Shown in pieces: positions 1 through 64,000 of a stretch of DNA of 64,000 nucleotides. The position numbers and the translations under genes were made by a program. Position 1 is the stretch's first letter, and each line of letters begins with the position of its first letter. This stretch comes from a virus (Duplodnaviria; Heunggongvirae; Uroviricota; Caudoviricetes): positions 118,482 through 182,481 of IMG/VR virus record IMGVR_UViG_3300028833_000054, one strand, 5' to 3'. The notes beneath the pieces are model-generated. The model was given only the letters and a program-made list of their open reading frames with translations, had not been told where the DNA came from and did no database searches.

Positions 1-2
1 GC

Positions 3-2237
3 TTGGAATTCAATCCTGCAAGAATAGAAAATATATCAGTTGATGGATCTACTGATATAAGCACAGATGTAGAAACAAATACTTCTTGGAGTATCTCTGA
101 CAGTTCATCATGGATTACAAATATATCTCCTACTGGAGATTCAACTGACCCTTATGATGCATCAATGACATTTGATGTTGAAGACAATTATAATCCAAAT
201 GCTTTAACTGACTATGTTAAATATCGTTCAAGTACTTCTAATAGAAATGGTGGAATATCAGTAGATACTAGCAGTGGAATTTCTGTACATTTACCAGTAT
301 CACAGCAAGGTTATACATTTGATGCATCAATGTCATATAAATTGAATGGAGTTTCAGTTACTAGTATTGAAATTGGTCCTGATACTTCTACTGCAACTTT
401 GGAGATTACTTCAAACTATGACTATACTTTAAGCTGTAGTGTTGATTGGGTGTCATTTGGAGGAAATCAAAATAACAAATTTAATGACAATGACGGTAAT
501 ACATTTAAGACTAATACTTATGTATTAACATTTAAATATAATACTTCTGATGCTCGAAATACAGATATTACTATTTCTCAAGTTCGTCATCAAGCAAATA
601 ATGGTGAAGACTCTGTTTCTTCTAAGAGTTTGACTGTTTCACAAGGAACTGCAGTTGGACATTATGCTTTGTCATTGTCTGAAAATTCATTAAGATATGA
701 TGCATTTGGAACAGAAGAGGTTCTTACTAAAACAATAGATGTTACTTCTAAGTTGGGTGGCTGGACAATGGATGCAGATACTATTCAAAGAAATAATAAT
801 TCCGAGAATTGGTTCCATATAAATCAAACATCATATACATTTATTGACACTGCAGATACACCAGTACAAACAACAACAATTAGTATAAGAGTAAATCCTA
901 ATCCTGATGTAGATAATGGACATTCACATACTATTACTTTTACTCATTCACAATCAGGAAGTACTGCTACACTAACTATAACACAAGACCAAGCAACTGT
1001 ATATTTTGTATATGTTGAAACCGGAACAAACGAGAGTGAAAATGAAGCTCTTACAAGATTAAAGGAACTTGTAGAATTTGTTAAAGATGGAGTTGATGTC
1101 GGAATAGCTATGGCTCCTCCACCAAGATCTATAGCTGTAACAACGGGAGGAAATGATGCAGTAAACAAAACATATTATTTATATTATTTTTATGGTTCAT
1201 CTCCTGATAAGAATATATCATATTCTACTACTAATGGAGCTATGATGTCTGCTGTACCAACTCCTAAAAATGTTCCTGTGGAAGTTGGATGGTCAGATGC
1301 TAATTCTTCTTCATCTAATGTATATATAATTAATGTTTCTGTTAATGAAAATAATACTACAGAAAACAGAGATGGAATAATTACTATTTCTGGTAATGCT
1401 GCTCCTGCAGTAGCAAAAATAGAATTTACAGGTCATCAAGATAAACGTATATATCAAACAGATTTAACATTTGCATATGAATCAGGAGTATCATATCTTG
1501 GAGATTTAATAGGAGATAAATGGGAAATACCAGTATATGGAAAATCATATATAATGAAAGTTGCAAATAAACTTGAATATGATAAACTTATAATTACTAA
1601 TATAAAAATAAGTGATGAATCTTCATTGAATCCTGACTTGTCTGAACCTATAGATACTTCAGATTGGGCAACATTTGATTACAGTACATCTTCTGATGCA
1701 AATGCAAGTTGGACACCATTTGTTTTTGGAAATGATATTATAATAGATAAAAGTTCAAATTTATACATTAAAGCAAATATTGCAAATTACCAATTAAATG
1801 AGAATGGAGAAAACAGAACATATGAAAATGATATAAATGTTAAGAACTATTCTGTACAAATTTTTGTTTTAACAGAATCTGAAAGAGATAATGGAAGACA
1901 AGATTCTAGTATGTATTATTTTGTAAACGGAAGTGGTAATAGATTTGTTGCCAGCCAATTCTCTAAAGATATGTTCCAAGAATCTTGGCAGTTACTATCA
2001 AGTGAGTTTGATGTAGATTCAAATACTGGTTCACAAAAAGTATATTTCAGAGCTGATTTTAATAATGAATCTATAAATAAAGTATTGTATAGTGAAGATA
2101 CTGGTTATACTTTAATGGGTTCTAGTGATACTGTAAAGAACAAAGAAATTGATGTTTTGCAAACTATATTGACAAGCAATGATGAAGTTAATATTGCTTA
2201 TGATGTAAGATTTGGTGTAAGGTTAAAAGATAACTAA
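3..2237 (+). CDS. BACON/Ig-like repeat virion protein, 5' end outside window
   Basis: Open from window edge; repeated ~100-aa beta modules with W-S-x-S..W(I/V)(T/S) starts and N..R.xxI.(I/V)S/Q ends (WSISDSSSWIT, CSVDWVSF, NTTENRDGIITISG), typical of BACON domains. Confidence 0.6.
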   Translation: MEFNPARIENISVDGSTDISTDVETNTSWSISDSSSWITNISPTGDSTDPYDASMTFDVEDNYNPNALTDYVKYRSSTSNRNGGISVDTSSGISVHLPVSQQGYTFDASMSYKLNGVSVTSIEIGPDTSTATLEITSNYDYTLSCSVDWVSFGGNQNNKFNDNDGNTFKTNTYVLTFKYNTSDARNTDITISQVRHQANNGEDSVSSKSLTVSQGTAVGHYALSLSENSLRYDAFGTEEVLTKTIDVTSKLGGWTMDADTIQRNNNSENWFHINQTSYTFIDTADTPVQTTTISIRVNPNPDVDNGHSHTITFTHSQSGSTATLTITQDQATVYFVYVETGTNESENEALTRLKELVEFVKDGVDVGIAMAPPPRSIAVTTGGNDAVNKTYYLYYFYGSSPDKNISYSTTNGAMMSAVPTPKNVPVEVGWSDANSSSSNVYIINVSVNENNTTENRDGIITISGNAAPAVAKIEFTGHQDKRIYQTDLTFAYESGVSYLGDLIGDKWEIPVYGKSYIMKVANKLEYDKLIITNIKISDESSLNPDLSEPIDTSDWATFDYSTSSDANASWTPFVFGNDIIIDKSSNLYIKANIANYQLNENGENRTYENDINVKNYSVQIFVLTESERDNGRQDSSMYYFVNGSGNRFVASQFSKDMFQESWQLLSSEFDVDSNTGSQKVYFRADFNNESINKVLYSEDTGYTLMGSSDTVKNKEIDVLQTILTSNDEVNIAYDVRFGVRLKDN

Positions 2238-2238
2238 T

Positions 2239-2484
2239 ATGATAAAGCTTAAATACATATATCAAGGCTGGAAAAATTGGTTGCTTGACAAAATTTCTGA
2301 TTTGAAGTACAAAGAATATTTTGACAAAAGATTACAAATCTGTCAAAATTGTGAGAAAAATGACAAAGGTGTTTGTGATATTTGCAAATGTGTTCTTGTT
2401 GCAAAAACAAAATCAGAAGATTCTGCTTGTCCGTTGAAGAAATGGGATACAATAAAGAATACTGTAGAAAAGGAGGGGAATTAA
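2239..2484 (+). CDS. Small Cys-rich (CxxC..CxxCxC..CP..KW) protein, DUF6171-like
   Basis: RLQICQNC...CDICKC...SACPLKKW; starts 1 nt after the upstream stop. Confidence 0.55.
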   Translation: MIKLKYIYQGWKNWLLDKISDLKYKEYFDKRLQICQNCEKNDKGVCDICKCVLVAKTKSEDSACPLKKWDTIKNTVEKEGN

Positions 2485-2498
2485 CCCCTCCTTTTTTA
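2468..2498 (+). terminator. Rho-independent terminator
   Basis: AAAAGGAGGGG-AATTAA-CCCCTCCTTTT stem-loop plus T run. Confidence 0.8.
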
Positions 2499-2501
2499 TC
2501 T

Positions 2502-2509
2502 AATAAATA
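2502..2509 (+). promoter_or_regulatory. T4-late-like promoter AATAAATA
   Basis: Recurs upstream of 11 late/structural genes; resembles T4 late TATAAATA. Confidence 0.65.
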
Positions 2510-2514
2510 TAAAA

Positions 2515-2535
2515 ATGATAATTAGCTATTTATGA
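2515..2535 (+). other. Mini-uORF MIISYL*, ATGA-overlapped with the 2532 gene
   Basis: ATG ATA ATT AGC TAT TTA TGA; the ATG is 6 nt after the promoter box. Confidence 0.5.
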
Positions 2536-4508
2536 ATAAATGTTTTGTTATATTTCCAGGAGCATTCAAACCCGTTCATTCTGGTCATATATCATTAATG
2601 GAAAAATATTTAGAGTCACCTGATTATGATGTTAGATTGACTATTGTGATTTCAAAATCACCAAGAGAAGGAATATCTGCAGAGTCAAGCAAATGGTTCC
2701 TTGACAAAGTTTTTTCAAGAAATTATAAAGTTAATGTAATGATAGCACCTGATGCAAGCCCAATCAAAACTGCATATGACATGACAGGTCAAGCTGAATT
2801 TGGTCCAGGATTTTATGCTCTTGGTGCATCAGCAAAAGGAGCAGATATTAAAAGAGCAGAAGACTTTGCAGCAAAGTTTTCAGAAGGTGGAAAATTCTAT
2901 GAACCTACAACGGGGGTTCAAGGAATGTATTTTCCTATAAATCCAGAGCCTATGAATTATATAGGCAGAGGTGATATGTATGAGGATGCACCAATATCAT
3001 CCACGGTCGTCAGGAATGATATTAGGAACAATGATTATAAACTATTCAGAACTGCTTATCTTCCTCTCCTGCAAAAAAGATACATCACTGAGGATATACT
3101 CAAAGAATACTTCAACAAAGTTTCTTCAGAAGTACTTCCTGCTACTAAGACTCCTCTTAATTCAGCATTGACAGAATCTGCACATGCATTGTATATGAAT
3201 ATTCTTAATGAAGGTGGAGCAGGTGGACATATGAATCACCCTTATGATGTACTTAATTTCACATTCAAGGATTTGAAGAATCTTATTTCAGATTTGTTTG
3301 CAGGTAAGATTACAGATATAACAGAGAAACTTGACGGACAGAATTTGTTTGCTTCAGTTGATGAACATGGAAATACAATATTTGCAAGAAATGACACTAC
3401 CTTGTATGAACAGCCTTGGTATCTTGATGATGTAAGATTTAATCCTAAGTGGATTGGAAATCCTACAGTACAACACGCATTCACTAATGCAGCAGAGACT
3501 GTTGATAAAATATTCAAGAATATTCCAAATGCTCCACAGTTCTTCAATTATGATGACAAAGCAGATGGTGTAAGATATAGGTATTGGGCAAATCTTGAAA
3601 TACTTGATACTCAAAACTTTAATGTAATTCCTTATGCAGATTCTAAAGTATCATTCCACAATTTTGTAGCTACAGTATTTGATTATTCAGAGAAAGATGC
3701 ATTTTCAAATGAAGGCCGTCCTCATGAGAAAGAAAAGATTTCTCTTAATCCTGAGATGGAACAACAAATGAAAGCTACTTTGCAGAAAGCAATAGAAAAG
3801 ACTAATAAGACTGCATTCAAAGCACAATTGACTCCTAAGGTTATTTTCAAGACATATGACAATGGAATTGTTAAAGCACAAAAGTATATTGATTACATTG
3901 ATAATATGTTGTCTAAAGCTAATGTGAGTGATAGCACTACAATTGGTCAATATAAAGAAGAGATGGTTATCAGATATTTAGAGTCACATAAGAAATTATC
4001 ATGGATTGATAATGAAGTTCTTTCAGGTGCATTGAGGCGTTGGATTTATGGAGAGACTACTAAATACTCTCTTGTTAATTTGAAACAAATGCTCTTATCA
4101 ACAGGAGAAAAAATGACAAAGGAACAATATGTTATTCTCAGAGATTTTGACAAACAGGAACTTCCTAATATTTTAAAATCAATGATGAAACCTCTTGATA
4201 CATTGTTTATTAAAGTAGGTAATGAAGCTATCAAGTGTATACAAGGTCTTGCAAATGCAGGACACGAAAAAGAAATTGTTTCAAAACTTAGAAAAGAATT
4301 GTCAGATATTAAATCTGCAATTGAAAATTCTGATGATCCTAAGAAGAAACTTAAATTACAACAGTCACTTGCAAGACTTGCTACAGTAGATAATGAATTG
4401 TCATCAACAGAAGGAATTGTGTTCAAATATAATGGACAACTTCTTAAATTGACAGGAGCTTTTGCACCGCTCAATCAGATATTTGGAGCAAGATTCTTTG
4501 ACAAATAA
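2532..4508 (+). CDS. Fusion of HxGH (cytidylyl/adenylyl)transferase-like domain and KxDG ligase-like nucleotidyltransferase domain
   Basis: N-terminal FPGAFKPVHSGH and ISSTVVR; C-terminal ITEKLDG (motif I), EGIVF (IV), KLTG (V). Confidence 0.6.
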   Translation: MNKCFVIFPGAFKPVHSGHISLMEKYLESPDYDVRLTIVISKSPREGISAESSKWFLDKVFSRNYKVNVMIAPDASPIKTAYDMTGQAEFGPGFYALGASAKGADIKRAEDFAAKFSEGGKFYEPTTGVQGMYFPINPEPMNYIGRGDMYEDAPISSTVVRNDIRNNDYKLFRTAYLPLLQKRYITEDILKEYFNKVSSEVLPATKTPLNSALTESAHALYMNILNEGGAGGHMNHPYDVLNFTFKDLKNLISDLFAGKITDITEKLDGQNLFASVDEHGNTIFARNDTTLYEQPWYLDDVRFNPKWIGNPTVQHAFTNAAETVDKIFKNIPNAPQFFNYDDKADGVRYRYWANLEILDTQNFNVIPYADSKVSFHNFVATVFDYSEKDAFSNEGRPHEKEKISLNPEMEQQMKATLQKAIEKTNKTAFKAQLTPKVIFKTYDNGIVKAQKYIDYIDNMLSKANVSDSTTIGQYKEEMVIRYLESHKKLSWIDNEVLSGALRRWIYGETTKYSLVNLKQMLLSTGEKMTKEQYVILRDFDKQELPNILKSMMKPLDTLFIKVGNEAIKCIQGLANAGHEKEIVSKLRKELSDIKSAIENSDDPKKKLKLQQSLARLATVDNELSSTEGIVFKYNGQLLKLTGAFAPLNQIFGARFFDK

Positions 4509-4509
4509 T

Positions 4510-4536
4510 AAATGGAGGAGCAATCCTCCATTTCTG
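4510..4536 (+). terminator. Rho-independent terminator
   Basis: AAATGGAGGA-GCAA-TCCTCCATTT 10-bp stem. Confidence 0.75.
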
Positions 4537-4544
4537 TTATATCA

Positions 4545-4552
4545 AATAAATA
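4545..4552 (+). promoter_or_regulatory. T4-late-like promoter AATAAATA
   Basis: Motif directly after the terminator and before the neck gene. Confidence 0.65.
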
Positions 4553-4559
4553 TAAAAAT

Positions 4560-4580
4560 ATGTTTTGTTATAATGACTAA
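4560..4580 (+). other. Mini-uORF MFCYND*, overlapping the neck gene start by 8 nt
   Basis: ATG TTT TGT TAT AAT GAC TAA; main ATG at 4573. Confidence 0.4.
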
Positions 4581-5307
4581 ACAAGAACTTATAGATTGGA
4601 TTAAACAAGAACTTACTGCTGGCGGTTCTTTACAGATAGACCAATTGAAAGATACAGAAATAGAACGTATTATAGATAATGAAACTATATATGTTCATAG
4701 AGAGTGGAGAGATACAGTAGAACTTAGATATGGAATTGTTTCTCTTGATGCATTTAGAACTCCTGAATTTAGGTCATCAAGAACTATACAGCTTCCTGAT
4801 TGTGTATTCGGAGTTGAAGAATTTAGAGAGATAAAAGATGGTTCAAGATTATTTGGAATCAATGACCCAGATTTGAGACTTGAAAGAGTTATGGGTTCTG
4901 ATTTGTGGTTGTCACCATTCTCTAGTGATGTAATTACTTCAAGAACAATTAGTTATTCTTGGTTTGATTTGGCTCGTTCATTTACACTTGTTGATATTGG
5001 ATTCAGATTCAACATCAATACTCATAGAATAAATGTATTTGGTCATGACCCGGTTGCTCCTGTTCTTATAAGAGCATTTGTTGCAATTGACAATGCAGAC
5101 TTGTATGAAGACCCTATGTTCCGTAAATGGGTAGCAGCAAAATGTAAAATCCAATTGAATAGAATTCTTAAGACCTTCGAGACTAATCTTATTGGCGGTG
5201 TTACAATATCAAGTCTTCTTGGTGAACAAGGTAAAGAAGAATTAGAAGAAGTAAAAGAATGGGTAAAAGGAAATGATGTTCCTGATTACTTCCTTATGTT
5301 CCAATAA
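4573..5307 (+). CDS. Neck/head-completion protein, T4 gp13-like
   Basis: MTKQELIDWIKQEL... and C-terminal LIGGVTISSLLGEQGKEELEEVKE, resembling the gp13 family; start moved to ATG 4573, downstream of the terminator and promoter. Confidence 0.65.
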   Translation: MTKQELIDWIKQELTAGGSLQIDQLKDTEIERIIDNETIYVHREWRDTVELRYGIVSLDAFRTPEFRSSRTIQLPDCVFGVEEFREIKDGSRLFGINDPDLRLERVMGSDLWLSPFSSDVITSRTISYSWFDLARSFTLVDIGFRFNINTHRINVFGHDPVAPVLIRAFVAIDNADLYEDPMFRKWVAAKCKIQLNRILKTFETNLIGGVTISSLLGEQGKEELEEVKEWVKGNDVPDYFLMFQ

Positions 5308-5324
5308 ATCAAATAGTTAATATT

Positions 5325-5531
5325 ATGAGAGATTGTGTGTTTAGAACTATTAGCTATGATGAAGCTATTTATGTGTCAGAATATTGTAATGAAGAACTTG
5401 AATCTGGTTGTGTAATTGTTCACTTTACAGATGGAAATAAATTTGTTGATAGAATTCATATTGATGATGGAGACATGAGTTGTCTTCAACTTCAAAAGAA
5501 AAATAAAATGAAACCTATAATAACAAGATAA
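5325..5531 (+). CDS. Hypothetical protein
   Basis: 68-aa ATG ORF filling the gap before the convergent terminator. Confidence 0.5.
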   Translation: MRDCVFRTISYDEAIYVSEYCNEELESGCVIVHFTDGNKFVDRIHIDDGDMSCLQLQKKNKMKPIITR

Positions 5532-5593
5532 CAGTTATAAATTAAACTGTTATGCTATATAAAACAATTTAAGAGTTGCAATTGCAACTCTTA
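5528..5593. terminator. Bidirectional terminator region between convergent units
   Basis: ATAACAGTT/AACTGTTAT hairpin (5528-5553) and perfect 24-bp palindrome TAAGAGTTGCAATTGCAACTCTTA (5570-5593). Confidence 0.7.
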
Positions 5594-5597
5594 TTTT

Positions 5598-6644
5598 TTA
5601 GAAATTACCTTCTTTCTTAATCCTGTCAAAATTTTCTCTGTCTTTTCCATGAAGGTCATTGACTCTTGGAATCTTGCAATTGACAGTGATTTTATAATTT
5701 GCTTTACTTGATGGATTATTTGGATTAGGAAATCCTTCACCAAATCTTGTGATGACCTTTCCAGGTTGAGTTCCTTGTTCAAGATGAATTTTCTTGTACC
5801 CTTTTATCCAAGGAATCTCTACATCTGCTCCATAAATCAAATCAGTAATCTTTGCATTTAAGTTGTAAAGCAAATTGTTGTCATCATCTCTTGAAAGACC
5901 TTTGTTATTAGGCAATTCAGATACAATTACATGTAAATCTCCTGGAACTCCTCTGTGTGGTCCATCATTTCCTTGTCTTGGAATTGTAAAATATGCATCA
6001 CCTGGCATACCTGCTGGAACATCAAACTCAATCTCTTTGTCCATTTCTTCAAGGCCAGTTCCTCCACAATTTGGACAAGGATTCTTGATAATTTTTCCAG
6101 TACCATGACAATGTGAACAAGAAGACATTGTTTGTTGTATTCCAAAATTTGTCCTAACAGTTTTTGTCTCCATTCCAGAGCCTTTACATGTCGGACAAAC
6201 TTCTGTCTCATTCGTTTCAGAACCAGAGCCGTGGCAACGATGACAAGCACATTGTTTCTTGACTTTTAACTTCTTATGAACACCATCATACAGCTCATCA
6301 ATAGGAACAGATATATGAATCTTCAAATCTTCACCACGTTCTTTGACTTCTCTTCTTGCTCCTCCCATATTGAAACCAAATCCACCAAACGGATTGAATC
6401 CACCAAACGGATCAAATCCTCCTTGTGGTGCATCAGCTGTTCCGTAATTGTCATAATTAGCTTTCTTTTCGGGGTCTGACAATACTGAATATGCTTCTTG
6501 AACTTCTTTGAATTTTTCTTCTGCATTCTCTTCTTTGCTAATATCTGGGTGGTATTTCTTTGCCATCTCACGATATGCATTCTTAATTTCAGATTCAGAA
6601 GCATTCTTTGAAATTCCTAAAACGTCATAATAATTCTTATTCAT
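5598..6644 (-). CDS. dnaJ: Chaperone DnaJ
   Basis: J domain with YHPD, G/F-rich linker, four CxxCxGxG repeats; ATG overlaps the grpE TGA. Confidence 0.95.
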   Translation of the reverse strand: MNKNYYDVLGISKNASESEIKNAYREMAKKYHPDISKEENAEEKFKEVQEAYSVLSDPEKKANYDNYGTADAPQGGFDPFGGFNPFGGFGFNMGGARREVKERGEDLKIHISVPIDELYDGVHKKLKVKKQCACHRCHGSGSETNETEVCPTCKGSGMETKTVRTNFGIQQTMSSCSHCHGTGKIIKNPCPNCGGTGLEEMDKEIEFDVPAGMPGDAYFTIPRQGNDGPHRGVPGDLHVIVSELPNNKGLSRDDDNNLLYNLNAKITDLIYGADVEIPWIKGYKKIHLEQGTQPGKVITRFGEGFPNPNNPSSKANYKITVNCKIPRVNDLHGKDRENFDRIKKEGNF

Positions 6645-7093
6645 CACTTATAAATTAAAACTTTAGCATATGAGATAATTTCCTTGGTAGTAGTATTCAT
6701 GAATCCGCAGTCAATGACTTTGACATCATTTTCATTCTTGTATTCAATCAATGGAATTGTTCCAACTGCTTCGGCGTATTTCTCATCAAATTGACTATTC
6801 GTATTGTCTGCAAAGAATTTCAAATCAAGAACTGTTATATTATTTTCTTGTAAGAATTTTTCAAATTTGCTATAAAGATGATGAAGACCATCATCAACTG
6901 TCTCTGTCATCTCCATTGCTCTGACAATATCATTGTATAGAGGAAGTATATTTTTCAACATATCATAAGAAGCTCTTTTGGCTATAGCTCTTTTTTCCTC
7001 CAATGACCTCTTTTGTAGATTCTGATAATCTGCTAATGCACGTATATACAAATCCTTATAGTCAATTTCTTCAACTTTCTTTTCTTCTTCCAT
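6644..7093 (-). CDS. grpE: Nucleotide exchange factor GrpE (short)
   Basis: YIRALADYQNLQKR, FDEKYAEAV; lies between dnaK and dnaJ. Confidence 0.85.
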   Translation of the reverse strand: MEEEKKVEEIDYKDLYIRALADYQNLQKRSLEEKRAIAKRASYDMLKNILPLYNDIVRAMEMTETVDDGLHHLYSKFEKFLQENNITVLDLKFFADNTNSQFDEKYAEAVGTIPLIEYKNENDVKVIDCGFMNTTTKEIISYAKVLIYK

Positions 7094-7103
7094 ATTTAAT
7101 ATA

Positions 7104-7141
7104 TTAAAATTTTAGGAGAGAAGTAATTCCCTCCTAAAATT
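7104..7141 (-). terminator. Hairpin/terminator between dnaK and grpE
   Basis: AATTTTAGGAG...CTCCTAAAATT 11-bp stem followed by TT on the minus strand. Confidence 0.6.
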
Positions 7142-7159
7142 ATATATACAGATTTTAGA

Positions 7160-9040
7160 TTAGTTTTCAGGCTTTGGGTCTTCTGTAACAACTTCTGGGT
7201 TTGTCTTGTCAATTGGACCATTCTTTACTGCTTCCTGATTTACTCTATCAGTAATCTTGTACCAGACATCATAGTAATTCTTGGTTGCAGCTGCAATTGC
7301 ATCAACATCTCTATCAGCTTCAGCAACATTGTATGCAGACTTCAAGTTCTCAAGAGCTTCTTCAATATTCTTTGATTCATCTTCAGTCATCTTCTCTTTA
7401 AGATTTTCAACATTCTTTTCATGTGCATAAATTGCTGATTCTGCTGCATTGAATGTTGCAATCTTTTCGAGTTGCTTCTTATCCTCTTCAGCATGAGCTT
7501 CTGCTTCTTCCTTCATCTTTGCAACTTCATCTTTGCTAAGACCGCTTGAACCTTCAATCCTGATATTCTGACTCTTATTAGTTGCCTTATCAACTGCAGT
7601 AACATTCAAGATACCATTTGCATCAATATCAAATGTTACTTCAATCTGAGGAACTCCTCTAAGAGCAGGAGCAATTCCATCAAGAATAAACATTCCCAAT
7701 CTCTTATTGTCCTTTGCAAGACTTCTTGCCCCCTGAGTAATTTCAATATCTACAGCAGGCTGATTGTCAGCAGCAGTACTGAATATCTGTGAGTGCTTCG
7801 TAGGAATTGTAGTATTAGCTTCAATCATACAAGTTGCAACTCCACCCATCGTAGTGATATTCAAATTCAAAGGAGTGACATCAAGAAGAAGAATTCCTGT
7901 CTGTTCACCTGCAAGAATAGAACCTTGAATTGCAGCACCAAGGGCAACAGCTTCATCAGGATTGACTGACTTGTTTCCTTCCTTACCGAAGTACTTCTTA
8001 ATCTCTTCCTGAATAAGAGGAATTCTAGTAGAACCACCGACAAGCAAGACCTCATCAATATCTGAAGGCTGCAAGTTAGCAGCAGCAAGAGCATCCTTGG
8101 CAACATTCATAGCCTTGGTAACAAAACCTTCAATCATGTTGTTGAAAGCCGCTCTAGTCAAGGAACAGACAAGGTGCTTAGGAACTCCGTCCATTACAGT
8201 GATATAAGGAAGATTGATATCAGTCTTATTTGTATTTGACAATTCAATCTTAGCTTTTTCTGCAGCATCTTTCAATCTCTGGTGAGCGATAGGATCTTTT
8301 GACAAATCTGTTCCACATTGAGTAAGGCCTTCCTTGACAAGATATTCAATAATCAAATTATCAATATCATTACCACCAAGGAACATATCACCCTTTGTAG
8401 AAAGAACTTCAAAAACTCCGTCACCAAGTTCAAGGATAGAAACATCATGTGTAGAACCACCACAGTCGAAGACCAAAATCTTCATATTCTTGTCAAGCTT
8501 GTCAATACCGAAAGCAAGTGCAGCAGCAGTAGGCTCATTGATAATTCTCTTAACAGTAAGACCAGCAATCTCACCTGCTTCCTTAGTAGCAACACGCTGA
8601 CTATCATTGAAATAAGCAGGAACAGTGATAACTGCTTCAGTAACTTCTTCACCAAGATAATCTTCAGCAGTCTTCTTCATTTTCTGAAGAATTGCAGCTG
8701 AAATTTCTTGAGGAGTATATTCTTTACCGTTGATTTTGATACGGACAGTGTCATTGTTTCCCTTGACAATCTCATAAGTAAACTTGTCTTTGAATGACTC
8801 TGTTGTAGAATAATTGTTTCCAATGAAACGCTTGACTAATTCAACAGTATTCTTAGGATTAGTAATAGCTTTTCTCTTTGCAGGTTCACCAACTACACGT
8901 TCTCCATTGTCATCATAAGCAATAATAGAAGGAGTAGTACGGTTTCCCTCTGAATTGACGATAATCGTAGGAGTTCCATTTTCAACGACTGCAACAGCTG
9001 ATGCAGTAGAACCCAAATCAATACCTATAATTTTTCCCAT
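7160..9040 (-). CDS. dnaK: Hsp70 chaperone DnaK
   Basis: [49 protein letters not shown]. Confidence 0.97.
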
Positions 9041-9062
9041 AATAATGAATTTATTTTCTCTA

Positions 9063-9938
9063 TTAAATTATATACTTCTTTTCCTTGAAATATTCATACA
9101 ACGGAATTGCCAATTCTCTTGCCTGGGAATGTGCATGACCATCAACTCTCAATGAGAAGAAGTGTTCCCAAGCATCAACAAATCCAGTCATGATAATTTC
9201 AGTCTTAAGACCAAATGGCAAAAAGTATCTTGCTTCTTCTGCTTTGTAACCTTTGTTTATCCATTTGAAATAGTACTGTTCTATCTCTTTCATATCTTTT
9301 TCAAACTCTTCCTTGTCTTCTTCCTTTAACCAACAAGGAGTTGAAATTGATATTTCTGAACCGAATTTGTCTTTCATATAGTTGCACCAACGAGTAGACT
9401 CTTGAGCAAAGCTGAACACTCTGTGACGACAGAATGACTGTGAACCAATTCTGTCCATTGTAAATTTGATTGTGATTCTTTTATGAAAGAATTCTGGATA
9501 ATCTTCAAATTTACAATTTCTTACAACTTCAAAATCGCTGTCATCATTGAAATCAAATGGTTCTCCATCACATTCCATAAACTTATCATAGAGGTCTTTG
9601 TAATTTTCATAGACGACTCTAAGATTTGTTGAAACAAAAATACTTCCACTCTGAGAACCCCATTCTGAAAGATATTTTGAATAAGGAGAAAGAATAATTT
9701 TATTCATTCTTCTGGTATCTACTGCCCAACCTCCTCTGCATGTATCTATTTTGAGATAAACAGGAATATGTTCCAACATAGCAGTATGACCAGCTTCAGC
9801 AATGCCAGTCAACAACTTCTTAGCAGAACCTTCTTTGACAAGGTTCTCTGACTTATAGCAAACCCTTGTACACATTTCACCGTGTAACAAGGGATTGCTA
9901 ATATCAATTTCTTCAAATTTAGGATTTACTAGCTTCAT
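9063..9938 (-). CDS. thyX: Flavin-dependent thymidylate synthase
   Basis: [14 protein letters not shown] signature; EEARYFLP; WEHFFSLR. Confidence 0.92.
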
Positions 9939-9941
9939 ATA

Positions 9942-10916
9942 TTAAACTAACTTAGCGGTGTAAAGTTCATTTGCTGTATCATAATTGACACTTGCAAATC
10001 CAAATCCATCCTTGATAGCATTTATGATTTCCTCTGCAGTAAGTACTGTTTCATAATCACCGTAATCAATATGAGGAATATTTGCTGCTAAATCATCTGC
10101 AGTGAAAGTAATCTTTGTTACAACACCATCTTCTCCTGTAACAGGAATAAACATATTGTAATCAATTACTCTCTTCATTGCAGCTTTGACTTCTTCAAGA
10201 TAATTTTCAATCTTAGTCTGACGAGCATTATTAAGCTGGTCAAAAAGATTCTTAGCAGTATTCTTCATTGCTGCTTCTTTTGCTTCTCTTTCAGAAAATT
10301 CTTGAACGGTAATTTGAGCTCCTGCAGATTTGTCAGTTACTTCACAAGCAGGTGCAACATATTCCTTCTTAGGATTTTCATCTTCTTCACAGCAGCAATC
10401 ATCACAAGCATCTTCATAAATAACAAATTGACTATTCAACTCATCATAATAGAAAACATCATCAAATTCTGAACAAGTTCCCTCAAATGTATCAAGGTTT
10501 TTGTTCCAGAAAAATCTGAATGTAATTTTCTTTCCATCCTTCCAATGGAAATCAAATCTAATATTATATTCTACATCAGGTTGTCTTGTTCTTACTTTGA
10601 AAATAAAGTTATCAAGAATGTCTTTCATCTTAGTATCAGCCTCAGAGTCATCATTCAATTCTTTCCACTCTTCTTTGCAATCATCAGAATAGAAATAATT
10701 TACTCCGTTCTTTACAGAATCAAGAAATTCTTTTGCTTCTTTTTCTTCTTCAGTGTCCTTGCTTTTTTCTTCTTTTGGAAGGTCAATATCTTCAAGCTTA
10801 GCTCCGCTTTGTTCTAAGAGTTTAAGAGCTTGATTATAAATAGAAGTTAGCAAAAATGGAAACATCAATGATGCATTTGCTAAAGCATCTTTTTTACGTA
10901 CGGTATCTTTGCTCAT
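9942..10916 (-). CDS. Acidic hypothetical protein
   Basis: 324-aa ORF packed in the operon; no recognised motif. Confidence 0.7.
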   Translation of the reverse strand: MSKDTVRKKDALANASLMFPFLLTSIYNQALKLLEQSGAKLEDIDLPKEEKSKDTEEEKEAKEFLDSVKNGVNYFYSDDCKEEWKELNDDSEADTKMKDILDNFIFKVRTRQPDVEYNIRFDFHWKDGKKITFRFFWNKNLDTFEGTCSEFDDVFYYDELNSQFVIYEDACDDCCCEEDENPKKEYVAPACEVTDKSAGAQITVQEFSEREAKEAAMKNTAKNLFDQLNNARQTKIENYLEEVKAAMKRVIDYNMFIPVTGEDGVVTKITFTADDLAANIPHIDYGDYETVLTAEEIINAIKDGFGFASVNYDTANELYTAKLV

Positions 10917-10922
10917 AATATA

Positions 10923-11585
10923 TTATGATTTATTTTGTGTTTCAAGTAACAAGCTACTTGTGTTATCGGCAGTCTGAAGCAATGGAAGAAGAGGGCATTC
11001 ATTAATAGCAGACTGGTAAGAATACTTAACATCATTAGTTAAGAGTGCTCCATCCCAAGAACCCATATGAAATCTAATTGCAATCATTTCTTCAGGTGTA
11101 AGCTTCAAACCGATTGTAAGTAGCATAATAACAGATTTCTCACCGTGACCAATTGGGAAAGAATCAGATATCTCAAAAGAGTCATATGACACCCATTGGT
11201 CATTCTCATCTTTTCTCCATTTCTGCTTAGGCTTGTAAAATTCAGTCTTGCAGATATCATGGAGAAGTGCAGAAATAATAATTGAATTGTCATCTAACCT
11301 GCTTGCAAGTTCAGGTTTCAACTCAAGATAAACATTCTTAAGTTTACAAGCTGTTGCATAGACAAGCAAGCTGTGGTCAAGTAAACCACCCTCATAATTA
11401 GAGTGATAACTTGCAGAAGAAGGAGCAGAATAAAAATCTGTTCCTTTCAAAAAAGTAATAACCTCTTCAATCCCCTGTCTGCCAGTGGATCTAAGAAGAG
11501 ATTCGAATGTATTAATCTTATCTGTTTTAAGCATTCCATTGGTAATGCTTTCCGCAGTAAGTGTGTTTAATGAACTAATTGCCAT
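10923..11585 (-). CDS. HD-domain phosphohydrolase
   Basis: HSNYEGGLLDHS, LLHDICK, GHGEKS, AIRFHMG. Confidence 0.85.
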   Translation of the reverse strand: MAISSLNTLTAESITNGMLKTDKINTFESLLRSTGRQGIEEVITFLKGTDFYSAPSSASYHSNYEGGLLDHSLLVYATACKLKNVYLELKPELASRLDDNSIIISALLHDICKTEFYKPKQKWRKDENDQWVSYDSFEISDSFPIGHGEKSVIMLLTIGLKLTPEEMIAIRFHMGSWDGALLTNDVKYSYQSAINECPLLPLLQTADNTSSLLLETQNKS

Positions 11586-11604
11586 ATAATATTATATCTA
11601 AAAA

Positions 11605-12138
11605 TTAAAACAAAGATAATGATTCAATTTCAGGCTCTTCTTCAATTTCTTCTTCTTCCTCATCATCTGAAGTATCAACAACAGTATAATCTTCATCAGT
11701 GCTATCAAAACTAACAAGAGACCTGTCAGGAAGAACTACTTTGACAATCATATAATAAAAATCTCCCAATTCAACATGTACAAATCCGTTCTTTTCAAAC
11801 TCATTGTACTCTTCATCTGAGATACGTCTCAATAGAACTGTTACATTATTGTACTCTAATCTAAAGTAACAAGAAAGATTATTCTTTTTACAATCGGAAG
11901 TATATACACCTCCAATATCCTTTTTCCAATCTTTCATGTATTCTTTTCCAACATCTGGAGCAACATACAAATATGTGTCCTTTCCTGTGTTAGATACTCT
12001 TACTCTTCCAATTCCTACTGAAAATCCATTATGAATATTTGCAGGAACACACAATGCTTTGTTTTTGGATTTTGCAATTGCTTCATTGTATAGATTCTGA
12101 ACGAATGAAACAGTTTCTTTAGAGATTATTTTTTTCAT
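11605..12138 (-). CDS. Hypothetical protein with acidic C-terminal tail
   Basis: 177-aa ORF in the operon. Confidence 0.65.
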   Translation of the reverse strand: MKKIISKETVSFVQNLYNEAIAKSKNKALCVPANIHNGFSVGIGRVRVSNTGKDTYLYVAPDVGKEYMKDWKKDIGGVYTSDCKKNNLSCYFRLEYNNVTVLLRRISDEEYNEFEKNGFVHVELGDFYYMIVKVVLPDRSLVSFDSTDEDYTVVDTSDDEEEEEIEEEPEIESLSLF

Positions 12139-12574
12139 ATGAATTAATTTGTTTTTTCAATTCTTCGTATTCTGTTATTTCATTTAACAATTCCTCAGAG
12201 AAAAATTTGATACAAGTAATAACATCTTTTTGTGATATATTGTACCTAAGAGAATATTCCTTTATCATTGCAGGAGTTATCTTTGCTTTCTCATTTTTCT
12301 TTGCCTGGGACTTATTTGCTCCTGCAGTATATATCCATCCTGGAGGTCTTCGACCCGTGTACAAGAAATCAGACCAGAACTTCAGTACATCAATTGGATT
12401 GGCTTTACTATTGTTGAAGACCTGTGCTTGCAACGGATATTGTATTGCAAGCCTACGATTAATCATAAAGATATTTTGTCTAATGCTTTCATTAGTCAAA
12501 TTTGCAATATACTCTTTATCATTGAATAAAGCACTAAGAGTATCAAATAATATATTTGGTTTCTTTTCTGCCAT
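12119..12574 (-). CDS. Possible clamp-loader small subunit (T4 gp62-like)
   Basis: IFMINRRLAIQYP..AQVFN...W pattern reminiscent of gp62; replication-gene context; start set at ATG 12574. Confidence 0.4.
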   Translation of the reverse strand: MAEKKPNILFDTLSALFNDKEYIANLTNESIRQNIFMINRRLAIQYPLQAQVFNNSKANPIDVLKFWSDFLYTGRRPPGWIYTAGANKSQAKKNEKAKITPAMIKEYSLRYNISQKDVITCIKFFSEELLNEITEYEELKKQINSYEKNNL

Positions 12575-12587
12575 ATAAATTATATCA

Positions 12588-13010
12588 TTAATGAGAATAA
12601 TCGGTTGTGTAATAATCATAACAAAATGTTATGCTTTTACTAGAGTGACAAATTGATAAAGGCATTACATTGTAAAAATGGTCTACTCTTGTAACAACAC
12701 TGTCCCAATTGTAGTCTTCAATCACAGCATCAATATTTTTTGCAACCCATTTTTTATTAAATACAGTATATGAATTTTGTTGGGGTTTTTCTATACGCCA
12801 ACGTTTTCCAGCAGGACCACATTTAAAAATATACATCCATTCATCTATAAGTTGTTGTGCACCAAACATTTCTTCGTCGAAAAAATACAATGTGAATGAA
12901 TAATTAGATTCATTTTCAAATTTTCTGAAGAACATTAGTGAACCATCATAACAAGCAGAAAACGGAAAATTAACATATATTCGCCTTCCAAAATTATCTC
13001 TTCCTACCAT
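12588..13010 (-). CDS. Hypothetical protein
   Basis: 140-aa ORF, TAATG-coupled to the upstream exonuclease. Confidence 0.6.
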   Translation of the reverse strand: MVGRDNFGRRIYVNFPFSACYDGSLMFFRKFENESNYSFTLYFFDEEMFGAQQLIDEWMYIFKCGPAGKRWRIEKPQQNSYTVFNKKWVAKNIDAVIEDYNWDSVVTRVDHFYNVMPLSICHSSKSITFCYDYYTTDYSH

Positions 13011-14197
13011 TAAAACAATGCTCCATTAATAGGTTTAATATATTTGTCAAGGTCTTTAATATTGTCAAAAATTGTATTTTCCTTCGGCTTATTGTAATCT
13101 GCAGAAAGATATTTTGTACCTCCTAGAATATTATCTATTTTAATAGATTCAGTTTGAACATAACCAGAAGATTCTTCATTGTCTGCATGATATTTGAATG
13201 TGTCACAAATCTCTTGAGGAAATAAAGTAACATCAAGTTCAACAAGTTTTCTCTGTCTCATCAATCTTTCTTGAATATCAATATCATCAAGAGTCTTTTT
13301 CATGACGGATTCAATCTTTGGACCAAGTGCATTAGCTTCTTCTGCTTCACACAACTCCTTGACTGTAGTGATATTTAAATCTTCAAAAATCTTCTTAGCT
13401 TTCGTAGGAGTGATTCTGGCTTTCTTTCCGTTTTTGTAGAATTGATAAAAAGATGGAACATTATCACCATCATCACCGCACATAATCTTTTCAAGGACTA
13501 CCATATTAGAATCAACAATTTCATAGTTGATTTTTGGGTCCTTATTTTTAATATTCTTGATTGTATCTTTAACTGGATTATAATTATTAAAGAAGATATC
13601 TGCAGGGCTTTGTTTATTCAACCACTCTTCAATAGCAGAGTTTATATATAGTTTTTTCTGTCCTTTGTTATTTGCAATAGGATTGAAACAAACACAAAAA
13701 CTCTTTGACTGGAATCCATCAAAATCTACAAGCTGTACCCAGTCTCTATCAGAAGAAACAAGAACAATATTTTCAAAATCTTCTGCGTACAGTTTATTTT
13801 TCCAAAGAGCTGCAACATCATCTGCTTCAGCATTAGGAAGTTCAGTGACAATAAATCCCTTCTCTTTTAAAATTGATTTATAATCATTTAATGCTTCCCA
13901 AATTTTGTCCCAATTCTTTGAAGTATCTTTTACTCGAGTTCCTTTGTAAGATTCATCTTCATCCTTATAAAGTTCATTTCTCCAAGGATGCTTAGCATCA
14001 CAAGCAACAATGACTCTGTCTGGAGAAAAGATTCTCAAAACATAAGCCATATCCATAGCAATTTTCCTGATAAGTACTCCACATTCTTTATCAGTATCAA
14101 AAGTAGAAACAGAGCCCTCTCCTGCATAACTGCAAGTAAAGAGAGCTCTCATAGCCATATTGTTAAAATCAAAAATTAAATTCAATTTATTGTTCAT
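13010..14197 (-). CDS. rnh: 5'-3' exonuclease / T4 RNase H-like (FEN family)
   Basis: LIFDFNNMAMR, EADDVAA, SSDRDWVQL, GDDGDNVP acidic active-site motifs. Confidence 0.85.
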   Translation of the reverse strand: MNNKLNLIFDFNNMAMRALFTCSYAGEGSVSTFDTDKECGVLIRKIAMDMAYVLRIFSPDRVIVACDAKHPWRNELYKDEDESYKGTRVKDTSKNWDKIWEALNDYKSILKEKGFIVTELPNAEADDVAALWKNKLYAEDFENIVLVSSDRDWVQLVDFDGFQSKSFCVCFNPIANNKGQKKLYINSAIEEWLNKQSPADIFFNNYNPVKDTIKNIKNKDPKINYEIVDSNMVVLEKIMCGDDGDNVPSFYQFYKNGKKARITPTKAKKIFEDLNITTVKELCEAEEANALGPKIESVMKKTLDDIDIQERLMRQRKLVELDVTLFPQEICDTFKYHADNEESSGYVQTESIKIDNILGGTKYLSADYNKPKENTIFDNIKDLDKYIKPINGALF

Positions 14198-14236
14198 ACA
14201 ATTATATTCTAAATCTATATATTGTATTCAACTGTA

Positions 14237-15232
14237 TTATGCAAGATTATCAAAAATGAACTTTTCAGAATTAGAACCGGCAGCATCTTTATGACCGTTG
14301 AAAGATGCAGCAATCATCATGTCTTTCCAAACATTCATTTTATTACAATGAATCTCATTCTTGAAAGTATACATTGAGTACAAGTATTTTTCACCGTTGA
14401 AATGATATGGAATGAAAACATCATAATCATCTCTGTTCGGCATATCTTCAAATAGCACAGAAGACCTGTTCTGGGTATTACAAATCCAAGCTTTGTATTT
14501 CTTTATGTCACCTGTTTCAGCATCAACTGACTCAAAGACTCTTTCAAATCCGTGCTTTGCATCAGAGTTGAAGGCCGCTTTGGTGCAGCTGTACATAATT
14601 TTGCCAATATTCAACTCTTGGTCAAGCATCTGATGATAATTTTCATCTTCAGGTTCATCATAAAATTGATTATTTTTTATTCTCTCATTGATATAATCAA
14701 CTGCAGACTGAGGAGAAGTGACAATGGATTTCAAATATGAGAACATCGGCATAACCTTATTGTTCCAATATTCTTCATCTGTACGGTTCCAACAATCAAA
14801 ATCAGAAATATACTTCAGCCAATCTGGAATTTGTATATGATGCTCAAAATAGTTGTAAACAAGAGCAGCTGCAGACCTATAATGTTCTACAGTTTCTCGT
14901 ATTCCAAAAATCTCAGACCTAGTTAATTTGCTAAAATGTTCAAGACACTCTTTATCTGGTTTGATATGATGGTCAATCCAGATAAAATTATCCTGAAATT
15001 TTTCCCAAAGAGGGTACATAAACTCGAAATCGGGACACAAATCAACAATGAAGACTGTGTCAAAATTATTCTTGATATAATCAACACTCGGCAAGTCTCG
15101 ACCATAAGTCCAAGATTTGTGCTTGAATGTTGCATCTTTATTCAGAAAAATTTTGTAAAATGTTTCAACAAGACCTGCAGAGAAATAACCGTCAAGGTCT
15201 GTATGTGATAAAACGTAAACTCTTTCTAACAT
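14237..15232 (-). CDS. DHH-family phosphoesterase
   Basis: SHTDLDG, IVDL, WIDHH, GHKDAAG. Confidence 0.85.
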   Translation of the reverse strand: MLERVYVLSHTDLDGYFSAGLVETFYKIFLNKDATFKHKSWTYGRDLPSVDYIKNNFDTVFIVDLCPDFEFMYPLWEKFQDNFIWIDHHIKPDKECLEHFSKLTRSEIFGIRETVEHYRSAAALVYNYFEHHIQIPDWLKYISDFDCWNRTDEEYWNNKVMPMFSYLKSIVTSPQSAVDYINERIKNNQFYDEPEDENYHQMLDQELNIGKIMYSCTKAAFNSDAKHGFERVFESVDAETGDIKKYKAWICNTQNRSSVLFEDMPNRDDYDVFIPYHFNGEKYLYSMYTFKNEIHCNKMNVWKDMMIAASFNGHKDAAGSNSEKFIFDNLA

Positions 15233-15251
15233 AATAAAAAACTGTTCATAA

Positions 15252-15265
15252 CAAATATATGAAAA
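15252..15265 (-). promoter_or_regulatory. Host-sigma (Bacteroidota -7) promoter TTTTCATATATTTG
   Basis: Contains TAnnTTTG; the core TTCATATATTTG occurs at five intergenic sites. Confidence 0.75.
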
Positions 15266-15295
15266 TTATATTTAATTATGAACAGTTTTGATTTT

Positions 15296-16126
15296 TTATT
15301 CTACTTTAGTTCCGCAGTAAGGACAGAATTTGTGTTTTGGTGAAAGCTTTCTACCGCAGTTAGAACAATATCTTTTCTGCAAATCTTCTTGTGTGTAAGG
15401 CTTTCTTGAAAGAGGAAGAATCTTAATTGTCTCAATCTTCCAAGGATAATCTTCAAAATCATAATTTACATAAGAGAACTTCTGATTTGAATAACCTCCC
15501 TCTTCTACACGTCCTGTTTCAATTGATGCTGAACATGGCTCAATTGTACTAGCACATGACAATTCTATATTTAAAGAATCCATTGTAGCAGCTGAAGTAT
15601 ATGTAATACCAGAATCACCGCAATCACCAGTAGTGCCGCAGCAATATGCATTAACGGAAGATGCAGCTAAATCTGAAACATAACCGTTTACTGCATTAAG
15701 GCTGTTAATACTTCTATCAGAGTATATATAATCTTTAGTATTGTTTATAAAAACAATTGGATTACTTCTCTTGGTCTTTACCCTGTAGAAATTGATTGTT
15801 ACATCACCATTGTTGCTGGCAGCTTCTTTAGCTTCTGCAGAATCATCAATCTCATAAGTAGAGAATTTGAACTTCCTGGCCTTGTCGAGATATCTTTCAA
15901 GCCACACTCTTTCTCCTGGACGAAGCACAAGCATATCATTGAGCTCTTCACCATCAATGAAAATCTTAGCTGCAATAATAAACTTTTCAGGATTGAATAA
16001 TTGAATTTGGAATTCATCGCCGTTATTGAGATAAACGACTCTTGAGTACTCAGATGATACGTACTCTTTAAGCAAAGATTTGTTAACCGCGATCTTTGCC
16101 ATCGCGTCTTGACTAATTACATTCAT
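15296..16126 (-). CDS. Protein with C-terminal double zinc ribbon
   Basis: YCSNCGRKLSPKHKFCPYCG at the C-terminus. Confidence 0.75.
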   Translation of the reverse strand: MNVISQDAMAKIAVNKSLLKEYVSSEYSRVVYLNNGDEFQIQLFNPEKFIIAAKIFIDGEELNDMLVLRPGERVWLERYLDKARKFKFSTYEIDDSAEAKEAASNNGDVTINFYRVKTKRSNPIVFINNTKDYIYSDRSINSLNAVNGYVSDLAASSVNAYCCGTTGDCGDSGITYTSAATMDSLNIELSCASTIEPCSASIETGRVEEGGYSNQKFSYVNYDFEDYPWKIETIKILPLSRKPYTQEDLQKRYCSNCGRKLSPKHKFCPYCGTKVE

Positions 16127-16157
16127 AGTTCTTTAATCTTTATTTTTAATTTGAACT

Positions 16158-16221
16158 CTACTGTAATGCAATCGGTTCTGTAAAAACCTCAAAAGAACTT
16201 ACATTCTCTGCACTGCAATAG
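16158..16221 (-). ncRNA. Candidate structured 5' leader RNA (three-way junction)
   Basis: 13-bp outer stem (12 pairs including two G-U) enclosing two short hairpins, upstream of the zinc-ribbon gene. Confidence 0.3.
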
Positions 16222-16256
16222 TAAAATGCTTTAATATGTATATTATATATGTTAAA

Positions 16257-16574
16257 TCAATCTAAGATTTTTTCTGCAAGCTTTCCAAAAACCTTGTACC
16301 AAAATTGCAACCACTTGCTTTGTGGAAATTCTAATCCAAGGTCTTTTGTTCTACTTTTGAAAATACCAAATTTATATAAAAGGTTATGAACAAGCCACTC
16401 CCATCTCAATGACTCATCTGAACGGTTATTGAGGACAGGATTTATAGCATATACTTTTCTCAACTCTTGTATAATTGGAAGAATTTCATCTTTTAATACT
16501 TTGTAAGAATCATCTATATGAATTTTTCCATTATCTCTTGTTGATGCATAATATTTCAAATCTCTTAATTGCAT
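16257..16574 (-). CDS. Hypothetical protein
   Basis: 105-aa ORF (RSDESLRWEWLVHNLLYKFG) starting 2 nt after the upstream stop. Confidence 0.65.
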   Translation of the reverse strand: MQLRDLKYYASTRDNGKIHIDDSYKVLKDEILPIIQELRKVYAINPVLNNRSDESLRWEWLVHNLLYKFGIFKSRTKDLGLEFPQSKWLQFWYKVFGKLAEKILD

Positions 16575-16576
16575 AA

Positions 16577-17800
16577 TTACTTACCGATTATTGTATAGTC
16601 ACTCATCAATTCTTCAGGGCAAACATTACCTTTCTTTGAACGGAAGTTAAATCTAAGAATCATATTTGGATAAACAACTACTGCATTAACTTGTTTTGAT
16701 CTTCCATTGACAGGATATTCTACAAAAACATCAAGCGGGTCAAATGGGTCATATCCTCCAGTATATTTGCTTCCTTGCAATAATGCTCCAACATTTTCAG
16801 GATTTCTTAAATCATAAATATGAGAAGTTTTCTTTGTACTGTGTACAAGGATATATCCATAACCAATTGCAGATTGGATAAATGTTTTCAATTTTTCTAC
16901 ATCAATCTTATCCAATACATGGTCAGGATTTGCATAAGAACGGATTCTTCTATCTTTTTTAGGAGGAGTATTTCCGTTTATTTTGATATATTCTGCATAA
17001 GCCATCTTGAATCTATATTCATCAATTCCGAATAAATCAAGCATTGATTTTCCGCTTGGAAGATAAGTTCTTGGATTCCATTTTGAGAATTCTAATTCTG
17101 CCACATTAGGAGATGAAAATACTTCTTTTGGAAATATCTTTGATACACCTACATTAATGAATGTTACTTTTGGACCATACTTTAGTGATAAAAAGTAACC
17201 TGTAGGATTTTTTGCAGTTCTAACTATAATATCTGCAACTGTTCTTCCAATATCTCCTGGGTCATTTGGATTTGTTTGTTTCAATGGAGCACAAATAATT
17301 GTTCCATCATTATTGTAATCTGTAAGAGGTCGACGGTTATTCTCTTTTCCTGGACTATCTATGCCAACTACGACATCATCTCGGTCAATGATTCCTGCAT
17401 CTTGAAGAGGTCCAAGATATTTGTTTTCAAACTCACTTGCATAATCTTTTTCAAAAGCTATTCCTTTATTATCATAATTAGAAAAATCTCCCTTGTATAA
17501 ATTATTCCAAACAGATTTTCTTCCGCCTACTTGCAACAAGCATTTGTTAAGATCTGCAGGAGAAGTTGGTTCTCCGTTCTTAATCTTATCTCTGAGCTCT
17601 TGCAATTTCTGAACATCAAAATCACTTCCTTTTACAACTTCTGCACCAGTACCGTTTGTACCAGTTTTTAACTCTTCACCTGCAATAAGTTTGTCAAGAA
17701 CAGCAAGAGAATAATCAAACTTTTCTCTATGTGACCAATCTTTCCCGCCGAAAACAGATTCATTTAATTTCTTTGATTTAATAAATCTTATATTATACAT
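16577..17800 (-). CDS. Putative PD-(D/E)xK-type endonuclease, late gene
   Basis: TVADI(x)n-FLSLKYG catalytic-like motif; late promoter upstream; N-terminal LNE. Confidence 0.45.
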   Translation of the reverse strand: MYNIRFIKSKKLNESVFGGKDWSHREKFDYSLAVLDKLIAGEELKTGTNGTGAEVVKGSDFDVQKLQELRDKIKNGEPTSPADLNKCLLQVGGRKSVWNNLYKGDFSNYDNKGIAFEKDYASEFENKYLGPLQDAGIIDRDDVVVGIDSPGKENNRRPLTDYNNDGTIICAPLKQTNPNDPGDIGRTVADIIVRTAKNPTGYFLSLKYGPKVTFINVGVSKIFPKEVFSSPNVAELEFSKWNPRTYLPSGKSMLDLFGIDEYRFKMAYAEYIKINGNTPPKKDRRIRSYANPDHVLDKIDVEKLKTFIQSAIGYGYILVHSTKKTSHIYDLRNPENVGALLQGSKYTGGYDPFDPLDVFVEYPVNGRSKQVNAVVVYPNMILRFNFRSKKGNVCPEELMSDYTIIGK

Positions 17801-17821
17801 CTTACAAATTATCAATTTGTT

Positions 17822-17829
17822 TATTTATT
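17822..17829 (-). promoter_or_regulatory. T4-late-like promoter AATAAATA
   Basis: Follows the terminator at 17832-17864. Confidence 0.55.
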
Positions 17830-17831
17830 TG

Positions 17832-17864
17832 AAAAAATTAAAGGAGGTCATCATCGACCTCCTT
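17832..17864 (-). terminator. Rho-independent terminator
   Basis: AAGGAGGTC-6 nt-GACCTCCTT stem, then TAATTTTTT on the minus strand. Confidence 0.7.
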
Positions 17865-18014
17865 CTTAAATTTTTGTTTCATTACGGTTCGAGATAGAAA
17901 ATCAGTCATTCCTTCCCACCAATTTTCAAGTTTTCTTCCTTTTCTGTGTAAATGATAATCTTTTTTCCAAAGACCTGCTCCACTAATTTTCTTTTCTCTT
18001 CCGTATGGTTTCAT
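17838..18014 (-). CDS. Small basic hypothetical protein (58 aa)
   Basis: ATG overlaps the clamp-loader stop (TAATG). Confidence 0.45.
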   Translation of the reverse strand: MKPYGREKKISGAGLWKKDYHLHRKGRKLENWWEGMTDFLSRTVMKQKFKKEVDDDLL

Positions 18015-18964
18015 TATGAATGAATAATAGTTTGAAGTTTGAAACAACAAGCAAGCAATACAATTACTCTGTCTGGGCTTGTTGAGAGTTGTGCAAGATA
18101 TTCTGCAATAGTAATAATGATGTACGGAATCTTTGCATTATAATCAGGATAAGTTTTTCTTAAGAACTCAACAAATTCCTGAGAAATCGCCATCATAGCC
18201 TCATCAGGAGATGACGAATAGTTTTCCATGATAAACTTATAATTCTCAACTGGGTCTGTGCAGGTCATGATTTTCTCAAACAAATCAGAGCAATCAAAAG
18301 TTTTGATAAGAGACTCTCTATCCAACTCGTGTGCACCTTGCAAATACAAAGACTGAATTGTATTAAGAATAGTTCTCATATCAGGAAATGATGTCTTGAC
18401 GAATTCTTTCAACACATCATCCTCATACTTGATTTGAAGCTTATTGAAAATTGCTCCAACATACTGACAATATCCAGCCATAAGAGCATCTGATTCCTGA
18501 TTGTTAATTGGATAAACAGGAATGCAATTGAAACGAGATTGGATAAATGAAGGAATCTTGTCAAACTTATTGCAAGTCATAATGAATCTGACAGAGTTTG
18601 CATAGTGTTCAATAGTCTCACGCATAGCAGACCAAGCTTGTTCACTAAATCCATCACACTCATCAATGTAAACAACTTTCATTTTTTCTGCTCCTCCTTC
18701 AAGAGAAATCTGAGAAGCAAAAGAAACAATTTGATTTCGGACAGTATCAATACCGTTCTCTGAAGAACCATTCAAATAACAAGTATCATATCCGTTTGAA
18801 AGAATTTTTGCAATTGTTGTCTTACCACAGCCCGGAGGACCATACATAAGTATATTAGTAGCAAGACCTTTATCAAGTTCTGCTCTAATTCTAGGAAGAA
18901 GAATAACTCCATCTAGAGTCTTTGCTCTAAATAATTCGGTGAAAAGTTTCTGTGTAGTTGGCAT
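18014..18964 (-). CDS. Clamp loader large subunit (T4 gp44/RFC-like AAA+)
   Basis: LFTELFRAKTLD, GPPGCGKTT, NGSSENGIDTVR, IDECD, FIMTCN, IQSRF. Confidence 0.92.
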   Translation of the reverse strand: MPTTQKLFTELFRAKTLDGVILLPRIRAELDKGLATNILMYGPPGCGKTTIAKILSNGYDTCYLNGSSENGIDTVRNQIVSFASQISLEGGAEKMKVVYIDECDGFSEQAWSAMRETIEHYANSVRFIMTCNKFDKIPSFIQSRFNCIPVYPINNQESDALMAGYCQYVGAIFNKLQIKYEDDVLKEFVKTSFPDMRTILNTIQSLYLQGAHELDRESLIKTFDCSDLFEKIMTCTDPVENYKFIMENYSSSPDEAMMAISQEFVEFLRKTYPDYNAKIPYIIITIAEYLAQLSTSPDRVIVLLACCFKLQTIIHS

Positions 18965-18965
18965 A

Positions 18966-19742
18966 TTATTTTATTGCTAAATGTGTATCAAGTGCAGGAT
19001 TTACATTATATGTAATTTTATATCCCAAATTTTCTAAAAATGCTATCATTTCGTCACAATGTTTTTTCCACCCTTCTTTGTCTGTTATGAAATCAGATTC
19101 TACTGGCCACATTTCAAAGAGAATAGGAGGATAATCATTTCTTTTTATTGTGTCTACTGCTCCTTGTAGAATTTTAAATTCACATCCTTCTGCATCAATT
19201 TTAATAAATCCAATATTACTGAAATTATAACTATCTAATGACCTAGTATTTACTATATCAAATTCATCTAATTTATCCCAATAATATTTAGCTTCATAAC
19301 AATGATGAGTTAAACGAGGAGCATCAATAAGATTATCATTATTTACATCAGAAGTCCATCCATTGAATCTTGTATATCCTTCTCTATCTGAAAGATAAAC
19401 ATTGAAAATATCAATTCTATCTACAACATCATTTGCAACTGCATTTGCTCCAATAATATATGAATAAGTTTTATTAGCTTCAAATGAATAGCAATGTTTG
19501 AACTTCTTTAATAACTCAATAGAATATACACCGTGACAAGCTCCAACATCTATAAAGCTTTTTGAAAAGTCGAATATATCATCATACTTTCCTCGTAGAA
19601 CTTCTAAGCAAAAGTGTTCTATATTTGGAGGATAGCCTCCTGAAGCATATGAAAAATTTATCAGGTCTTCTGATAATGCACAATAAGACCCGGTTTTTAC
19701 ACAGGTCTTATCTGCATTTTTGTTCCAAACGAAAATATCCAT
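18966..19742 (-). CDS. FkbM-family SAM methyltransferase
   Basis: IDVGACHGVYS, YSFEAN, FIKIDAEGCEFKIL. Confidence 0.85.
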   Translation of the reverse strand: MDIFVWNKNADKTCVKTGSYCALSEDLINFSYASGGYPPNIEHFCLEVLRGKYDDIFDFSKSFIDVGACHGVYSIELLKKFKHCYSFEANKTYSYIIGANAVANDVVDRIDIFNVYLSDREGYTRFNGWTSDVNNDNLIDAPRLTHHCYEAKYYWDKLDEFDIVNTRSLDSYNFSNIGFIKIDAEGCEFKILQGAVDTIKRNDYPPILFEMWPVESDFITDKEGWKKHCDEMIAFLENLGYKITYNVNPALDTHLAIK

Positions 19743-19787
19743 AATACAATTTAATTTGCAAATTATATTTGGATATATGTTGAAATA

Positions 19788-20645
19788 TTAAGCGGCATCA
19801 AGATAAGTCATAGCAGTCTGATACATGTCATAATTGACATTCAAATCACGAACAAAGCTCTTAACTGGACGCATCTTGCGGAGCTTGTTGTTCTTGCCAG
19901 ACTCGACCATGCTACCACCCTTAATCATCTTCTCCTGAAGAACATTGAAAACGCACCAGACAGAATCACCTTCATCTTCCTTGCGGACAGGGGTCAGAAC
20001 ATCTTCAAGAGTACTCTCAGATACAGTCAGCTGAGCATCTGCAGGAACGTTCTTACGGAGCTTAAGCATCTTGATAGCGAAATCATACTTCTGCTCTTTG
20101 GTAAGCTGAGTGGTCTTCATCTTGTTCACAGCCTCAATATACTTCGGAAGAGCTTCAACGGTCTTGGTAACAAGATGACGAAGGTCATCAAAGGTATAAT
20201 TGATATGACGGATAGTCAACTCTTCAAAAGTCTCATCTGCGATAATAAGACCATTGCTGCAAACAAGACGGTACAGACCAACCATGAACTTAAAGCTATT
20301 CATGCCGTCATGAGAGTTAGTCAGAATAATTCGAGGAAATGCTTCAACCTCTTTGTTTTCAATAACTTTGAGGTCAGGATTCTGGAAAGAAACCATATGA
20401 AAACTCTGGATGCCAGAAGAATTCTTACGCTTTCCCTTCTGCTTAGCATCAACTACATACCAGCCAAGCTTGGCCATATCGTTGATAACAGTAGAAGTAT
20501 TTGCCTGGACATACTTTTCAGAAACCTTGGGATTGGTGGGGTCTTCACAGAAAGCAAGCGGACAACGCTCTTTGATTTCGTCTTCAGTGAGGAACTTAGT
20601 AGAAAGGTTGTGGGTGCTATAACCCATCATAACATCATTTGCCAT
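19788..20645 (-). CDS. DUF932-family protein
   Basis: IILTNSHDG..SFKFMVGLYRLVCSNG, W.VFNVLQE. Confidence 0.8.
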   Translation of the reverse strand: MANDVMMGYSTHNLSTKFLTEDEIKERCPLAFCEDPTNPKVSEKYVQANTSTVINDMAKLGWYVVDAKQKGKRKNSSGIQSFHMVSFQNPDLKVIENKEVEAFPRIILTNSHDGMNSFKFMVGLYRLVCSNGLIIADETFEELTIRHINYTFDDLRHLVTKTVEALPKYIEAVNKMKTTQLTKEQKYDFAIKMLKLRKNVPADAQLTVSESTLEDVLTPVRKEDEGDSVWCVFNVLQEKMIKGGSMVESGKNNKLRKMRPVKSFVRDLNVNYDMYQTAMTYLDAA

Positions 20646-20669
20646 ATTTTATTGTTTTTGATTACAATA

Positions 20670-20681
20670 CAAATATATGAA
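20670..20681 (-). promoter_or_regulatory. Bacteroidota -7 promoter TTCATATATTTG
   Basis: Exact copy of the shared motif. Confidence 0.75.
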
Positions 20682-20701
20682 TTTTTTGTTAATTCATAAA
20701 A

Positions 20702-21187
20702 TTAAATGTGATTGTCCCAGTTTTCTGTAGAAATATCTGTATGATTGCTGTCAAGTTTCTTCCACTCTTCATTATACCACTTTACAGTTTCTTTAATTTC
20801 CCGTAAACAATTTTGATATTCATTCATATGATACATAAGCTTTGCTCCATTGAAATGACGAACTGCCTCAGTATAAAAAATCTTCAAAGTTTTAAGATAA
20901 CCAATACCACTGTGATCATAAGCAAATGGCTTGTTGTCAGTTACATGCATATCATATTGCAAAAAATAATGCAAACGAAGAAAATATTCACAATACAATG
21001 TAGGAGGTACTATAGAAGAATATGATGCATAATCAATATCTTCATTAAGAGTATTTAGCTTATCTATGCTATTACCGAGTTCAGTAATTTCTTCTCTTAA
21101 ATACTTCAAATATTTTTTAGCAGCAATCTTATCTTTATAGATTTCTTTGTAAGTCTGCTTAAAAGCTTTAATAAAATTCTTCAACAT
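20702..21187 (-). CDS. Hypothetical protein
   Basis: 161-aa ORF in the operon. Confidence 0.65.
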   Translation of the reverse strand: MLKNFIKAFKQTYKEIYKDKIAAKKYLKYLREEITELGNSIDKLNTLNEDIDYASYSSIVPPTLYCEYFLRLHYFLQYDMHVTDNKPFAYDHSGIGYLKTLKIFYTEAVRHFNGAKLMYHMNEYQNCLREIKETVKWYNEEWKKLDSNHTDISTENWDNHI

Positions 21188-21192
21188 ATCTG

Positions 21193-22524
21193 TTATTTGT
21201 CAGTAGTGTCAATATAAGTGCATTTACCAAATTTTGCAAAACCTGCATTATCTTTGAAATGATTCCAAGTGCTCTCAGAATTAAGAACCCAAAGATATTT
21301 TGTATGACCAAAATTATTGCTTAGGTACTTATTGTCTGGAACAGAAGCATAACCATCAGTAAGAATCATTACACCATCATAATGTTTCTTTGAAGTTTTC
21401 TGTACATATTCAAATACTCCGTTAAAATCAGTGCCACCTCTTCCCTTGACATTGAATTTCTTAGGACGCTTAGACAATTGAACTAAAGAATCTGCATACA
21501 AATCATAGTCAAACTGAACTACATCAAGAGACTCCACAGAGTAGCTGAAAAAGCCCTGAATCCATCCAAGAGCATATTGCAAATCTTTGTCAGAGATAGA
21601 GCCAGAAGTATCTACAGCAACAAGAAGACTGGTAGTGTTCTGTCTCTTGGTTCCCATTGCATCATAGTTCCATCTGCGGTTCGGACGCATTCTGGTTTTA
21701 GAATATTTAGAACTAACAATAGTACTTCTGAACTGCTGGAACAAAGCTTTGTAATTGAACTTTGCTTTTAGAGATTCCTTAATAGTATCAACAACATTAC
21801 CAGGAATTGTTCCCCAAGAATTAGAGCCATCAATCTTACCGATAAGATTATTGATTTCTACGGTACGATAATCATCTTCCTTCCAGAACTGAGTGCGCTC
21901 ATATGCATCATCTGCACTTTTACATCCGTCATCAAAATTCTTTAGAGGATCATCATTGTCTCCGCTTTCGCTATTTCCGTCATTAGAGTCTTTGCTATTG
22001 CTAACTTTACCTGAGCCTGACTGCCCACCAGAATTAGACTGTTTACCTAAGCCAGACTGCCCGCCTTGTCCAGAAGATGAATTACCATTTCCTTCACCTT
22101 CTCCATTATTTTGCTTCATTTCAGGAATCTTGATAGCATCATAAATGGCCTCAAGAGATTCTCTGTCATAATTGTAACTTCCAAAAAATTCTCTGGTCGT
22201 TTTCAACTTAAGCTCTGTAAGCTTCATATTATTTGCAAGAACAAAATTAGATGCAAGATACATTTTAATTCTGTTCGGCAACTGACGCTGGTATGGGTGT
22301 TTAAGAAGAATACGTACAAGTTCTACTTTAAGAGACTCTTCCAGATATTTGTCAGTTTTATCTTCATATTCTTTTTCATTGATATAGATAACTCCGCCAC
22401 CTACAGCAATTGGGCATTTCATGCCAGTAGACAGCACTATATCATGAGTACAAAGAATCATAAAATAGGCAGGTTCAGTAAGGAACCATTTGTCTTTAAG
22501 GTCTTGTAGTCTATCTTTAAACAT
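21193..22524 (-). CDS. VWA-domain protein with degenerate metallopeptidase-like (DUF2201-type) N-terminus
   Basis: MIDAS motif VAVDTSGS, GRGGTDF, ILTDGY; S/G-rich linker; HExxH position reads VELVR. Confidence 0.8.
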   Translation of the reverse strand: MFKDRLQDLKDKWFLTEPAYFMILCTHDIVLSTGMKCPIAVGGGVIYINEKEYEDKTDKYLEESLKVELVRILLKHPYQRQLPNRIKMYLASNFVLANNMKLTELKLKTTREFFGSYNYDRESLEAIYDAIKIPEMKQNNGEGEGNGNSSSGQGGQSGLGKQSNSGGQSGSGKVSNSKDSNDGNSESGDNDDPLKNFDDGCKSADDAYERTQFWKEDDYRTVEINNLIGKIDGSNSWGTIPGNVVDTIKESLKAKFNYKALFQQFRSTIVSSKYSKTRMRPNRRWNYDAMGTKRQNTTSLLVAVDTSGSISDKDLQYALGWIQGFFSYSVESLDVVQFDYDLYADSLVQLSKRPKKFNVKGRGGTDFNGVFEYVQKTSKKHYDGVMILTDGYASVPDNKYLSNNFGHTKYLWVLNSESTWNHFKDNAGFAKFGKCTYIDTTDK

Positions 22525-22529
22525 ATCAA

Positions 22530-23621
22530 TTATCTAGTTTTGGTAGAGATGATGAAGTTATTGATTACATCTTCCAAAGTATCAGGATTAGAAGCAACAA
22601 GCATATTGAGGTTAGGGAATGCCATAGTCTCATAGTTGTTGATGAAGTGAGCAAAGGCCTCACGGTTACCAACCTTCTTGTCAGCAAGGAAAGTGAAGTA
22701 CTTGTTAAGGTTCTCAGCATACTGATTCTGCTTGACAGGGTCATCAAAGTCACCAAGACTGGAGTCAATGTAAGAGCAGACGTTGTCATTGAGATAAGAC
22801 AACTGCTGGAGAGAGTACTCTTTAAGACGGTCAGCACAAGTACTGAAGGAAGTAAGAAGCTCCTTAGGAGTGACAAGAGAATTCTTCTGAAGAGAATCAT
22901 AGAAGGAAACAGCAGCCGCTGCACCAACAATACCAGAAATCATCTTCTTGAAAGAAAGGTCAAACGTCGGATTGAGCTTCATAATGTCAGAGACACGCTC
23001 CCAAGCACGACGGTCTGGAGTCTTGTCAAGAGTGCTATTGTCTTCCTTGAAATTGGAGTCCAAATATTTGACATTAGTCGTGATAAAAGAAATCACACGG
23101 CTGTCAATACCATTTCTGGTAGCCCAACGAATCCAATCCTGAGGAGTCGGAACGAAGTTATACAGATTGAAACGAGAAACCAGAGCAGGGTCAAGGTCAG
23201 TAAGCTGATACTCATCACCTTCATTGATAGCAGAAATGACCTGACTACCAGCAGGAAGCTCCTTACCCGCGAGCTTGCGGTTAAGAGTAAGGTCCATGAC
23301 AACCTGAAGAATTTCAGGACGAGCACGATTCAACTCATCAAGGAACAAGACAACAGGAGTGTTGTCAGTCGGGAACCACCAAGGAAGAGCGAATTCAGTC
23401 TTGCCGGAATCTTCATTGTACCGAGGAAGACCGATGATATCGCCAGGGTCAGCAGCCTGGGAACAGAACATCGTCACAACTTTCTTTCCCTTTGCTTCAA
23501 AAAATTTCTTGATAATGACAGATTTACCAATACCGTGTTTACCGGCAATCATGATATTCTGGTCAGCCGGAGTGGTTTCAAGGATAGTTCTAAGCTCTGT
23601 TTCGTTTACCGTAGTGAACAT
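22530..23621 (-). CDS. MoxR-like AAA+ ATPase
   Basis: GKHGIGKS, DPGDIIGLP, LFLDELNR, DPALVSRF. Confidence 0.88.
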   Translation of the reverse strand: MFTTVNETELRTILETTPADQNIMIAGKHGIGKSVIIKKFFEAKGKKVVTMFCSQAADPGDIIGLPRYNEDSGKTEFALPWWFPTDNTPVVLFLDELNRARPEILQVVMDLTLNRKLAGKELPAGSQVISAINEGDEYQLTDLDPALVSRFNLYNFVPTPQDWIRWATRNGIDSRVISFITTNVKYLDSNFKEDNSTLDKTPDRRAWERVSDIMKLNPTFDLSFKKMISGIVGAAAAVSFYDSLQKNSLVTPKELLTSFSTCADRLKEYSLQQLSYLNDNVCSYIDSSLGDFDDPVKQNQYAENLNKYFTFLADKKVGNREAFAHFINNYETMAFPNLNMLVASNPDTLEDVINNFIISTKTR

Positions 23622-23670
23622 ATTAAAAAATATTTGATTTGTTTATTGTCTTATTTTACAATTTGCAAAT

Positions 23671-23682
23671 CAAATATATGAA
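23671..23682 (-). promoter_or_regulatory. Bacteroidota -7 promoter TTCATATATTTG
   Basis: Exact copy of the shared motif. Confidence 0.75.
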
Positions 23683-23702
23683 AAAATATTTAAAGTAAAA
23701 AA

Positions 23703-25073
23703 TTAAATTTGTGGAATTCCTACACAATAGTATTTAAATGAGCTTCCAACAATTTGTTTATCTGCAAACATATTTCTTCCATCAATGAAGATATTTCCTC
23801 TCATGAAGTATTTAACTTTCTGTCTAAAGAAGAAGTTTTCAAATTTCTTAAACTCGTCCCATTCAGTACACAATATAATAATATCTGCAGCAGTTACAGC
23901 ATCCATAATATTGTCTACTATAGTTACATTAGGATTGTCTCCAATTTCTCTTTTTGCATTTTCATTTGCAATAGGGTCATATGTTCTAACTGTATAAAAT
24001 TCTGACAGACCTTTGACGAGCTTGACTCCGGGTGAGAATCTGATATCATCAGTATTTGGTTTGAACGCAAGACCAAGAACAGCAATCTCAATAGAATGGT
24101 CATTTGAAAATTCATAGAAGTTATCAGTACCAGGATTCTTTGAATTTGCAAAGATTTTTCTAAGTTTGGTCACAGGCCAATCATTTGCTTTAGTGTTCTC
24201 ATCAATGACAGCCTTAATCAAAGAGTTGTTTCCACCCATCTCATAATTAAGTGATGCTGTATCTTTAGGGAAACAAGAACCACCCCAGCCAATTCCAGCA
24301 TTCAAGAAAGCTCTACCAATTCTTGTATCAGTTCCAAGTCCATCTGCAACATCTCCAATATCTGCTCCAACTTCTTCACAGTAGTCTGCAATTGAATTGA
24401 TAAATGAAATCTTGCAAGCGTTGAATGTATTTGCAGCATATTTAGTAAGCTGAGCAGATGCAACATTCATATAAAGAATCTTGGTCTTATTCTTGAAAGG
24501 AGAATATAACTTTGCAAGTCTCTTTTTTGACTCAAGGTCATCTGTTCCGATGACAATTCTATCTGGCTCCAAGAAATCTTTAAGTGCTGTTCCTTCTTTA
24601 AGGAACTCTGGATTTGAAGATATAAAGATATTAACAGGAGGAAGGCTTTCCGCCCTACGGACCTCTTTAAAGTAGTCCTCTGTCTCCTTTGCTGTACCTA
24701 CAGGAACAGTTGATTTGATTACAAGATATAGGTCATGCTCCATTTCTCTTGCAAGCGTGTCAACTACTGCAAACATATGCTGCATATTAGTAGAACCATT
24801 ATTCGTAGGAGGAGTTCCGACTGCTATAAATACAAGGTCTGCTGAATTGACAGCATCTTTAAATTCTGTAGTAAAAAACAATCTGTTCTCCTTTACACAA
24901 ATCTTCATTTGTTCTTCAAGACCTGGTTCATAAATAGGAGATTTTCCAGAGTTAAGTGTATTTATTTTATTTACATTATTGTCAATACATGTTACAACAT
25001 TGGTCTTGTCAAGAGCAAAACATACTCCCGTGACAAGACCAACATATCCTGTTCCAATAACTGTTATCTTCAT
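23703..25073 (-). CDS. ugd: UDP-glucose/GDP-mannose 6-dehydrogenase
   Basis: GTGYVG, AVGTP, KSTVPVG, SNPEFLKEG, GWGGSCFPKD (catalytic Cys), LGLAFKPNTDDIR. Confidence 0.95.
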   Translation of the reverse strand: MKITVIGTGYVGLVTGVCFALDKTNVVTCIDNNVNKINTLNSGKSPIYEPGLEEQMKICVKENRLFFTTEFKDAVNSADLVFIAVGTPPTNNGSTNMQHMFAVVDTLAREMEHDLYLVIKSTVPVGTAKETEDYFKEVRRAESLPPVNIFISSNPEFLKEGTALKDFLEPDRIVIGTDDLESKKRLAKLYSPFKNKTKILYMNVASAQLTKYAANTFNACKISFINSIADYCEEVGADIGDVADGLGTDTRIGRAFLNAGIGWGGSCFPKDTASLNYEMGGNNSLIKAVIDENTKANDWPVTKLRKIFANSKNPGTDNFYEFSNDHSIEIAVLGLAFKPNTDDIRFSPGVKLVKGLSEFYTVRTYDPIANENAKREIGDNPNVTIVDNIMDAVTAADIIILCTEWDEFKKFENFFFRQKVKYFMRGNIFIDGRNMFADKQIVGSSFKYYCVGIPQI

Positions 25074-25108
25074 GGTGATTAAGAATAGTTTTGTTTTAAT
25101 ATCTATTC

Positions 25109-25912
25109 TTAATTTTCCTGCTCGTGTTTTTCTTTTGCGTCGTTTTCAATTTTGTACTTGTCACTGTACTTAGCCTTGATTTCTTCTGCATATTTCTTGA
25201 CAGAATTCAAGTAATTGTCATACGGGAAAACATCTTTATTGATTTCTTCTCCACAAATAGAACCAATAGAGAACTCATTAGCAGAATAAAGAATAGCCAT
25301 ATCCTGGACCCAAGGACGAATCATCTTGTTAGCAAACATGTCAATATTCTTGACAATAAGAGTCTTCGTCTTAAAGTGCTTCAAGAATTCAGTGAAGTTG
25401 CAAAGAGCATAGAGATGCGCAAAGAACATATCAATAGTATTAGGGTCTTCACACGAACGAGTAAAATCAAATACATTGAACTCGCGATTGATATTCAAGA
25501 AATCAAGTTCAGGATTGTCAGTGAAATCAATTTCTGCAGCAACATATTCTTTGTCATCCTTTTCCTTATTGGACTCAGAATAATAAAGATGAGTATAAAA
25601 CTTCACGTTGCAAACTTTAGTTCCCTTTCCAAGAACATCTGCTTCCAAGAAAATACGAGGATGAGAAGTCTTCTCAAAAATATTGAAAGTAATTTCAGGA
25701 TGCTTCTCAGTAACTTTATTGAAAATGCTTACTCTTTCTTCAGCACTCAACTGCCTAAAAGCATCAAGAGACAACTTTGTCATATCCTCAAAAAGAGGAT
25801 AAGTGTTGTTGATACAGAAATGAACAAATTCCCGATAAGGATTAAGAGGGAACTTTGCGACGTTGACGACAGTGTAAATCGGAATAGCTTTGCTTAAATC
25901 TTTATTTTCCAT
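25109..25912 (-). CDS. Hypothetical protein
   Basis: 267-aa ORF with its own promoter. Confidence 0.7.
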   Translation of the reverse strand: MENKDLSKAIPIYTVVNVAKFPLNPYREFVHFCINNTYPLFEDMTKLSLDAFRQLSAEERVSIFNKVTEKHPEITFNIFEKTSHPRIFLEADVLGKGTKVCNVKFYTHLYYSESNKEKDDKEYVAAEIDFTDNPELDFLNINREFNVFDFTRSCEDPNTIDMFFAHLYALCNFTEFLKHFKTKTLIVKNIDMFANKMIRPWVQDMAILYSANEFSIGSICGEEINKDVFPYDNYLNSVKKYAEEIKAKYSDKYKIENDAKEKHEQEN

Positions 25913-25929
25913 ATTAAAAATTCTTTAAT

Positions 25930-25941
25930 CAAATATATGAA
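25930..25941 (-). promoter_or_regulatory. Bacteroidota -7 promoter TTCATATATTTG
   Basis: Exact copy of the shared motif. Confidence 0.75.
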
Positions 25942-25960
25942 AAATTTTTTAAACTAAAAA

Positions 25961-26530
25961 TTATATTGCACCTTTATTTGTAAAAATTGGAGGATATAAA
26001 AAATTAAAGTCGTGATAAAATAATTTTCCATAAGGAGGAGGTGTACTATGAACACTAAAAGAAGACCAAGGTTCAGAATTGTCAAAAGTAACATTTGGAT
26101 ATTTATACTTTATATACTCCCTTATCATAGGATATTTCTTTAAATAATCAGTAGAGATAGTTCTCAAGCTATTATTTTCTAATGTAAGCTTTTTCTTGAT
26201 TAAATTCATAGACAATGTAACAGAATTATTATCAATTCGTTCAACTGCTAAACATTGCTCTACAAAGTTTAAGTCTTTAATTCTTCTTGCATTGTCCTCT
26301 ATAGCTGATATAATATCAAAATACTTACTAACATCTTCAACTGGAATTCTACCACAAATTTCACCGGTAGTATTCCGCACAACAATATTGTCTTCTTCTC
26401 TGGTAAAAGACCAAATAGAACGATAAGTTGGATAGTATGAATTGTATATAGTATGGTCTAAACTGATTGCTACATCACCAGTTGCTCCGATGTTTACAAG
26501 CTGACTGGCAGTTAATTCTTTATCATTCAT
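25961..26530 (-). CDS. Hypothetical protein
   Basis: 189-aa ORF, ATGA-coupled to clpX. Confidence 0.65.
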   Translation of the reverse strand: MNDKELTASQLVNIGATGDVAISLDHTIYNSYYPTYRSIWSFTREEDNIVVRNTTGEICGRIPVEDVSKYFDIISAIEDNARRIKDLNFVEQCLAVERIDNNSVTLSMNLIKKKLTLENNSLRTISTDYLKKYPMIREYIKYKYPNVTFDNSEPWSSFSVHSTPPPYGKLFYHDFNFLYPPIFTNKGAI

Positions 26531-27639
26531 CTCTTTTTGTCTTCTTTGATGTTCTTGTATCTGATTGCAAGTTTCTCTTCAACAATCTTTGAAGTGATTT
26601 CAATCTCTTTTTGACCAGAGCCTGGAATTTCATACATGAAGTCTTCCATGACGCACTCGAATAAGCTACGAAGTGCACGAGCTCCTGTTTTAAGCTTGAT
26701 AGCAGTTTCAGCAATTTTTTCCACAGCTTCTTCACTAATAGAAAGCTCAACGTCATCAAGGTCAAGAAGAGTAGCATATTGATTAAGGATATTGTTTTCA
26801 GGTTCTTTGATAATTCTGCAAAGCTCTTCCTTAGTCAAAGGCTTGACATTTGCAATAATAGGGAAACGACCAATAAATTCAGGAATAAACCCAAATTTCT
26901 TCATATCTTCTTGACAGACAAAATCATAGAGAGTGTCATCATCAAATTCAGTGTTCTCTTCTTTGTCTGCAGTGAAACCAATCTTAGCATCAGGCTTGAT
27001 TCTTTCACGGACAATATCTTCAATACCTGCAAAGGAACCAGAGCCAACAAACAGAATATTTGTCGTATCAATATAAAGAAGAGGTTGTTCTGGATGTTTT
27101 CTACCACCCTGAGGAGGAACACCAACATTGTTACCTTCAACAATTTTCAGAAGAGCCTGCTGAACACCTTCACCGACTGGGTCTTTACCAGAAAGATTAG
27201 GACCAGAATTTCTCTTAGCGAGCTTATCAACTTCATCAATGAAGACAATGCCACACTGTGCAAGTTCAATATCATAGTCACATGCACGAAGAAGACCAAC
27301 AAGAAGAGTCTCAACATCATCACCTACATATCCGGCCTGGGTGATAGAAGTAGCATCACCAATATAATAAGGAACTCCAATATATTCGGCAAGGAGTTTA
27401 ATCATGTAAGTCTTACCAGAGCCAGAAGGACCCAGGAGAGTTACATTAGATTTGTCAATAGTATCTTTAAGATTAGTCTGAGTATTAAGATACAACCGCT
27501 TATAGTGATTATAAACGGCTGTACAAAGAGTTCTCTTTGCTTTTTCCTGGCCAATTACATATTTGTCAAGGTGTTCTTTAAGTTCTTTAGGAGTCTTGAG
27601 TTTAAGTACTTTGCCAGAAGGAAGAGTTATATCATTCAT
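26527..27639 (-). CDS. clpX: ClpX unfoldase lacking the N-terminal zinc-binding domain
   Basis: LDKYVIGQE, GPSGSGKT, GYVG pore loop, DEVDK, GEGVQQALLK, GRKHP, IGF loop, GARALR. Confidence 0.93.
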   Translation of the reverse strand: MNDITLPSGKVLKLKTPKELKEHLDKYVIGQEKAKRTLCTAVYNHYKRLYLNTQTNLKDTIDKSNVTLLGPSGSGKTYMIKLLAEYIGVPYYIGDATSITQAGYVGDDVETLLVGLLRACDYDIELAQCGIVFIDEVDKLAKRNSGPNLSGKDPVGEGVQQALLKIVEGNNVGVPPQGGRKHPEQPLLYIDTTNILFVGSGSFAGIEDIVRERIKPDAKIGFTADKEENTEFDDDTLYDFVCQEDMKKFGFIPEFIGRFPIIANVKPLTKEELCRIIKEPENNILNQYATLLDLDDVELSISEEAVEKIAETAIKLKTGARALRSLFECVMEDFMYEIPGSGQKEIEITSKIVEEKLAIRYKNIKEDKKR

Positions 27640-27664
27640 ATTCAATAAACTTTAAACTTGCATT

Positions 27665-27676
27665 CAAATATATGAA
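27665..27676 (-). promoter_or_regulatory. Bacteroidota -7 promoter TTCATATATTTG
   Basis: Exact copy of the shared motif. Confidence 0.75.
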
Positions 27677-27696
27677 AATATTTTGAAAATATAAAA

Positions 27697-28215
27697 TCAT
27701 AGAGTAAAAGACAAATTGCTTAAACTATCTGAATACTCGCTCCAACTCAAATTGTTTTTAACTTGCCAGCCCGCTTTTAAAGAATTTTGAATATGGTCAA
27801 TCATAGAGAAATAAAAATTCTTATATTCATCAACAGAATTAAATGTTACATAAGTATCTGTTGAATTTGTTTCTCCTTTGATTAAAACATCACTTATTCT
27901 GCTAGGATTGTCCTGCAGCATGTCATAAAGAAATTTATAGTAATTTTGATTTTCAAGTGTCAAATAAAACTTTGTATTATTCCAATAGAAATCATTAATT
28001 ATAGTATTAGCAATATTATTATTGTGATATTTCAAAATTACATTTTTTATTTCTTCTTCTGTTGGTTCGTGGTCAAAATCTTCTTCATAAAAAGAATATG
28101 AAGAAGTAGTATCAGGTATTTTTTTGAAATTCCATCTTACTCTATAAATTCCGTGTATTTTATCAATACATTCTATTAAAGGAATTTCATTACTGGGAGC
28201 CTTTGATATATTCAT
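27697..28215 (-). CDS. Tail-fibre assembly/chaperone-like protein (DUF4376-like)
   Basis: Directly downstream of the fibre gene; IEC..YRVRW, EEDFDHEPT, YLTLENQ, GW pattern resembling genes after Bacteroidota phage fibres. Confidence 0.55.
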   Translation of the reverse strand: MNISKAPSNEIPLIECIDKIHGIYRVRWNFKKIPDTTSSYSFYEEDFDHEPTEEEIKNVILKYHNNNIANTIINDFYWNNTKFYLTLENQNYYKFLYDMLQDNPSRISDVLIKGETNSTDTYVTFNSVDEYKNFYFSMIDHIQNSLKAGWQVKNNLSWSEYSDSLSNLSFTL

Positions 28216-28234
28216 ATTTTATAATATTGATTAT

Positions 28235-28242
28235 TATTTATT
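28235..28242 (-). promoter_or_regulatory. T4-late-like promoter AATAAATA
   Basis: Overlaps the stop codon of fibre 1. Confidence 0.4.
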
Positions 28243-31200
28243 AACCGGGAGGAATTGCAGTATTTCCTCTCAATCGTCTATATATTGCTGAATTTGGTTT
28301 TATGCTGTTATAAAATACTGTAGGAGAATATACTTCTTGAATTGGACCGTAATAACATATTCTTGTATAACCTGTTCCTGTTTCAAGAGTTGCATCGTGG
28401 AATAAACTGTCTTGACAACAACGCATACCTCCGTGACGTGTAGCTCCAGTACCTATGCTTCCTGGATTTTGGAATCCTGCAAACCAATATGCAGATACAG
28501 TAGCAGCTGAATTACCGGTTTGAGAATATCTAGCAGTAAATGCTATTGGTGAATAAGTAAGTATTTGCTCAGGAGTAGTAGGAGTTCCTACAAATGTATA
28601 TATATTTCTTCCATAATATGTGTCAGCAGTATTTGCTATACTTCCAAATCTATATACAGTATCAGAAGAAGACAGTAGATTTGGATTACCTACCATATCT
28701 GCAAGAATACCTATTTTATTAACATTATTTGCATTATTAGATACATAATAATATTGCCAACATGCATCAGTATATAAAGTACAAATAGTAGGATTCCACA
28801 ATGCTTCTACTCCCCAGAAATTAACAGGTTTATTATTTCCGGTTGAATTTGTTGTGTCATTCATTCCTCTTCCTTGAGTTGACTGTGCACTAGGAGTATA
28901 TACTGTACTTAATCCATTGCCACATTCTGAAATACAATTTGTTGTTTGATAATATGCCATAAACAATAGTCTAAGCATTTGAATCCATTTGTATCTTAAA
29001 AATTTAACATCTACACTAGGATATAAATTTTTTATTGATGACTTATCTACTCCACCAACAAACAAATCAATTGTAGTTCCAGAAGAACTTATAGTATTAG
29101 CAGATACTACACAAGAAGTTTTGTTTAGCCATACATCTGCTTGAGTTAATGTCTTTGTTTCAGCATATGGAGAACTAGAATATGCATTTATTTTACTAGA
29201 TGTTGTGCTTCCACCAGAACTAACAACTATACCACTCTTATAACTTACAGGATATACTGCTATCATATTATTTGAATCCCATTTTTGGAATCCTTGACCG
29301 AGGTCAGTGTCTGCAAATTCTACAGTAAATGCACTGCTGTCTCCTGAAACTCTATAATAAAATTCGGGAAGTCTCATATAAATATCTCCATTTTCTACAC
29401 TACCATCAGTAGGATATAAGTATGAATTATCATTTGCAAACCTAGTCGAATCACTGTCTTTTAGTTGACAAATATACATTTGTGCCCCACGAGGAGATAA
29501 TACAGCATTATTTCCATCAGTTACATTAGATGTGAGTTTTGCAAAATATGCAACATATCTATGAGAATTAGCTCTTATCCATTGCATAACAGAAGTGCCA
29601 GAAGCAGCAGTATATTGAATAAATGCTGCAGGAGAACTTCCTCTAGAAAAATCTACACTTAATATATCTACACGTATTGGAGTAAAGTTTAAAGTTACAG
29701 TTCTAGAATAACCAGGAATTGATAAAAATGTTCCAGGTGCAGGTGTGCTATATCCTGATATAGAATTACAAGTAATAACATATTCAATTCCAGGTGGAAT
29801 TTCAATAGGATTTGCTGTGTATGTAGTTGTTCCAGGAACTAAATGAGTATTTTGATATGCTATTCCTTCATATATTATTTCATTTGTAAACTTATTAGTA
29901 ATTGTAACACCAACATATTCTGTTATAGGAGTACTAGGAGATGTAGCATTCTTAACTTCTAATGTAAGATATTCTGGTTCTGTAGTAAACAAAGTTGAAA
30001 TCTTGACTGTAGTACCGTTTGTATTCCAAACTTCATCGTTTGCTCCAGTTGCTTGTGTTCCATTTGTATTCATCTTATACAATCCACCTATTGCTAATTG
30101 ACCTGTAGAAGGTTTGAATTTAGCAAGATGTGTTGCATATGTAGTATTAGTTACAGTTGCAGGTGCAAATGTAGTAGCATCTGAATAACTGTATCCCAAG
30201 AGAAGCGGTCTCCAAGATGTATTTGAACTTGCGGTTATAGTTTGAGTTACTTTGGTATCTGATACATATGAACTAATATTTCCAGAGTCTATAATTGTTA
30301 ACCAATCCCCCCAAGTGTCATCATTATAATTTTTATTACGATAATACATGTGCCCGCTCTTTCCTGCACCAAACCACAATTGAGGTTGCCAGTGGTTGGC
30401 GTTGTATGAAAGAATTTCTAACATTTCTCCATAAGTAGTAGGTCCACCGTTATTGTATATTGTATAAAAATTTACTTTGTTTGTTGTTGGATTAGTTTTT
30501 CCATTTTTAATAGTATTCCATACACCACTATTAGTGCTAGAATTACAATAGGTAAGAGTTAAATATGGAGCACTTCCAGTAATATTTCCGTGGAAAGTAT
30601 TCAAAGATATTTTTGCAAGCTGAGTACCTTTACCTGTTCCAAAAATATATTCATTAATACTTCCATCTGTAGTTCCTGAAGCAGTTCTATAATTTATCCA
30701 AACTCCTCCTGTATAACCAGGTGCAATCCAAGTGTATTCATTTCCAGAATGAACCATATTGTTATAGGTTTGACGATGAGCAAATGCTGCAGCATGCTCA
30801 CTATCAACAGTATCTGCATTTGTTGCACTACCGGTAATGCTAATATTCCACGTTCCAGTATTTCTAACTAATTCTGTCCAAGCAGTCCATGAACCACCAT
30901 TATCACTTCTTGTCCAAATTTTATCTGTTCCATAACAATCAAAGAATAATTGTCTATGATATGTATTATTATCTTTGTATAATCTTATATTAAATAAACT
31001 TCCCCAATTGCTAACATCAGAAGGTCTATTTGTAAATCCGCCGTTTGTCCAAATTCCTGTTACACTGACATCATTACAATTTGATAGTTGATTAGATGGA
31101 CGCCACATAATTGGATATGCCCACTCTGTCCATGTTCCGCTGTTTTTTGTTCTGAATGCTATATCATTTGAATAGAAGTTTTCAGCCAATTCTGCACACC

Positions 31201-34200
31201 AAGATGCATTATATCCAGTTGATATAAGCATATAATCATTTGTAGAGCGTATATGAGTAAATGGACTTCCACCAGTAACATATGCCCAACCTGAATTAGT
31301 AGCAGAATCTCCGCTTGTTACTGTTTGAGATGTGCATAATTCACGTAATCTTGCAGGAAGTTTATCATTTGCAATTACTGATGATAATCCTGCTGCAGTT
31401 GTAGCAGATGAAGCATTTCCTATAAATGAAGATGCAGTTACATTTGCAGGGAATGTTACATTTTGGCTTGCATCATAAGTGTACATATGTCCTGTTCTGG
31501 CCAAGGTTGATGGTGTTGTCCATCCTACTCCTCCTATGCAAAATATTTTCGTTACTGTCAATCCTGGATAAGAAGTACTATAACCAGTATTACCGAAAGT
31601 AAATCTGATTTCTCCGTATTGACTTGCAGGTGTACCTCCGTATGTAGTTAAACCACTTGTATTTATAACATTATAGCCGCTCCATCCAGATATACCAACT
31701 TGATTTGCAAATGTTGTCCATGTGTCTGTACTTGAATTTACATTACTCCTTAAACGAGCATCAATCGTACACCAACAACCAGAACTACCACTTGTTGAAA
31801 CCAATATTATAAATTTGTTAAGTGTTGTGTATAATCCTCCCGGAGTAAGTATAATTCTTAAACGGTAATTTGTATAATCAACACCGGTAGTAGAGTTTTT
31901 TCCTATTCTGAAAGCTGCTCCATTTCCATTAAACAAATTAACTTTATCTGCTGCAGATGCACCGTAATCTGTCCATGATGACCCTCCATTAGTAGAATAT
32001 TGTACTACTATATTATCAGGAGATATAAAGGCTGCTCTATTTGCACCAAGCTCTGGAAGTATACCAGCATCTACAGGACCAAAATTGCTTGAAAGATTTT
32101 GACCGCCCCAAGACAAAAATGCTTCACCCACACTGCTTACTGCAGTTGGTGTTCCGGAATTAAGATATATTGGTCTATTACTTGCTCCGACTGTAGCAGT
32201 TCCTAATTTAGTAGCAGTAGCAGCATTTCCAGATATATTGATTCCCCAAGTTATACCGGTACTTCCTTCTACTACTATTCTGTAATAATTAGTTGCAGTT
32301 AATGGTGCTTCATACAACCAACCGCTGCTTGCTAAACCTATTTGTGCTGCAACTCTACCGCTCCAATGCCAAGCTAATCTTGGAGCATTTCCCCAAGTAT
32401 CAGATTGAGAACCGCCTCTATGATATTCTCTAATTTGTACTGCAGCTTCAGAATATGTTCCGGTAGAAGTATTTCCACTATTACTAAAAACTGCCATACC
32501 GTTAGTTTGAAACAGTGGACCAATATTATCTACTCCTCCTGGTCTAAAATCTAATGCACCAGAATTAGTATTTGACTTTGTAGCAATATCCCAAAGATTA
32601 GAGCCATTGTGTAAACGCAAATAACTCCAATTTCCTGCTGCTACACTGTTGTAAAATCCAGGTTGACCTGTAGAGTATACAGTTCCTGCTACATGAAGCT
32701 TGTAACTTGGTGATGTTCCAATACCAACATTTCCACTACCTGTTACAATATTTCCTCCTTCATTATTTAAATATAATATAGATGTAGAACTATTATTTCT
32801 AGCCATTATCTCATTACCATCAATTGCAATATTCTCACCCGCTTTAGTTCCTATAACAAGTGAACCATTCTGATTTAAACCAACATCTTGGTCATAATTA
32901 ATATATAATTGACCAGTCATTGTATCACCTGCTTTCTTCACATATCTTGCATCTGCAATTCCTGCATAATTACCGCTATCTAAAATTGTATAAGCAGTAT
33001 TTACTACATAGTGCTTAAGATCATTTGCACCTGCAGTTTGTAACCATAATTCTTCGCCTACACTGTTAGAACCATTATCTGCATCATTTCCTATACCAAT
33101 TACTAATCTACTTCTTTCTCCAGATGATGCTTCAGTTGGGGTAGTATTGTAAGCAGCTGCAGTTACTCCATATGGGTGATATTGTATAAATGCTACATCT
33201 GAAGGTGAATTAATATTGGTGTCATTAGATTTCATTGATTTAAATACAATTCCGCTAACACCATAAGTATTGTCACCTTGCAAAATTATATTAGCATATG
33301 CTTTATTAAATCCGCCTTGTGAATATTGTCCTGTGTCTGCAACTCCTTTAATAGTTAATGCACCGGTCATTGTATCTCCTGCTTTCGCTACATATGCTGA
33401 TGTGTATGAACCTATGTATGAACCTAAATTTGCAGAATCTAATGCTACTCTATGATACCAAACTCCATATGATGTTCCAAATATATACTCAGCTCCTGCA
33501 TGAGGATAATATCTTCCTGTAATATGAACTGGAAGACCCATTTCTGCATTGGGGTGATTATTGTTTATAAAGGCTTGATCTACTAATCCTGAACTGTATA
33601 CATCTGCTTGAATCATACCTCTTGAACTTGGGCTAATATATGATAAAACTGTATAATTTGCTCCGTTTGCATATGCATACTTGCACCAAGCTTTTAAAAA
33701 CTCTTCTTGTGGATAACCAGCACTAGTATAATCAGAACGTAATCCGTATGAATTAATCAATGTTGTATAACTAATTGTGGGTAATATTTTTATTGATCCT
33801 GCAAGAGTTGTAGTATCAGTTATATTTCCTGTTCCATTTACATATAATTTATAAGATGTATTTGTTCCATTGACACCAAGTGAAGGAGAAATATATACTC
33901 CACCTCCTCCATGTATTAAATCAATAAATGCTTCTGTACCGCCTCCACTAGCATTGTTACTTAATCTAAAGTCAAGATTACTCAATGGAGATGAACCTAA
34001 CAAGAAATCAACAGAATCATTGTACTGTCTAGTTATTCGTACTGGATATTGAACTCCATTACCGCCAAACTTAGACTCTCCTCCATACACATGCAATTTA
34101 GCAGATGGACTAGTAGTTCCTATACCAACTCTTCCTGGAGTTCCAGCACCCGTAATTCTAACAACTTCATTACGACTATTGCTTCCTGTACAGAATGATA

Positions 34201-37200
34201 TTCCATCTTGACCATTTATTGATAAACCATCTGGCGTATCTGTAGTTCCGCCATGATCATATGCTAATATTGATACATTATACTTATTTGAACTAGTAAA
34301 TCCAGATCTAAAGAATATTCCATGTTCATTAGTAAAATCATTATTAATTAATATATCACCTTTTACTTCTAATTTTGTAGTTGGTGATGAAGTACCTATG
34401 CCCACTTTACCTTGGGTAGAACCAGAAACTAAATAAACATTATTTCCTGTATAGTGATTAATATATGTAGCATTGCTTCCAAGAGAATCTAAATGGAAGT
34501 TACCACCAAAATAAATTCGACCTGCTGTTCCAGTTATATAATTAGTTCCTGCAGATGTTGCTCCATTAAATGTAAGAGCAGTAATACCTGTTACAGCTTG
34601 AGCAGCAGAAGATGCTTGAACAGGAGTAGTACCTATATAACCCAAATATGATGTATAATTAGATGTATCTATTAACTGTTTCCATCCTCCTGACAAACTA
34701 GTTCCTGTTCTCCAATATATTCCACTAGCAGAATTTGCAGACATTAATAATTGTCCATACCATCCATCTGCAGTTTTCATTGTTATTACACCAAATGCAT
34801 CTACATTAGTAGGTTTATCTGTTATACTATTTCCTCCTCCTCTTGCAGTATAAATTAAATCAGTTGTATGTGTAAATGTAGATAAACTTGATATTGGTGA
34901 TTGTGCTAATCTTTTTGCAACATCTGATGTTAAATTAGTTGCGATAAGAGTAGAACCGTCATTGGATTCTATAACTGCAATAGGAATATACTTGTCTGCA
35001 GCAGAAGGAATATCTGCTTCAGCAATTGTTTCTATTGTTGTATTTCTGTAATCATAATTTTGTGCAGTATCATTTGCAGATAAATTTTCAATTGCAAATG
35101 ATGTATAATTATAAGTACTTACTTTGATATAGAATATAGCAGGATTTGCTATATCATATCTTATTTTTACTCCACTTGAAGTTATATGTGTTCCAATTGC
35201 AATACCTTTTACTGTAGCAGCAGACCAGTTATTAGATGAATCTTTTAAAAAATAATAATTTAAGAATATCTTTCCTGCAGCTGCATTTTGATATGAACCG
35301 CTCAATACAATTTCCATAGTTAGCATGAACCATGCAGTAGAAGATGAAGTATATCCTGTATGAGGAAATGTTACTTTATGCCATATACTTCTTGTAGGAT
35401 CTGATGCAATAAATGGATAAAATCTTCCATATCGTTTTTCAACAAAATCAGTTCCGTGTATTCCATCTACAGTATCTGCATCCAATCCACTGCCAGAACC
35501 ATCATTTCCTGAATCCCAAATAGTATATAATCCTGTGCCTACTGCGTGTTTTAATCCAGTAGTAGTAGGTGTTTGTAATATCAATGAATCAGTAGAATCA
35601 TTATTTACACCAATAACAAGACGATTAGCTTCACCAGAAGATGCAAGAGTTGGTTGAGTTCCTATAGCAGTCTGTGTAGTAACTCCATAAGGTTGAAATT
35701 GTATAAATGCGCAGTCTGTTGGTTTATTGATTACTGTATCTCCTTTTTGGCTTATAAACTCTATAGTTGACAATCCATAAGTAGGATCACCAATTAAACG
35801 CATATTAGGATATTTAACGGATGCATATGATCCTCCTGGATATGTCCATGTTGCATCTGCAGTATATGCACCTGCTTTTAAGGTTAATATATTGTCAAGA
35901 AGCAAATTTTTGGTAGTAAGAGCATAATTAGTTATTGTTGCAGTTACATTGCTAAAAGAAGTTGAAAAACTAATTGCAAAATCTTTTTCCCAATTTGCAG
36001 AAGATGGACTAAATCCACATATTACATCTCTAACTGCAACTTGTGGATATGACCAAGATGTATTTGTTTCTCCTATATAGATTACAAAGCTCGTTCCGTT
36101 ATGACCTAATCTAACTGTCCATTCTGCACCATATACCATTGCAAATGGACTATTAGCCCACGTGCTGTTATTATAAGTATAACCTCCAACATGAACAGAA
36201 AACGATTTATTTGTAGAATACAAATATACATCTATCCACATAGATGTCATTGTATTGCCAATACTTGCAGGAAGTGTTATAGTTATTGCACCGGTAACAG
36301 ATGAAGTAGTTGTTATATATGTAGAAGATTTTGGTTTTAATAAGAATACATTTGTAGGAGTAGTGTTATGCTCAACAAATGCAGCAGCATTCATAATTCC
36401 TGAAGACCTAACTTCAAGATTATTATCTATTCTACCTACTTGAAAATCATATCCTCTATTGGTTGTTCCATTAACATCATTTGCAGTAAAATCAGTTCCT
36501 GCATGCCATACAAACTGAGTATTTGCATGTTTTCCCCATAGAGCAACAGTAGTATTACTTGACCAAGAATATTTAAGACCACTATACCAAGTAGAATTAT
36601 TAGTTGAAAATCTTAATATTTCTTTTGTTGCTCCTGGCCATAAAATAGTACCTATTCCTGTTATATTTTGACCATCTAATTGGGATGCTTGGACTGCAGT
36701 TGTACCAATATAACCAAAACTGATAGCTGCACTTGGTTTGCCTGCAATATTATCCCAAGGAATAGATATAGACATTGCACCAGAATAGTAATTAGTATAG
36801 CTAGAAGTAGTTACCGGTGTTGTATCTAATTGTATATAATTTATTAATGTTGATCCTCTCTGTCCTTCAACAAATACTTTTGTCAATATAGTTTTTAATG
36901 TTGTTGAGCTTGCAACTTGCTTGACAAATATTTCTGTTGATTCATTGTAAGCCCCATAATATATTCTTAAATCACTTGCACTAGAATTTGTTGCTATAAC
37001 AGCTATTGTATATTCTCTATCGGTAGCAGAAACTCCTCTATGGCGAACACGATATAACCAATATCTATTGAAAATTATATCAATAGTGTAAAATAAAGCA
37101 TCTCTATTATTTGAACTTACTCCATTGCTTAATGTAGCAATTCTATAGTATGCTTCTTCTGTTGTTGCTCCTATATCAATTTTTGCTTGTTTTAAAAGAT

Positions 37201-37402
37201 ATCTATTGTTGGATATATTATCTGTTCCAAAAGCATGAAATCCATCCAATAAATCTACATTCAAGTTTGAAACAAGAGTGCTAGAATCTATTAGAAATGG
37301 TGATGTTCCTTGAACTACTTTGCTTATGAATTGGTCACTGGCATATATCTTGTCTATGAATCTAGATTTTCCTTCAACCAATAAATCCTTTAATTGAGCC
37401 AT
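28241..37402 (-). CDS. Tail fibre/adhesin 1 (3053 aa), mosaic, with C-terminal C-type-lectin-fold-like receptor-binding domain
   Basis: Repeated NADxxDGxH linkers, VGIGTSSP repeats, gp53-like GIW/W modules; C-terminal GDIYMRLPEFYY...LFMAYYQTTNC...NFWGVEALW. Confidence 0.8.
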   Translation of the reverse strand: MAQLKDLLVEGKSRFIDKIYASDQFISKVVQGTSPFLIDSSTLVSNLNVDLLDGFHAFGTDNISNNRYLLKQAKIDIGATTEEAYYRIATLSNGVSSNNRDALFYTIDIIFNRYWLYRVRHRGVSATDREYTIAVIATNSSASDLRIYYGAYNESTEIFVKQVASSTTLKTILTKVFVEGQRGSTLINYIQLDTTPVTTSSYTNYYSGAMSISIPWDNIAGKPSAAISFGYIGTTAVQASQLDGQNITGIGTILWPGATKEILRFSTNNSTWYSGLKYSWSSNTTVALWGKHANTQFVWHAGTDFTANDVNGTTNRGYDFQVGRIDNNLEVRSSGIMNAAAFVEHNTTPTNVFLLKPKSSTYITTTSSVTGAITITLPASIGNTMTSMWIDVYLYSTNKSFSVHVGGYTYNNSTWANSPFAMVYGAEWTVRLGHNGTSFVIYIGETNTSWSYPQVAVRDVICGFSPSSANWEKDFAISFSTSFSNVTATITNYALTTKNLLLDNILTLKAGAYTADATWTYPGGSYASVKYPNMRLIGDPTYGLSTIEFISQKGDTVINKPTDCAFIQFQPYGVTTQTAIGTQPTLASSGEANRLVIGVNNDSTDSLILQTPTTTGLKHAVGTGLYTIWDSGNDGSGSGLDADTVDGIHGTDFVEKRYGRFYPFIASDPTRSIWHKVTFPHTGYTSSSTAWFMLTMEIVLSGSYQNAAAGKIFLNYYFLKDSSNNWSAATVKGIAIGTHITSSGVKIRYDIANPAIFYIKVSTYNYTSFAIENLSANDTAQNYDYRNTTIETIAEADIPSAADKYIPIAVIESNDGSTLIATNLTSDVAKRLAQSPISSLSTFTHTTDLIYTARGGGNSITDKPTNVDAFGVITMKTADGWYGQLLMSANSASGIYWRTGTSLSGGWKQLIDTSNYTSYLGYIGTTPVQASSAAQAVTGITALTFNGATSAGTNYITGTAGRIYFGGNFHLDSLGSNATYINHYTGNNVYLVSGSTQGKVGIGTSSPTTKLEVKGDILINNDFTNEHGIFFRSGFTSSNKYNVSILAYDHGGTTDTPDGLSINGQDGISFCTGSNSRNEVVRITGAGTPGRVGIGTTSPSAKLHVYGGESKFGGNGVQYPVRITRQYNDSVDFLLGSSPLSNLDFRLSNNASGGGTEAFIDLIHGGGGVYISPSLGVNGTNTSYKLYVNGTGNITDTTTLAGSIKILPTISYTTLINSYGLRSDYTSAGYPQEEFLKAWCKYAYANGANYTVLSYISPSSRGMIQADVYSSGLVDQAFINNNHPNAEMGLPVHITGRYYPHAGAEYIFGTSYGVWYHRVALDSANLGSYIGSYTSAYVAKAGDTMTGALTIKGVADTGQYSQGGFNKAYANIILQGDNTYGVSGIVFKSMKSNDTNINSPSDVAFIQYHPYGVTAAAYNTTPTEASSGERSRLVIGIGNDADNGSNSVGEELWLQTAGANDLKHYVVNTAYTILDSGNYAGIADARYVKKAGDTMTGQLYINYDQDVGLNQNGSLVIGTKAGENIAIDGNEIMARNNSSTSILYLNNEGGNIVTGSGNVGIGTSPSYKLHVAGTVYSTGQPGFYNSVAAGNWSYLRLHNGSNLWDIATKSNTNSGALDFRPGGVDNIGPLFQTNGMAVFSNSGNTSTGTYSEAAVQIREYHRGGSQSDTWGNAPRLAWHWSGRVAAQIGLASSGWLYEAPLTATNYYRIVVEGSTGITWGINISGNAATATKLGTATVGASNRPIYLNSGTPTAVSSVGEAFLSWGGQNLSSNFGPVDAGILPELGANRAAFISPDNIVVQYSTNGGSSWTDYGASAADKVNLFNGNGAAFRIGKNSTTGVDYTNYRLRIILTPGGLYTTLNKFIILVSTSGSSGCWCTIDARLRSNVNSSTDTWTTFANQVGISGWSGYNVINTSGLTTYGGTPASQYGEIRFTFGNTGYSTSYPGLTVTKIFCIGGVGWTTPSTLARTGHMYTYDASQNVTFPANVTASSFIGNASSATTAAGLSSVIANDKLPARLRELCTSQTVTSGDSATNSGWAYVTGGSPFTHIRSTNDYMLISTGYNASWCAELAENFYSNDIAFRTKNSGTWTEWAYPIMWRPSNQLSNCNDVSVTGIWTNGGFTNRPSDVSNWGSLFNIRLYKDNNTYHRQLFFDCYGTDKIWTRSDNGGSWTAWTELVRNTGTWNISITGSATNADTVDSEHAAAFAHRQTYNNMVHSGNEYTWIAPGYTGGVWINYRTASGTTDGSINEYIFGTGKGTQLAKISLNTFHGNITGSAPYLTLTYCNSSTNSGVWNTIKNGKTNPTTNKVNFYTIYNNGGPTTYGEMLEILSYNANHWQPQLWFGAGKSGHMYYRNKNYNDDTWGDWLTIIDSGNISSYVSDTKVTQTITASSNTSWRPLLLGYSYSDATTFAPATVTNTTYATHLAKFKPSTGQLAIGGLYKMNTNGTQATGANDEVWNTNGTTVKISTLFTTEPEYLTLEVKNATSPSTPITEYVGVTITNKFTNEIIYEGIAYQNTHLVPGTTTYTANPIEIPPGIEYVITCNSISGYSTPAPGTFLSIPGYSRTVTLNFTPIRVDILSVDFSRGSSPAAFIQYTAASGTSVMQWIRANSHRYVAYFAKLTSNVTDGNNAVLSPRGAQMYICQLKDSDSTRFANDNSYLYPTDGSVENGDIYMRLPEFYYRVSGDSSAFTVEFADTDLGQGFQKWDSNNMIAVYPVSYKSGIVVSSGGSTTSSKINAYSSSPYAETKTLTQADVWLNKTSCVVSANTISSSGTTIDLFVGGVDKSSIKNLYPSVDVKFLRYKWIQMLRLLFMAYYQTTNCISECGNGLSTVYTPSAQSTQGRGMNDTTNSTGNNKPVNFWGVEALWNPTICTLYTDACWQYYYVSNNANNVNKIGILADMVGNPNLLSSSDTVYRFGSIANTADTYYGRNIYTFVGTPTTPEQILTYSPIAFTARYSQTGNSAATVSAYWFAGFQNPGSIGTGATRHGGMRCCQDSLFHDATLETGTGYTRICYYGPIQEVYSPTVFYNSIKPNSAIYRRLRGNTAIPPG
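32975..33300 (-). repeat. Diverged third copy of fibre module A (..AFIQ(Y/F)xPYG..RLVIG..)
   Basis: Protein-level similarity to 35457-35869; boundaries approximate. Confidence 0.6.
35457..35869 (-). repeat. Fibre module A, copy in fibre 1
   Basis: Collinear with 44506-44918 (offset 9049), many synonymous differences. Confidence 0.85.
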
Positions 37403-37411
37403 TTAATGCAT
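37403..37411 (-). other. Mini-uORF MH* abutting the fibre 1 start (ATG CAT TAA ATG)
   Basis: Read directly from the sequence. Confidence 0.45.
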
Positions 37412-37426
37412 ATAATCTATTTGGAT

Positions 37427-37434
37427 TATTTATT
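37427..37434 (-). promoter_or_regulatory. T4-late-like promoter AATAAATA
   Basis: Upstream of fibre 1. Confidence 0.6.
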
Positions 37435-37464
37435 TGACAATTAAAGAACTATCAAGTTTTAAAA

Positions 37465-38796
37465 TTAAGAAGAAGCTGTTTGTACAGTCCAACCTGAAGG
37501 AACTCCATGAACACCTGTAACATTCCAAGTTGCAGCTGAATTCTTTACGAAAACTCCTTGAGGAGCTACACCGTTTACCCAGTTGTTTGTATAAGTTGTA
37601 CCAGGAGTAAAAGTCATCATAGCTTTTATATAACCAAGACTACTACATCCATAAAACATGTAATCATATGCATGTGTAGCTATACCAGTAGCAGGAAGAA
37701 CAGGAGCAACAGTTAAATTAACGCAGTCTTTAAACATATATTCATAGTCATAACCTCCATTTATAGTAGTAGCAGGAAGGGCAGGGGCAGAAGTTAAACT
37801 AGTACAACCGTCAAACATATGTGAATAAGAATAAGTATTTATACCATCTGCTGGTAGACCTGGAGGAGTTACAAGTTTTTTGCAATTTTGAAACATACCC
37901 TGACAGCATGCAGTCATAGAAGATTTGCCACTTTTTCCTATAGCAGTAAAGTGTAAAGTTGTTAAGTTTATACAATCTTTAAACATGTATTGATATATAT
38001 ACTCATATGAAGTTCCATTTGCAAATACAGGAATTCTAGCAGAAATAAGGGAAGTACATCCCTCAAACATACTAATACATGCATACTTATAACCTGTCAT
38101 ACCGGTTGAATTTCCTCCAAACACTCCTACTTCTTCTACTCCAGTACAAGACCTATACATATTTTGATAACATCCTTGATTACAAGAGGTAGCAGGAAGA
38201 GCAGGAGTAGTTCCTGTTATTCCTGTGCATCCGTTAAACATAGAGCAATAACAAAAATTAAGAGTATTAGCAGCCATAACTAATTGGCTTGGTGGATTTG
38301 CAGAAGAAATAATACTAGGATTGAGGTCAATATCAGTTTGATTAAAAAATAATTTGTAAAAACCATAATTGGCTCTTACACTAGTAGATCCTGATGTTCT
38401 ATAATCTATTAATCCTGTTAATATTCCATACACAAGTATTTTTACACCCGGCGTGTGAGATGTAACAACAAAAGTACAAAAATCTGTTGTAGAAGTAGAA
38501 ATACCATTATCATTTCTTCCATTGATGTATATAATTGGAGTAGTTCCAGTAGCTGTTATAGTAGAATAATTCCAACTTGTAAATTGATTGATACTAGCAG
38601 GAGGAGTTCCGTTTCCTGTTACATAAAATTGTAAATTGGGTGAACGAGAGCCAGTAATACTTAAAGACACTGAAAATGAACGTGCACCTGTTCCTCCCGC
38701 ACGAAATATCAATGACCTAAATTCTGTAGGATCTTCGACATCTATATCACCAACTTCTATTACTCTTCTTCTTGCTTCTAATGATAATGAACTCAT
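37465..38796 (-). CDS. BspA/DUF285-like leucine-rich-repeat surface protein
   Basis: About seven tandem Y..MF..CTSL..AP.LPAT repeats; ends NWVNGVA.QGVFVK...GVPSGWTV. Confidence 0.7.
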   Translation of the reverse strand: MSSLSLEARRRVIEVGDIDVEDPTEFRSLIFRAGGTGARSFSVSLSITGSRSPNLQFYVTGNGTPPASINQFTSWNYSTITATGTTPIIYINGRNDNGISTSTTDFCTFVVTSHTPGVKILVYGILTGLIDYRTSGSTSVRANYGFYKLFFNQTDIDLNPSIISSANPPSQLVMAANTLNFCYCSMFNGCTGITGTTPALPATSCNQGCYQNMYRSCTGVEEVGVFGGNSTGMTGYKYACISMFEGCTSLISARIPVFANGTSYEYIYQYMFKDCINLTTLHFTAIGKSGKSSMTACCQGMFQNCKKLVTPPGLPADGINTYSYSHMFDGCTSLTSAPALPATTINGGYDYEYMFKDCVNLTVAPVLPATGIATHAYDYMFYGCSSLGYIKAMMTFTPGTTYTNNWVNGVAPQGVFVKNSAATWNVTGVHGVPSGWTVQTASS

Positions 38797-38813
38797 ACTT
38801 AAAACTTTAAATT

Positions 38814-41800
38814 TTAACTTCCAACAGCTCTTATATAATATGTTGAATTAGCATATAAAATTGAAATTTCACCGAATCCTCCACTGGTTACAAGTATAGC
38901 AGATACATTTTTCTTGGTAGTTCCGGTACTCATATCACCGATATTTATAAGCTTTGATGAACCTGAACCTGTAATCAATATATGTGCTATATCACAATTG
39001 CTTGCTCCAGTCCACGCAAATGAAAATGTAACAGTAGATGTATTTGTAGTAGTTACAGGAATTATCTTGTTTGCTTCTACTGTAATAGTACCGCCTGCAT
39101 CTGCCATTGCAACTGTTGTTCCTAATGTTGCATTTCTTGCAAATGCTGATGCATGATAACCATCAAGAAAATCTGCGTTGAAATTACTATTTAATGTACT
39201 AGAATCAGTAACAAACGGTGCAACAGTAGTTCCGACTCCTGATTTAATTTGTCCTTTAGAGTATATTCCATTGGTTGGAACTTTTGTGTAATCTGCCCAG
39301 GCAGAAGATACAAGAAGGTCTCCTACATTCAATCCTTTTGCTACGCTTTGACCGGCATTTCCTACAGATAATCTACTATTTGTAGATTCTGACAACTCAT
39401 AATTTGCAGTTCTGTGTTTTGTTGCATGTACTTCGGCCCAAGGATATGTAGAATCTCCAAGCTGTCCTGTAGTTAATGATGCACCTCTTCTAACTACATT
39501 AGCAGAAGCAACCAAGGGATAACCTGATGAATTTGCCCACCATATTACTGATGCACTATCAGCTCCCATAGCAGTTGTTGTGTTATTGACAAATACTTTT
39601 CCAGATGAATATACATTACCTGTAGATGGTTGTATATATAATTTTGCAGAAGTATATACAGTTTCATCTGCTGCAGAAGAATTATTACTGTCTACAAAAG
39701 TTAAATAATAATTTCCTGTTGCTGTAGATGCAATTGTTTTAACTGTAGAAGATGTAGTAGCAGAAGAAGCTGAAGTTGCTGTTGCAGCATTACCAGTTAT
39801 ACTAATTCCCCAAGTTCCTGAAGCTCCTCCACCAGTTTTTGTTACAGTGTATTCAGTATAATTAGTACCGTCTAAAAATCTAACCCAATCATTCCATCCA
39901 TTTCTGTCAGCACTTCTGTTTCTATAGTAAGTATATCCATTTGAATATCCGTATGAAAACAACTGCATTTTATAATTTGAATTGTATTGATAGTCAAATG
40001 TAGTTAATATACCCCAACCTGTTGGAACATTGTGATTTGCATATGCAAATACCATTCCATTAGCATTATCTGCATTATTTCCATTTCCTGATGTCCACCA
40101 TCCATTGTATTGTAAATATCTTCCATCATGATTATGATCTGCAGGGGAGAAAGAACTAGGTTTTCCTGTAATATTTCCCCATGCAACTGAACCTGCACTT
40201 CCTGATACATTTATGTTTTGTGTATTTACTGCAGTTTTTTCTGAAACAACCGTTGTTAATGCAGTAGTAGTAAATCCAACTGCCCAACCTCCAATCCAAG
40301 TATCTACATCACATCCACTATATCCAGTCATAACATTATGCACTGTTACTTGTGGATATGTCCATACAGTATTTGCTTCACCGATTGTAACACAAGCATA
40401 AGTTCCGTCATTTCCAAGACGGACTGTTAAATTAGTGTAAGGTCCTATTCCTTCTGAATATACTTTAGTAACAGGTTCATACCAACCATTTGTTGAATAT
40501 TCATATCCACTTATATGATAAGTTGTGTAAGATTGATTAGCACCATCATATGTATAAATAGTGACATCAAAACTCATCATAGTATTTTTACCCTTTTGAG
40601 GTAAAGTAATCTTAAGATAACCTGTTACACTAGAAGTACTTGTAGCATATACACCGCCACCAGGATGAGCAATATATGAACCAGTTGCATTTCCGTTTGT
40701 TCCTTTACTTCCTATACCTCCATCAAATCTGGCATTTCCTCCAACATGTAATTTTTGAGTAGGAGCATCTACACTAAGACCAACACGTCTATTATCCATT
40801 GTTAGTCGAAGTGCTCGATACCATGTATTTGCACTAGCAGAAGAACCTCCTGTTTCTATATCAAAATAATTTGCATCTCCTGAACCGCTTCCTCTAGATA
40901 ATATTCTCCACGATGCTCCTGCATAATTATTAGAATTATATCTAAATTGAATAAATCTATCATTGTCTCCTGTATCCAAATAAATGTTTCCTAAATGATA
41001 TGCATTTCCATTATAATCGAATCGGTGAGTAGTAGTAAAAGTAGGACTTGCTGCTGCAGATGCATTTTGAATATTTAATGAGGCATAAGTTACACCATTT
41101 GCTCCATATGATGGTCTAAAATAATATTCTCTGTGAGCATATCCTGCTTCTCCAAATTCAACATTATGAATTCCTCCAAATCCAATACTTGTTAAATCAG
41201 AATTTGCACCAATAGTAAGACGTCCATTAATAGAAGATATTCCTGTTAATGCTTGATTTGCACTGCTTGCTTGGACTGCAGTTGTACCGATATATCCTAA
41301 ATATGATGAATAATTAGAAGAATCAATAACAGTTTTCCAAGGACTCCAAGATGCATCTGTGCCGTTTGTTTGGACTCTCCATTGTATTGCACCCGTTGCT
41401 GAAGTAGGAACAGTAAGTTGAGCATCCCATTTTGAATTATCCCATGCCATATGAAGAACATGACCATCAGCAGCAGGTTTTCCATTAGCAGCAGACATTG
41501 AAGAAGTTGCAAGAAAATAATGAAGACCACCGTCTGCAAATGTTATATTTCCGGAACTTCTTCTACTTCCGCTAGTGTAATATACAGGGTCTCTCAATAC
41601 ATCAGCATATTGAGCAAAATTAGACTTCAAATTTGTTACTTGAGTAGAAGAATCAACTACAAGAGGAGCTGTTCCTTGAGCCTTCTTAGATATAAATTGT
41701 CCCTTTGTGTAAATATTATCACCTATTGAAGATGCTAATACTCCATTGTTAAACCATGCTACTTGATGACCACCTGCATAAGTTCCTTTAGCAGTTTTAG

Positions 41801-44800
41801 AACCATCGTTATTTGAACCATTACTCCAATTTGTATGGAAATATGCAAGGCCATATAAGTTATTCGGACTTTTACCATCTGCAGATATAGAATAAGAAGT
41901 TCCTATACTCCAAATATGTCCTAACAACGTTGCATCATAGTAACCATAGTTTCCTGCATTTCTTGTAGAAGTAGAATAAGGTATTATTCTTCCTGTACTA
42001 TCAATAACTAATTTATTGTTTATATTAAGAGTAGTAAAATGTACATCATCAATATAAGCATATTTCCAATACCAAGAAGATGTTCCTATATAGTTATGAC
42101 CACTGCCTGCTCCTCCAGAAGCAGAAGGAAGAATTCCATAAGAAGTATTTGATGTACCAATTTTAACCCAACCATTGGTTGTTCCATCTGCTGGCATAAG
42201 AGTATTGTAGGAATCTGATATTAATGACCAAGTTTTAAGATTTGCTCTTGCGCCTGCAGCAGTTGATGCATCAGTTCCTCCTTTAGAAATAGGAAGAATT
42301 CCTGTTATATTAGATGTAGTAAACTCTGATGATAGAAGAAGAGAATCCCACGTAGAACTCCAAGTTGCAGTATTGTTAGAATAAGACTTATATCTAATAT
42401 ATACTTTATTACTACCATATCCGAAAGCAAGCTGGGTTCCATATCCTGACCATAAATAAGTCAATACACCATAACCACCAGCAGGTCCAGCTCCTGTCCA
42501 AGGAGCATTTGATAATGATGCACCAGTAGTAGGATCTCCTCTACCAGTCAAAGTCATATTTTCAAATGTATTGAAATCATTTGCAGCATTATTAGGAACA
42601 GTAACTTTTTTAAGATATGTTCCGTCAAGAAAAGAAGTATAATTAACAGAATCGAATACTTTTCTCCACGCCTGCCATGTTCCATTGTTTTTTCCTCTTA
42701 CTGCAATTTGTCCTGTTCTGTAATCTTGATAAATTTCTGCAATCCAACTATTACTATATTTGTTTACATATGCTACACCATCAGATATACTATATAAATC
42801 AGATGTTCCTGTTCCATTAACATACCAAATACCTGTATCTAAATCAGAAGATATTGCTAAAGCCGTTGTAGCAGCCGCATTTGTACCTGCCATTCTATAT
42901 GTAGTTTGTGATGGAACACCTGCAGCCAAATATATTGGTCTATCTGCTGCTCCTACATTAGCAGTACCAAGTTTACTGGCTGTAGTAGCAGTTGCTGCAT
43001 TACCAGTTATATTAATTCCCCAAGTTCCTGATGCTCCTCCACCAGTTTTTGTTACAGTGTAAGATGTATAATTAGAAGAATCTAAAAATAATCTTGGTTC
43101 TTCCCATGCAGTAGCAGCAGAATTTCCTCTTCTCCAATACATACCGTCAGCTGTTGCTCTTTGTGCCCATAATTGCCAACCTCTTGATGGATTACCAAAT
43201 GTTAATATTGCTGCATATGTCATACTTGATATGCTTCCAGTCCAAGTACTTCCTCCTCCAGAATATCCTCTTATTCCGCTTTCTGTAATATCTGTTTCTG
43301 TATTTATACCAGTAACATTTAATACATTTGTCGTATTTGAAGCAGTAGCATATGGAACAGTTATATTGTTCGTAGATCCATTTTTGGTCCAGGTTAAGTA
43401 ATTTTCTGAAGTTCCAAGAGCAGTAACAGTTTCAGTTACATCAGTTACTCTATAACGTCCTTCATTTTGATAATAATAACCATCTATTTGATGGAATTGC
43501 TGCCCTCCTTTATATGCAACTTCCCAAGAACCTCCATTTGGATCATTTATATTTAAAACACCAGTATATCCGTTTGCCGTAGTTAATGTTCCCCAAGATG
43601 ATAATGATGTAGTTCCATTATTTGCAAATCCTGCAGAAGTTATAAAACTATGAGAATGACCAGAAGTTGCAAATTCACTAGCATGTTTTCCGTCTAATAA
43701 ATCTGCATTTAATTTTGTAACTACTGTGCTTGAATCTACTGCAAATGGAGCAGTTCCTTGTGCATTTTTAAATGTCTTTGTTCCTGAAATTTCTTCATCT
43801 CCATAAACATGAACAATATCATTATCAGCAACAGACCAATTTCCTATACCTCTACCTAATTCTACTCTTGCATTTCTAATATACCATGTAATAGTATTGC
43901 TATCATTAGTAGTATTTAATCCAAAACAATCATATATAATTAAATCTACTTTATTGGTATTTCTTGTATCTAAATTTGCACCTCCCCAAGATATATTTGT
44001 CCAAACATTTGCTTCTACAGGATTATGATTTATTCCAACGCGGTCAGTGTCATTATCATTTCCGTTCCAAGCAGTTCCTGTTTCTACAGTATTATTTTGG
44101 TCATAACAAATTGTATGCTCACTTGGAAGTAAAATATCAAAGGAAACACGGTAATGATATCCAAAAGGAACTTTTACTTTCCAACCAGCAGAAGACTTTA
44201 TTGATACACCAGATCCATTATAACTTGCAAGGCCGGTTTTTGATACAATTGTATATGTATTTGTTGCATAATCATAAGATACACTTGTACTTGTAGTATT
44301 TTGTAATCCATTTTTTCTTAATAAATTATTTCCAAACAAACGTTCATTTTTGTTAAAATAATTTGAAGAACTTTCATATGCCATTGTTCCAAGCCCTAAA
44401 CTTGTACGTAAAGTAGCTTGTGAAATACTTTTTGCTATTCCTCCTATTGTAGCAGAAACAGGATTTGTAGTGTTTGAAGTTAATGCAGTAAATAATCCGT
44501 TCAAATGCACACCGTCCAATAAATCAGCATCCAATCCGCTTCCGCTTCCATCATTTCCTGAATCCCAAATAGTATATAATCCTGTACCTACAGCATGCTT
44601 TAATCCTGTAGTAGAAGGAGTTTGTAATACTAATGTGTCAGTAGCATCATTATTTACACCTATAACAAGACGATTTAATTCACCAGATGATGCCAAAGTT
44701 GGTTGTGAACCAACTGCACTCTGTGTTGTAGTTCCATAAGGTTGAAATTGTATGAATGCACAATCAGATGGTTTGTTTATACTAGTTTCTCCCTTTTGGC

Positions 44801-46142
44801 TTATAAACTCTATAGTTGATAATCCATAAGTTGAATCACCAATTAAACGTATATTAGGAGATGCTACTGATGCATATGAACCTCCTGGATATGTCCATGT
44901 TGCATTTGCAGAATAAGCTGGTGCATTTATAGTGAATACTCCGTTTAAAAATGCATTACCATTACTTACTATTTCAAACGCATTTTTTCTAGCATTGTCA
45001 GCACTTCCTATACCTACACTGAATTTTGTACTGCCGCTTGTTGATTTATTGAATGAACCACAAGCAAACTCGCCATTGTTATAAGTTAAAGTATGATTTC
45101 CAAATGCAGCTGAAGATCCTCCACCTGCAATATTCAAATGACCATAACTAATTGCACCATAATCACCTAATGCCATTGAAAATCTACCACCAGCAAGTGA
45201 CCATTTTGCTCCTTGGCCAGTAAATCCAGTATTAATGAAGCTTCCTTCACCGCCAGCAATACAACATATAATATAATATGTTTTATTTGAAATTGCTGTA
45301 GCAGATAATGTTCTACTAAATGTGAATGTAAGTGTTCCGCTAGAATAGGCCATATTTGTTATAGTCACATCGGCTAAGGAAGCATCATAAATACGTCCTC
45401 CTAATATAAATGCGTTTTTAATACTTCCTGAATGAGTTGACCAGAATTTTGCCAATAACTCGGCCATTCCTGAATCTGCTGCAGGAGTACATGTATAAGA
45501 TGTTGCATTTGCATCACCAGTTAAATTAACATTCCATGCCCAGTTTGAGCCAAAAGCAGTAGATATTCCATTTCCGTGAGCAGCAGATACGAATGTTCCT
45601 CTTGCAAAAGCACCAGAACCTATAGCAGTTGCATATCCTCCAATTGCTACTGCATTTGTTCCGTCAGCAGTAGCATATGTACCAGCTGCAATTGCTCCTG
45701 ACCCCGTTGCATTAGATGTAGTACCTATTGCAATTGCTCGAGTTGAAGGATTAAATCTTAATCCTCCTACTGTATATAAACTTTCTTCAGTTGCAGTTGA
45801 ATTGTCAGAGTCTACAAATGTAGGATAATGCCAAGCATCTGTTGAACGAGTAACAGTAACTATTTTATCTGCTATTCCAGAATGCATACTGGCTCTTGAA
45901 ACTAAGTAGTTAGTTCCATTAGAAGAGGTTCCCCATAAGTAAGTAGGTGAATTACTAGTATTAGAATAATTGAAATGCTGACCATCGACCATATCAGCAT
46001 TCAAGTTTGAAACAAGAGTGCTAGAATCTATTAGAAATGGTGATGTTCCTTGAACTACTTTGCTTATGAATTGGTCACTGGCATATATCTTGTCTATAAA
46101 TCTAGATTTTCCTTCAACCAATAAATCCTTTAATTGAGCCAT
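38814..46142 (-). CDS. Tail fibre/adhesin 2 (2442 aa), mosaic
   Basis: Same N-terminus as fibre 1; YadA-like head repeats (ATADGTNAVAIGGYATAIGSGAFARG), carbohydrate-binding-like module, NADxxDGxH linkers. Confidence 0.8.
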   Translation of the reverse strand: MAQLKDLLVEGKSRFIDKIYASDQFISKVVQGTSPFLIDSSTLVSNLNADMVDGQHFNYSNTSNSPTYLWGTSSNGTNYLVSRASMHSGIADKIVTVTRSTDAWHYPTFVDSDNSTATEESLYTVGGLRFNPSTRAIAIGTTSNATGSGAIAAGTYATADGTNAVAIGGYATAIGSGAFARGTFVSAAHGNGISTAFGSNWAWNVNLTGDANATSYTCTPAADSGMAELLAKFWSTHSGSIKNAFILGGRIYDASLADVTITNMAYSSGTLTFTFSRTLSATAISNKTYYIICCIAGGEGSFINTGFTGQGAKWSLAGGRFSMALGDYGAISYGHLNIAGGGSSAAFGNHTLTYNNGEFACGSFNKSTSGSTKFSVGIGSADNARKNAFEIVSNGNAFLNGVFTINAPAYSANATWTYPGGSYASVASPNIRLIGDSTYGLSTIEFISQKGETSINKPSDCAFIQFQPYGTTTQSAVGSQPTLASSGELNRLVIGVNNDATDTLVLQTPSTTGLKHAVGTGLYTIWDSGNDGSGSGLDADLLDGVHLNGLFTALTSNTTNPVSATIGGIAKSISQATLRTSLGLGTMAYESSSNYFNKNERLFGNNLLRKNGLQNTTSTSVSYDYATNTYTIVSKTGLASYNGSGVSIKSSAGWKVKVPFGYHYRVSFDILLPSEHTICYDQNNTVETGTAWNGNDNDTDRVGINHNPVEANVWTNISWGGANLDTRNTNKVDLIIYDCFGLNTTNDSNTITWYIRNARVELGRGIGNWSVADNDIVHVYGDEEISGTKTFKNAQGTAPFAVDSSTVVTKLNADLLDGKHASEFATSGHSHSFITSAGFANNGTTSLSSWGTLTTANGYTGVLNINDPNGGSWEVAYKGGQQFHQIDGYYYQNEGRYRVTDVTETVTALGTSENYLTWTKNGSTNNITVPYATASNTTNVLNVTGINTETDITESGIRGYSGGGSTWTGSISSMTYAAILTFGNPSRGWQLWAQRATADGMYWRRGNSAATAWEEPRLFLDSSNYTSYTVTKTGGGASGTWGINITGNAATATTASKLGTANVGAADRPIYLAAGVPSQTTYRMAGTNAAATTALAISSDLDTGIWYVNGTGTSDLYSISDGVAYVNKYSNSWIAEIYQDYRTGQIAVRGKNNGTWQAWRKVFDSVNYTSFLDGTYLKKVTVPNNAANDFNTFENMTLTGRGDPTTGASLSNAPWTGAGPAGGYGVLTYLWSGYGTQLAFGYGSNKVYIRYKSYSNNTATWSSTWDSLLLSSEFTTSNITGILPISKGGTDASTAAGARANLKTWSLISDSYNTLMPADGTTNGWVKIGTSNTSYGILPSASGGAGSGHNYIGTSSWYWKYAYIDDVHFTTLNINNKLVIDSTGRIIPYSTSTRNAGNYGYYDATLLGHIWSIGTSYSISADGKSPNNLYGLAYFHTNWSNGSNNDGSKTAKGTYAGGHQVAWFNNGVLASSIGDNIYTKGQFISKKAQGTAPLVVDSSTQVTNLKSNFAQYADVLRDPVYYTSGSRRSSGNITFADGGLHYFLATSSMSAANGKPAADGHVLHMAWDNSKWDAQLTVPTSATGAIQWRVQTNGTDASWSPWKTVIDSSNYSSYLGYIGTTAVQASSANQALTGISSINGRLTIGANSDLTSIGFGGIHNVEFGEAGYAHREYYFRPSYGANGVTYASLNIQNASAAASPTFTTTHRFDYNGNAYHLGNIYLDTGDNDRFIQFRYNSNNYAGASWRILSRGSGSGDANYFDIETGGSSASANTWYRALRLTMDNRRVGLSVDAPTQKLHVGGNARFDGGIGSKGTNGNATGSYIAHPGGGVYATSTSSVTGYLKITLPQKGKNTMMSFDVTIYTYDGANQSYTTYHISGYEYSTNGWYEPVTKVYSEGIGPYTNLTVRLGNDGTYACVTIGEANTVWTYPQVTVHNVMTGYSGCDVDTWIGGWAVGFTTTALTTVVSEKTAVNTQNINVSGSAGSVAWGNITGKPSSFSPADHNHDGRYLQYNGWWTSGNGNNADNANGMVFAYANHNVPTGWGILTTFDYQYNSNYKMQLFSYGYSNGYTYYRNRSADRNGWNDWVRFLDGTNYTEYTVTKTGGGASGTWGISITGNAATATSASSATTSSTVKTIASTATGNYYLTFVDSNNSSAADETVYTSAKLYIQPSTGNVYSSGKVFVNNTTTAMGADSASVIWWANSSGYPLVASANVVRRGASLTTGQLGDSTYPWAEVHATKHRTANYELSESTNSRLSVGNAGQSVAKGLNVGDLLVSSAWADYTKVPTNGIYSKGQIKSGVGTTVAPFVTDSSTLNSNFNADFLDGYHASAFARNATLGTTVAMADAGGTITVEANKIIPVTTTNTSTVTFSFAWTGASNCDIAHILITGSGSSKLINIGDMSTGTTKKNVSAILVTSGGFGEISILYANSTYYIRAVGS
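39781..39865 (-). repeat. 85-bp direct repeat within fibre 2, copy 1 (NYxxYTVTKTGGGASGTWGIxITGNAAT)
   Basis: 78/85 identical to 42991-43075. Confidence 0.85.
42991..43075 (-). repeat. 85-bp direct repeat within fibre 2, copy 2
   Basis: Offset 3210 from copy 1. Confidence 0.85.
44506..44918 (-). repeat. Fibre module A, copy in fibre 2
   Basis: TWTYPGGSYAS...YTIWDSGNDGSGSGLDAD shared with fibre 1. Confidence 0.85.
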
Positions 46143-46151
46143 TTAATGCAT
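46143..46151 (-). other. Mini-uORF MH* abutting the fibre 2 start
   Basis: ATG CAT TAA ATG. Confidence 0.45.
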
Positions 46152-46166
46152 ATAATCTATTTGAAT

Positions 46167-46174
46167 TATTTATT
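46167..46174 (-). promoter_or_regulatory. T4-late-like promoter AATAAATA
   Basis: Upstream of fibre 2. Confidence 0.6.
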
Positions 46175-46205
46175 TGATATTATTTTATATGCAGCTTTCT
46201 AAAAT

Positions 46206-48050
46206 TTAAATTTCAATAAATTGTGTTGCTTCTACATGATTCTTAAATATTCTTGCTACAATATCATTTTCTTCTAATCCGACAGCAGCATCACCTACTG
46301 CAGGATAAAATTCACCATTTAAAATATCAAACAGACCTGGTTTACTTGCTTCTATAATAGGATATAAATCTCTTTGCAATACTCCGTTTTTATACAGTTT
46401 AGCATTGTATATGTATTTGTTTCTAACTGTATATGAAGATGCTAATCTTCCTATTTGGTATGTTCCTGATTCATTACCTGATGTATATTGATATGTTATG
46501 TAATTAGGAACAGTAATATCAGCATTTGAATATGAAAATGTTCCATGAGGTTCCCATGCCCCCGCTGCAGTAACTCCCCAATATGCCCCCGCTGATACAG
46601 AAAATCCCATTAAGTCTCTTCCCGAACCTCCTGTTGCATATTTTATAACAGTTTCTGCTTTGCAAGTATTTCCTGCAGCATATGATAATCCTGTGTTTAC
46701 ATAAGATCCAGCAGGCAAATACAAATAAGCATATGTTTCTCTAAATGTGTTTGCCTTTAAAAGACCTGATTTAAAAATTTTAGGTTCTATATTTTCTTCT
46801 ATCATACTATAATTCATAATATCTCCTTGGTTGTCAATATATGCAGGAGTATGATATAATTCAAATACATCTTCTGCAGATAATGCAGTTCCATAAATTC
46901 TGAAATCAGCAATATTTCCTGTCCACACATATGAAGTAGTAGAATCCCATCCACAAACATATATTACAGTAGCAGTGAGAGGTTTGTATGTAGTTGCACT
47001 TCCTACTAAACTTCCATCAATATATAATTTTCCTGTTGTTCCATCTCCTGTCATAACATAATGATGCCAAGCTCCTTGATATGAAGCAAATGTTACATTT
47101 GTTGAACCATTTTTAATAGGATTGTTAGAACCATCTCCTGTATTCCAATAAAATACTGTACCGCTTGGATAAAGATTTAATCTGTTTCCATTGCTAGATC
47201 CCCATGCCATTTTTCCATTCATTGCGGATGCTTTGGCCCACCATGTTATTGTGTAAGTATTTTGTATTCCACCTGTGTACAATGTTGGAGAACTAATGTG
47301 ATTGTTTCCTGCTTCAAATGCTAGTGATTTATCATATTTTCCTACATCTGTAGATAAAGTGCAAGTTCCAATTATTGTGCCATTTCTATGATATCCTGAT
47401 GTATCATACACTATAGTATTACTGTACTTGTCATCTAATTTATAATGAAGAAATAAAGCTTTTGAAATTTCATGCACTTCACGAGCAGATAAGCAATGGT
47501 CATATATTCTAACATCATTTATATAGCCCATGTAACTAACTGAAGTTCCACCTCTATAGTCATCACCTATTCTAATTGCAGCTGTACTTGGCCGAGCAGA
47601 CAACGCTCCTTCTCTTTCTTCAATGAATACTCCATTGATATATACTTTTATGTTGCTTGTTGTTTTTGTCACTGCAACATGTGTCCAAACATCTTTTGGC
47701 AAAGTATAATTAGGATAATAGTCAGGAGAACCGTTCCAATAAACTCTTAGTTTTCTGTTAGTATAAAACTCTAATGCAACATTACTAGCTCCTGCAGCAG
47801 AATATTCACTTATAAGAATTCCTCTCGTGTCATCTGATGGTTTTACCCACAATGCCCAAGAAAAATCTCCTGAATAAATGTCACCAAGAGATTTACTAAA
47901 TTGAAGAAATTGGCTGGAACCATTAAAATAATAGCATCTTCCTATTTTTCCATTATTATTCACTGTTGCTCCATTATTAGTCACATTGACATCACTTAAT
48001 CCATGATTAAGCAAATCACCATCTAACGGAAGCCAAACTACTAAACTCAT
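46206..48050 (-). CDS. Tandem LamG/concanavalin-A-like domain protein (virion adhesin)
   Basis: LVVWLPLDG, WTHVAVT..KVYING, GYINDVRIYDHCLS; second LHYKLD...WHHYVMT...IADFRIYGTALS. Confidence 0.85.
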   Translation of the reverse strand: MSLVVWLPLDGDLLNHGLSDVNVTNNGATVNNNGKIGRCYYFNGSSQFLQFSKSLGDIYSGDFSWALWVKPSDDTRGILISEYSAAGASNVALEFYTNRKLRVYWNGSPDYYPNYTLPKDVWTHVAVTKTTSNIKVYINGVFIEEREGALSARPSTAAIRIGDDYRGGTSVSYMGYINDVRIYDHCLSAREVHEISKALFLHYKLDDKYSNTIVYDTSGYHRNGTIIGTCTLSTDVGKYDKSLAFEAGNNHISSPTLYTGGIQNTYTITWWAKASAMNGKMAWGSSNGNRLNLYPSGTVFYWNTGDGSNNPIKNGSTNVTFASYQGAWHHYVMTGDGTTGKLYIDGSLVGSATTYKPLTATVIYVCGWDSTTSYVWTGNIADFRIYGTALSAEDVFELYHTPAYIDNQGDIMNYSMIEENIEPKIFKSGLLKANTFRETYAYLYLPAGSYVNTGLSYAAGNTCKAETVIKYATGGSGRDLMGFSVSAGAYWGVTAAGAWEPHGTFSYSNADITVPNYITYQYTSGNESGTYQIGRLASSYTVRNKYIYNAKLYKNGVLQRDLYPIIEASKPGLFDILNGEFYPAVGDAAVGLEENDIVARIFKNHVEATQFIEI

Positions 48051-48064
48051 TACACTATAATCAT
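48050..48064 (-). other. Mini-uORF MIIV*, TAATG-overlapped with the LamG gene
   Basis: ATG ATT ATA GTG TAA; the ATG is 6 nt after the promoter box. Confidence 0.5.
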
Positions 48065-48069
48065 TTTAA

Positions 48070-48077
48070 TATTTATT
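48070..48077 (-). promoter_or_regulatory. T4-late-like promoter AATAAATA
   Basis: Followed by TTAAAATGA. Confidence 0.65.
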
Positions 48078-48082
48078 GGTAC

Positions 48083-48114
48083 AAAAAAGAGGCCTTAGAT
48101 TTCTCCAAGACCTC
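48083..48114 (-). terminator. Rho-independent terminator after the giant collagen gene
   Basis: GAGGTCTT...AAGGCCTC stem, then TTTTTT. Confidence 0.7.
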
Positions 48115-48133
48115 AAAAATGAAATGAAAATGT

Positions 48134-51100
48134 TTAATCAAATACAAAATCAAGCGATTTCAACGTTGAATTGTATTTTAATGTCAATCCAGTAACAGAA
48201 GAATCTAACTTAAATTCATTAGATATCAATGTTCCTGTGCTTGGAATATATTGTAATTTAGGTGAAGTTACAAAGGCATCGACGTATGCTTGTGTTCCAT
48301 TTCCCCAAGTACCATTTACCCAGACAGGATGATATATTCCAGTTGTTACAGAATTAGTAACTTTAAATTTATCAGTTTGCTTAGCAAAGTAGAATCCATT
48401 TGCAGTTTCAGTAACATTAGATGTACCATCATAATAAGCTTGTACACCGTTTATGTTCTTATAGTACAATTTATATTGTGAACCATTGAGACCCTGTGTA
48501 CCTTGAACACCTTGAGTTCCCTTGTAACCTTGAGTACCTCTATCTCCTCTTGTTCCCTTGTCACCTTGTGTACCCTTATAACCTTGGGTTCCTCTTACAC
48601 CTTGTGTACCCTTATCACCCTGAGTACCTTGCAAACCTCTTGTTCCTTGATAACCTTGTGTACCTTGCAAACCTTGAGTTCCTTGGTTTCCTTGAGTACC
48701 CTTATAACCCTGAGTTCCTCTTACACCTTGAGTACCCTGATTTCCTTGGGTACCTTTATCACCTTGTGTACCCTTGTAGCCTTGAGTTCCTCTTACACCT
48801 TGTGTTCCTTGGTTTCCTTGAGTACCCTTAGAACCTTGTGTACCTGTGTAACCTTGTGTACCTTGCAAGCCTTGTGTACCCTGATTTCCTTGTGTACCCT
48901 TGTAGCCTTGGGTTCCTCTTACACCTTGTGTACCTTGATTTCCTTGTGTTCCCTTGTCTCCTTGAGTACCTTTATAACCCTGAGTTCCACGGACTCCTTG
49001 TGTTCCTTGGTTTCCTTGAGTACCTTTAGAACCTTGTGTGCCTGTGTAACCCTGAGTTCCTCTTACACCTTGTGTACCAATAACACCTTGTGTTCCTTTA
49101 TAACCCTGGGTTCCACGAACACCTTGTGTTCCTTGGTTTCCTTGTGTTCCCTTGTCTCCTTGTGTACCTTTATAACCCTGGGTTCCTCTTACACCTTGTG
49201 TTCCTTGGTTTCCTTGTGTACCTTTAGAACCTTGTGTGCCAGTATAACCTTGTGTACCAATCAAACCTTGTGTTCCTTGGTTTCCTTGAGTACCCTTATA
49301 ACCTTGGGTTCCTCTTACACCCTGTGTTCCCTGATTTCCTTGAGTACCTTTAGAACCTTGTGTACCTGTGTAACCCTGTGTTCCTCTTACACCTTGTGTA
49401 CCCTTGTCACCTTGTGTGCCCTTAAAGCCTTGAGTACCAGTATATCCTTGAGTACCAATCAAACCTTGAGTACCTTGGTTTCCTTGAGTTCCCTTATAAC
49501 CTTGAGTTCCTCTTACACCCTGAGTTCCCTTGTCACCTTGTGTACCTTTACTTCCTTGAGTTCCGGTATATCCTTGGGTACCTAAAACTCCCTGAGTGCC
49601 TTTATCTCCTTGTGTACCTTTGTAACCTTGTGTACCAGTGTATCCTTGAGTTCCTTGGAGACCTTGAGTTCCCTTGTCTCCCTGGGTTCCCTTGTAACCC
49701 TGAGTTCCGCGGGCACCTTGTGTTCCCTTGTCTCCCTGGGTTCCTTTACTTCCTTGAGTTCCTGTATAACCCTGAGTACCAAGCAATCCCTGAGTGCCTT
49801 TATCTCCTTGTGTACCCTTATATCCCTGAGTACCTACATAGCCTTGTGTTCCTTGGAGACCCTGTGTTCCTTTATCTCCTTGAGTTCCTTTGTAACCCTG
49901 GGTTCCTCTTACACCTTGTGTGCCTGTATCTCCTTGAGTTCCCTTGCTTCCTTGAGTACCTGTATAACCTTGGGTTCCTATCAATCCCTGAGTTCCCTTG
50001 TCTCCTTGGGTACCTTTATATCCTTGAGTACCAACATATCCTTGAGTTCCTTGAAGGCCTTGAGTTCCCTTGTCTCCCTGGGTTCCCTTATAACCTTGGG
50101 TTCCACGAACTCCCTGTGTACCAGTATCTCCTTGAGTACCCTTAGAACCTTGTGTACCAGTATATCCTTGGGTACCTAGCAAACCTTGAGTTCCTTTGTC
50201 TCCCTGCGTACCCTTGTAACCTTGTGTACCAACATATCCTTGAGTTCCCTGTGAACCTTGAGTACCCTTAGAACCTTGAGTGCCAGTATATCCTTGAGTA
50301 CCTTGAAGACCTTGAGTTCCCTTGTCTCCCTGGGTTCCTTTATCACCTTGGGTTCCAGTGTAACCCTGTGTACCTAAAACTCCTTGGGTTCCCTTATCTC
50401 CTTGTGTACCTTTATATCCTTGGGTTCCTACATAACCTTGTGTACCAAGCAATCCCTGGGTTCCTTTATCACCTTGGGTGCCTTTATAACCTTGAGTTCC
50501 CTGTGAACCTTGAGTACCTTTATCTCCCTGAGTGCCTTTATCACCTTGGGTTCCTGCATAACCCTGAGTACCAAGAAGCCCCTGAGTTCCCTTGTCACCT
50601 TGGGTTCCTTTGTAACCCTGTGTACCTACATAGCCTTGTGTTCCTTGAGAACCCTGAGTACCCTTGTCACCTTGTGTACCAGTGTATCCTTGAGTACCTT
50701 GAAGACCTTGTGTACCCTTATCACCTTGGGTTCCCTTATCTCCTTGTGTACCAGTATATCCCTGTGTACCAAGTACTCCTTGAGTTCCTTTATCACCTTG
50801 AGTACCCTTATATCCTTGAGTACCTACATATCCTTGTGTACCCAACAAACCCTGGGTTCCCTTATCACCTTGAGTGCCTGTATATCCTTGGGTTCCTTGA
50901 AGACCTTGAGTACCTTTATCACCTTGTGTACCCTTGTCACCTTGTGTACCAGTGTAACCTTGTGTACCTAAAACTCCCTGAGTGCCTTTATCACCCTGAG
51001 TTCCGGTATAACCTTGTGTACCTGTATATCCTTGGGTTCCTTGAAGACCTTGTGTACCCTTGTCTCCTTGTGTACCAGTATAACCTTGTGTACCTTGAAG

Positions 51101-54100
51101 ACCTTGAGTTCCCTTGTCTCCCTGGGTTCCTTTATCACCTTGTGTACCTGTATAACCTTGGGTTCCTATCAATCCTTGAGTACCCTTGTCTCCTTGAGTA
51201 CCCATATAACCCTGGGTTCCAGTATAGCCTTGAGTTCCTTGAAGACCTTGTGTTCCTTTATCACCCTGAGTTCCGGTATAACCTTGTGTACCTAAAACTC
51301 CTTGTGTACCTTTGTCTCCTTGTGTTCCCTTGTCACCTTGAGTACCTGTATATCCTTGGGTACCGAGTACTCCCTGTGTGCCTTTATCTCCTTGTGTACC
51401 TTGATAACCTTGAGTACCTGTATATCCCTGTGTTCCGGTATCACCTTGAGTACCCTTGTCACCTTGAGTTCCAGTATAGCCTTGGGTTCCTTGTAAGCCT
51501 TGAGTTCCCTTGTCACCCTGTGTTCCCTTATCGCCTTGGGTTCCAGTATAACCTTGAGTACCAATAAGTCCCTGGGTTCCTTTATCACCTTGAGTACCAG
51601 AATATCCTTGGGTTCCTGTATAACCTTGTGTTCCAGTGTCACCTTGAGTTCCTTTATCTCCTTGTGTACCTGTATAACCTTGAGTTCCCTGAAGACCCTG
51701 AGTACCCTTGTCTCCTTGTGTTCCAGTGTCACCTTGAGTACCAGTATATCCTTGTGTACCCAACAATCCTTGGGTACCCTTATCGCCTTGAGTTCCAGTA
51801 TAACCTTGTGTACCTATATAACCTTGGGTTCCAGTATCACCCTGTGTTCCCTTATCGCCTTGGGTTCCTGTATAACCCTGTGTTCCTTGAAGACCTTGAG
51901 TGCCTGTGTCTCCTTGCGTACCTTTGTCACCCTGAGTTCCGGTATATCCTTGAGTACCCAATAATCCCTGAGTACCCTTATCACCCTGTGTACCTGTATA
52001 ACCCTGAGTTCCGGTATATCCTTGTGTTCCTGTGTCTCCTTGTGTACCTTTGTCTCCTTGAGTGCCTTGATAACCTTGAGTTCCAAGAACTCCTTGGGTT
52101 CCTGTATCACCTTGTGTACCCTTGTCACCTTGGGTTCCTGTATAACCTTGAGTTCCCTGAAGACCCTGAGTACCCTTGTCTCCTTGTGTACCAGTATATC
52201 CTTGGGTTCCCGTATAACCTTGGGTTCCAGTATCACCTTGTGTACCTTTATCACCTTGAGTTCCGGTATAACCTTGAGTTCCTATCAATCCCTGTGTTCC
52301 GGTGTCTCCTTGGGTTCCTTTATCACCTTGAGTACCTGTATAACCTTGGGTTCCAAGAACTCCTTGAGTTCCTTTATCACCTTGGGTACCCTGATAACCC
52401 TGTGTACCTACATAACCTTGAGTTCCTGTATCTCCTTGAGTACCTTTGTCTCCTTGGGTTCCCATATAACCTTGAGTACCAATTTCACCCTGTGTGCCAG
52501 TGTCGCCCTGTGTACCCTTGTCACCTTGAGTTCCGGTATAACCTTGCGTTCCTATCAATCCTTGAGTTCCTTGGTCTCCTTGAGTACCCTGATAACCTTG
52601 GGTTCCAGTATAGCCTTGTGTACCTGTGTCACCTTGTGTACCTTTATCACCTTGGGTTCCAGTATAACCTTGTGTACCAATTTCACCTTGGGTACCTTTA
52701 TCTCCTTGAGTACCAGTATCACCTTGTGTACCTGTATAACCTTGAGTACCTAACAATCCTTGAGTTCCGGTGTCACCTTGTGTTCCTTGATAACCCTGTG
52801 TACCTACATAACCTTGAGTACCAATCTCTCCTTGGGTTCCAGTATCACCCTGGGTTCCCATATAACCTTGTGTGCCAATTTCTCCCTGAGTTCCCTTGTC
52901 ACCCTGGGTTCCCTTGTCACCTTGAGTTCCCATGTATCCTTGAGTACCAAGCAATCCTTGTGTACCCATATCACCCTGAGTTCCAGTATATCCCTGTGTA
53001 CCTACATAACCCTGAGTACCAATCTCTCCTTGGGTTCCAGTATCACCTTGAGTACCCATATAACCTTGGGTACCGATTTCACCTTGAGTACCTGTATCTC
53101 CCTGAGTTCCCTTGTCGCCTTGGGTTCCTATATAACCTTGTGTTCCTTGGTCTCCTTGTGTACCTTTATCACCTTGGGTTCCCATGTAACCCTGAGTACC
53201 GATTTCACCTTGAGTTCCAGTATCTCCTTGAGTACCCTTGTCTCCCTGAGTACCCATATAACCTTGGGTTCCGATTTCACCTTGTGTGCCGGTATCACCT
53301 TGTGTACCCTTGTCACCTTGGGTTCCCATATATCCTTGAGTACCTATCTCGCCTTGGGTTCCCATATCACCCTGTGTACCAGTGTAACCTTGGGTACCAG
53401 TGTAACCTTGAGTACCAATTTCACCCTGTGTGCCAGTGTCGCCTTGTGTACCCATGTAACCTTGAGTACCTATTTCTCCTTGGGTACCTTCAACTCCTTG
53501 AGTACCAGTATCTCCCTGAGTACCCATATAACCTTGAGTACCTATTTCGCCCTGAGTTCCTGTATCTCCCTGAGTACCCATATAACCTTGGGTACCGATT
53601 TCACCCTGTGTTCCTTCAACACCTTGGGTTCCGGTATCACCTTGTGTTCCCATGTAACCTTGAGTACCGATTTCACCCTGTGTTCCTTCAACACCTTGGG
53701 TACCAGTATCTCCTTGAGTTCCTGTATAACCTTGTGTACCTATTTCTCCTTGAGTTCCTTCAATACCCTGTGTTCCATCATATCCTTGAGTACCTTCAAC
53801 TCCCTGAGTACCTTCAACTCCTTGAGTTCCTTCAACACCCTGTGTTCCATCATAGCCTTGAGTACCAATTTCACCTTGTGTACCAGTGTCACCCTGGGTT
53901 CCGGTATATCCTTGAGTACCTTCATAACCTTGTGTGCCCTCAATTCCTTGAGTGCCTTCTAAACCTTGTGTACCATCATAACCTTGAGTACCGATTTCAC
54001 CTTGTGTACCTTCAGTGCCTTGAGTTCCGTAAAATCCTTGAGTACCCTCATATCCTTGTGTACCTTCGGCTCCCTGTGTACCTTCTGTACCTTGGGTTCC

Positions 54101-57100
54101 ATCATATCCTTGTGTACCAATTTCTCCTTGGGTACCTGTATCTCCTTGAGTACCGTAAAATCCCTGGGTTCCTTCATAACCTTGAGTTCCTTCAGTACCT
54201 TGTGTACCATCTAAGCCTTGAGTACCCTCATATCCTTGGGTTCCTTCTGTTCCCTGCGTTCCTTCAATACCTTGTGTACCTTCTGTGCCTTGGGTTCCTT
54301 CATATCCTTGTGTACCCTCAGGGCCTTGTGTTCCTTCAATGCCTTGGGTTCCTTCTGTTCCTTGTGTACCTTCATATCCTTGAGTACCGATTGAACCTTG
54401 TGTACCTTCAGGACCAGGTTCTCCTTCATATCCTTGAGTACCAATAGAACCTTGTGTACCTTGCTCTCCTGGCAAACCATCAACACCTTGTACACCATCT
54501 ACTCCTTGAGCACCTGGTAAACCTTGTGTACCGATAACACCTTGTGTACCTTCATATCCTTGTGAACCACCTGGGTCACCTTGTGCTCCTCTTGTACCGG
54601 TTGCTCCTTGGAATCCAGTAGGACCTCTTGTTCCTTCAAGACCTTGTGTACCTTCTGCACCTTGTGTACCGGGCTCACCATGAGTACCAATCGTTCCCAT
54701 CAATCCTCTTGGACCGATGTCACCTTGTGTACCTTTATCTCCTTGTTTTCCTTGTGTACCAATTGGTCCTCTTGTTCCTTCTGCACCTTGAGTTCCATCA
54801 TCTCCTTGGAATCCAGTAGGACCTCTATATCCTTGTGTACCTTGATTTCCTTGAGTACCTACAGTTCCTTGCAATCCCTGTGTTCCGATTGTACCCTGAG
54901 TTCCATAATGACCCTGTGTGCCAACATAACCCTGAGTACCAGGAGTACCTTCACCTCCTTGGGTACCAACTGTTCCTTGAGTTCCATAATGACCCTGTGT
55001 ACCAACATAACCCTGAGTACCAGGAGTACCCTCTTCACCTTGAGTTCCGATTGTACCTTGAGTTCCATAATGACCTTGTGTACCAGTAAATCCTTGAGTA
55101 CCGTCAGTTCCTTGCAATCCTTGTGTACCAATTGTACCCTGGGTTCCTATTACACCTTGTGTACCTATTGTACCTTGTGTACCTATTGTACCTTCTTCAC
55201 CTTGAGCACCTCTAGAACCACGAAGACCTTGTGTACCTTCTTCACCTTGGGTTCCTTGGTCTCCTTGTGTACCTTTTTCTCCTTGGGTTCCTTCAATACC
55301 TTGGGTTCCTATAACTCCTTGTGTTCCTTGGTCTCCTTGAGTACCTTTGTCACCTTGAGTACCGAAAACACCTTGTGTACCAAATATACCTTGAGTACCA
55401 AATACTCCCTGAGTTCCAATTTCACCCTGTGTACCAAATACACCTTGAGTACCGAAAATACCTTGAGTACCGAAAATACCTTGTGTACCAAATACACCTT
55501 GAGTTCCTTGTTCTCCTTGAGTTCCCTTGTCACCTTGTGTACCTGTTATGCCTTGGGTTCCTATCAATCCTTGTGTTCCTTGGTCTCCTTGAGTTCCTTT
55601 GTCTCCTTGAGTACCTATTGTACCTTGTGTTCCGTCAGAACCTTGGGTTCCTATCAATCCTTGTGTTCCGTCAGGACCTTGAGTTCCAATAACTCCTTGA
55701 GTACCTTCAACACCTTGTGTTCCATCATATCCTTGTGTACCAACTTCACCTTGTGTACCTTTTTCTCCCTGGCTTCCTATAACACCTTGTGTTCCGTCAG
55801 GACCTTGAGTTCCAATAACTCCTTGGGTTCCATCATAACCTTGTGTACCAAAACTACCTTGAGTACCCAAATTTCCTTGAGTACCGTCAAAGCCCTGAGT
55901 ACCTATTACTCCTTGTGTACCAATTTCACCCTGTGTACCAGTGTGTCCTTGTGTTCCAGTATATCCCTGTGTACCAACTTCACCTTGTGTACCGATTGTG
56001 CCTTGTGCACCTTCATAACCTTGTGTACCAATTTCACCTTGAGTTCCTTGATTTCCTTGTGAACCTATTGTACCCTGAGTTCCATCATAACCCTGTGAAC
56101 CAACAACACCCTGAGTTCCGTCATAACCCTGTGAACCTCTTACTCCTTGAACACCGTCATATCCTTGTGTACCAATTATACCTTGTGTTCCCTGGTCACC
56201 TTGTGAACCAACAGCTCCTTGAGTACCATCATAACCTTGTGTACCAAATGTTCCTTGTGAACCTATATAACCTTGTGAACCGTAATAACCTTGAGAACCT
56301 ACAATACCTTGTGTACCTATTGTTCCTTGTGGTCCTTGTTCACCTTGTGTTCCATAATAACCCTGTGAACCAACTTCACCTTGAGCACCTATTGTTCCTT
56401 GGGTTCCTTCATATCCTTGTGTACCAACATAACCTTGAGTTCCGAAATGACCTTGTGAACCGTATGTACCTTGTGTACCGTCATAACCTTGTGTTCCTAT
56501 TGGACCACGTTCACCTTCATAACCCTGAGAACCTACAACACCTTGTGCACCATCATAACCTTGCGTACCAATTATACCTTGTGTTCCATAATGACCTTGA
56601 GAACCTACAGTACCCTGAGTACCATCATATCCTTGTGTACCGACTGTACCTTGTGAACCAATATAACCTTGTGTTCCATAGTAACCTTGTGAACCTTCAA
56701 TACCTTGAGTACCAATTGTACCCATAGTACCAAATATACCTTGAGTACCTTCATAACCTTGTGAACCCAAAGGACCCTGTGTACCTTCAATACCTTGTAC
56801 ACCGATAGTTCCTTGTGTTCCTTCATATCCTTGTGTTCCTTGGTCACCTTGTGAACCAATATATCCTTGTGAACCGATTATACCTTGACTACCTTCATAT
56901 CCTTGTGTACCTGCAGTACCCTGAGTACCCCAAGGACCACGTTCACCTTCATAACCTTGTGTACCGATAGTACCCTGTGAACCAATATAACCTTGTGTTC
57001 CTAAAGGACCTTGTTCACCTTCATAACCTTGTGAACCTCTTTCACCTTGAATACCAATTGTTCCTTGTGTTCCTTCTGGGCCTTGTGAACCTATATAACC

Positions 57101-58114
57101 TTGTGAACCTACAATACCTTGACTACCTTCATAACCTTGTGTACCCCAACTTCCTTGAGTACCAAACGGACCAATTTCTCCTTCATAACCTTGAGTACCA
57201 CGAGAACCTTGAATACCTTGCTCACCTTGTGTACCAGCAGGACCAATTGTACCTATCAATCCTTGTGTACCAATTGTTCCTTCTTCACCTTGTGTTCCAC
57301 GATAACCTTGAGTACCATAACTTCCTTGAGTACCTCTCAAACCAGTAGGACCATAATCACCTTGTGTACCTATGACACCTTGTGTACCTTGTGTTCCATA
57401 ATGACCTTGTGTACCAGTAAATCCTTGAGTACCTGGAGTACCTTCACCACCTTGTGTACCAATTTCACCTTGTGAACCACGATAACCTTGTGTACCTTCA
57501 ATACCTTGTGAACCCCAATCTCCTTGAGCTCCTTTTTCTCCTTGAGCTCCTTGTTCACCTTGTGTACCTTCAAATCCTTGTGAACCGACTTCACCTTGTG
57601 TACCAATAGTACCTCTCTGTCCTTGAGTACCAATGTTGCCCTGGGTTCCAAAGTTTCCTTGAGAACCTACAACACCTTGTGTACCCCATAATCCTTGAGT
57701 TCCTATTGAGCCTTGAGAACCTTGCTCTCCTTGTGTGCCAACAGGGCCTTGAGTACCTGCAATACCTTGTGTACCAATGTTGCCTTGAGCTCCTCTAGAA
57801 CCAATTGAACCTTGAGAACCTCTAACACCTTGTGTACCTATGACACCTTGTGTACCAAATCTACCTTGAGTACCCCAGTTTCCTTGTGTTCCTGGTAAAC
57901 CAGTTTCACCTCTAAGACCTTGTGTACCAAATAAACCTTGAGTACCTATTAAACCTTGAATACCATCTTTCCAACCGATAGGAAATCCTCCTAGCATTAC
58001 TCTACCAGTGCCTAAATCAACAAATGCACCGTCAAAAATACTGCTATCTTTTAGAATTTCCCATTCTCCTTGTGAGCCATGATAAAATTGAACAAGTGAT
58101 GAGTCAATAGCCAT
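48134..58114 (-). CDS. Giant collagen-like fibre protein (3326 aa)
   Basis: Residues 51-3213 are Gly-X-Y, mostly GTQ-Gxx hexads; short non-collagen N- (50 aa) and C- (113 aa) domains. Confidence 0.92.
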   Translation of the reverse strand: MAIDSSLVQFYHGSQGEWEILKDSSIFDGAFVDLGTGRVMLGGFPIGWKDGIQGLIGTQGLFGTQGLRGETGLPGTQGNWGTQGRFGTQGVIGTQGVRGSQGSIGSRGAQGNIGTQGIAGTQGPVGTQGEQGSQGSIGTQGLWGTQGVVGSQGNFGTQGNIGTQGQRGTIGTQGEVGSQGFEGTQGEQGAQGEKGAQGDWGSQGIEGTQGYRGSQGEIGTQGGEGTPGTQGFTGTQGHYGTQGTQGVIGTQGDYGPTGLRGTQGSYGTQGYRGTQGEEGTIGTQGLIGTIGPAGTQGEQGIQGSRGTQGYEGEIGPFGTQGSWGTQGYEGSQGIVGSQGYIGSQGPEGTQGTIGIQGERGSQGYEGEQGPLGTQGYIGSQGTIGTQGYEGERGPWGTQGTAGTQGYEGSQGIIGSQGYIGSQGDQGTQGYEGTQGTIGVQGIEGTQGPLGSQGYEGTQGIFGTMGTIGTQGIEGSQGYYGTQGYIGSQGTVGTQGYDGTQGTVGSQGHYGTQGIIGTQGYDGAQGVVGSQGYEGERGPIGTQGYDGTQGTYGSQGHFGTQGYVGTQGYEGTQGTIGAQGEVGSQGYYGTQGEQGPQGTIGTQGIVGSQGYYGSQGYIGSQGTFGTQGYDGTQGAVGSQGDQGTQGIIGTQGYDGVQGVRGSQGYDGTQGVVGSQGYDGTQGTIGSQGNQGTQGEIGTQGYEGAQGTIGTQGEVGTQGYTGTQGHTGTQGEIGTQGVIGTQGFDGTQGNLGTQGSFGTQGYDGTQGVIGTQGPDGTQGVIGSQGEKGTQGEVGTQGYDGTQGVEGTQGVIGTQGPDGTQGLIGTQGSDGTQGTIGTQGDKGTQGDQGTQGLIGTQGITGTQGDKGTQGEQGTQGVFGTQGIFGTQGIFGTQGVFGTQGEIGTQGVFGTQGIFGTQGVFGTQGDKGTQGDQGTQGVIGTQGIEGTQGEKGTQGDQGTQGEEGTQGLRGSRGAQGEEGTIGTQGTIGTQGVIGTQGTIGTQGLQGTDGTQGFTGTQGHYGTQGTIGTQGEEGTPGTQGYVGTQGHYGTQGTVGTQGGEGTPGTQGYVGTQGHYGTQGTIGTQGLQGTVGTQGNQGTQGYRGPTGFQGDDGTQGAEGTRGPIGTQGKQGDKGTQGDIGPRGLMGTIGTHGEPGTQGAEGTQGLEGTRGPTGFQGATGTRGAQGDPGGSQGYEGTQGVIGTQGLPGAQGVDGVQGVDGLPGEQGTQGSIGTQGYEGEPGPEGTQGSIGTQGYEGTQGTEGTQGIEGTQGPEGTQGYEGTQGTEGTQGIEGTQGTEGTQGYEGTQGLDGTQGTEGTQGYEGTQGFYGTQGDTGTQGEIGTQGYDGTQGTEGTQGAEGTQGYEGTQGFYGTQGTEGTQGEIGTQGYDGTQGLEGTQGIEGTQGYEGTQGYTGTQGDTGTQGEIGTQGYDGTQGVEGTQGVEGTQGVEGTQGYDGTQGIEGTQGEIGTQGYTGTQGDTGTQGVEGTQGEIGTQGYMGTQGDTGTQGVEGTQGEIGTQGYMGTQGDTGTQGEIGTQGYMGTQGDTGTQGVEGTQGEIGTQGYMGTQGDTGTQGEIGTQGYTGTQGYTGTQGDMGTQGEIGTQGYMGTQGDKGTQGDTGTQGEIGTQGYMGTQGDKGTQGDTGTQGEIGTQGYMGTQGDKGTQGDQGTQGYIGTQGDKGTQGDTGTQGEIGTQGYMGTQGDTGTQGEIGTQGYVGTQGYTGTQGDMGTQGLLGTQGYMGTQGDKGTQGDKGTQGEIGTQGYMGTQGDTGTQGEIGTQGYVGTQGYQGTQGDTGTQGLLGTQGYTGTQGDTGTQGDKGTQGEIGTQGYTGTQGDKGTQGDTGTQGYTGTQGYQGTQGDQGTQGLIGTQGYTGTQGDKGTQGDTGTQGEIGTQGYMGTQGDKGTQGDTGTQGYVGTQGYQGTQGDKGTQGVLGTQGYTGTQGDKGTQGDTGTQGLIGTQGYTGTQGDKGTQGDTGTQGYTGTQGYTGTQGDKGTQGLQGTQGYTGTQGDKGTQGDTGTQGVLGTQGYQGTQGDKGTQGDTGTQGYTGTQGYTGTQGDKGTQGLLGTQGYTGTQGDKGTQGDTGTQGLQGTQGYTGTQGDKGTQGDTGTQGYIGTQGYTGTQGDKGTQGLLGTQGYTGTQGDTGTQGDKGTQGLQGTQGYTGTQGDKGTQGDTGTQGYTGTQGYSGTQGDKGTQGLIGTQGYTGTQGDKGTQGDKGTQGLQGTQGYTGTQGDKGTQGDTGTQGYTGTQGYQGTQGDKGTQGVLGTQGYTGTQGDKGTQGDKGTQGVLGTQGYTGTQGDKGTQGLQGTQGYTGTQGYMGTQGDKGTQGLIGTQGYTGTQGDKGTQGDKGTQGLQGTQGYTGTQGDKGTQGLQGTQGYTGTQGYTGTQGDKGTQGVLGTQGYTGTQGDKGTQGDKGTQGLQGTQGYTGTQGDKGTQGLLGTQGYVGTQGYKGTQGDKGTQGVLGTQGYTGTQGDKGTQGDKGTQGLQGTQGYTGTQGDKGTQGSQGTQGYVGTQGYKGTQGDKGTQGLLGTQGYAGTQGDKGTQGDKGTQGSQGTQGYKGTQGDKGTQGLLGTQGYVGTQGYKGTQGDKGTQGVLGTQGYTGTQGDKGTQGDKGTQGLQGTQGYTGTQGSKGTQGSQGTQGYVGTQGYKGTQGDKGTQGLLGTQGYTGTQGSKGTQGDTGTQGVRGTQGYKGTQGDKGTQGLQGTQGYVGTQGYKGTQGDKGTQGLIGTQGYTGTQGSKGTQGDTGTQGVRGTQGYKGTQGDKGTQGLQGTQGYVGTQGYKGTQGDKGTQGLLGTQGYTGTQGSKGTQGDKGTQGARGTQGYKGTQGDKGTQGLQGTQGYTGTQGYKGTQGDKGTQGVLGTQGYTGTQGSKGTQGDKGTQGVRGTQGYKGTQGNQGTQGLIGTQGYTGTQGFKGTQGDKGTQGVRGTQGYTGTQGSKGTQGNQGTQGVRGTQGYKGTQGNQGTQGLIGTQGYTGTQGSKGTQGNQGTQGVRGTQGYKGTQGDKGTQGNQGTQGVRGTQGYKGTQGVIGTQGVRGTQGYTGTQGSKGTQGNQGTQGVRGTQGYKGTQGDKGTQGNQGTQGVRGTQGYKGTQGNQGTQGLQGTQGYTGTQGSKGTQGNQGTQGVRGTQGYKGTQGDKGTQGNQGTQGVRGTQGYKGTQGNQGTQGLQGTQGYQGTRGLQGTQGDKGTQGVRGTQGYKGTQGDKGTRGDRGTQGYKGTQGVQGTQGLNGSQYKLYYKNINGVQAYYDGTSNVTETANGFYFAKQTDKFKVTNSVTTGIYHPVWVNGTWGNGTQAYVDAFVTSPKLQYIPSTGTLISNEFKLDSSVTGLTLKYNSTLKSLDFVFD
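48476..57964 (-). repeat. Coding tandem repeat (9/18-bp period; 198-bp super-period locally)
   Basis: GGN ACN CAR alternating with GGN NNN NNN. Confidence 0.95.
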
Positions 58115-58135
58115 TTAGATTTTAAACATTTTCAT
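58115..58135 (-). other. Mini-uORF MKMFKI* abutting the collagen start (TAA ATG)
   Basis: ATG AAA ATG TTT AAA ATC TAA; the ATG is 6 nt after the promoter box. Confidence 0.5.
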
Positions 58136-58140
58136 TTTTA

Positions 58141-58148
58141 TATTTATT
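58141..58148 (-). promoter_or_regulatory. T4-late-like promoter AATAAATA
   Basis: Followed by TAAAAATGA. Confidence 0.65.
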
Positions 58149-58164
58149 AGAATAAAACAAATAA

Positions 58165-58188
58165 GGAGATTTGCTTAAGCAAATCTCC
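58165..58188 (-). terminator. Terminator hairpin between the two collagen genes
   Basis: Perfect 24-bp palindrome GGAGATTTGCTTAAGCAAATCTCC, then TTATTTGTTTT. Confidence 0.75.
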
Positions 58189-58208
58189 CAATTTTATAAA
58201 ATTTCAAT

Positions 58209-60218
58209 TTAATTTAATTTAGATTCGAGGTCTTCTATTCTCCAGATAAGTTTTTTGATTACTTCATAGAGATTGTCTAACTCAGAAATTGTAGGATTAG
58301 ATATCATTGTATTGCTGAATCCTGTCATTTTGACTTTATCTCCTGTTATTTCTCCAACAGGTCCTGGAACTCCTTGTGCTCCTTGTTCACCTTGTGTTCC
58401 TCTTGGTCCTTGAGGTCCTTGTGTTCCTCTTTGTCCAACAGGTCCTTGTGCACCAGGATAACCTACTTCACCTCTAAGACCTTGAGTACCTTGCTCTCCT
58501 TGTGGACCTCTTGCTCCTTCCTCACCCGGTTCACCTTGTGCTCCTCTGTAACCTTGTGGACCTCTTTCGCCTGGAGCACCTTGCTCTCCACTGTAACCTC
58601 TTTCTCCTCTTGGTCCTTGCTCTCCTTGTGGTCCCATAGGTCCAGGATTTCCTTGTGGTCCTCTGTCACCAGTTTCACCTTTTTCTCCTCTTTCACCTTT
58701 AAGACCTTGTGTTCCTTGGTCACCGATTGTTCCTCTTGGTCCTTGAACACCTTCTGCTCCTCTTGGTCCTTGAACTCCAACAGGACCTTGGAATCCAACA
58801 GGACCTCTAACTCCCTGTGAACCTTCAACTCCTTGTGTACCAAATATTCCTTGTGTACCAAATACTCCTTGCGGTCCTCTTGGACCTATTGCTCCGATAG
58901 TTCCTCTTTCTCCTTGAGTTCCTTGCTCACCTTGAAGACCCTGAGTTCCTTGCTCTCCTCTTGTACCATCAAATCCTTGTGTACCGACTGCGCCTTGTGT
59001 ACCTTCAAGACCTTGTGAACCATATTCACCTTGAGCACCTACAATACCCTGAGTACCTCTTACTCCTTGTGGTCCTCTATCTCCTTGTGGTCCTTGTTCA
59101 CCCTGTGCACCAGGAAGACCAACAGGGCCTCTCAATCCGATTGGACCAGGTTCACCTTTAAGACCTTGTGTTCCAATTGTTCCTCTATCTCCTTGTGGTC
59201 CTTTTTCACCTTGTGGTCCTTGTTCACCTTGGTCTCCTTGTGGTCCTTTAGGACCCTGGTCTCCTTCAAGACCAGTTGTACCTATATGACCCTGAGGACC
59301 TCTGTCTCCTTGTGGTCCTTTGTCTCCAAGATAACCAGTTTCACCACGAGGTCCTTTATCTCCTTGTGGTCCCTTATCTCCCTTTGGACCTTGCGGGCCA
59401 ACTACTCCTTGTGGTCCTTGCTCACCCGTTGGTCCTTGGAATCCCATAGGTCCTCTTAATCCTTGTGGTCCTTGATTTCCTTCTGGTCCTTGTTCACCTT
59501 TCAATCCTTGAGCTCCCATTGGACCTTGTTCACCACGTTCTCCTCTCAAACCTTGAGAACCTTCATAACCTTGAGTACCTGCAACACCTTGTATTCCATA
59601 AGGGCCTTGTGGTCCTTCTGGTCCTTGTGGTCCTTCAATTCCTCTGCTACCAATTTCACCTTGAGTACCTTGTTCACCTTGTGTACCCTGGAATCCGTAT
59701 GTTCCTCTTGGTCCTTGAGGTCCTTCTATACCTTGTGTACCTTGTTCTCCTTGTGCTCCTTGAAATCCTCTTGCTCCTCTGATTTGTCCCTTCTCTACTT
59801 TTTTCATGATTTTGACAATCATATCATGCAAAGTATGAATAGTGTAATATTCGGAATCTAAATTAATATCCAAATCAGATTCTACTTCTTTCTTTGCACC
59901 AAGAATTCCAGCTGATTTTGAAAGAGAAGCATTTCTTGTCAAATTCAAAGGTGCACCTGCACCAAGAAGTTCGTCCCAAACTACTTCTCCACTTGCTTCA
60001 TCAACTGCTCCGAGAACTTTCAACAATTCAGAAGCTCTTCCTATAGATTCACCATTTGTTCCATCACTTGTTGGGAATATAAAAATTGCATCTTCTTTTA
60101 TTGCTGCAATTTTATTCAAAATGATTGCTTTACCTACAGTATCAAGAGCTTTATAATCTACTATATCTTGGGCTGTTACTTTATAAAACTGTGGAATATT
60201 TGTTATTTCTTCAGCCAT
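58209..60218 (-). CDS. Collagen-like protein 2 (669 aa)
   Basis: 159 uninterrupted Gly-X-Y triplets (res 148-624, GPQ-rich); C-terminal heptad LYEVIKKLIWRIEDLESKLN. Confidence 0.9.
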   Translation of the reverse strand: MAEEITNIPQFYKVTAQDIVDYKALDTVGKAIILNKIAAIKEDAIFIFPTSDGTNGESIGRASELLKVLGAVDEASGEVVWDELLGAGAPLNLTRNASLSKSAGILGAKKEVESDLDINLDSEYYTIHTLHDMIVKIMKKVEKGQIRGARGFQGAQGEQGTQGIEGPQGPRGTYGFQGTQGEQGTQGEIGSRGIEGPQGPEGPQGPYGIQGVAGTQGYEGSQGLRGERGEQGPMGAQGLKGEQGPEGNQGPQGLRGPMGFQGPTGEQGPQGVVGPQGPKGDKGPQGDKGPRGETGYLGDKGPQGDRGPQGHIGTTGLEGDQGPKGPQGDQGEQGPQGEKGPQGDRGTIGTQGLKGEPGPIGLRGPVGLPGAQGEQGPQGDRGPQGVRGTQGIVGAQGEYGSQGLEGTQGAVGTQGFDGTRGEQGTQGLQGEQGTQGERGTIGAIGPRGPQGVFGTQGIFGTQGVEGSQGVRGPVGFQGPVGVQGPRGAEGVQGPRGTIGDQGTQGLKGERGEKGETGDRGPQGNPGPMGPQGEQGPRGERGYSGEQGAPGERGPQGYRGAQGEPGEEGARGPQGEQGTQGLRGEVGYPGAQGPVGQRGTQGPQGPRGTQGEQGAQGVPGPVGEITGDKVKMTGFSNTMISNPTISELDNLYEVIKKLIWRIEDLESKLN

Positions 60219-60235
60219 TTCACATAATTTATCAT
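60203..60235 (-). other. Mini-uORF MINYVKWLKK* plus internal ATG-TGA start-stop (60225-60220) 1 nt before the collagen 2 start
   Basis: ATG 6 nt after the promoter box; ATGTGA-A-ATG. Confidence 0.4.
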
Positions 60236-60240
60236 TTTAA

Positions 60241-60248
60241 TATTTATC
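60241..60248 (-). promoter_or_regulatory. T4-late-like promoter GATAAATA
   Basis: Followed by TTAAAATGA. Confidence 0.6.
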
Positions 60249-60250
60249 TA

Positions 60251-60288
60251 AATAAAAATAGGAGGGCGCATTTCTCAACGAACCCTCC
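60251..60288 (-). terminator. Rho-independent terminator
   Basis: GGAGGG...CCCTCC stem, then TATTTTTATTT. Confidence 0.6.
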
Positions 60289-60366
60289 CCGGAAACAAAA
60301 ATCATCACCATGAAGAAAGAGTTTCCAATCTTTTCCTCTGATGTAGTTGTATCTATTGTTAGCTAA

Positions 60367-60894
60367 TTATATCTTTGGAAATGGCTTCCAAGTAAGCATA
60401 TTGGTAACAATATCAATCTTTTCTTGAAGCTGAATATTAAATGTTGGTGAATTTATAACGTTATTAGAAATTGCATCAATTATACCCGCATTGTCAATTG
60501 CTTGTATGATTGCATCATCAACATCTTCCTGAGTAATGATAGTGTCTAAGACTTCTTTCAATGTATGTTTTGTTCCGTCATCATCAATAATAATTTCATC
60601 ATTTGCAATACTATTATTGAATGAACAATGAATGTAAGGATGGTCTACATCTGCTGAACCAATACCGAAAACAAGTTCAAGAGTCTTTCTTGGCTCTCCT
60701 GTCTCAGGGTCAATTTGTTTATGTGTATAATAAAAAGGAACTACAATAGGCTCACCCAAAACAAGCTTCTTGCTTAATATAAGTTCAACTGCTTCTTCAA
60801 AGTTAGCAGCAATTTTCTTATAAGCAATAAATTTCAAAAGGTCTGCTGGAGCCTGTCCATGTATTCTTGGTAATGTATTAGTAGGACTTTGCAT
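60367..60894 (-). CDS. Hypothetical late (probably virion) protein
   Basis: 175-aa ORF with late promoter at the head of the fibre cluster. Confidence 0.65.
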   Translation of the reverse strand: MQSPTNTLPRIHGQAPADLLKFIAYKKIAANFEEAVELILSKKLVLGEPIVVPFYYTHKQIDPETGEPRKTLELVFGIGSADVDHPYIHCSFNNSIANDEIIIDDDGTKHTLKEVLDTIITQEDVDDAIIQAIDNAGIIDAISNNVINSPTFNIQLQEKIDIVTNMLTWKPFPKI

Positions 60895-60895
60895 A

Positions 60896-60910
60896 CTAAA
60901 TAATTTTCAT
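60896..60910 (-). other. Mini-uORF MKII*(TAG) ending 1 nt before the 60894 start
   Basis: ATG AAA ATT ATT TAG T ATG; the ATG is 6 nt after the promoter box. Confidence 0.45.
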
Positions 60911-60915
60911 TTTAT

Positions 60916-60923
60916 TATTTATT
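60916..60923 (-). promoter_or_regulatory. T4-late-like promoter AATAAATA (leftward)
   Basis: Followed by ATAAAATGA. Confidence 0.65.
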
Positions 60924-60949
60924 CAAGTTTCAACCTAGTAAAAACCACA

Positions 60950-60957
60950 AATAAATA
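60950..60957 (+). promoter_or_regulatory. T4-late-like promoter AATAAATA (rightward)
   Basis: Divergent partner upstream of the terminase operon. Confidence 0.55.
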
Positions 60958-60988
60958 TTCAAATAAATTAAATCATCACCAATAAATT

Positions 60989-61687
60989 ATGAGCACTATA
61001 AAGCAAGATAGAAAAGATCTTGAGATGCTTTTAAATGGAATTACTCCAATTGAAGGAACGAGTCCAAGCCCGACACCTTCTCAATCAACACTTGTCCAGA
61101 GCCCTGCTTCTCAACCGCAGCAATCTGTGATAGACAATGCAGGTTCTGAAATAGGAGTCGAGAAAGTGTTTGAATTTAATTACGAGTCAATAAGGAAAGG
61201 CCTCCGTAAAAAGGCGCGAAAGACTGTACTTAATATTGCCAATCATATTCTTACTGAAGATATGGTGGAGGAGGATTATGTACAAGATAAGATTGAACAG
61301 GACATTGAGACTTTGACTGATTTGTACATGCAAGTTGAAACAAACACTTTAATGCAGCAAGCACTTGTCAGTACAGTTTCAAAAGGAAATCTTATGCCAA
61401 GATATTTTGAAGTATTCGGACAGCTTACTGAAAAGATATCAGCACTGAACAAACAAGTAGTAGGAACTGAACAGACAATCAGAAAAACCTATCTTGATTT
61501 GAAATTTGAAATAAGAGATAAGAAAGAAGAAGAGATGAATACAAGTGGAAATCTTGTTCTTGGTACAACACAACCAACAAATACAGGAACACTTGTAACA
61601 TCATCTCTTGATTTGATTGCAAAAGCAAAAGCTAAACACCGTGAAGCACTTGAAGCTGCAAAAGAAACTACATTTACTGAAGAATGA
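60989..61687 (+). CDS. Terminase small subunit (T4 gp16-like)
   Basis: MPRYFEVFGQLTEKISALNKQ matches the gp16 PRx(Y/F)EV.xQL helix motif; near terL. Confidence 0.65.
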   Translation: MSTIKQDRKDLEMLLNGITPIEGTSPSPTPSQSTLVQSPASQPQQSVIDNAGSEIGVEKVFEFNYESIRKGLRKKARKTVLNIANHILTEDMVEEDYVQDKIEQDIETLTDLYMQVETNTLMQQALVSTVSKGNLMPRYFEVFGQLTEKISALNKQVVGTEQTIRKTYLDLKFEIRDKKEEEMNTSGNLVLGTTQPTNTGTLVTSSLDLIAKAKAKHREALEAAKETTFTEE

Positions 61688-62055
61688 TAAAAGAAATTTA
61701 CATAAGAGATTTTCAAGACCCTTATTTTGAGCCTGGAATCGTTGATTTTGAAAATGATATAGAATCTGTCATAACACAGGTTCGTGTATTGCTTGGTACA
61801 AAACCAGGAGATGTCATAGGTTCTCCTCAGTTTGGTATAGATTTGGAATATTTGGTATTCAATACTGTAAAGGATGCTATGAAAATCCAAGATATGATAA
61901 ATGAACAATTGCAAACGTATGTGCAAACAGGCAAAAATATTACTCTTGGAGTAAATGTAAGTTTTGGTGATTCTGGTCATGGATATGATATAGCATTGGT
62001 AGATATATTATTGAATGGTAAGAAAGCTTTAGGTTTGTTGGTGAACAAAGAATAA
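61684..62055 (+). CDS. Baseplate wedge protein, gp25/GPW-like
   Basis: IESVITQVRVLLGTKPGDVIGSPQFGIDLEYLVF. Confidence 0.75.
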   Translation: MIKEIYIRDFQDPYFEPGIVDFENDIESVITQVRVLLGTKPGDVIGSPQFGIDLEYLVFNTVKDAMKIQDMINEQLQTYVQTGKNITLGVNVSFGDSGHGYDIALVDILLNGKKALGLLVNKE

Positions 62056-62058
62056 TTT

Positions 62059-64000
62059 ATGGCAACATCATACGAAGAAAGACAAAAAGAAGAAGATAAG
62101 AAAAAACGGTTAAGAAGAGTTTATTCAACTAATTTAATTAATCAACTTATTAAAGACCGTTCACTGGGTTATGATATTGATTATGACCCATTCTATATGC
62201 GTGATTTGGACCTTAGAGCACCTGGTGTAACTTTCAATATGACTCCAGAAGAAATGGAAGAATATCAGAAATGTTTTGATGACGCCCTTTATTTTGTTAG
62301 AAACTATTGCAAATTCCAGACTGACAATGGAATGAATTTAGTAGACCTGAGAGATTTCCAAGAGAAGATTATCAAGATTGTCACAGATGAAGTTTACATT
62401 CCTAAGATTGATGATTTCGGTCCAAAGAACAGAAATGTAATCTGGATGGCTGCCCGTCAGTCAGGAAAGACGACCACTATTGCTAGTTTCCTCTCCTGGA
62501 TGATTATATTCCATGCACATAGAAATATATTGGTTGCAGCTAATAAGGAAGATACAGCAACGGAAATTGTAAATAAGATAACGAATATTTTCAAAGGACT
62601 TCCATATTTCTTGAAACCAGGTTGTGATAGTTTCGGTAAGACTACACTGTCACTTGAAAACGGTTCAAGAATTCTTTCAACTGCAACTACAAATACTGCA
62701 TCTATCGGTTTTACATTGCACTGCGTTTTGCTTGATGAGTTCGCACACATTCCTGATAATATTGTTGCTAACTTCTGGCGTTCTGTATATCCTACATTGT
62801 CATCATCTGAAGTTTCACAATGTATCATCACTTCAACTCCAAATGGTGTTACGAACAAGTTCTATGATATTTGGTCAAAATCAGTCAATCACGAGAATTC
62901 ATTCGTCAATTTGAGAACTGACTATTGGGAAGTTCCAGGTCATGATGATGCTTGGGCAGCTAAGATGAGAGCAGACTTTGGTGATGAAGAATATGCACAA
63001 GAATTTGAATTGCAATTCAATGTCAATTCAAAGATGCTTTTGAAAGCAGAAGACTTGAAATTCTTAGACAGATTCAAAGTAGATTTTGTTCACAAGGAAA
63101 TAAGAGGAGCTACTAATCAATATTTGTTAGATGAGAATATCAAGTGGCATCCTGCATTTGACCCAAATGAAATTGAAGAGAATGATAAATTCATATTCTT
63201 GATTGACCTTGCAGAAGGTGCTGCAGAGAAAGAGGCTAAGTTCAAGAATAAGAAAAGAACTCCTGACTCAAATACAATCAACATATTTAAAGTTGTTCCA
63301 AATTCTGTTGCAAATATGAAACGATATTTTGACAGGGGCTGTGAAATAAAAGATGCATTCAGATATATTCAAGTTGGAAAATATGAATGCAATACAGAAG
63401 ATGAAATCTATTGCGGAAATGTTGCAGCTGCTCTTGCATATGACTTAATGAAAGATGACTTGAGAGAATCTGTAAAGATTATGGTTGAAATGAATTTCAA
63501 CGGTAAATCATTCGTACAGACTTTCATGCATCATCCAAATGCTTATGATGGAACAATATTGAAAACTTATCACACAAAGCCTATACCAGGAGAAAGACAG
63601 AGAAGAAGGACTGGATTCAAGACAAAGGCAGATAAAGAATTCTATTGTATTCGTGGAGCTAAGCTTATCAATATGAAACGTATAATTGTATTTGATAAAG
63701 ATACTTACAATCAAATGCAGTCATTTGGATATGTGAAAGGAAAGATTGAGGGAATTGCTTGTCATGATGACTTGTCAATGCCAGTATTCAATCACATCTC
63801 AAGAATGTTAGATGAAGCTACTTATACAGAATGGCTTGATGACTATTTCACATCTCTTGAAAATGATTCTAAAAAATATGCAATGAATGCATTGATGGAA
63901 TTGTATGATATGGAAAATCCTGAAACAAGTGATAGTGAATTCAAAGCAAGTTATGGAATACAAGAATCTCCGTTTATACCGAGTTCTGAGTATGCTGAAT
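62059..64000 (+). CDS. terL: Terminase large subunit (T4 gp17-like), runs off the window end
   Basis: Translated by hand from ATG 62059 with no stop to 64000: Walker A AARQSGKTT, Walker B VLLDEFAH, TSTPNG, nuclease FLIDLAEG, VEMN, HDDL. Confidence 0.93.
   Translation, partial: MATSYEERQKEEDKKKRLRRVYSTNLINQLIKDRSLGYDIDYDPFYMRDLDLRAPGVTFNMTPEEMEEYQKCFDDALYFVRNYCKFQTDNGMNLVDLRDFQEKIIKIVTDEVYIPKIDDFGPKNRNVIWMAARQSGKTTTIASFLSWMIIFHAHRNILVAANKEDTATEIVNKITNIFKGLPYFLKPGCDSFGKTTLSLENGSRILSTATTNTASIGFTLHCVLLDEFAHIPDNIVANFWRSVYPTLSSSEVSQCIITSTPNGVTNKFYDIWSKSVNHENSFVNLRTDYWEVPGHDDAWAAKMRADFGDEEYAQEFELQFNVNSKMLLKAEDLKFLDRFKVDFVHKEIRGATNQYLLDENIKWHPAFDPNEIEENDKFIFLIDLAEGAAEKEAKFKNKKRTPDSNTINIFKVVPNSVANMKRYFDRGCEIKDAFRYIQVGKYECNTEDEIYCGNVAAALAYDLMKDDLRESVKIMVEMNFNGKSFVQTFMHHPNAYDGTILKTYHTKPIPGERQRRRTGFKTKADKEFYCIRGAKLINMKRIIVFDKDTYNQMQSFGYVKGKIEGIACHDDLSMPVFNHISRMLDEATYTEWLDDYFTSLENDSKKYAMNALMELYDMENPETSDSEFKASYGIQESPFIPSSEYAE

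What the first reader, a model, noticed from the sequence alone, without database searches (positions are those of the whole stretch)
48134..58114. Giant proline-poor collagen with 1054 Gly-X-Y triplets
Seen: residues 51-3213 are Gly-X-Y, dominated by GTQ alternating with a variable triplet, with very little Pro and tiny terminal domains. Known: the triple-helix rise is about 0.29 nm per residue and vertebrate type I collagen has about 1014 helical residues (about 300 nm). Inference: an appendage near 0.9 um, about three times type I collagen and longer than typical virions. It could be a tether or whisker for mucus retention or long-range host capture. How a Thr/Gln-based helix is stabilised (H-bonding, glycosylation) is open.
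Basis: partly seen in the sequence, partly recalled or inferred. Interest (0 to 1): 0.75.

Follow-up and report, generated by a model that had tools for sequence, protein, structure and literature searches.

The report
Giant proline-poor collagen-like phage fibre
A 364-kb phage from the sheep gut carries a real, conserved gene for a 3,326-residue protein that is almost entirely collagen-type Gly-X-Y triplets without the usual collagen stabilisers. It is most likely a thread-like virion fibre up to about 0.9 micrometre long, ending in a tail-fibre-type tip.

Summary
ORF 48134-58114 (minus strand) encodes 3,326 aa with 378 + 676 = 1,054 Gly-X-Y triplets (residues 51-3213). One extra Gly at residue 1185 is the only break. 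GTQ makes up 456 triplets, Pro is 0.9%, and there are no KGD or KGE motifs.

It is unlikely to be an assembly artefact:
- Every 55-mer in the gene is unique.
- Contig depth in the probable source run matches the flanks.
- Synonymous sites between repeats are near saturation (48% identity) while the repeats stay 92% identical as protein.
- Most strain differences are synonymous.

The gene lies in a late fibre cluster of a T4-like jumbo phage. It has its own late-promoter-like motif and is bracketed by terminator-like hairpins.

The 113-aa C-terminal domain is homologous to the C-terminal module of phage-tail-repeat fibres. A trimer model of it passed its controls. In 3 of 3 contexts a gene with this module is followed by a double Laminin_G_3 protein.

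Best reading (0.6): a trimeric collagen-like virion fibre whose tip carries, or is assembled with, a lectin-like adhesin. Virion attachment, helix stability at 39 °C and glycosylation are untested.

This scan has already reported similar giant proline-free collagen fibres in lake jumbo phages. This is a gut variant with a different composition.

The parts
58141..58148 (-). Late-promoter-like motif AATAAATA, 26 nt upstream of the start codon
   Evidence: The same motif sits just upstream of most neighbouring minus-strand genes. Its count in the window is not above chance (12 found against 14.6 expected), so the argument rests on position only.
58164..58189 (-). Terminator-like hairpin (11 pairs plus T-run) between the upstream collagen gene and this gene
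57965..58114 (-). N-terminal non-collagen domain, residues 1-50; presumed virion-attachment end
   Evidence: No Pfam or PHROG match. Conserved in relatives L005 and L021. The attachment role is inferred.
54563..57964 (-). Collagen run 1, residues 51-1184: 378 triplets, more varied, holds most of the few prolines, acidic
54560..54562 (-). Single extra Gly (residue 1185), the only break in the Gly-X-Y register; possible hinge
   Evidence: The hinge role is inferred.
48476..54559 (-). Collagen run 2, residues 1186-3213: 676 triplets with strict GTQ/GXY alternation, a 22-triplet (66-aa) super-repeat, and net charge running from acidic to basic towards the C-terminus
48137..48475 (-). C-terminal domain, residues 3214-3326: a tail-fibre-type terminal module (YHPVWVNG ... 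IPSTG ... SLDFVF); predicted trimer
   Evidence: No Pfam or PDB sequence match.
48089..48114 (-). Terminator-like hairpin (11 pairs plus T-run) 20 nt after the stop codon
46206..48050 (-). Downstream gene P0003, 614 aa, with two Laminin_G_3 (ConA-like lectin) domains; candidate tip adhesin or assembly partner
   Evidence: It is the only double LamG gene in the 364-kb genome. A homologous LamG gene directly follows fibres with the same C-terminal module in L017 and L018.
58209..60218 (-). Upstream gene P0002, 669 aa: a second, ordinary proline-containing collagen-like fibre (159 triplets) with a 147-aa N-terminal domain and a short C-terminal helical tail
   Evidence: Pfam Collagen 9e-80; PHROG tail-fibre families. 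Conserved next to the giant gene in L005 and L021.

Best explanation
The gene encodes the shaft of a very long, thin, homotrimeric collagen-type fibre of a ruminant-gut jumbo phage.

Proposed working:
- Three 329-kDa chains are brought into register by the 113-residue C-terminal module.
- The triple helix then zips towards the N-terminus, giving a flexible thread of up to about 0.9 um.
- The 50-residue N-terminal domain anchors the thread to the virion. The site (tail, neck, baseplate or head) is unknown.
- The distal C-terminal module carries, or is assembled with, the lectin-like double Laminin_G_3 protein encoded next door.
- The fibre widens the capture radius of the particle for host cells or glycan-rich surfaces.
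- The acid-to-base charge gradient may keep the shaft extended and make its far end sticky for anionic surfaces.

Shown:
- the sequence anatomy;
- purifying selection on the frame;
- the fibre-cluster context;
- homology of the C-terminal module;
- the recurring LamG neighbour.

Supported by a model only: the trimer.

Inferred: virion attachment, tip adhesin, extended conformation, function.
For: The gene is real:
- 1,054 Gly-X-Y triplets and Pfam Collagen E 1e-130 to 1e-167.
- All 55-mers are unique and the longest exact internal repeat is under 55 nt.
- In run X1 (sheep gut, 0.96 of the sampled words) the contig pieces fit with 0 differences. Their depth is 16-28 inside the gene against about 27 in the flanks.
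- 32 of the 36 best-supported strain differences inside the gene (table 3; 460 further differences not shown) are synonymous.
- Relative L005 (terminase large subunit, TerL, 94% identical) shares the first 588 aa at 98.5%, with 32 synonymous and 9 non-synonymous codon changes.
- Neighbouring 66-aa super-repeats are 92% identical as protein but only 48% identical at third codon positions.
- A more distant relative, L021, keeps the same gene order and N-terminus.

Fibre context:
- The genome has TerL, a clamp loader and an exonuclease.
- The gene sits in a run of minus-strand giant genes. These include two with a shared N-terminus, a BspA-type leucine-rich-repeat (LRR) protein, the LamG protein and a second collagen that matches PHROG tail-fibre families.

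C-terminal module:
- It is homologous to the termini of PF12789 'phage tail repeat' fibres: whole-library E 1.7e-4 (P0010) and 4.7e-4 (P0011), pairwise 3e-13.
- Trimer model of residues 3163-3326 x 3: score 0.87, best of 3 controls 0.00. That mark was reached by 21 of 30 proteins solved as pairs of one chain and by 0 of 23 solved as single chains. The runs agree in at least 81% of contacts and partner pLDDT is at least 74.
- The calibration used two copies, not three. Solved collagen helices may help the shaft part pass from memory. The lowest-error contacts, however, lie in the C-terminal domain.

LamG pairing:
- It is found in 3 of 3 module-bearing fibres (the window, L017, L018), with a conserved LamG N-terminus.
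- P0003 is the only double LamG gene in the genome.

Expression signals:
- A late-promoter-like motif lies upstream and two 11-pair terminator-like hairpins bracket the gene.
- Two sheep-gut metatranscriptome runs of one study hold 0.79 and 0.69 of the gene's sampled words.
Against: - There is no virion proteomics or imaging.
- The N-terminal domain has no detectable relatives outside this lineage, so the attachment site is unknown.
- The shaft lacks both known stabilisers of non-hydroxylated collagens. Pro is 1.7% at X and 0.9% at Y, with none in residues 1401-3200, and there are no KGD or KGE motifs.
- From my own recollection of host-guest peptide work (Persikov et al. 2000), Thr at X is among the less favourable residues. 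A full helix at rumen temperature is therefore not assured.
- No glycosyltransferase lies beside the gene and no GT9 heptosyltransferase is in the genome. The five GT2 genes lie 36 kb or more beyond the window's end and their targets are unknown.
- Only one full-length assembly exists. Every relative's contig breaks inside the gene.
- One relative has an in-frame TAA between the shaft and the C-terminal domain.
- The LamG pairing rests on three contexts, two of which have related modules.
Confidence: 0.6

Rival explanations
1. The chain is made but is only partly triple-helical, or not at all, at 39 °C. It then acts as a flexible, hydrated polymer tether or brush rather than a 0.9-um rod, with an end-to-end distance far below its contour length.
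For: Almost no Pro, no KGD/KGE pairs, and Thr at 47% of X positions. No glycosylating enzyme lies next to the gene. The only structural support is a model of the last 17 triplets plus the C-terminal domain.
Against: Glycine is kept at every third residue over 3,163 positions with one exception. The X and Y residues of each super-repeat are held at 92% identity while synonymous sites are near saturation. That is far stricter than a disordered linker would need. Papers describe proline-poor bacterial collagens as stabilised by hydration networks (PMC8968730). The modelled trimer includes the shaft residues 3163-3213 in its interface.
Confidence: 0.15
2. The protein is a triple-helical fibre but is not part of the virion. 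It could be released at lysis or displayed by the infected cell as a matrix, net or decoy.
For: No evidence places it in particles. The N-terminal domain matches no known virion-attachment domain.
Against: There is no signal peptide-like N-terminus. The C-terminal module is shared with phage tail-repeat fibres. The gene sits among fibre-type late genes beside the terminase and a weak gp25-like gene.
Confidence: 0.1
3. The length or repeat order is an assembly artefact, and the true gene is much shorter or arranged differently.
For: Only one full-length copy is known. All related contigs end inside the gene. Logan contigs (k = 31) of every run are fragmented across it.
Against: All 55-mers are unique, so assembly with k of 55 or more is unambiguous. 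The source-run pieces fit with 0 differences and flank-like depth, so there is no sign of collapsed copies. The repeats differ by about 21-29% at DNA level in a smooth gradient along the gene. Fragments 95-99% identical from three other studies tile much of the gene from about 48.1 to 58.2 kb.
Confidence: 0.05
4. The Gly-X-Y repeats fold back into a compact polyglycine-II or polyproline-II helix bundle, as in snow-flea antifreeze protein or the phage S16 gp38 adhesin, and not into an extended collagen helix.
For: Those folds also use Gly-rich tripeptide repeats (my own knowledge, not tested here).
Against: There are no turn or loop segments for 676 and 378 consecutive triplets. Bulky residues (Gln, Tyr, Lys, Leu) occupy both X and Y, which does not suit tight packing of such helices. 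The modelled interface is a three-chain shaft.
Confidence: 0.03

Closest known systems
Prophage collagen-like side-tail-fibre proteins of E. coli O157:H7 (EPclA/EPclB; Ghosh et al. 2012, PMC3368898)
   Same: A phage-encoded trimer with a collagen stalk between small globular N- and C-terminal domains. It is unhydroxylated and proposed to act in host attachment.
   Different: EPclA reaches about 62 nm when extended; this shaft would be about 900 nm. In EPclPs Pro is 48% at X, charged residues are abundant, aromatics are absent, and Thr and Gln at X are about 0.1% each. Here Thr is 47% and Tyr 14% at X, Gln is 53% at Y and Pro under 2%. The PfN and PfC domains were not detected.
Phage-tail-repeat (Pfam PF12789) fibres with the same C-terminal module (metagenomic P0010, P0139, P0011)
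   Same: A homologous C-terminal module of about 75 residues ending in SLDFxF, followed directly by a double Laminin_G_3 gene with a conserved N-terminus.
   Different: Their shafts are 200-700 residues of non-collagen repeats. Here the shaft is 3,163 residues of collagen triplets. The family has no name, structure or tested function.
BclA of the Bacillus anthracis/cereus exosporium nap
   Same: A proline-poor, Thr-rich, non-animal collagen-like filament with a C-terminal trimerising domain. Thr glycosylation is a known stabiliser in that system (cited in PMC11923368).
   Different: In Gram-positive bacterial collagens Thr dominates the Y position (PMC8968730, PMC3368898), and from my own knowledge BclA's repeats are GPT-type with Pro at X. 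Here Thr is at X. BclA has tens to hundreds of triplets (my own knowledge). No C1q-like domain was detected here. BclA is a spore protein, not a virion protein.
Phage T4 fibritin (wac) whiskers
   Same: The proposed working is alike: a trimeric fibre with an N-terminal virion anchor and a small C-terminal registration domain (own knowledge).
   Different: Fibritin is an alpha-helical coiled coil of about 50 nm. No sequence similarity was seen in the Pfam or PHROG scans.
Giant proline-free collagen-like fibres of lake jumbo phages reported earlier in this scan (e1-5342792, e1-5340797, e1-5322174)
   Same: Fibre genes of 3,000-4,100 residues with 900-1,270 nearly unbroken, almost proline-free triplets in jumbo phages, and a predicted length near 1 um (unchecked AI notes).
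   Different: Those shafts are uncharged Gly-Ser/Thr-Ser/Thr or Gly-Thr-Asn and sit beside a TibC/Aah-type protein glycosyltransferase. This one alternates GTQ with charged and aromatic triplets, has a charge gradient, comes from the ruminant gut, and has no GT9 gene in its genome.
Animal collagens with long helices (human type VII; vent-worm cuticle collagen)
   Same: Very long triple-helical domains. The worm collagen is stabilised by glycosylated Thr (cited in PMC11923368).
   Different: Type VII has a 1,380-residue helix, the longest among human collagens (PMC11923368). The 23 interruptions that paper gives are for collagen type IV, not type VII. This shaft has 3,163 residues with one break. 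In the vent-worm collagen the glycosylated Thr occupies the helix-stabilising positions that hydroxyproline fills in other collagens (title of Mann et al. 1996, cited in PMC11923368), not X.

Membership tests
Collagen triple-helix repeat (Pfam PF01391) | Gly at every third residue over long runs | tested here: met
   378 + 676 uninterrupted triplets.
Collagen triple-helix repeat (Pfam PF01391) | Profile score above the curated cut-off (27.2 bits) | tested here: met
   424-544 bits for three parts of the protein.
Collagen triple-helix repeat (Pfam PF01391) | Three chains forming a triple helix | tested here: inconclusive
   The trimer model of the last 17 triplets plus the C-terminal domain scored 0.87 against a best control of 0.00. 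The mark was reached by 21 of 30 solved one-chain pairs and 0 of 23 single chains; run agreement was at least 81% and pLDDT at least 74. This is a model only and could pass from memory of solved collagen helices. CD and melting are needed.
Collagen triple-helix repeat (Pfam PF01391) | Usual stabilisers of the helix: Pro or Hyp at X/Y, or Lys-Gly-Asp/Glu salt bridges (characteristic, not strictly defining) | tested here: not met
   Pro is 1.7% at X and 0.9% at Y, with none in residues 1401-3200. KGD = 0 and KGE = 0.
EPclA-type prophage collagen-like tail fibres | Phage fibre N (PF08400) and phage fibre C (PF06820) or Phage_fiber_2 (PF03406) domains flanking the collagen region | tested here: not met
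   No Pfam family matched residues 1-56 or 3210-3326, even at E up to 10.
EPclA-type prophage collagen-like tail fibres | Collagen stalk between small globular end domains, encoded in a phage structural module | tested here: met
Fibres with the SLDFxF C-terminal module (unnamed; includes PF12789 proteins) | Homologous C-terminal module at the very end of the protein | tested here: met
   Whole-library E 1.7e-4 (P0010) and 4.7e-4 (P0011); BLASTP 3e-13 to P0139, 44% identity over 77 residues; 10 invariant columns.
Fibres with the SLDFxF C-terminal module (unnamed; includes PF12789 proteins) | Directly followed by a double Laminin_G_3 gene with N-terminus M-[SA]-L-x-V-W-L-P-L | tested here: met
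   Window P0003, L017 7992-10259 and L018 4754-6712. Identities are 31% (BLASTP, L017) and 26% (BLASTP, L018), E 1e-19 and 2e-27.
Fibres with the SLDFxF C-terminal module (unnamed; includes PF12789 proteins) | Shaft built of 'phage tail repeat' units (PF12789) | tested here: not met
   Only Collagen is found in the shaft.
BclA-type exosporium collagen-like glycoproteins | Thr at the Y position, and a C1q/TNF-like C-terminal domain | tested here: not met
   Thr is 47% at X and 8% at Y. The C-terminal domain has no Pfam or PDB sequence match.
BclA-type exosporium collagen-like glycoproteins | O-glycosylated Thr in the collagen region | not testable with these tools
   Five GT2 genes exist elsewhere in the genome, but their targets are unknown.

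The most novel reading that the evidence does not exclude
The shaft is a stable triple helix about 0.9 um long at 39 °C that uses neither proline/hydroxyproline nor Lys-Asp/Glu salt bridges. It would be held instead by a regular Thr(X)/Gln(Y) hydrogen-bond or hydration ladder, or by Thr glycosylation, repeated every second triplet. That would be a new way of stabilising collagen. It would also be one of the longest near-uninterrupted collagen helices known in a virus. Its built-in acid-to-base charge gradient, together with a lectin tip, would let a phage reach for hosts several particle lengths away.
Probability: 0.3. Interest if true: 0.8.

Novelty: new variant of a known kind. Interest (0 to 1): 0.62.

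Why it matters
Collagen-like stalks in phage fibres are known, but they are tens of nanometres long and rich in proline and charge pairs.

**Collagen chemistry.** This shaft has 3,163 residues and one break. It contains an 1,800-residue stretch with no proline at all, no KGD/KGE motifs, and a strict GTQ-GXY hexad. If it folds, it is a natural test of what minimally holds a triple helix together. It could also serve as a template for hydroxylation-free designer collagens.

**Phage biology.** A thread several times longer than the particle would change how adsorption in viscous, particle-rich gut contents is pictured.

**Fibre modules.** The recurring pairing of the C-terminal module with a double LamG protein points to an undescribed fibre-tip cassette shared by otherwise different fibres.

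**Metagenomics.** The gene also shows why such proteins are missed. Every related assembly breaks inside it.

Tried and rejected
Searches that found nothing:
- Megablast of 18 kb of flanking DNA against deposited phages: no match.
- Related loci in viral contigs using the C-terminal domain and P0003: none.
- P0003 in metagenome contigs: none.
- Full-length relatives sharing the N-terminal 56 residues: none among proteins of 1,829-5,820 aa. Gene length in relatives therefore could not be surveyed.

Whole-protein homology search:
- It returned mainly animal collagen VII, by composition.
- The few metagenomic giants (P0014, P0046, P0080, P0090, P0095, P0096, P0103) have unrelated termini and 220-495 triplets.
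- They are not orthologues. The search scored only 8,000 candidates, so it is no census.

Domain and fold searches:
- Pfam and PHROGs on both terminal domains: nothing.
- PDB sequence profile search with the C-terminal alignment: only chance-level hits.
- AlphaFold monomer models were too poor to search with: C-terminal domain pLDDT 43, P0003 pLDDT 34. No fold search was run.
- The ESM Atlas feature search gave only viral collagen and tail clusters below 0.9, which are leads only.
- N-termini of the two collagen proteins compared: no similarity.

Enzymes sought in the phage genome:
- GT9 heptosyltransferase, the type found beside the lake-phage fibres: absent.
- Transglutaminase for possible Gln-Lys cross-links: absent.

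Sequencing runs:
- The 'joints' all have sides under 30 nt or lie at repeat ends. I read them as k = 31 repeat artefacts, not alternative structures.

Other:
- Distant relatives L006 and L009 (TerL 59% and 45% identical) have no collagen gene beside the terminase.
- TAG recoding was considered because of a CUA suppressor tRNA. The standard code already gives dense coding, and this gene has no in-frame stop.
Full report
**Observation.** The window has one open frame at 48134-58114 on the minus strand, 3,326 codons long under the standard bacterial code.
- Residues 51-1184 and 1186-3213 are unbroken Gly-X-Y: 378 and 676 triplets, 1,054 together. A single extra Gly at residue 1185 separates them.
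- GTQ makes up 456 triplets.
- At X, Thr is 47%, Tyr 14%, Asp 10% and Pro 1.7%. At Y, Gln is 53%, Lys 10%, Thr 8% and Pro 0.9%.
- The ends are 50 and 113 residues long.
- Pfam Collagen scores are 424-544 bits against a cut-off of 27.

Several results argue against it.
- The DNA repeats are far from perfect. Tandem Repeats Finder sees periods of 198 and 396 nt at 76-77% match. The longest exact internal repeat is under 55 nt, and every 55-mer is unique. The 456 GTQ triplets are written with 20 different 9-mers.
- A sheep-gut run (X1) that holds 96% of the sampled words is probably the source. Its contig pieces lie on the gene with no differences, at depth 16-28 against about 27 in the flanks. 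Nothing suggests collapsed copies.
- Pieces 95-99% identical from goat-gut and two other gut studies tile much of the gene.
- Of the 36 best-supported strain differences inside the gene (one search's table 3; 460 further differences were not shown), 33 fall on third codon positions and 32 are synonymous.
- A close relative in another sample (L005, terminase large subunit TerL 94% identical) shares the first 588 residues at 98.5%, with 32 synonymous and 9 non-synonymous codon changes.
- A more distant relative (L021, neighbouring gene 82% identical) has the same gene order and a conserved N-terminus.
- Neighbouring 66-residue super-repeats are 92% identical as protein and 79% as DNA, with third positions only 48% identical. 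The repeats are therefore old and each is kept by selection. This is not a recent expansion or an assembler's duplication.

The weak point remains. This is the only full-length copy found, because every related contig ends inside the gene.

**Genome context.** The window lies in a 363,991-bp single-contig virus record with 34.9% G+C.
- The two contig ends overlap by about 165 nt apart from an A-run length difference, as expected for a closed or terminally redundant genome.
- It encodes a large terminase, a clamp loader, an exonuclease and 46 tRNAs, including three tRNA-Gly, four tRNA-Thr and two tRNA-Gln.
- Earlier notes of this scan call it a T4-like jumbo phage, probably of Prevotella. I did not test the host.
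- The collagen gene sits in an unbroken run of minus-strand genes from 28241 to 60218:
  - two giants of 3,053 and 2,442 aa with the same N-terminal 48 residues;
  - a BspA-type leucine-rich-repeat (LRR) protein;
  - a 614-aa protein with two Laminin_G_3 domains (P0003);
  - the 3,326-aa collagen;
  - a 669-aa proline-containing collagen (P0002) that matches many PHROG tail-fibre families.
- On the other strand follow a weak gp25-like gene and the terminase.

This is a fibre and adhesin cluster.

**Expression signals.** The gene has AATAAATA 26 nt before its start codon, as most genes of the cluster do. The two strongest terminator-like hairpins of the region bracket it, at 58164-58189 and 48089-48114. 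Two sheep-gut metatranscriptome runs of one study hold 79% and 69% of the gene's sampled words. I could not lay them, so transcription is likely but not shown.

**Anatomy of the shaft.**
- Run 1 (residues 51-1184) is varied, acidic and holds most of the few prolines.
- Run 2 is a strict alternation of GTQ with a variable triplet. It is organised in a 22-triplet (66-residue) super-repeat with four Tyr per unit.
- The variable triplets drift smoothly along the chain, from Glu-rich (YE, TE, IE) through DK/DT to YK, VR, SK and NQ.
- Net charge per 200 residues therefore runs from -30 at residues 1201-1400 to +17 at 3001-3200.
- Residues 1401-3200 contain no proline. The whole protein has no KGD or KGE motif. 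These are the salt-bridge triplets that PMC11923368 reports as a widespread kinetic stabiliser.
- Published position tables for viral collagens give Thr 3.1% at X and Gln 13% at Y, and report no aromatics in EPclPs (PMC3368898). This composition is far outside that range.
- If fully helical, the shaft would measure 0.90-0.92 um.

**The C-terminal domain and its neighbour.** The last 113 residues match no Pfam family and no solved structure by sequence.
- An exhaustive HMMER search of 1.84 billion representatives found two fragmentary orthologues. It also found, at 35-44% identity, the C-terminal ends of metagenomic fibre proteins.
- Those proteins carry 'phage tail repeat' or lower-baseplate-type N-terminal domains (PF12789, BppL_N). 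Ten alignment columns are invariant, and pairwise BLASTP gives 3e-13.
- Three copies of residues 3163-3326 were modelled. The score was 0.87 and the best of three controls 0.00. That mark was reached by 21 of 30 proteins solved as pairs of one chain and by 0 of 23 solved as single chains. The runs agree in at least 81% of contacts and partner pLDDT is at least 74.
- Two caveats apply. The calibration used two copies, not three. Solved collagen helices may let the shaft part pass from memory. The most confident contacts, however, lie within residues 3249-3302 of the globular module.
- A poor monomer model (pLDDT 43) is compatible with an intertwined, obligate trimer, but it proves nothing.
- In each of the three contexts where a fibre ends in this module, the next gene encodes a protein with two Laminin_G_3 domains and a conserved N-terminus (M-[SA]-L-x-V-W-L-P-L). 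These are the window, L017 and L018, with gaps of 83, 12 and 9 nt.
- A related fibre without the module lacks such a neighbour.
- P0003 is the only double LamG gene in the 364-kb genome.

I infer a module-partner pair.

**Mechanism.** I think the most likely sequence is as follows.
- The C-terminal module trimerises and sets the register.
- The helix propagates towards the N-terminus, as PMC11923368 describes for collagens in general.
- The N-terminal 50 residues dock on the particle.
- The far end presents the lectin-like LamG protein, or the module itself, to glycans on host cells or on gut particles.
- The extra Gly at residue 1185 may act as a hinge.
- The basic distal third may favour contact with anionic surfaces.

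Only the anatomy, the selection, the context and the homologies are shown. The rest is inference (confidence 0.6).

**Rivals.**
- A partly unfolded tether (0.15).
- A product that is not part of the virion (0.10).
- An assembly artefact (0.05).
- A compact polyglycine-II-type bundle (0.03).

How the helix would be stabilised stays open. Papers describe hydration networks of polar residues (PMC8968730) and glycosylated Thr (PMC11923368). The phage has five GT2 genes elsewhere. None is adjacent, and it has no GT9 heptosyltransferase or transglutaminase.

**Comparison with what is known.**
- The closest described proteins are the prophage collagen-like side-tail fibres EPclA and EPclB (PMC3368898). 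The architecture and proposed role are the same, but their end domains were not detected here. Their stalks are at least ten times shorter, proline-rich and charge-paired.
- By its C-terminal module the protein belongs with an unnamed set of tail-repeat fibres, but its shaft differs from theirs.
- BclA shares the proline-poor, Thr-rich theme, but Thr is in the other position there.
- T4 fibritin is only a functional analogue.
- Hair-like appendages on heads or tails of jumbo phages are documented (PMC13282480). That review does not mention collagen.
- This scan has already reported giant proline-free collagen-like fibres in lake jumbo phages. Those are unchecked notes on other DNA. They are uncharged Gly-Ser/Thr shafts beside a protein heptosyltransferase.
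- The present case differs in habitat, in its GTQ-GXY hexad with Tyr and a charge gradient, and in lacking that enzyme.

I class it as a new variant of a known kind.

**Score.** Interest is 0.62. The gene is real, extreme and well defined, and it offers a direct bench test of collagen stability rules. The kind of object is known, however. Parallel cases exist within this scan. Function and structure are still unproven.

Noticed in passing
window 28241-37402 and 38814-46142 (minus strand): Two giant Thr/Ser/Gly-rich proteins (3,053 and 2,442 aa) share the same first 48 residues and near-identical upstream promoter regions. They look like alternative fibres for one docking site. Neither has a Pfam match.
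   Followed up: partly
window 58209-60218 (minus strand); L021 9971-12343: The neighbouring ordinary collagen-like fibre gene varies in length between relatives: 159 triplets here against 196 in L021.
   Followed up: partly
L001 and L002 (ENA contigs from two samples): In a relative whose C-terminal domain is 63% identical, an in-frame TAA sits exactly between the collagen shaft and that domain. The domain then starts with its own ATG. This could be a split gene, read-through or a defect.
   Followed up: partly
G000 270507-270578 (outside the window): A tRNA with anticodon CUA (amber suppressor type) lies within a 46-gene tRNA array. TAG still ends 19 of 278 long frames, and the standard code gives dense coding, so general recoding is not evident.
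   Followed up: partly
window 58115-58135 (minus strand): A six-codon mini-ORF (MKMFKI) lies between the late-promoter-like motif and the collagen start. Its TAA abuts the ATG.
   Followed up: no
window 23703-25073 (minus strand): A phage-encoded UDP-glucose/GDP-mannose dehydrogenase (three Pfam domains), 23 kb from the collagen gene. It could supply sugar precursors.
   Followed up: no
window 37465-38796 (minus strand): A 443-aa protein with BspA-type leucine-rich repeats sits between the two giant paralogues.
   Followed up: no
window 61684-62055 (plus strand): A 123-aa protein with a weak, sub-threshold match to baseplate wedge gp25 lies directly before the terminase gene.
   Followed up: no
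G002 (IMG/VR 316-kb relative), L016 4430-11395: A distant relative (TerL 45% identical) has, elsewhere in its genome, a 2,322-aa protein with several short proline-free GTS/GSS collagen-like runs.
   Followed up: partly
G000, both contig ends: The first 126 nt recur exactly 167 nt before the end, and the match resumes after an A-run of different length. The record is probably a closed genome although it is classed as linear.
   Followed up: yes
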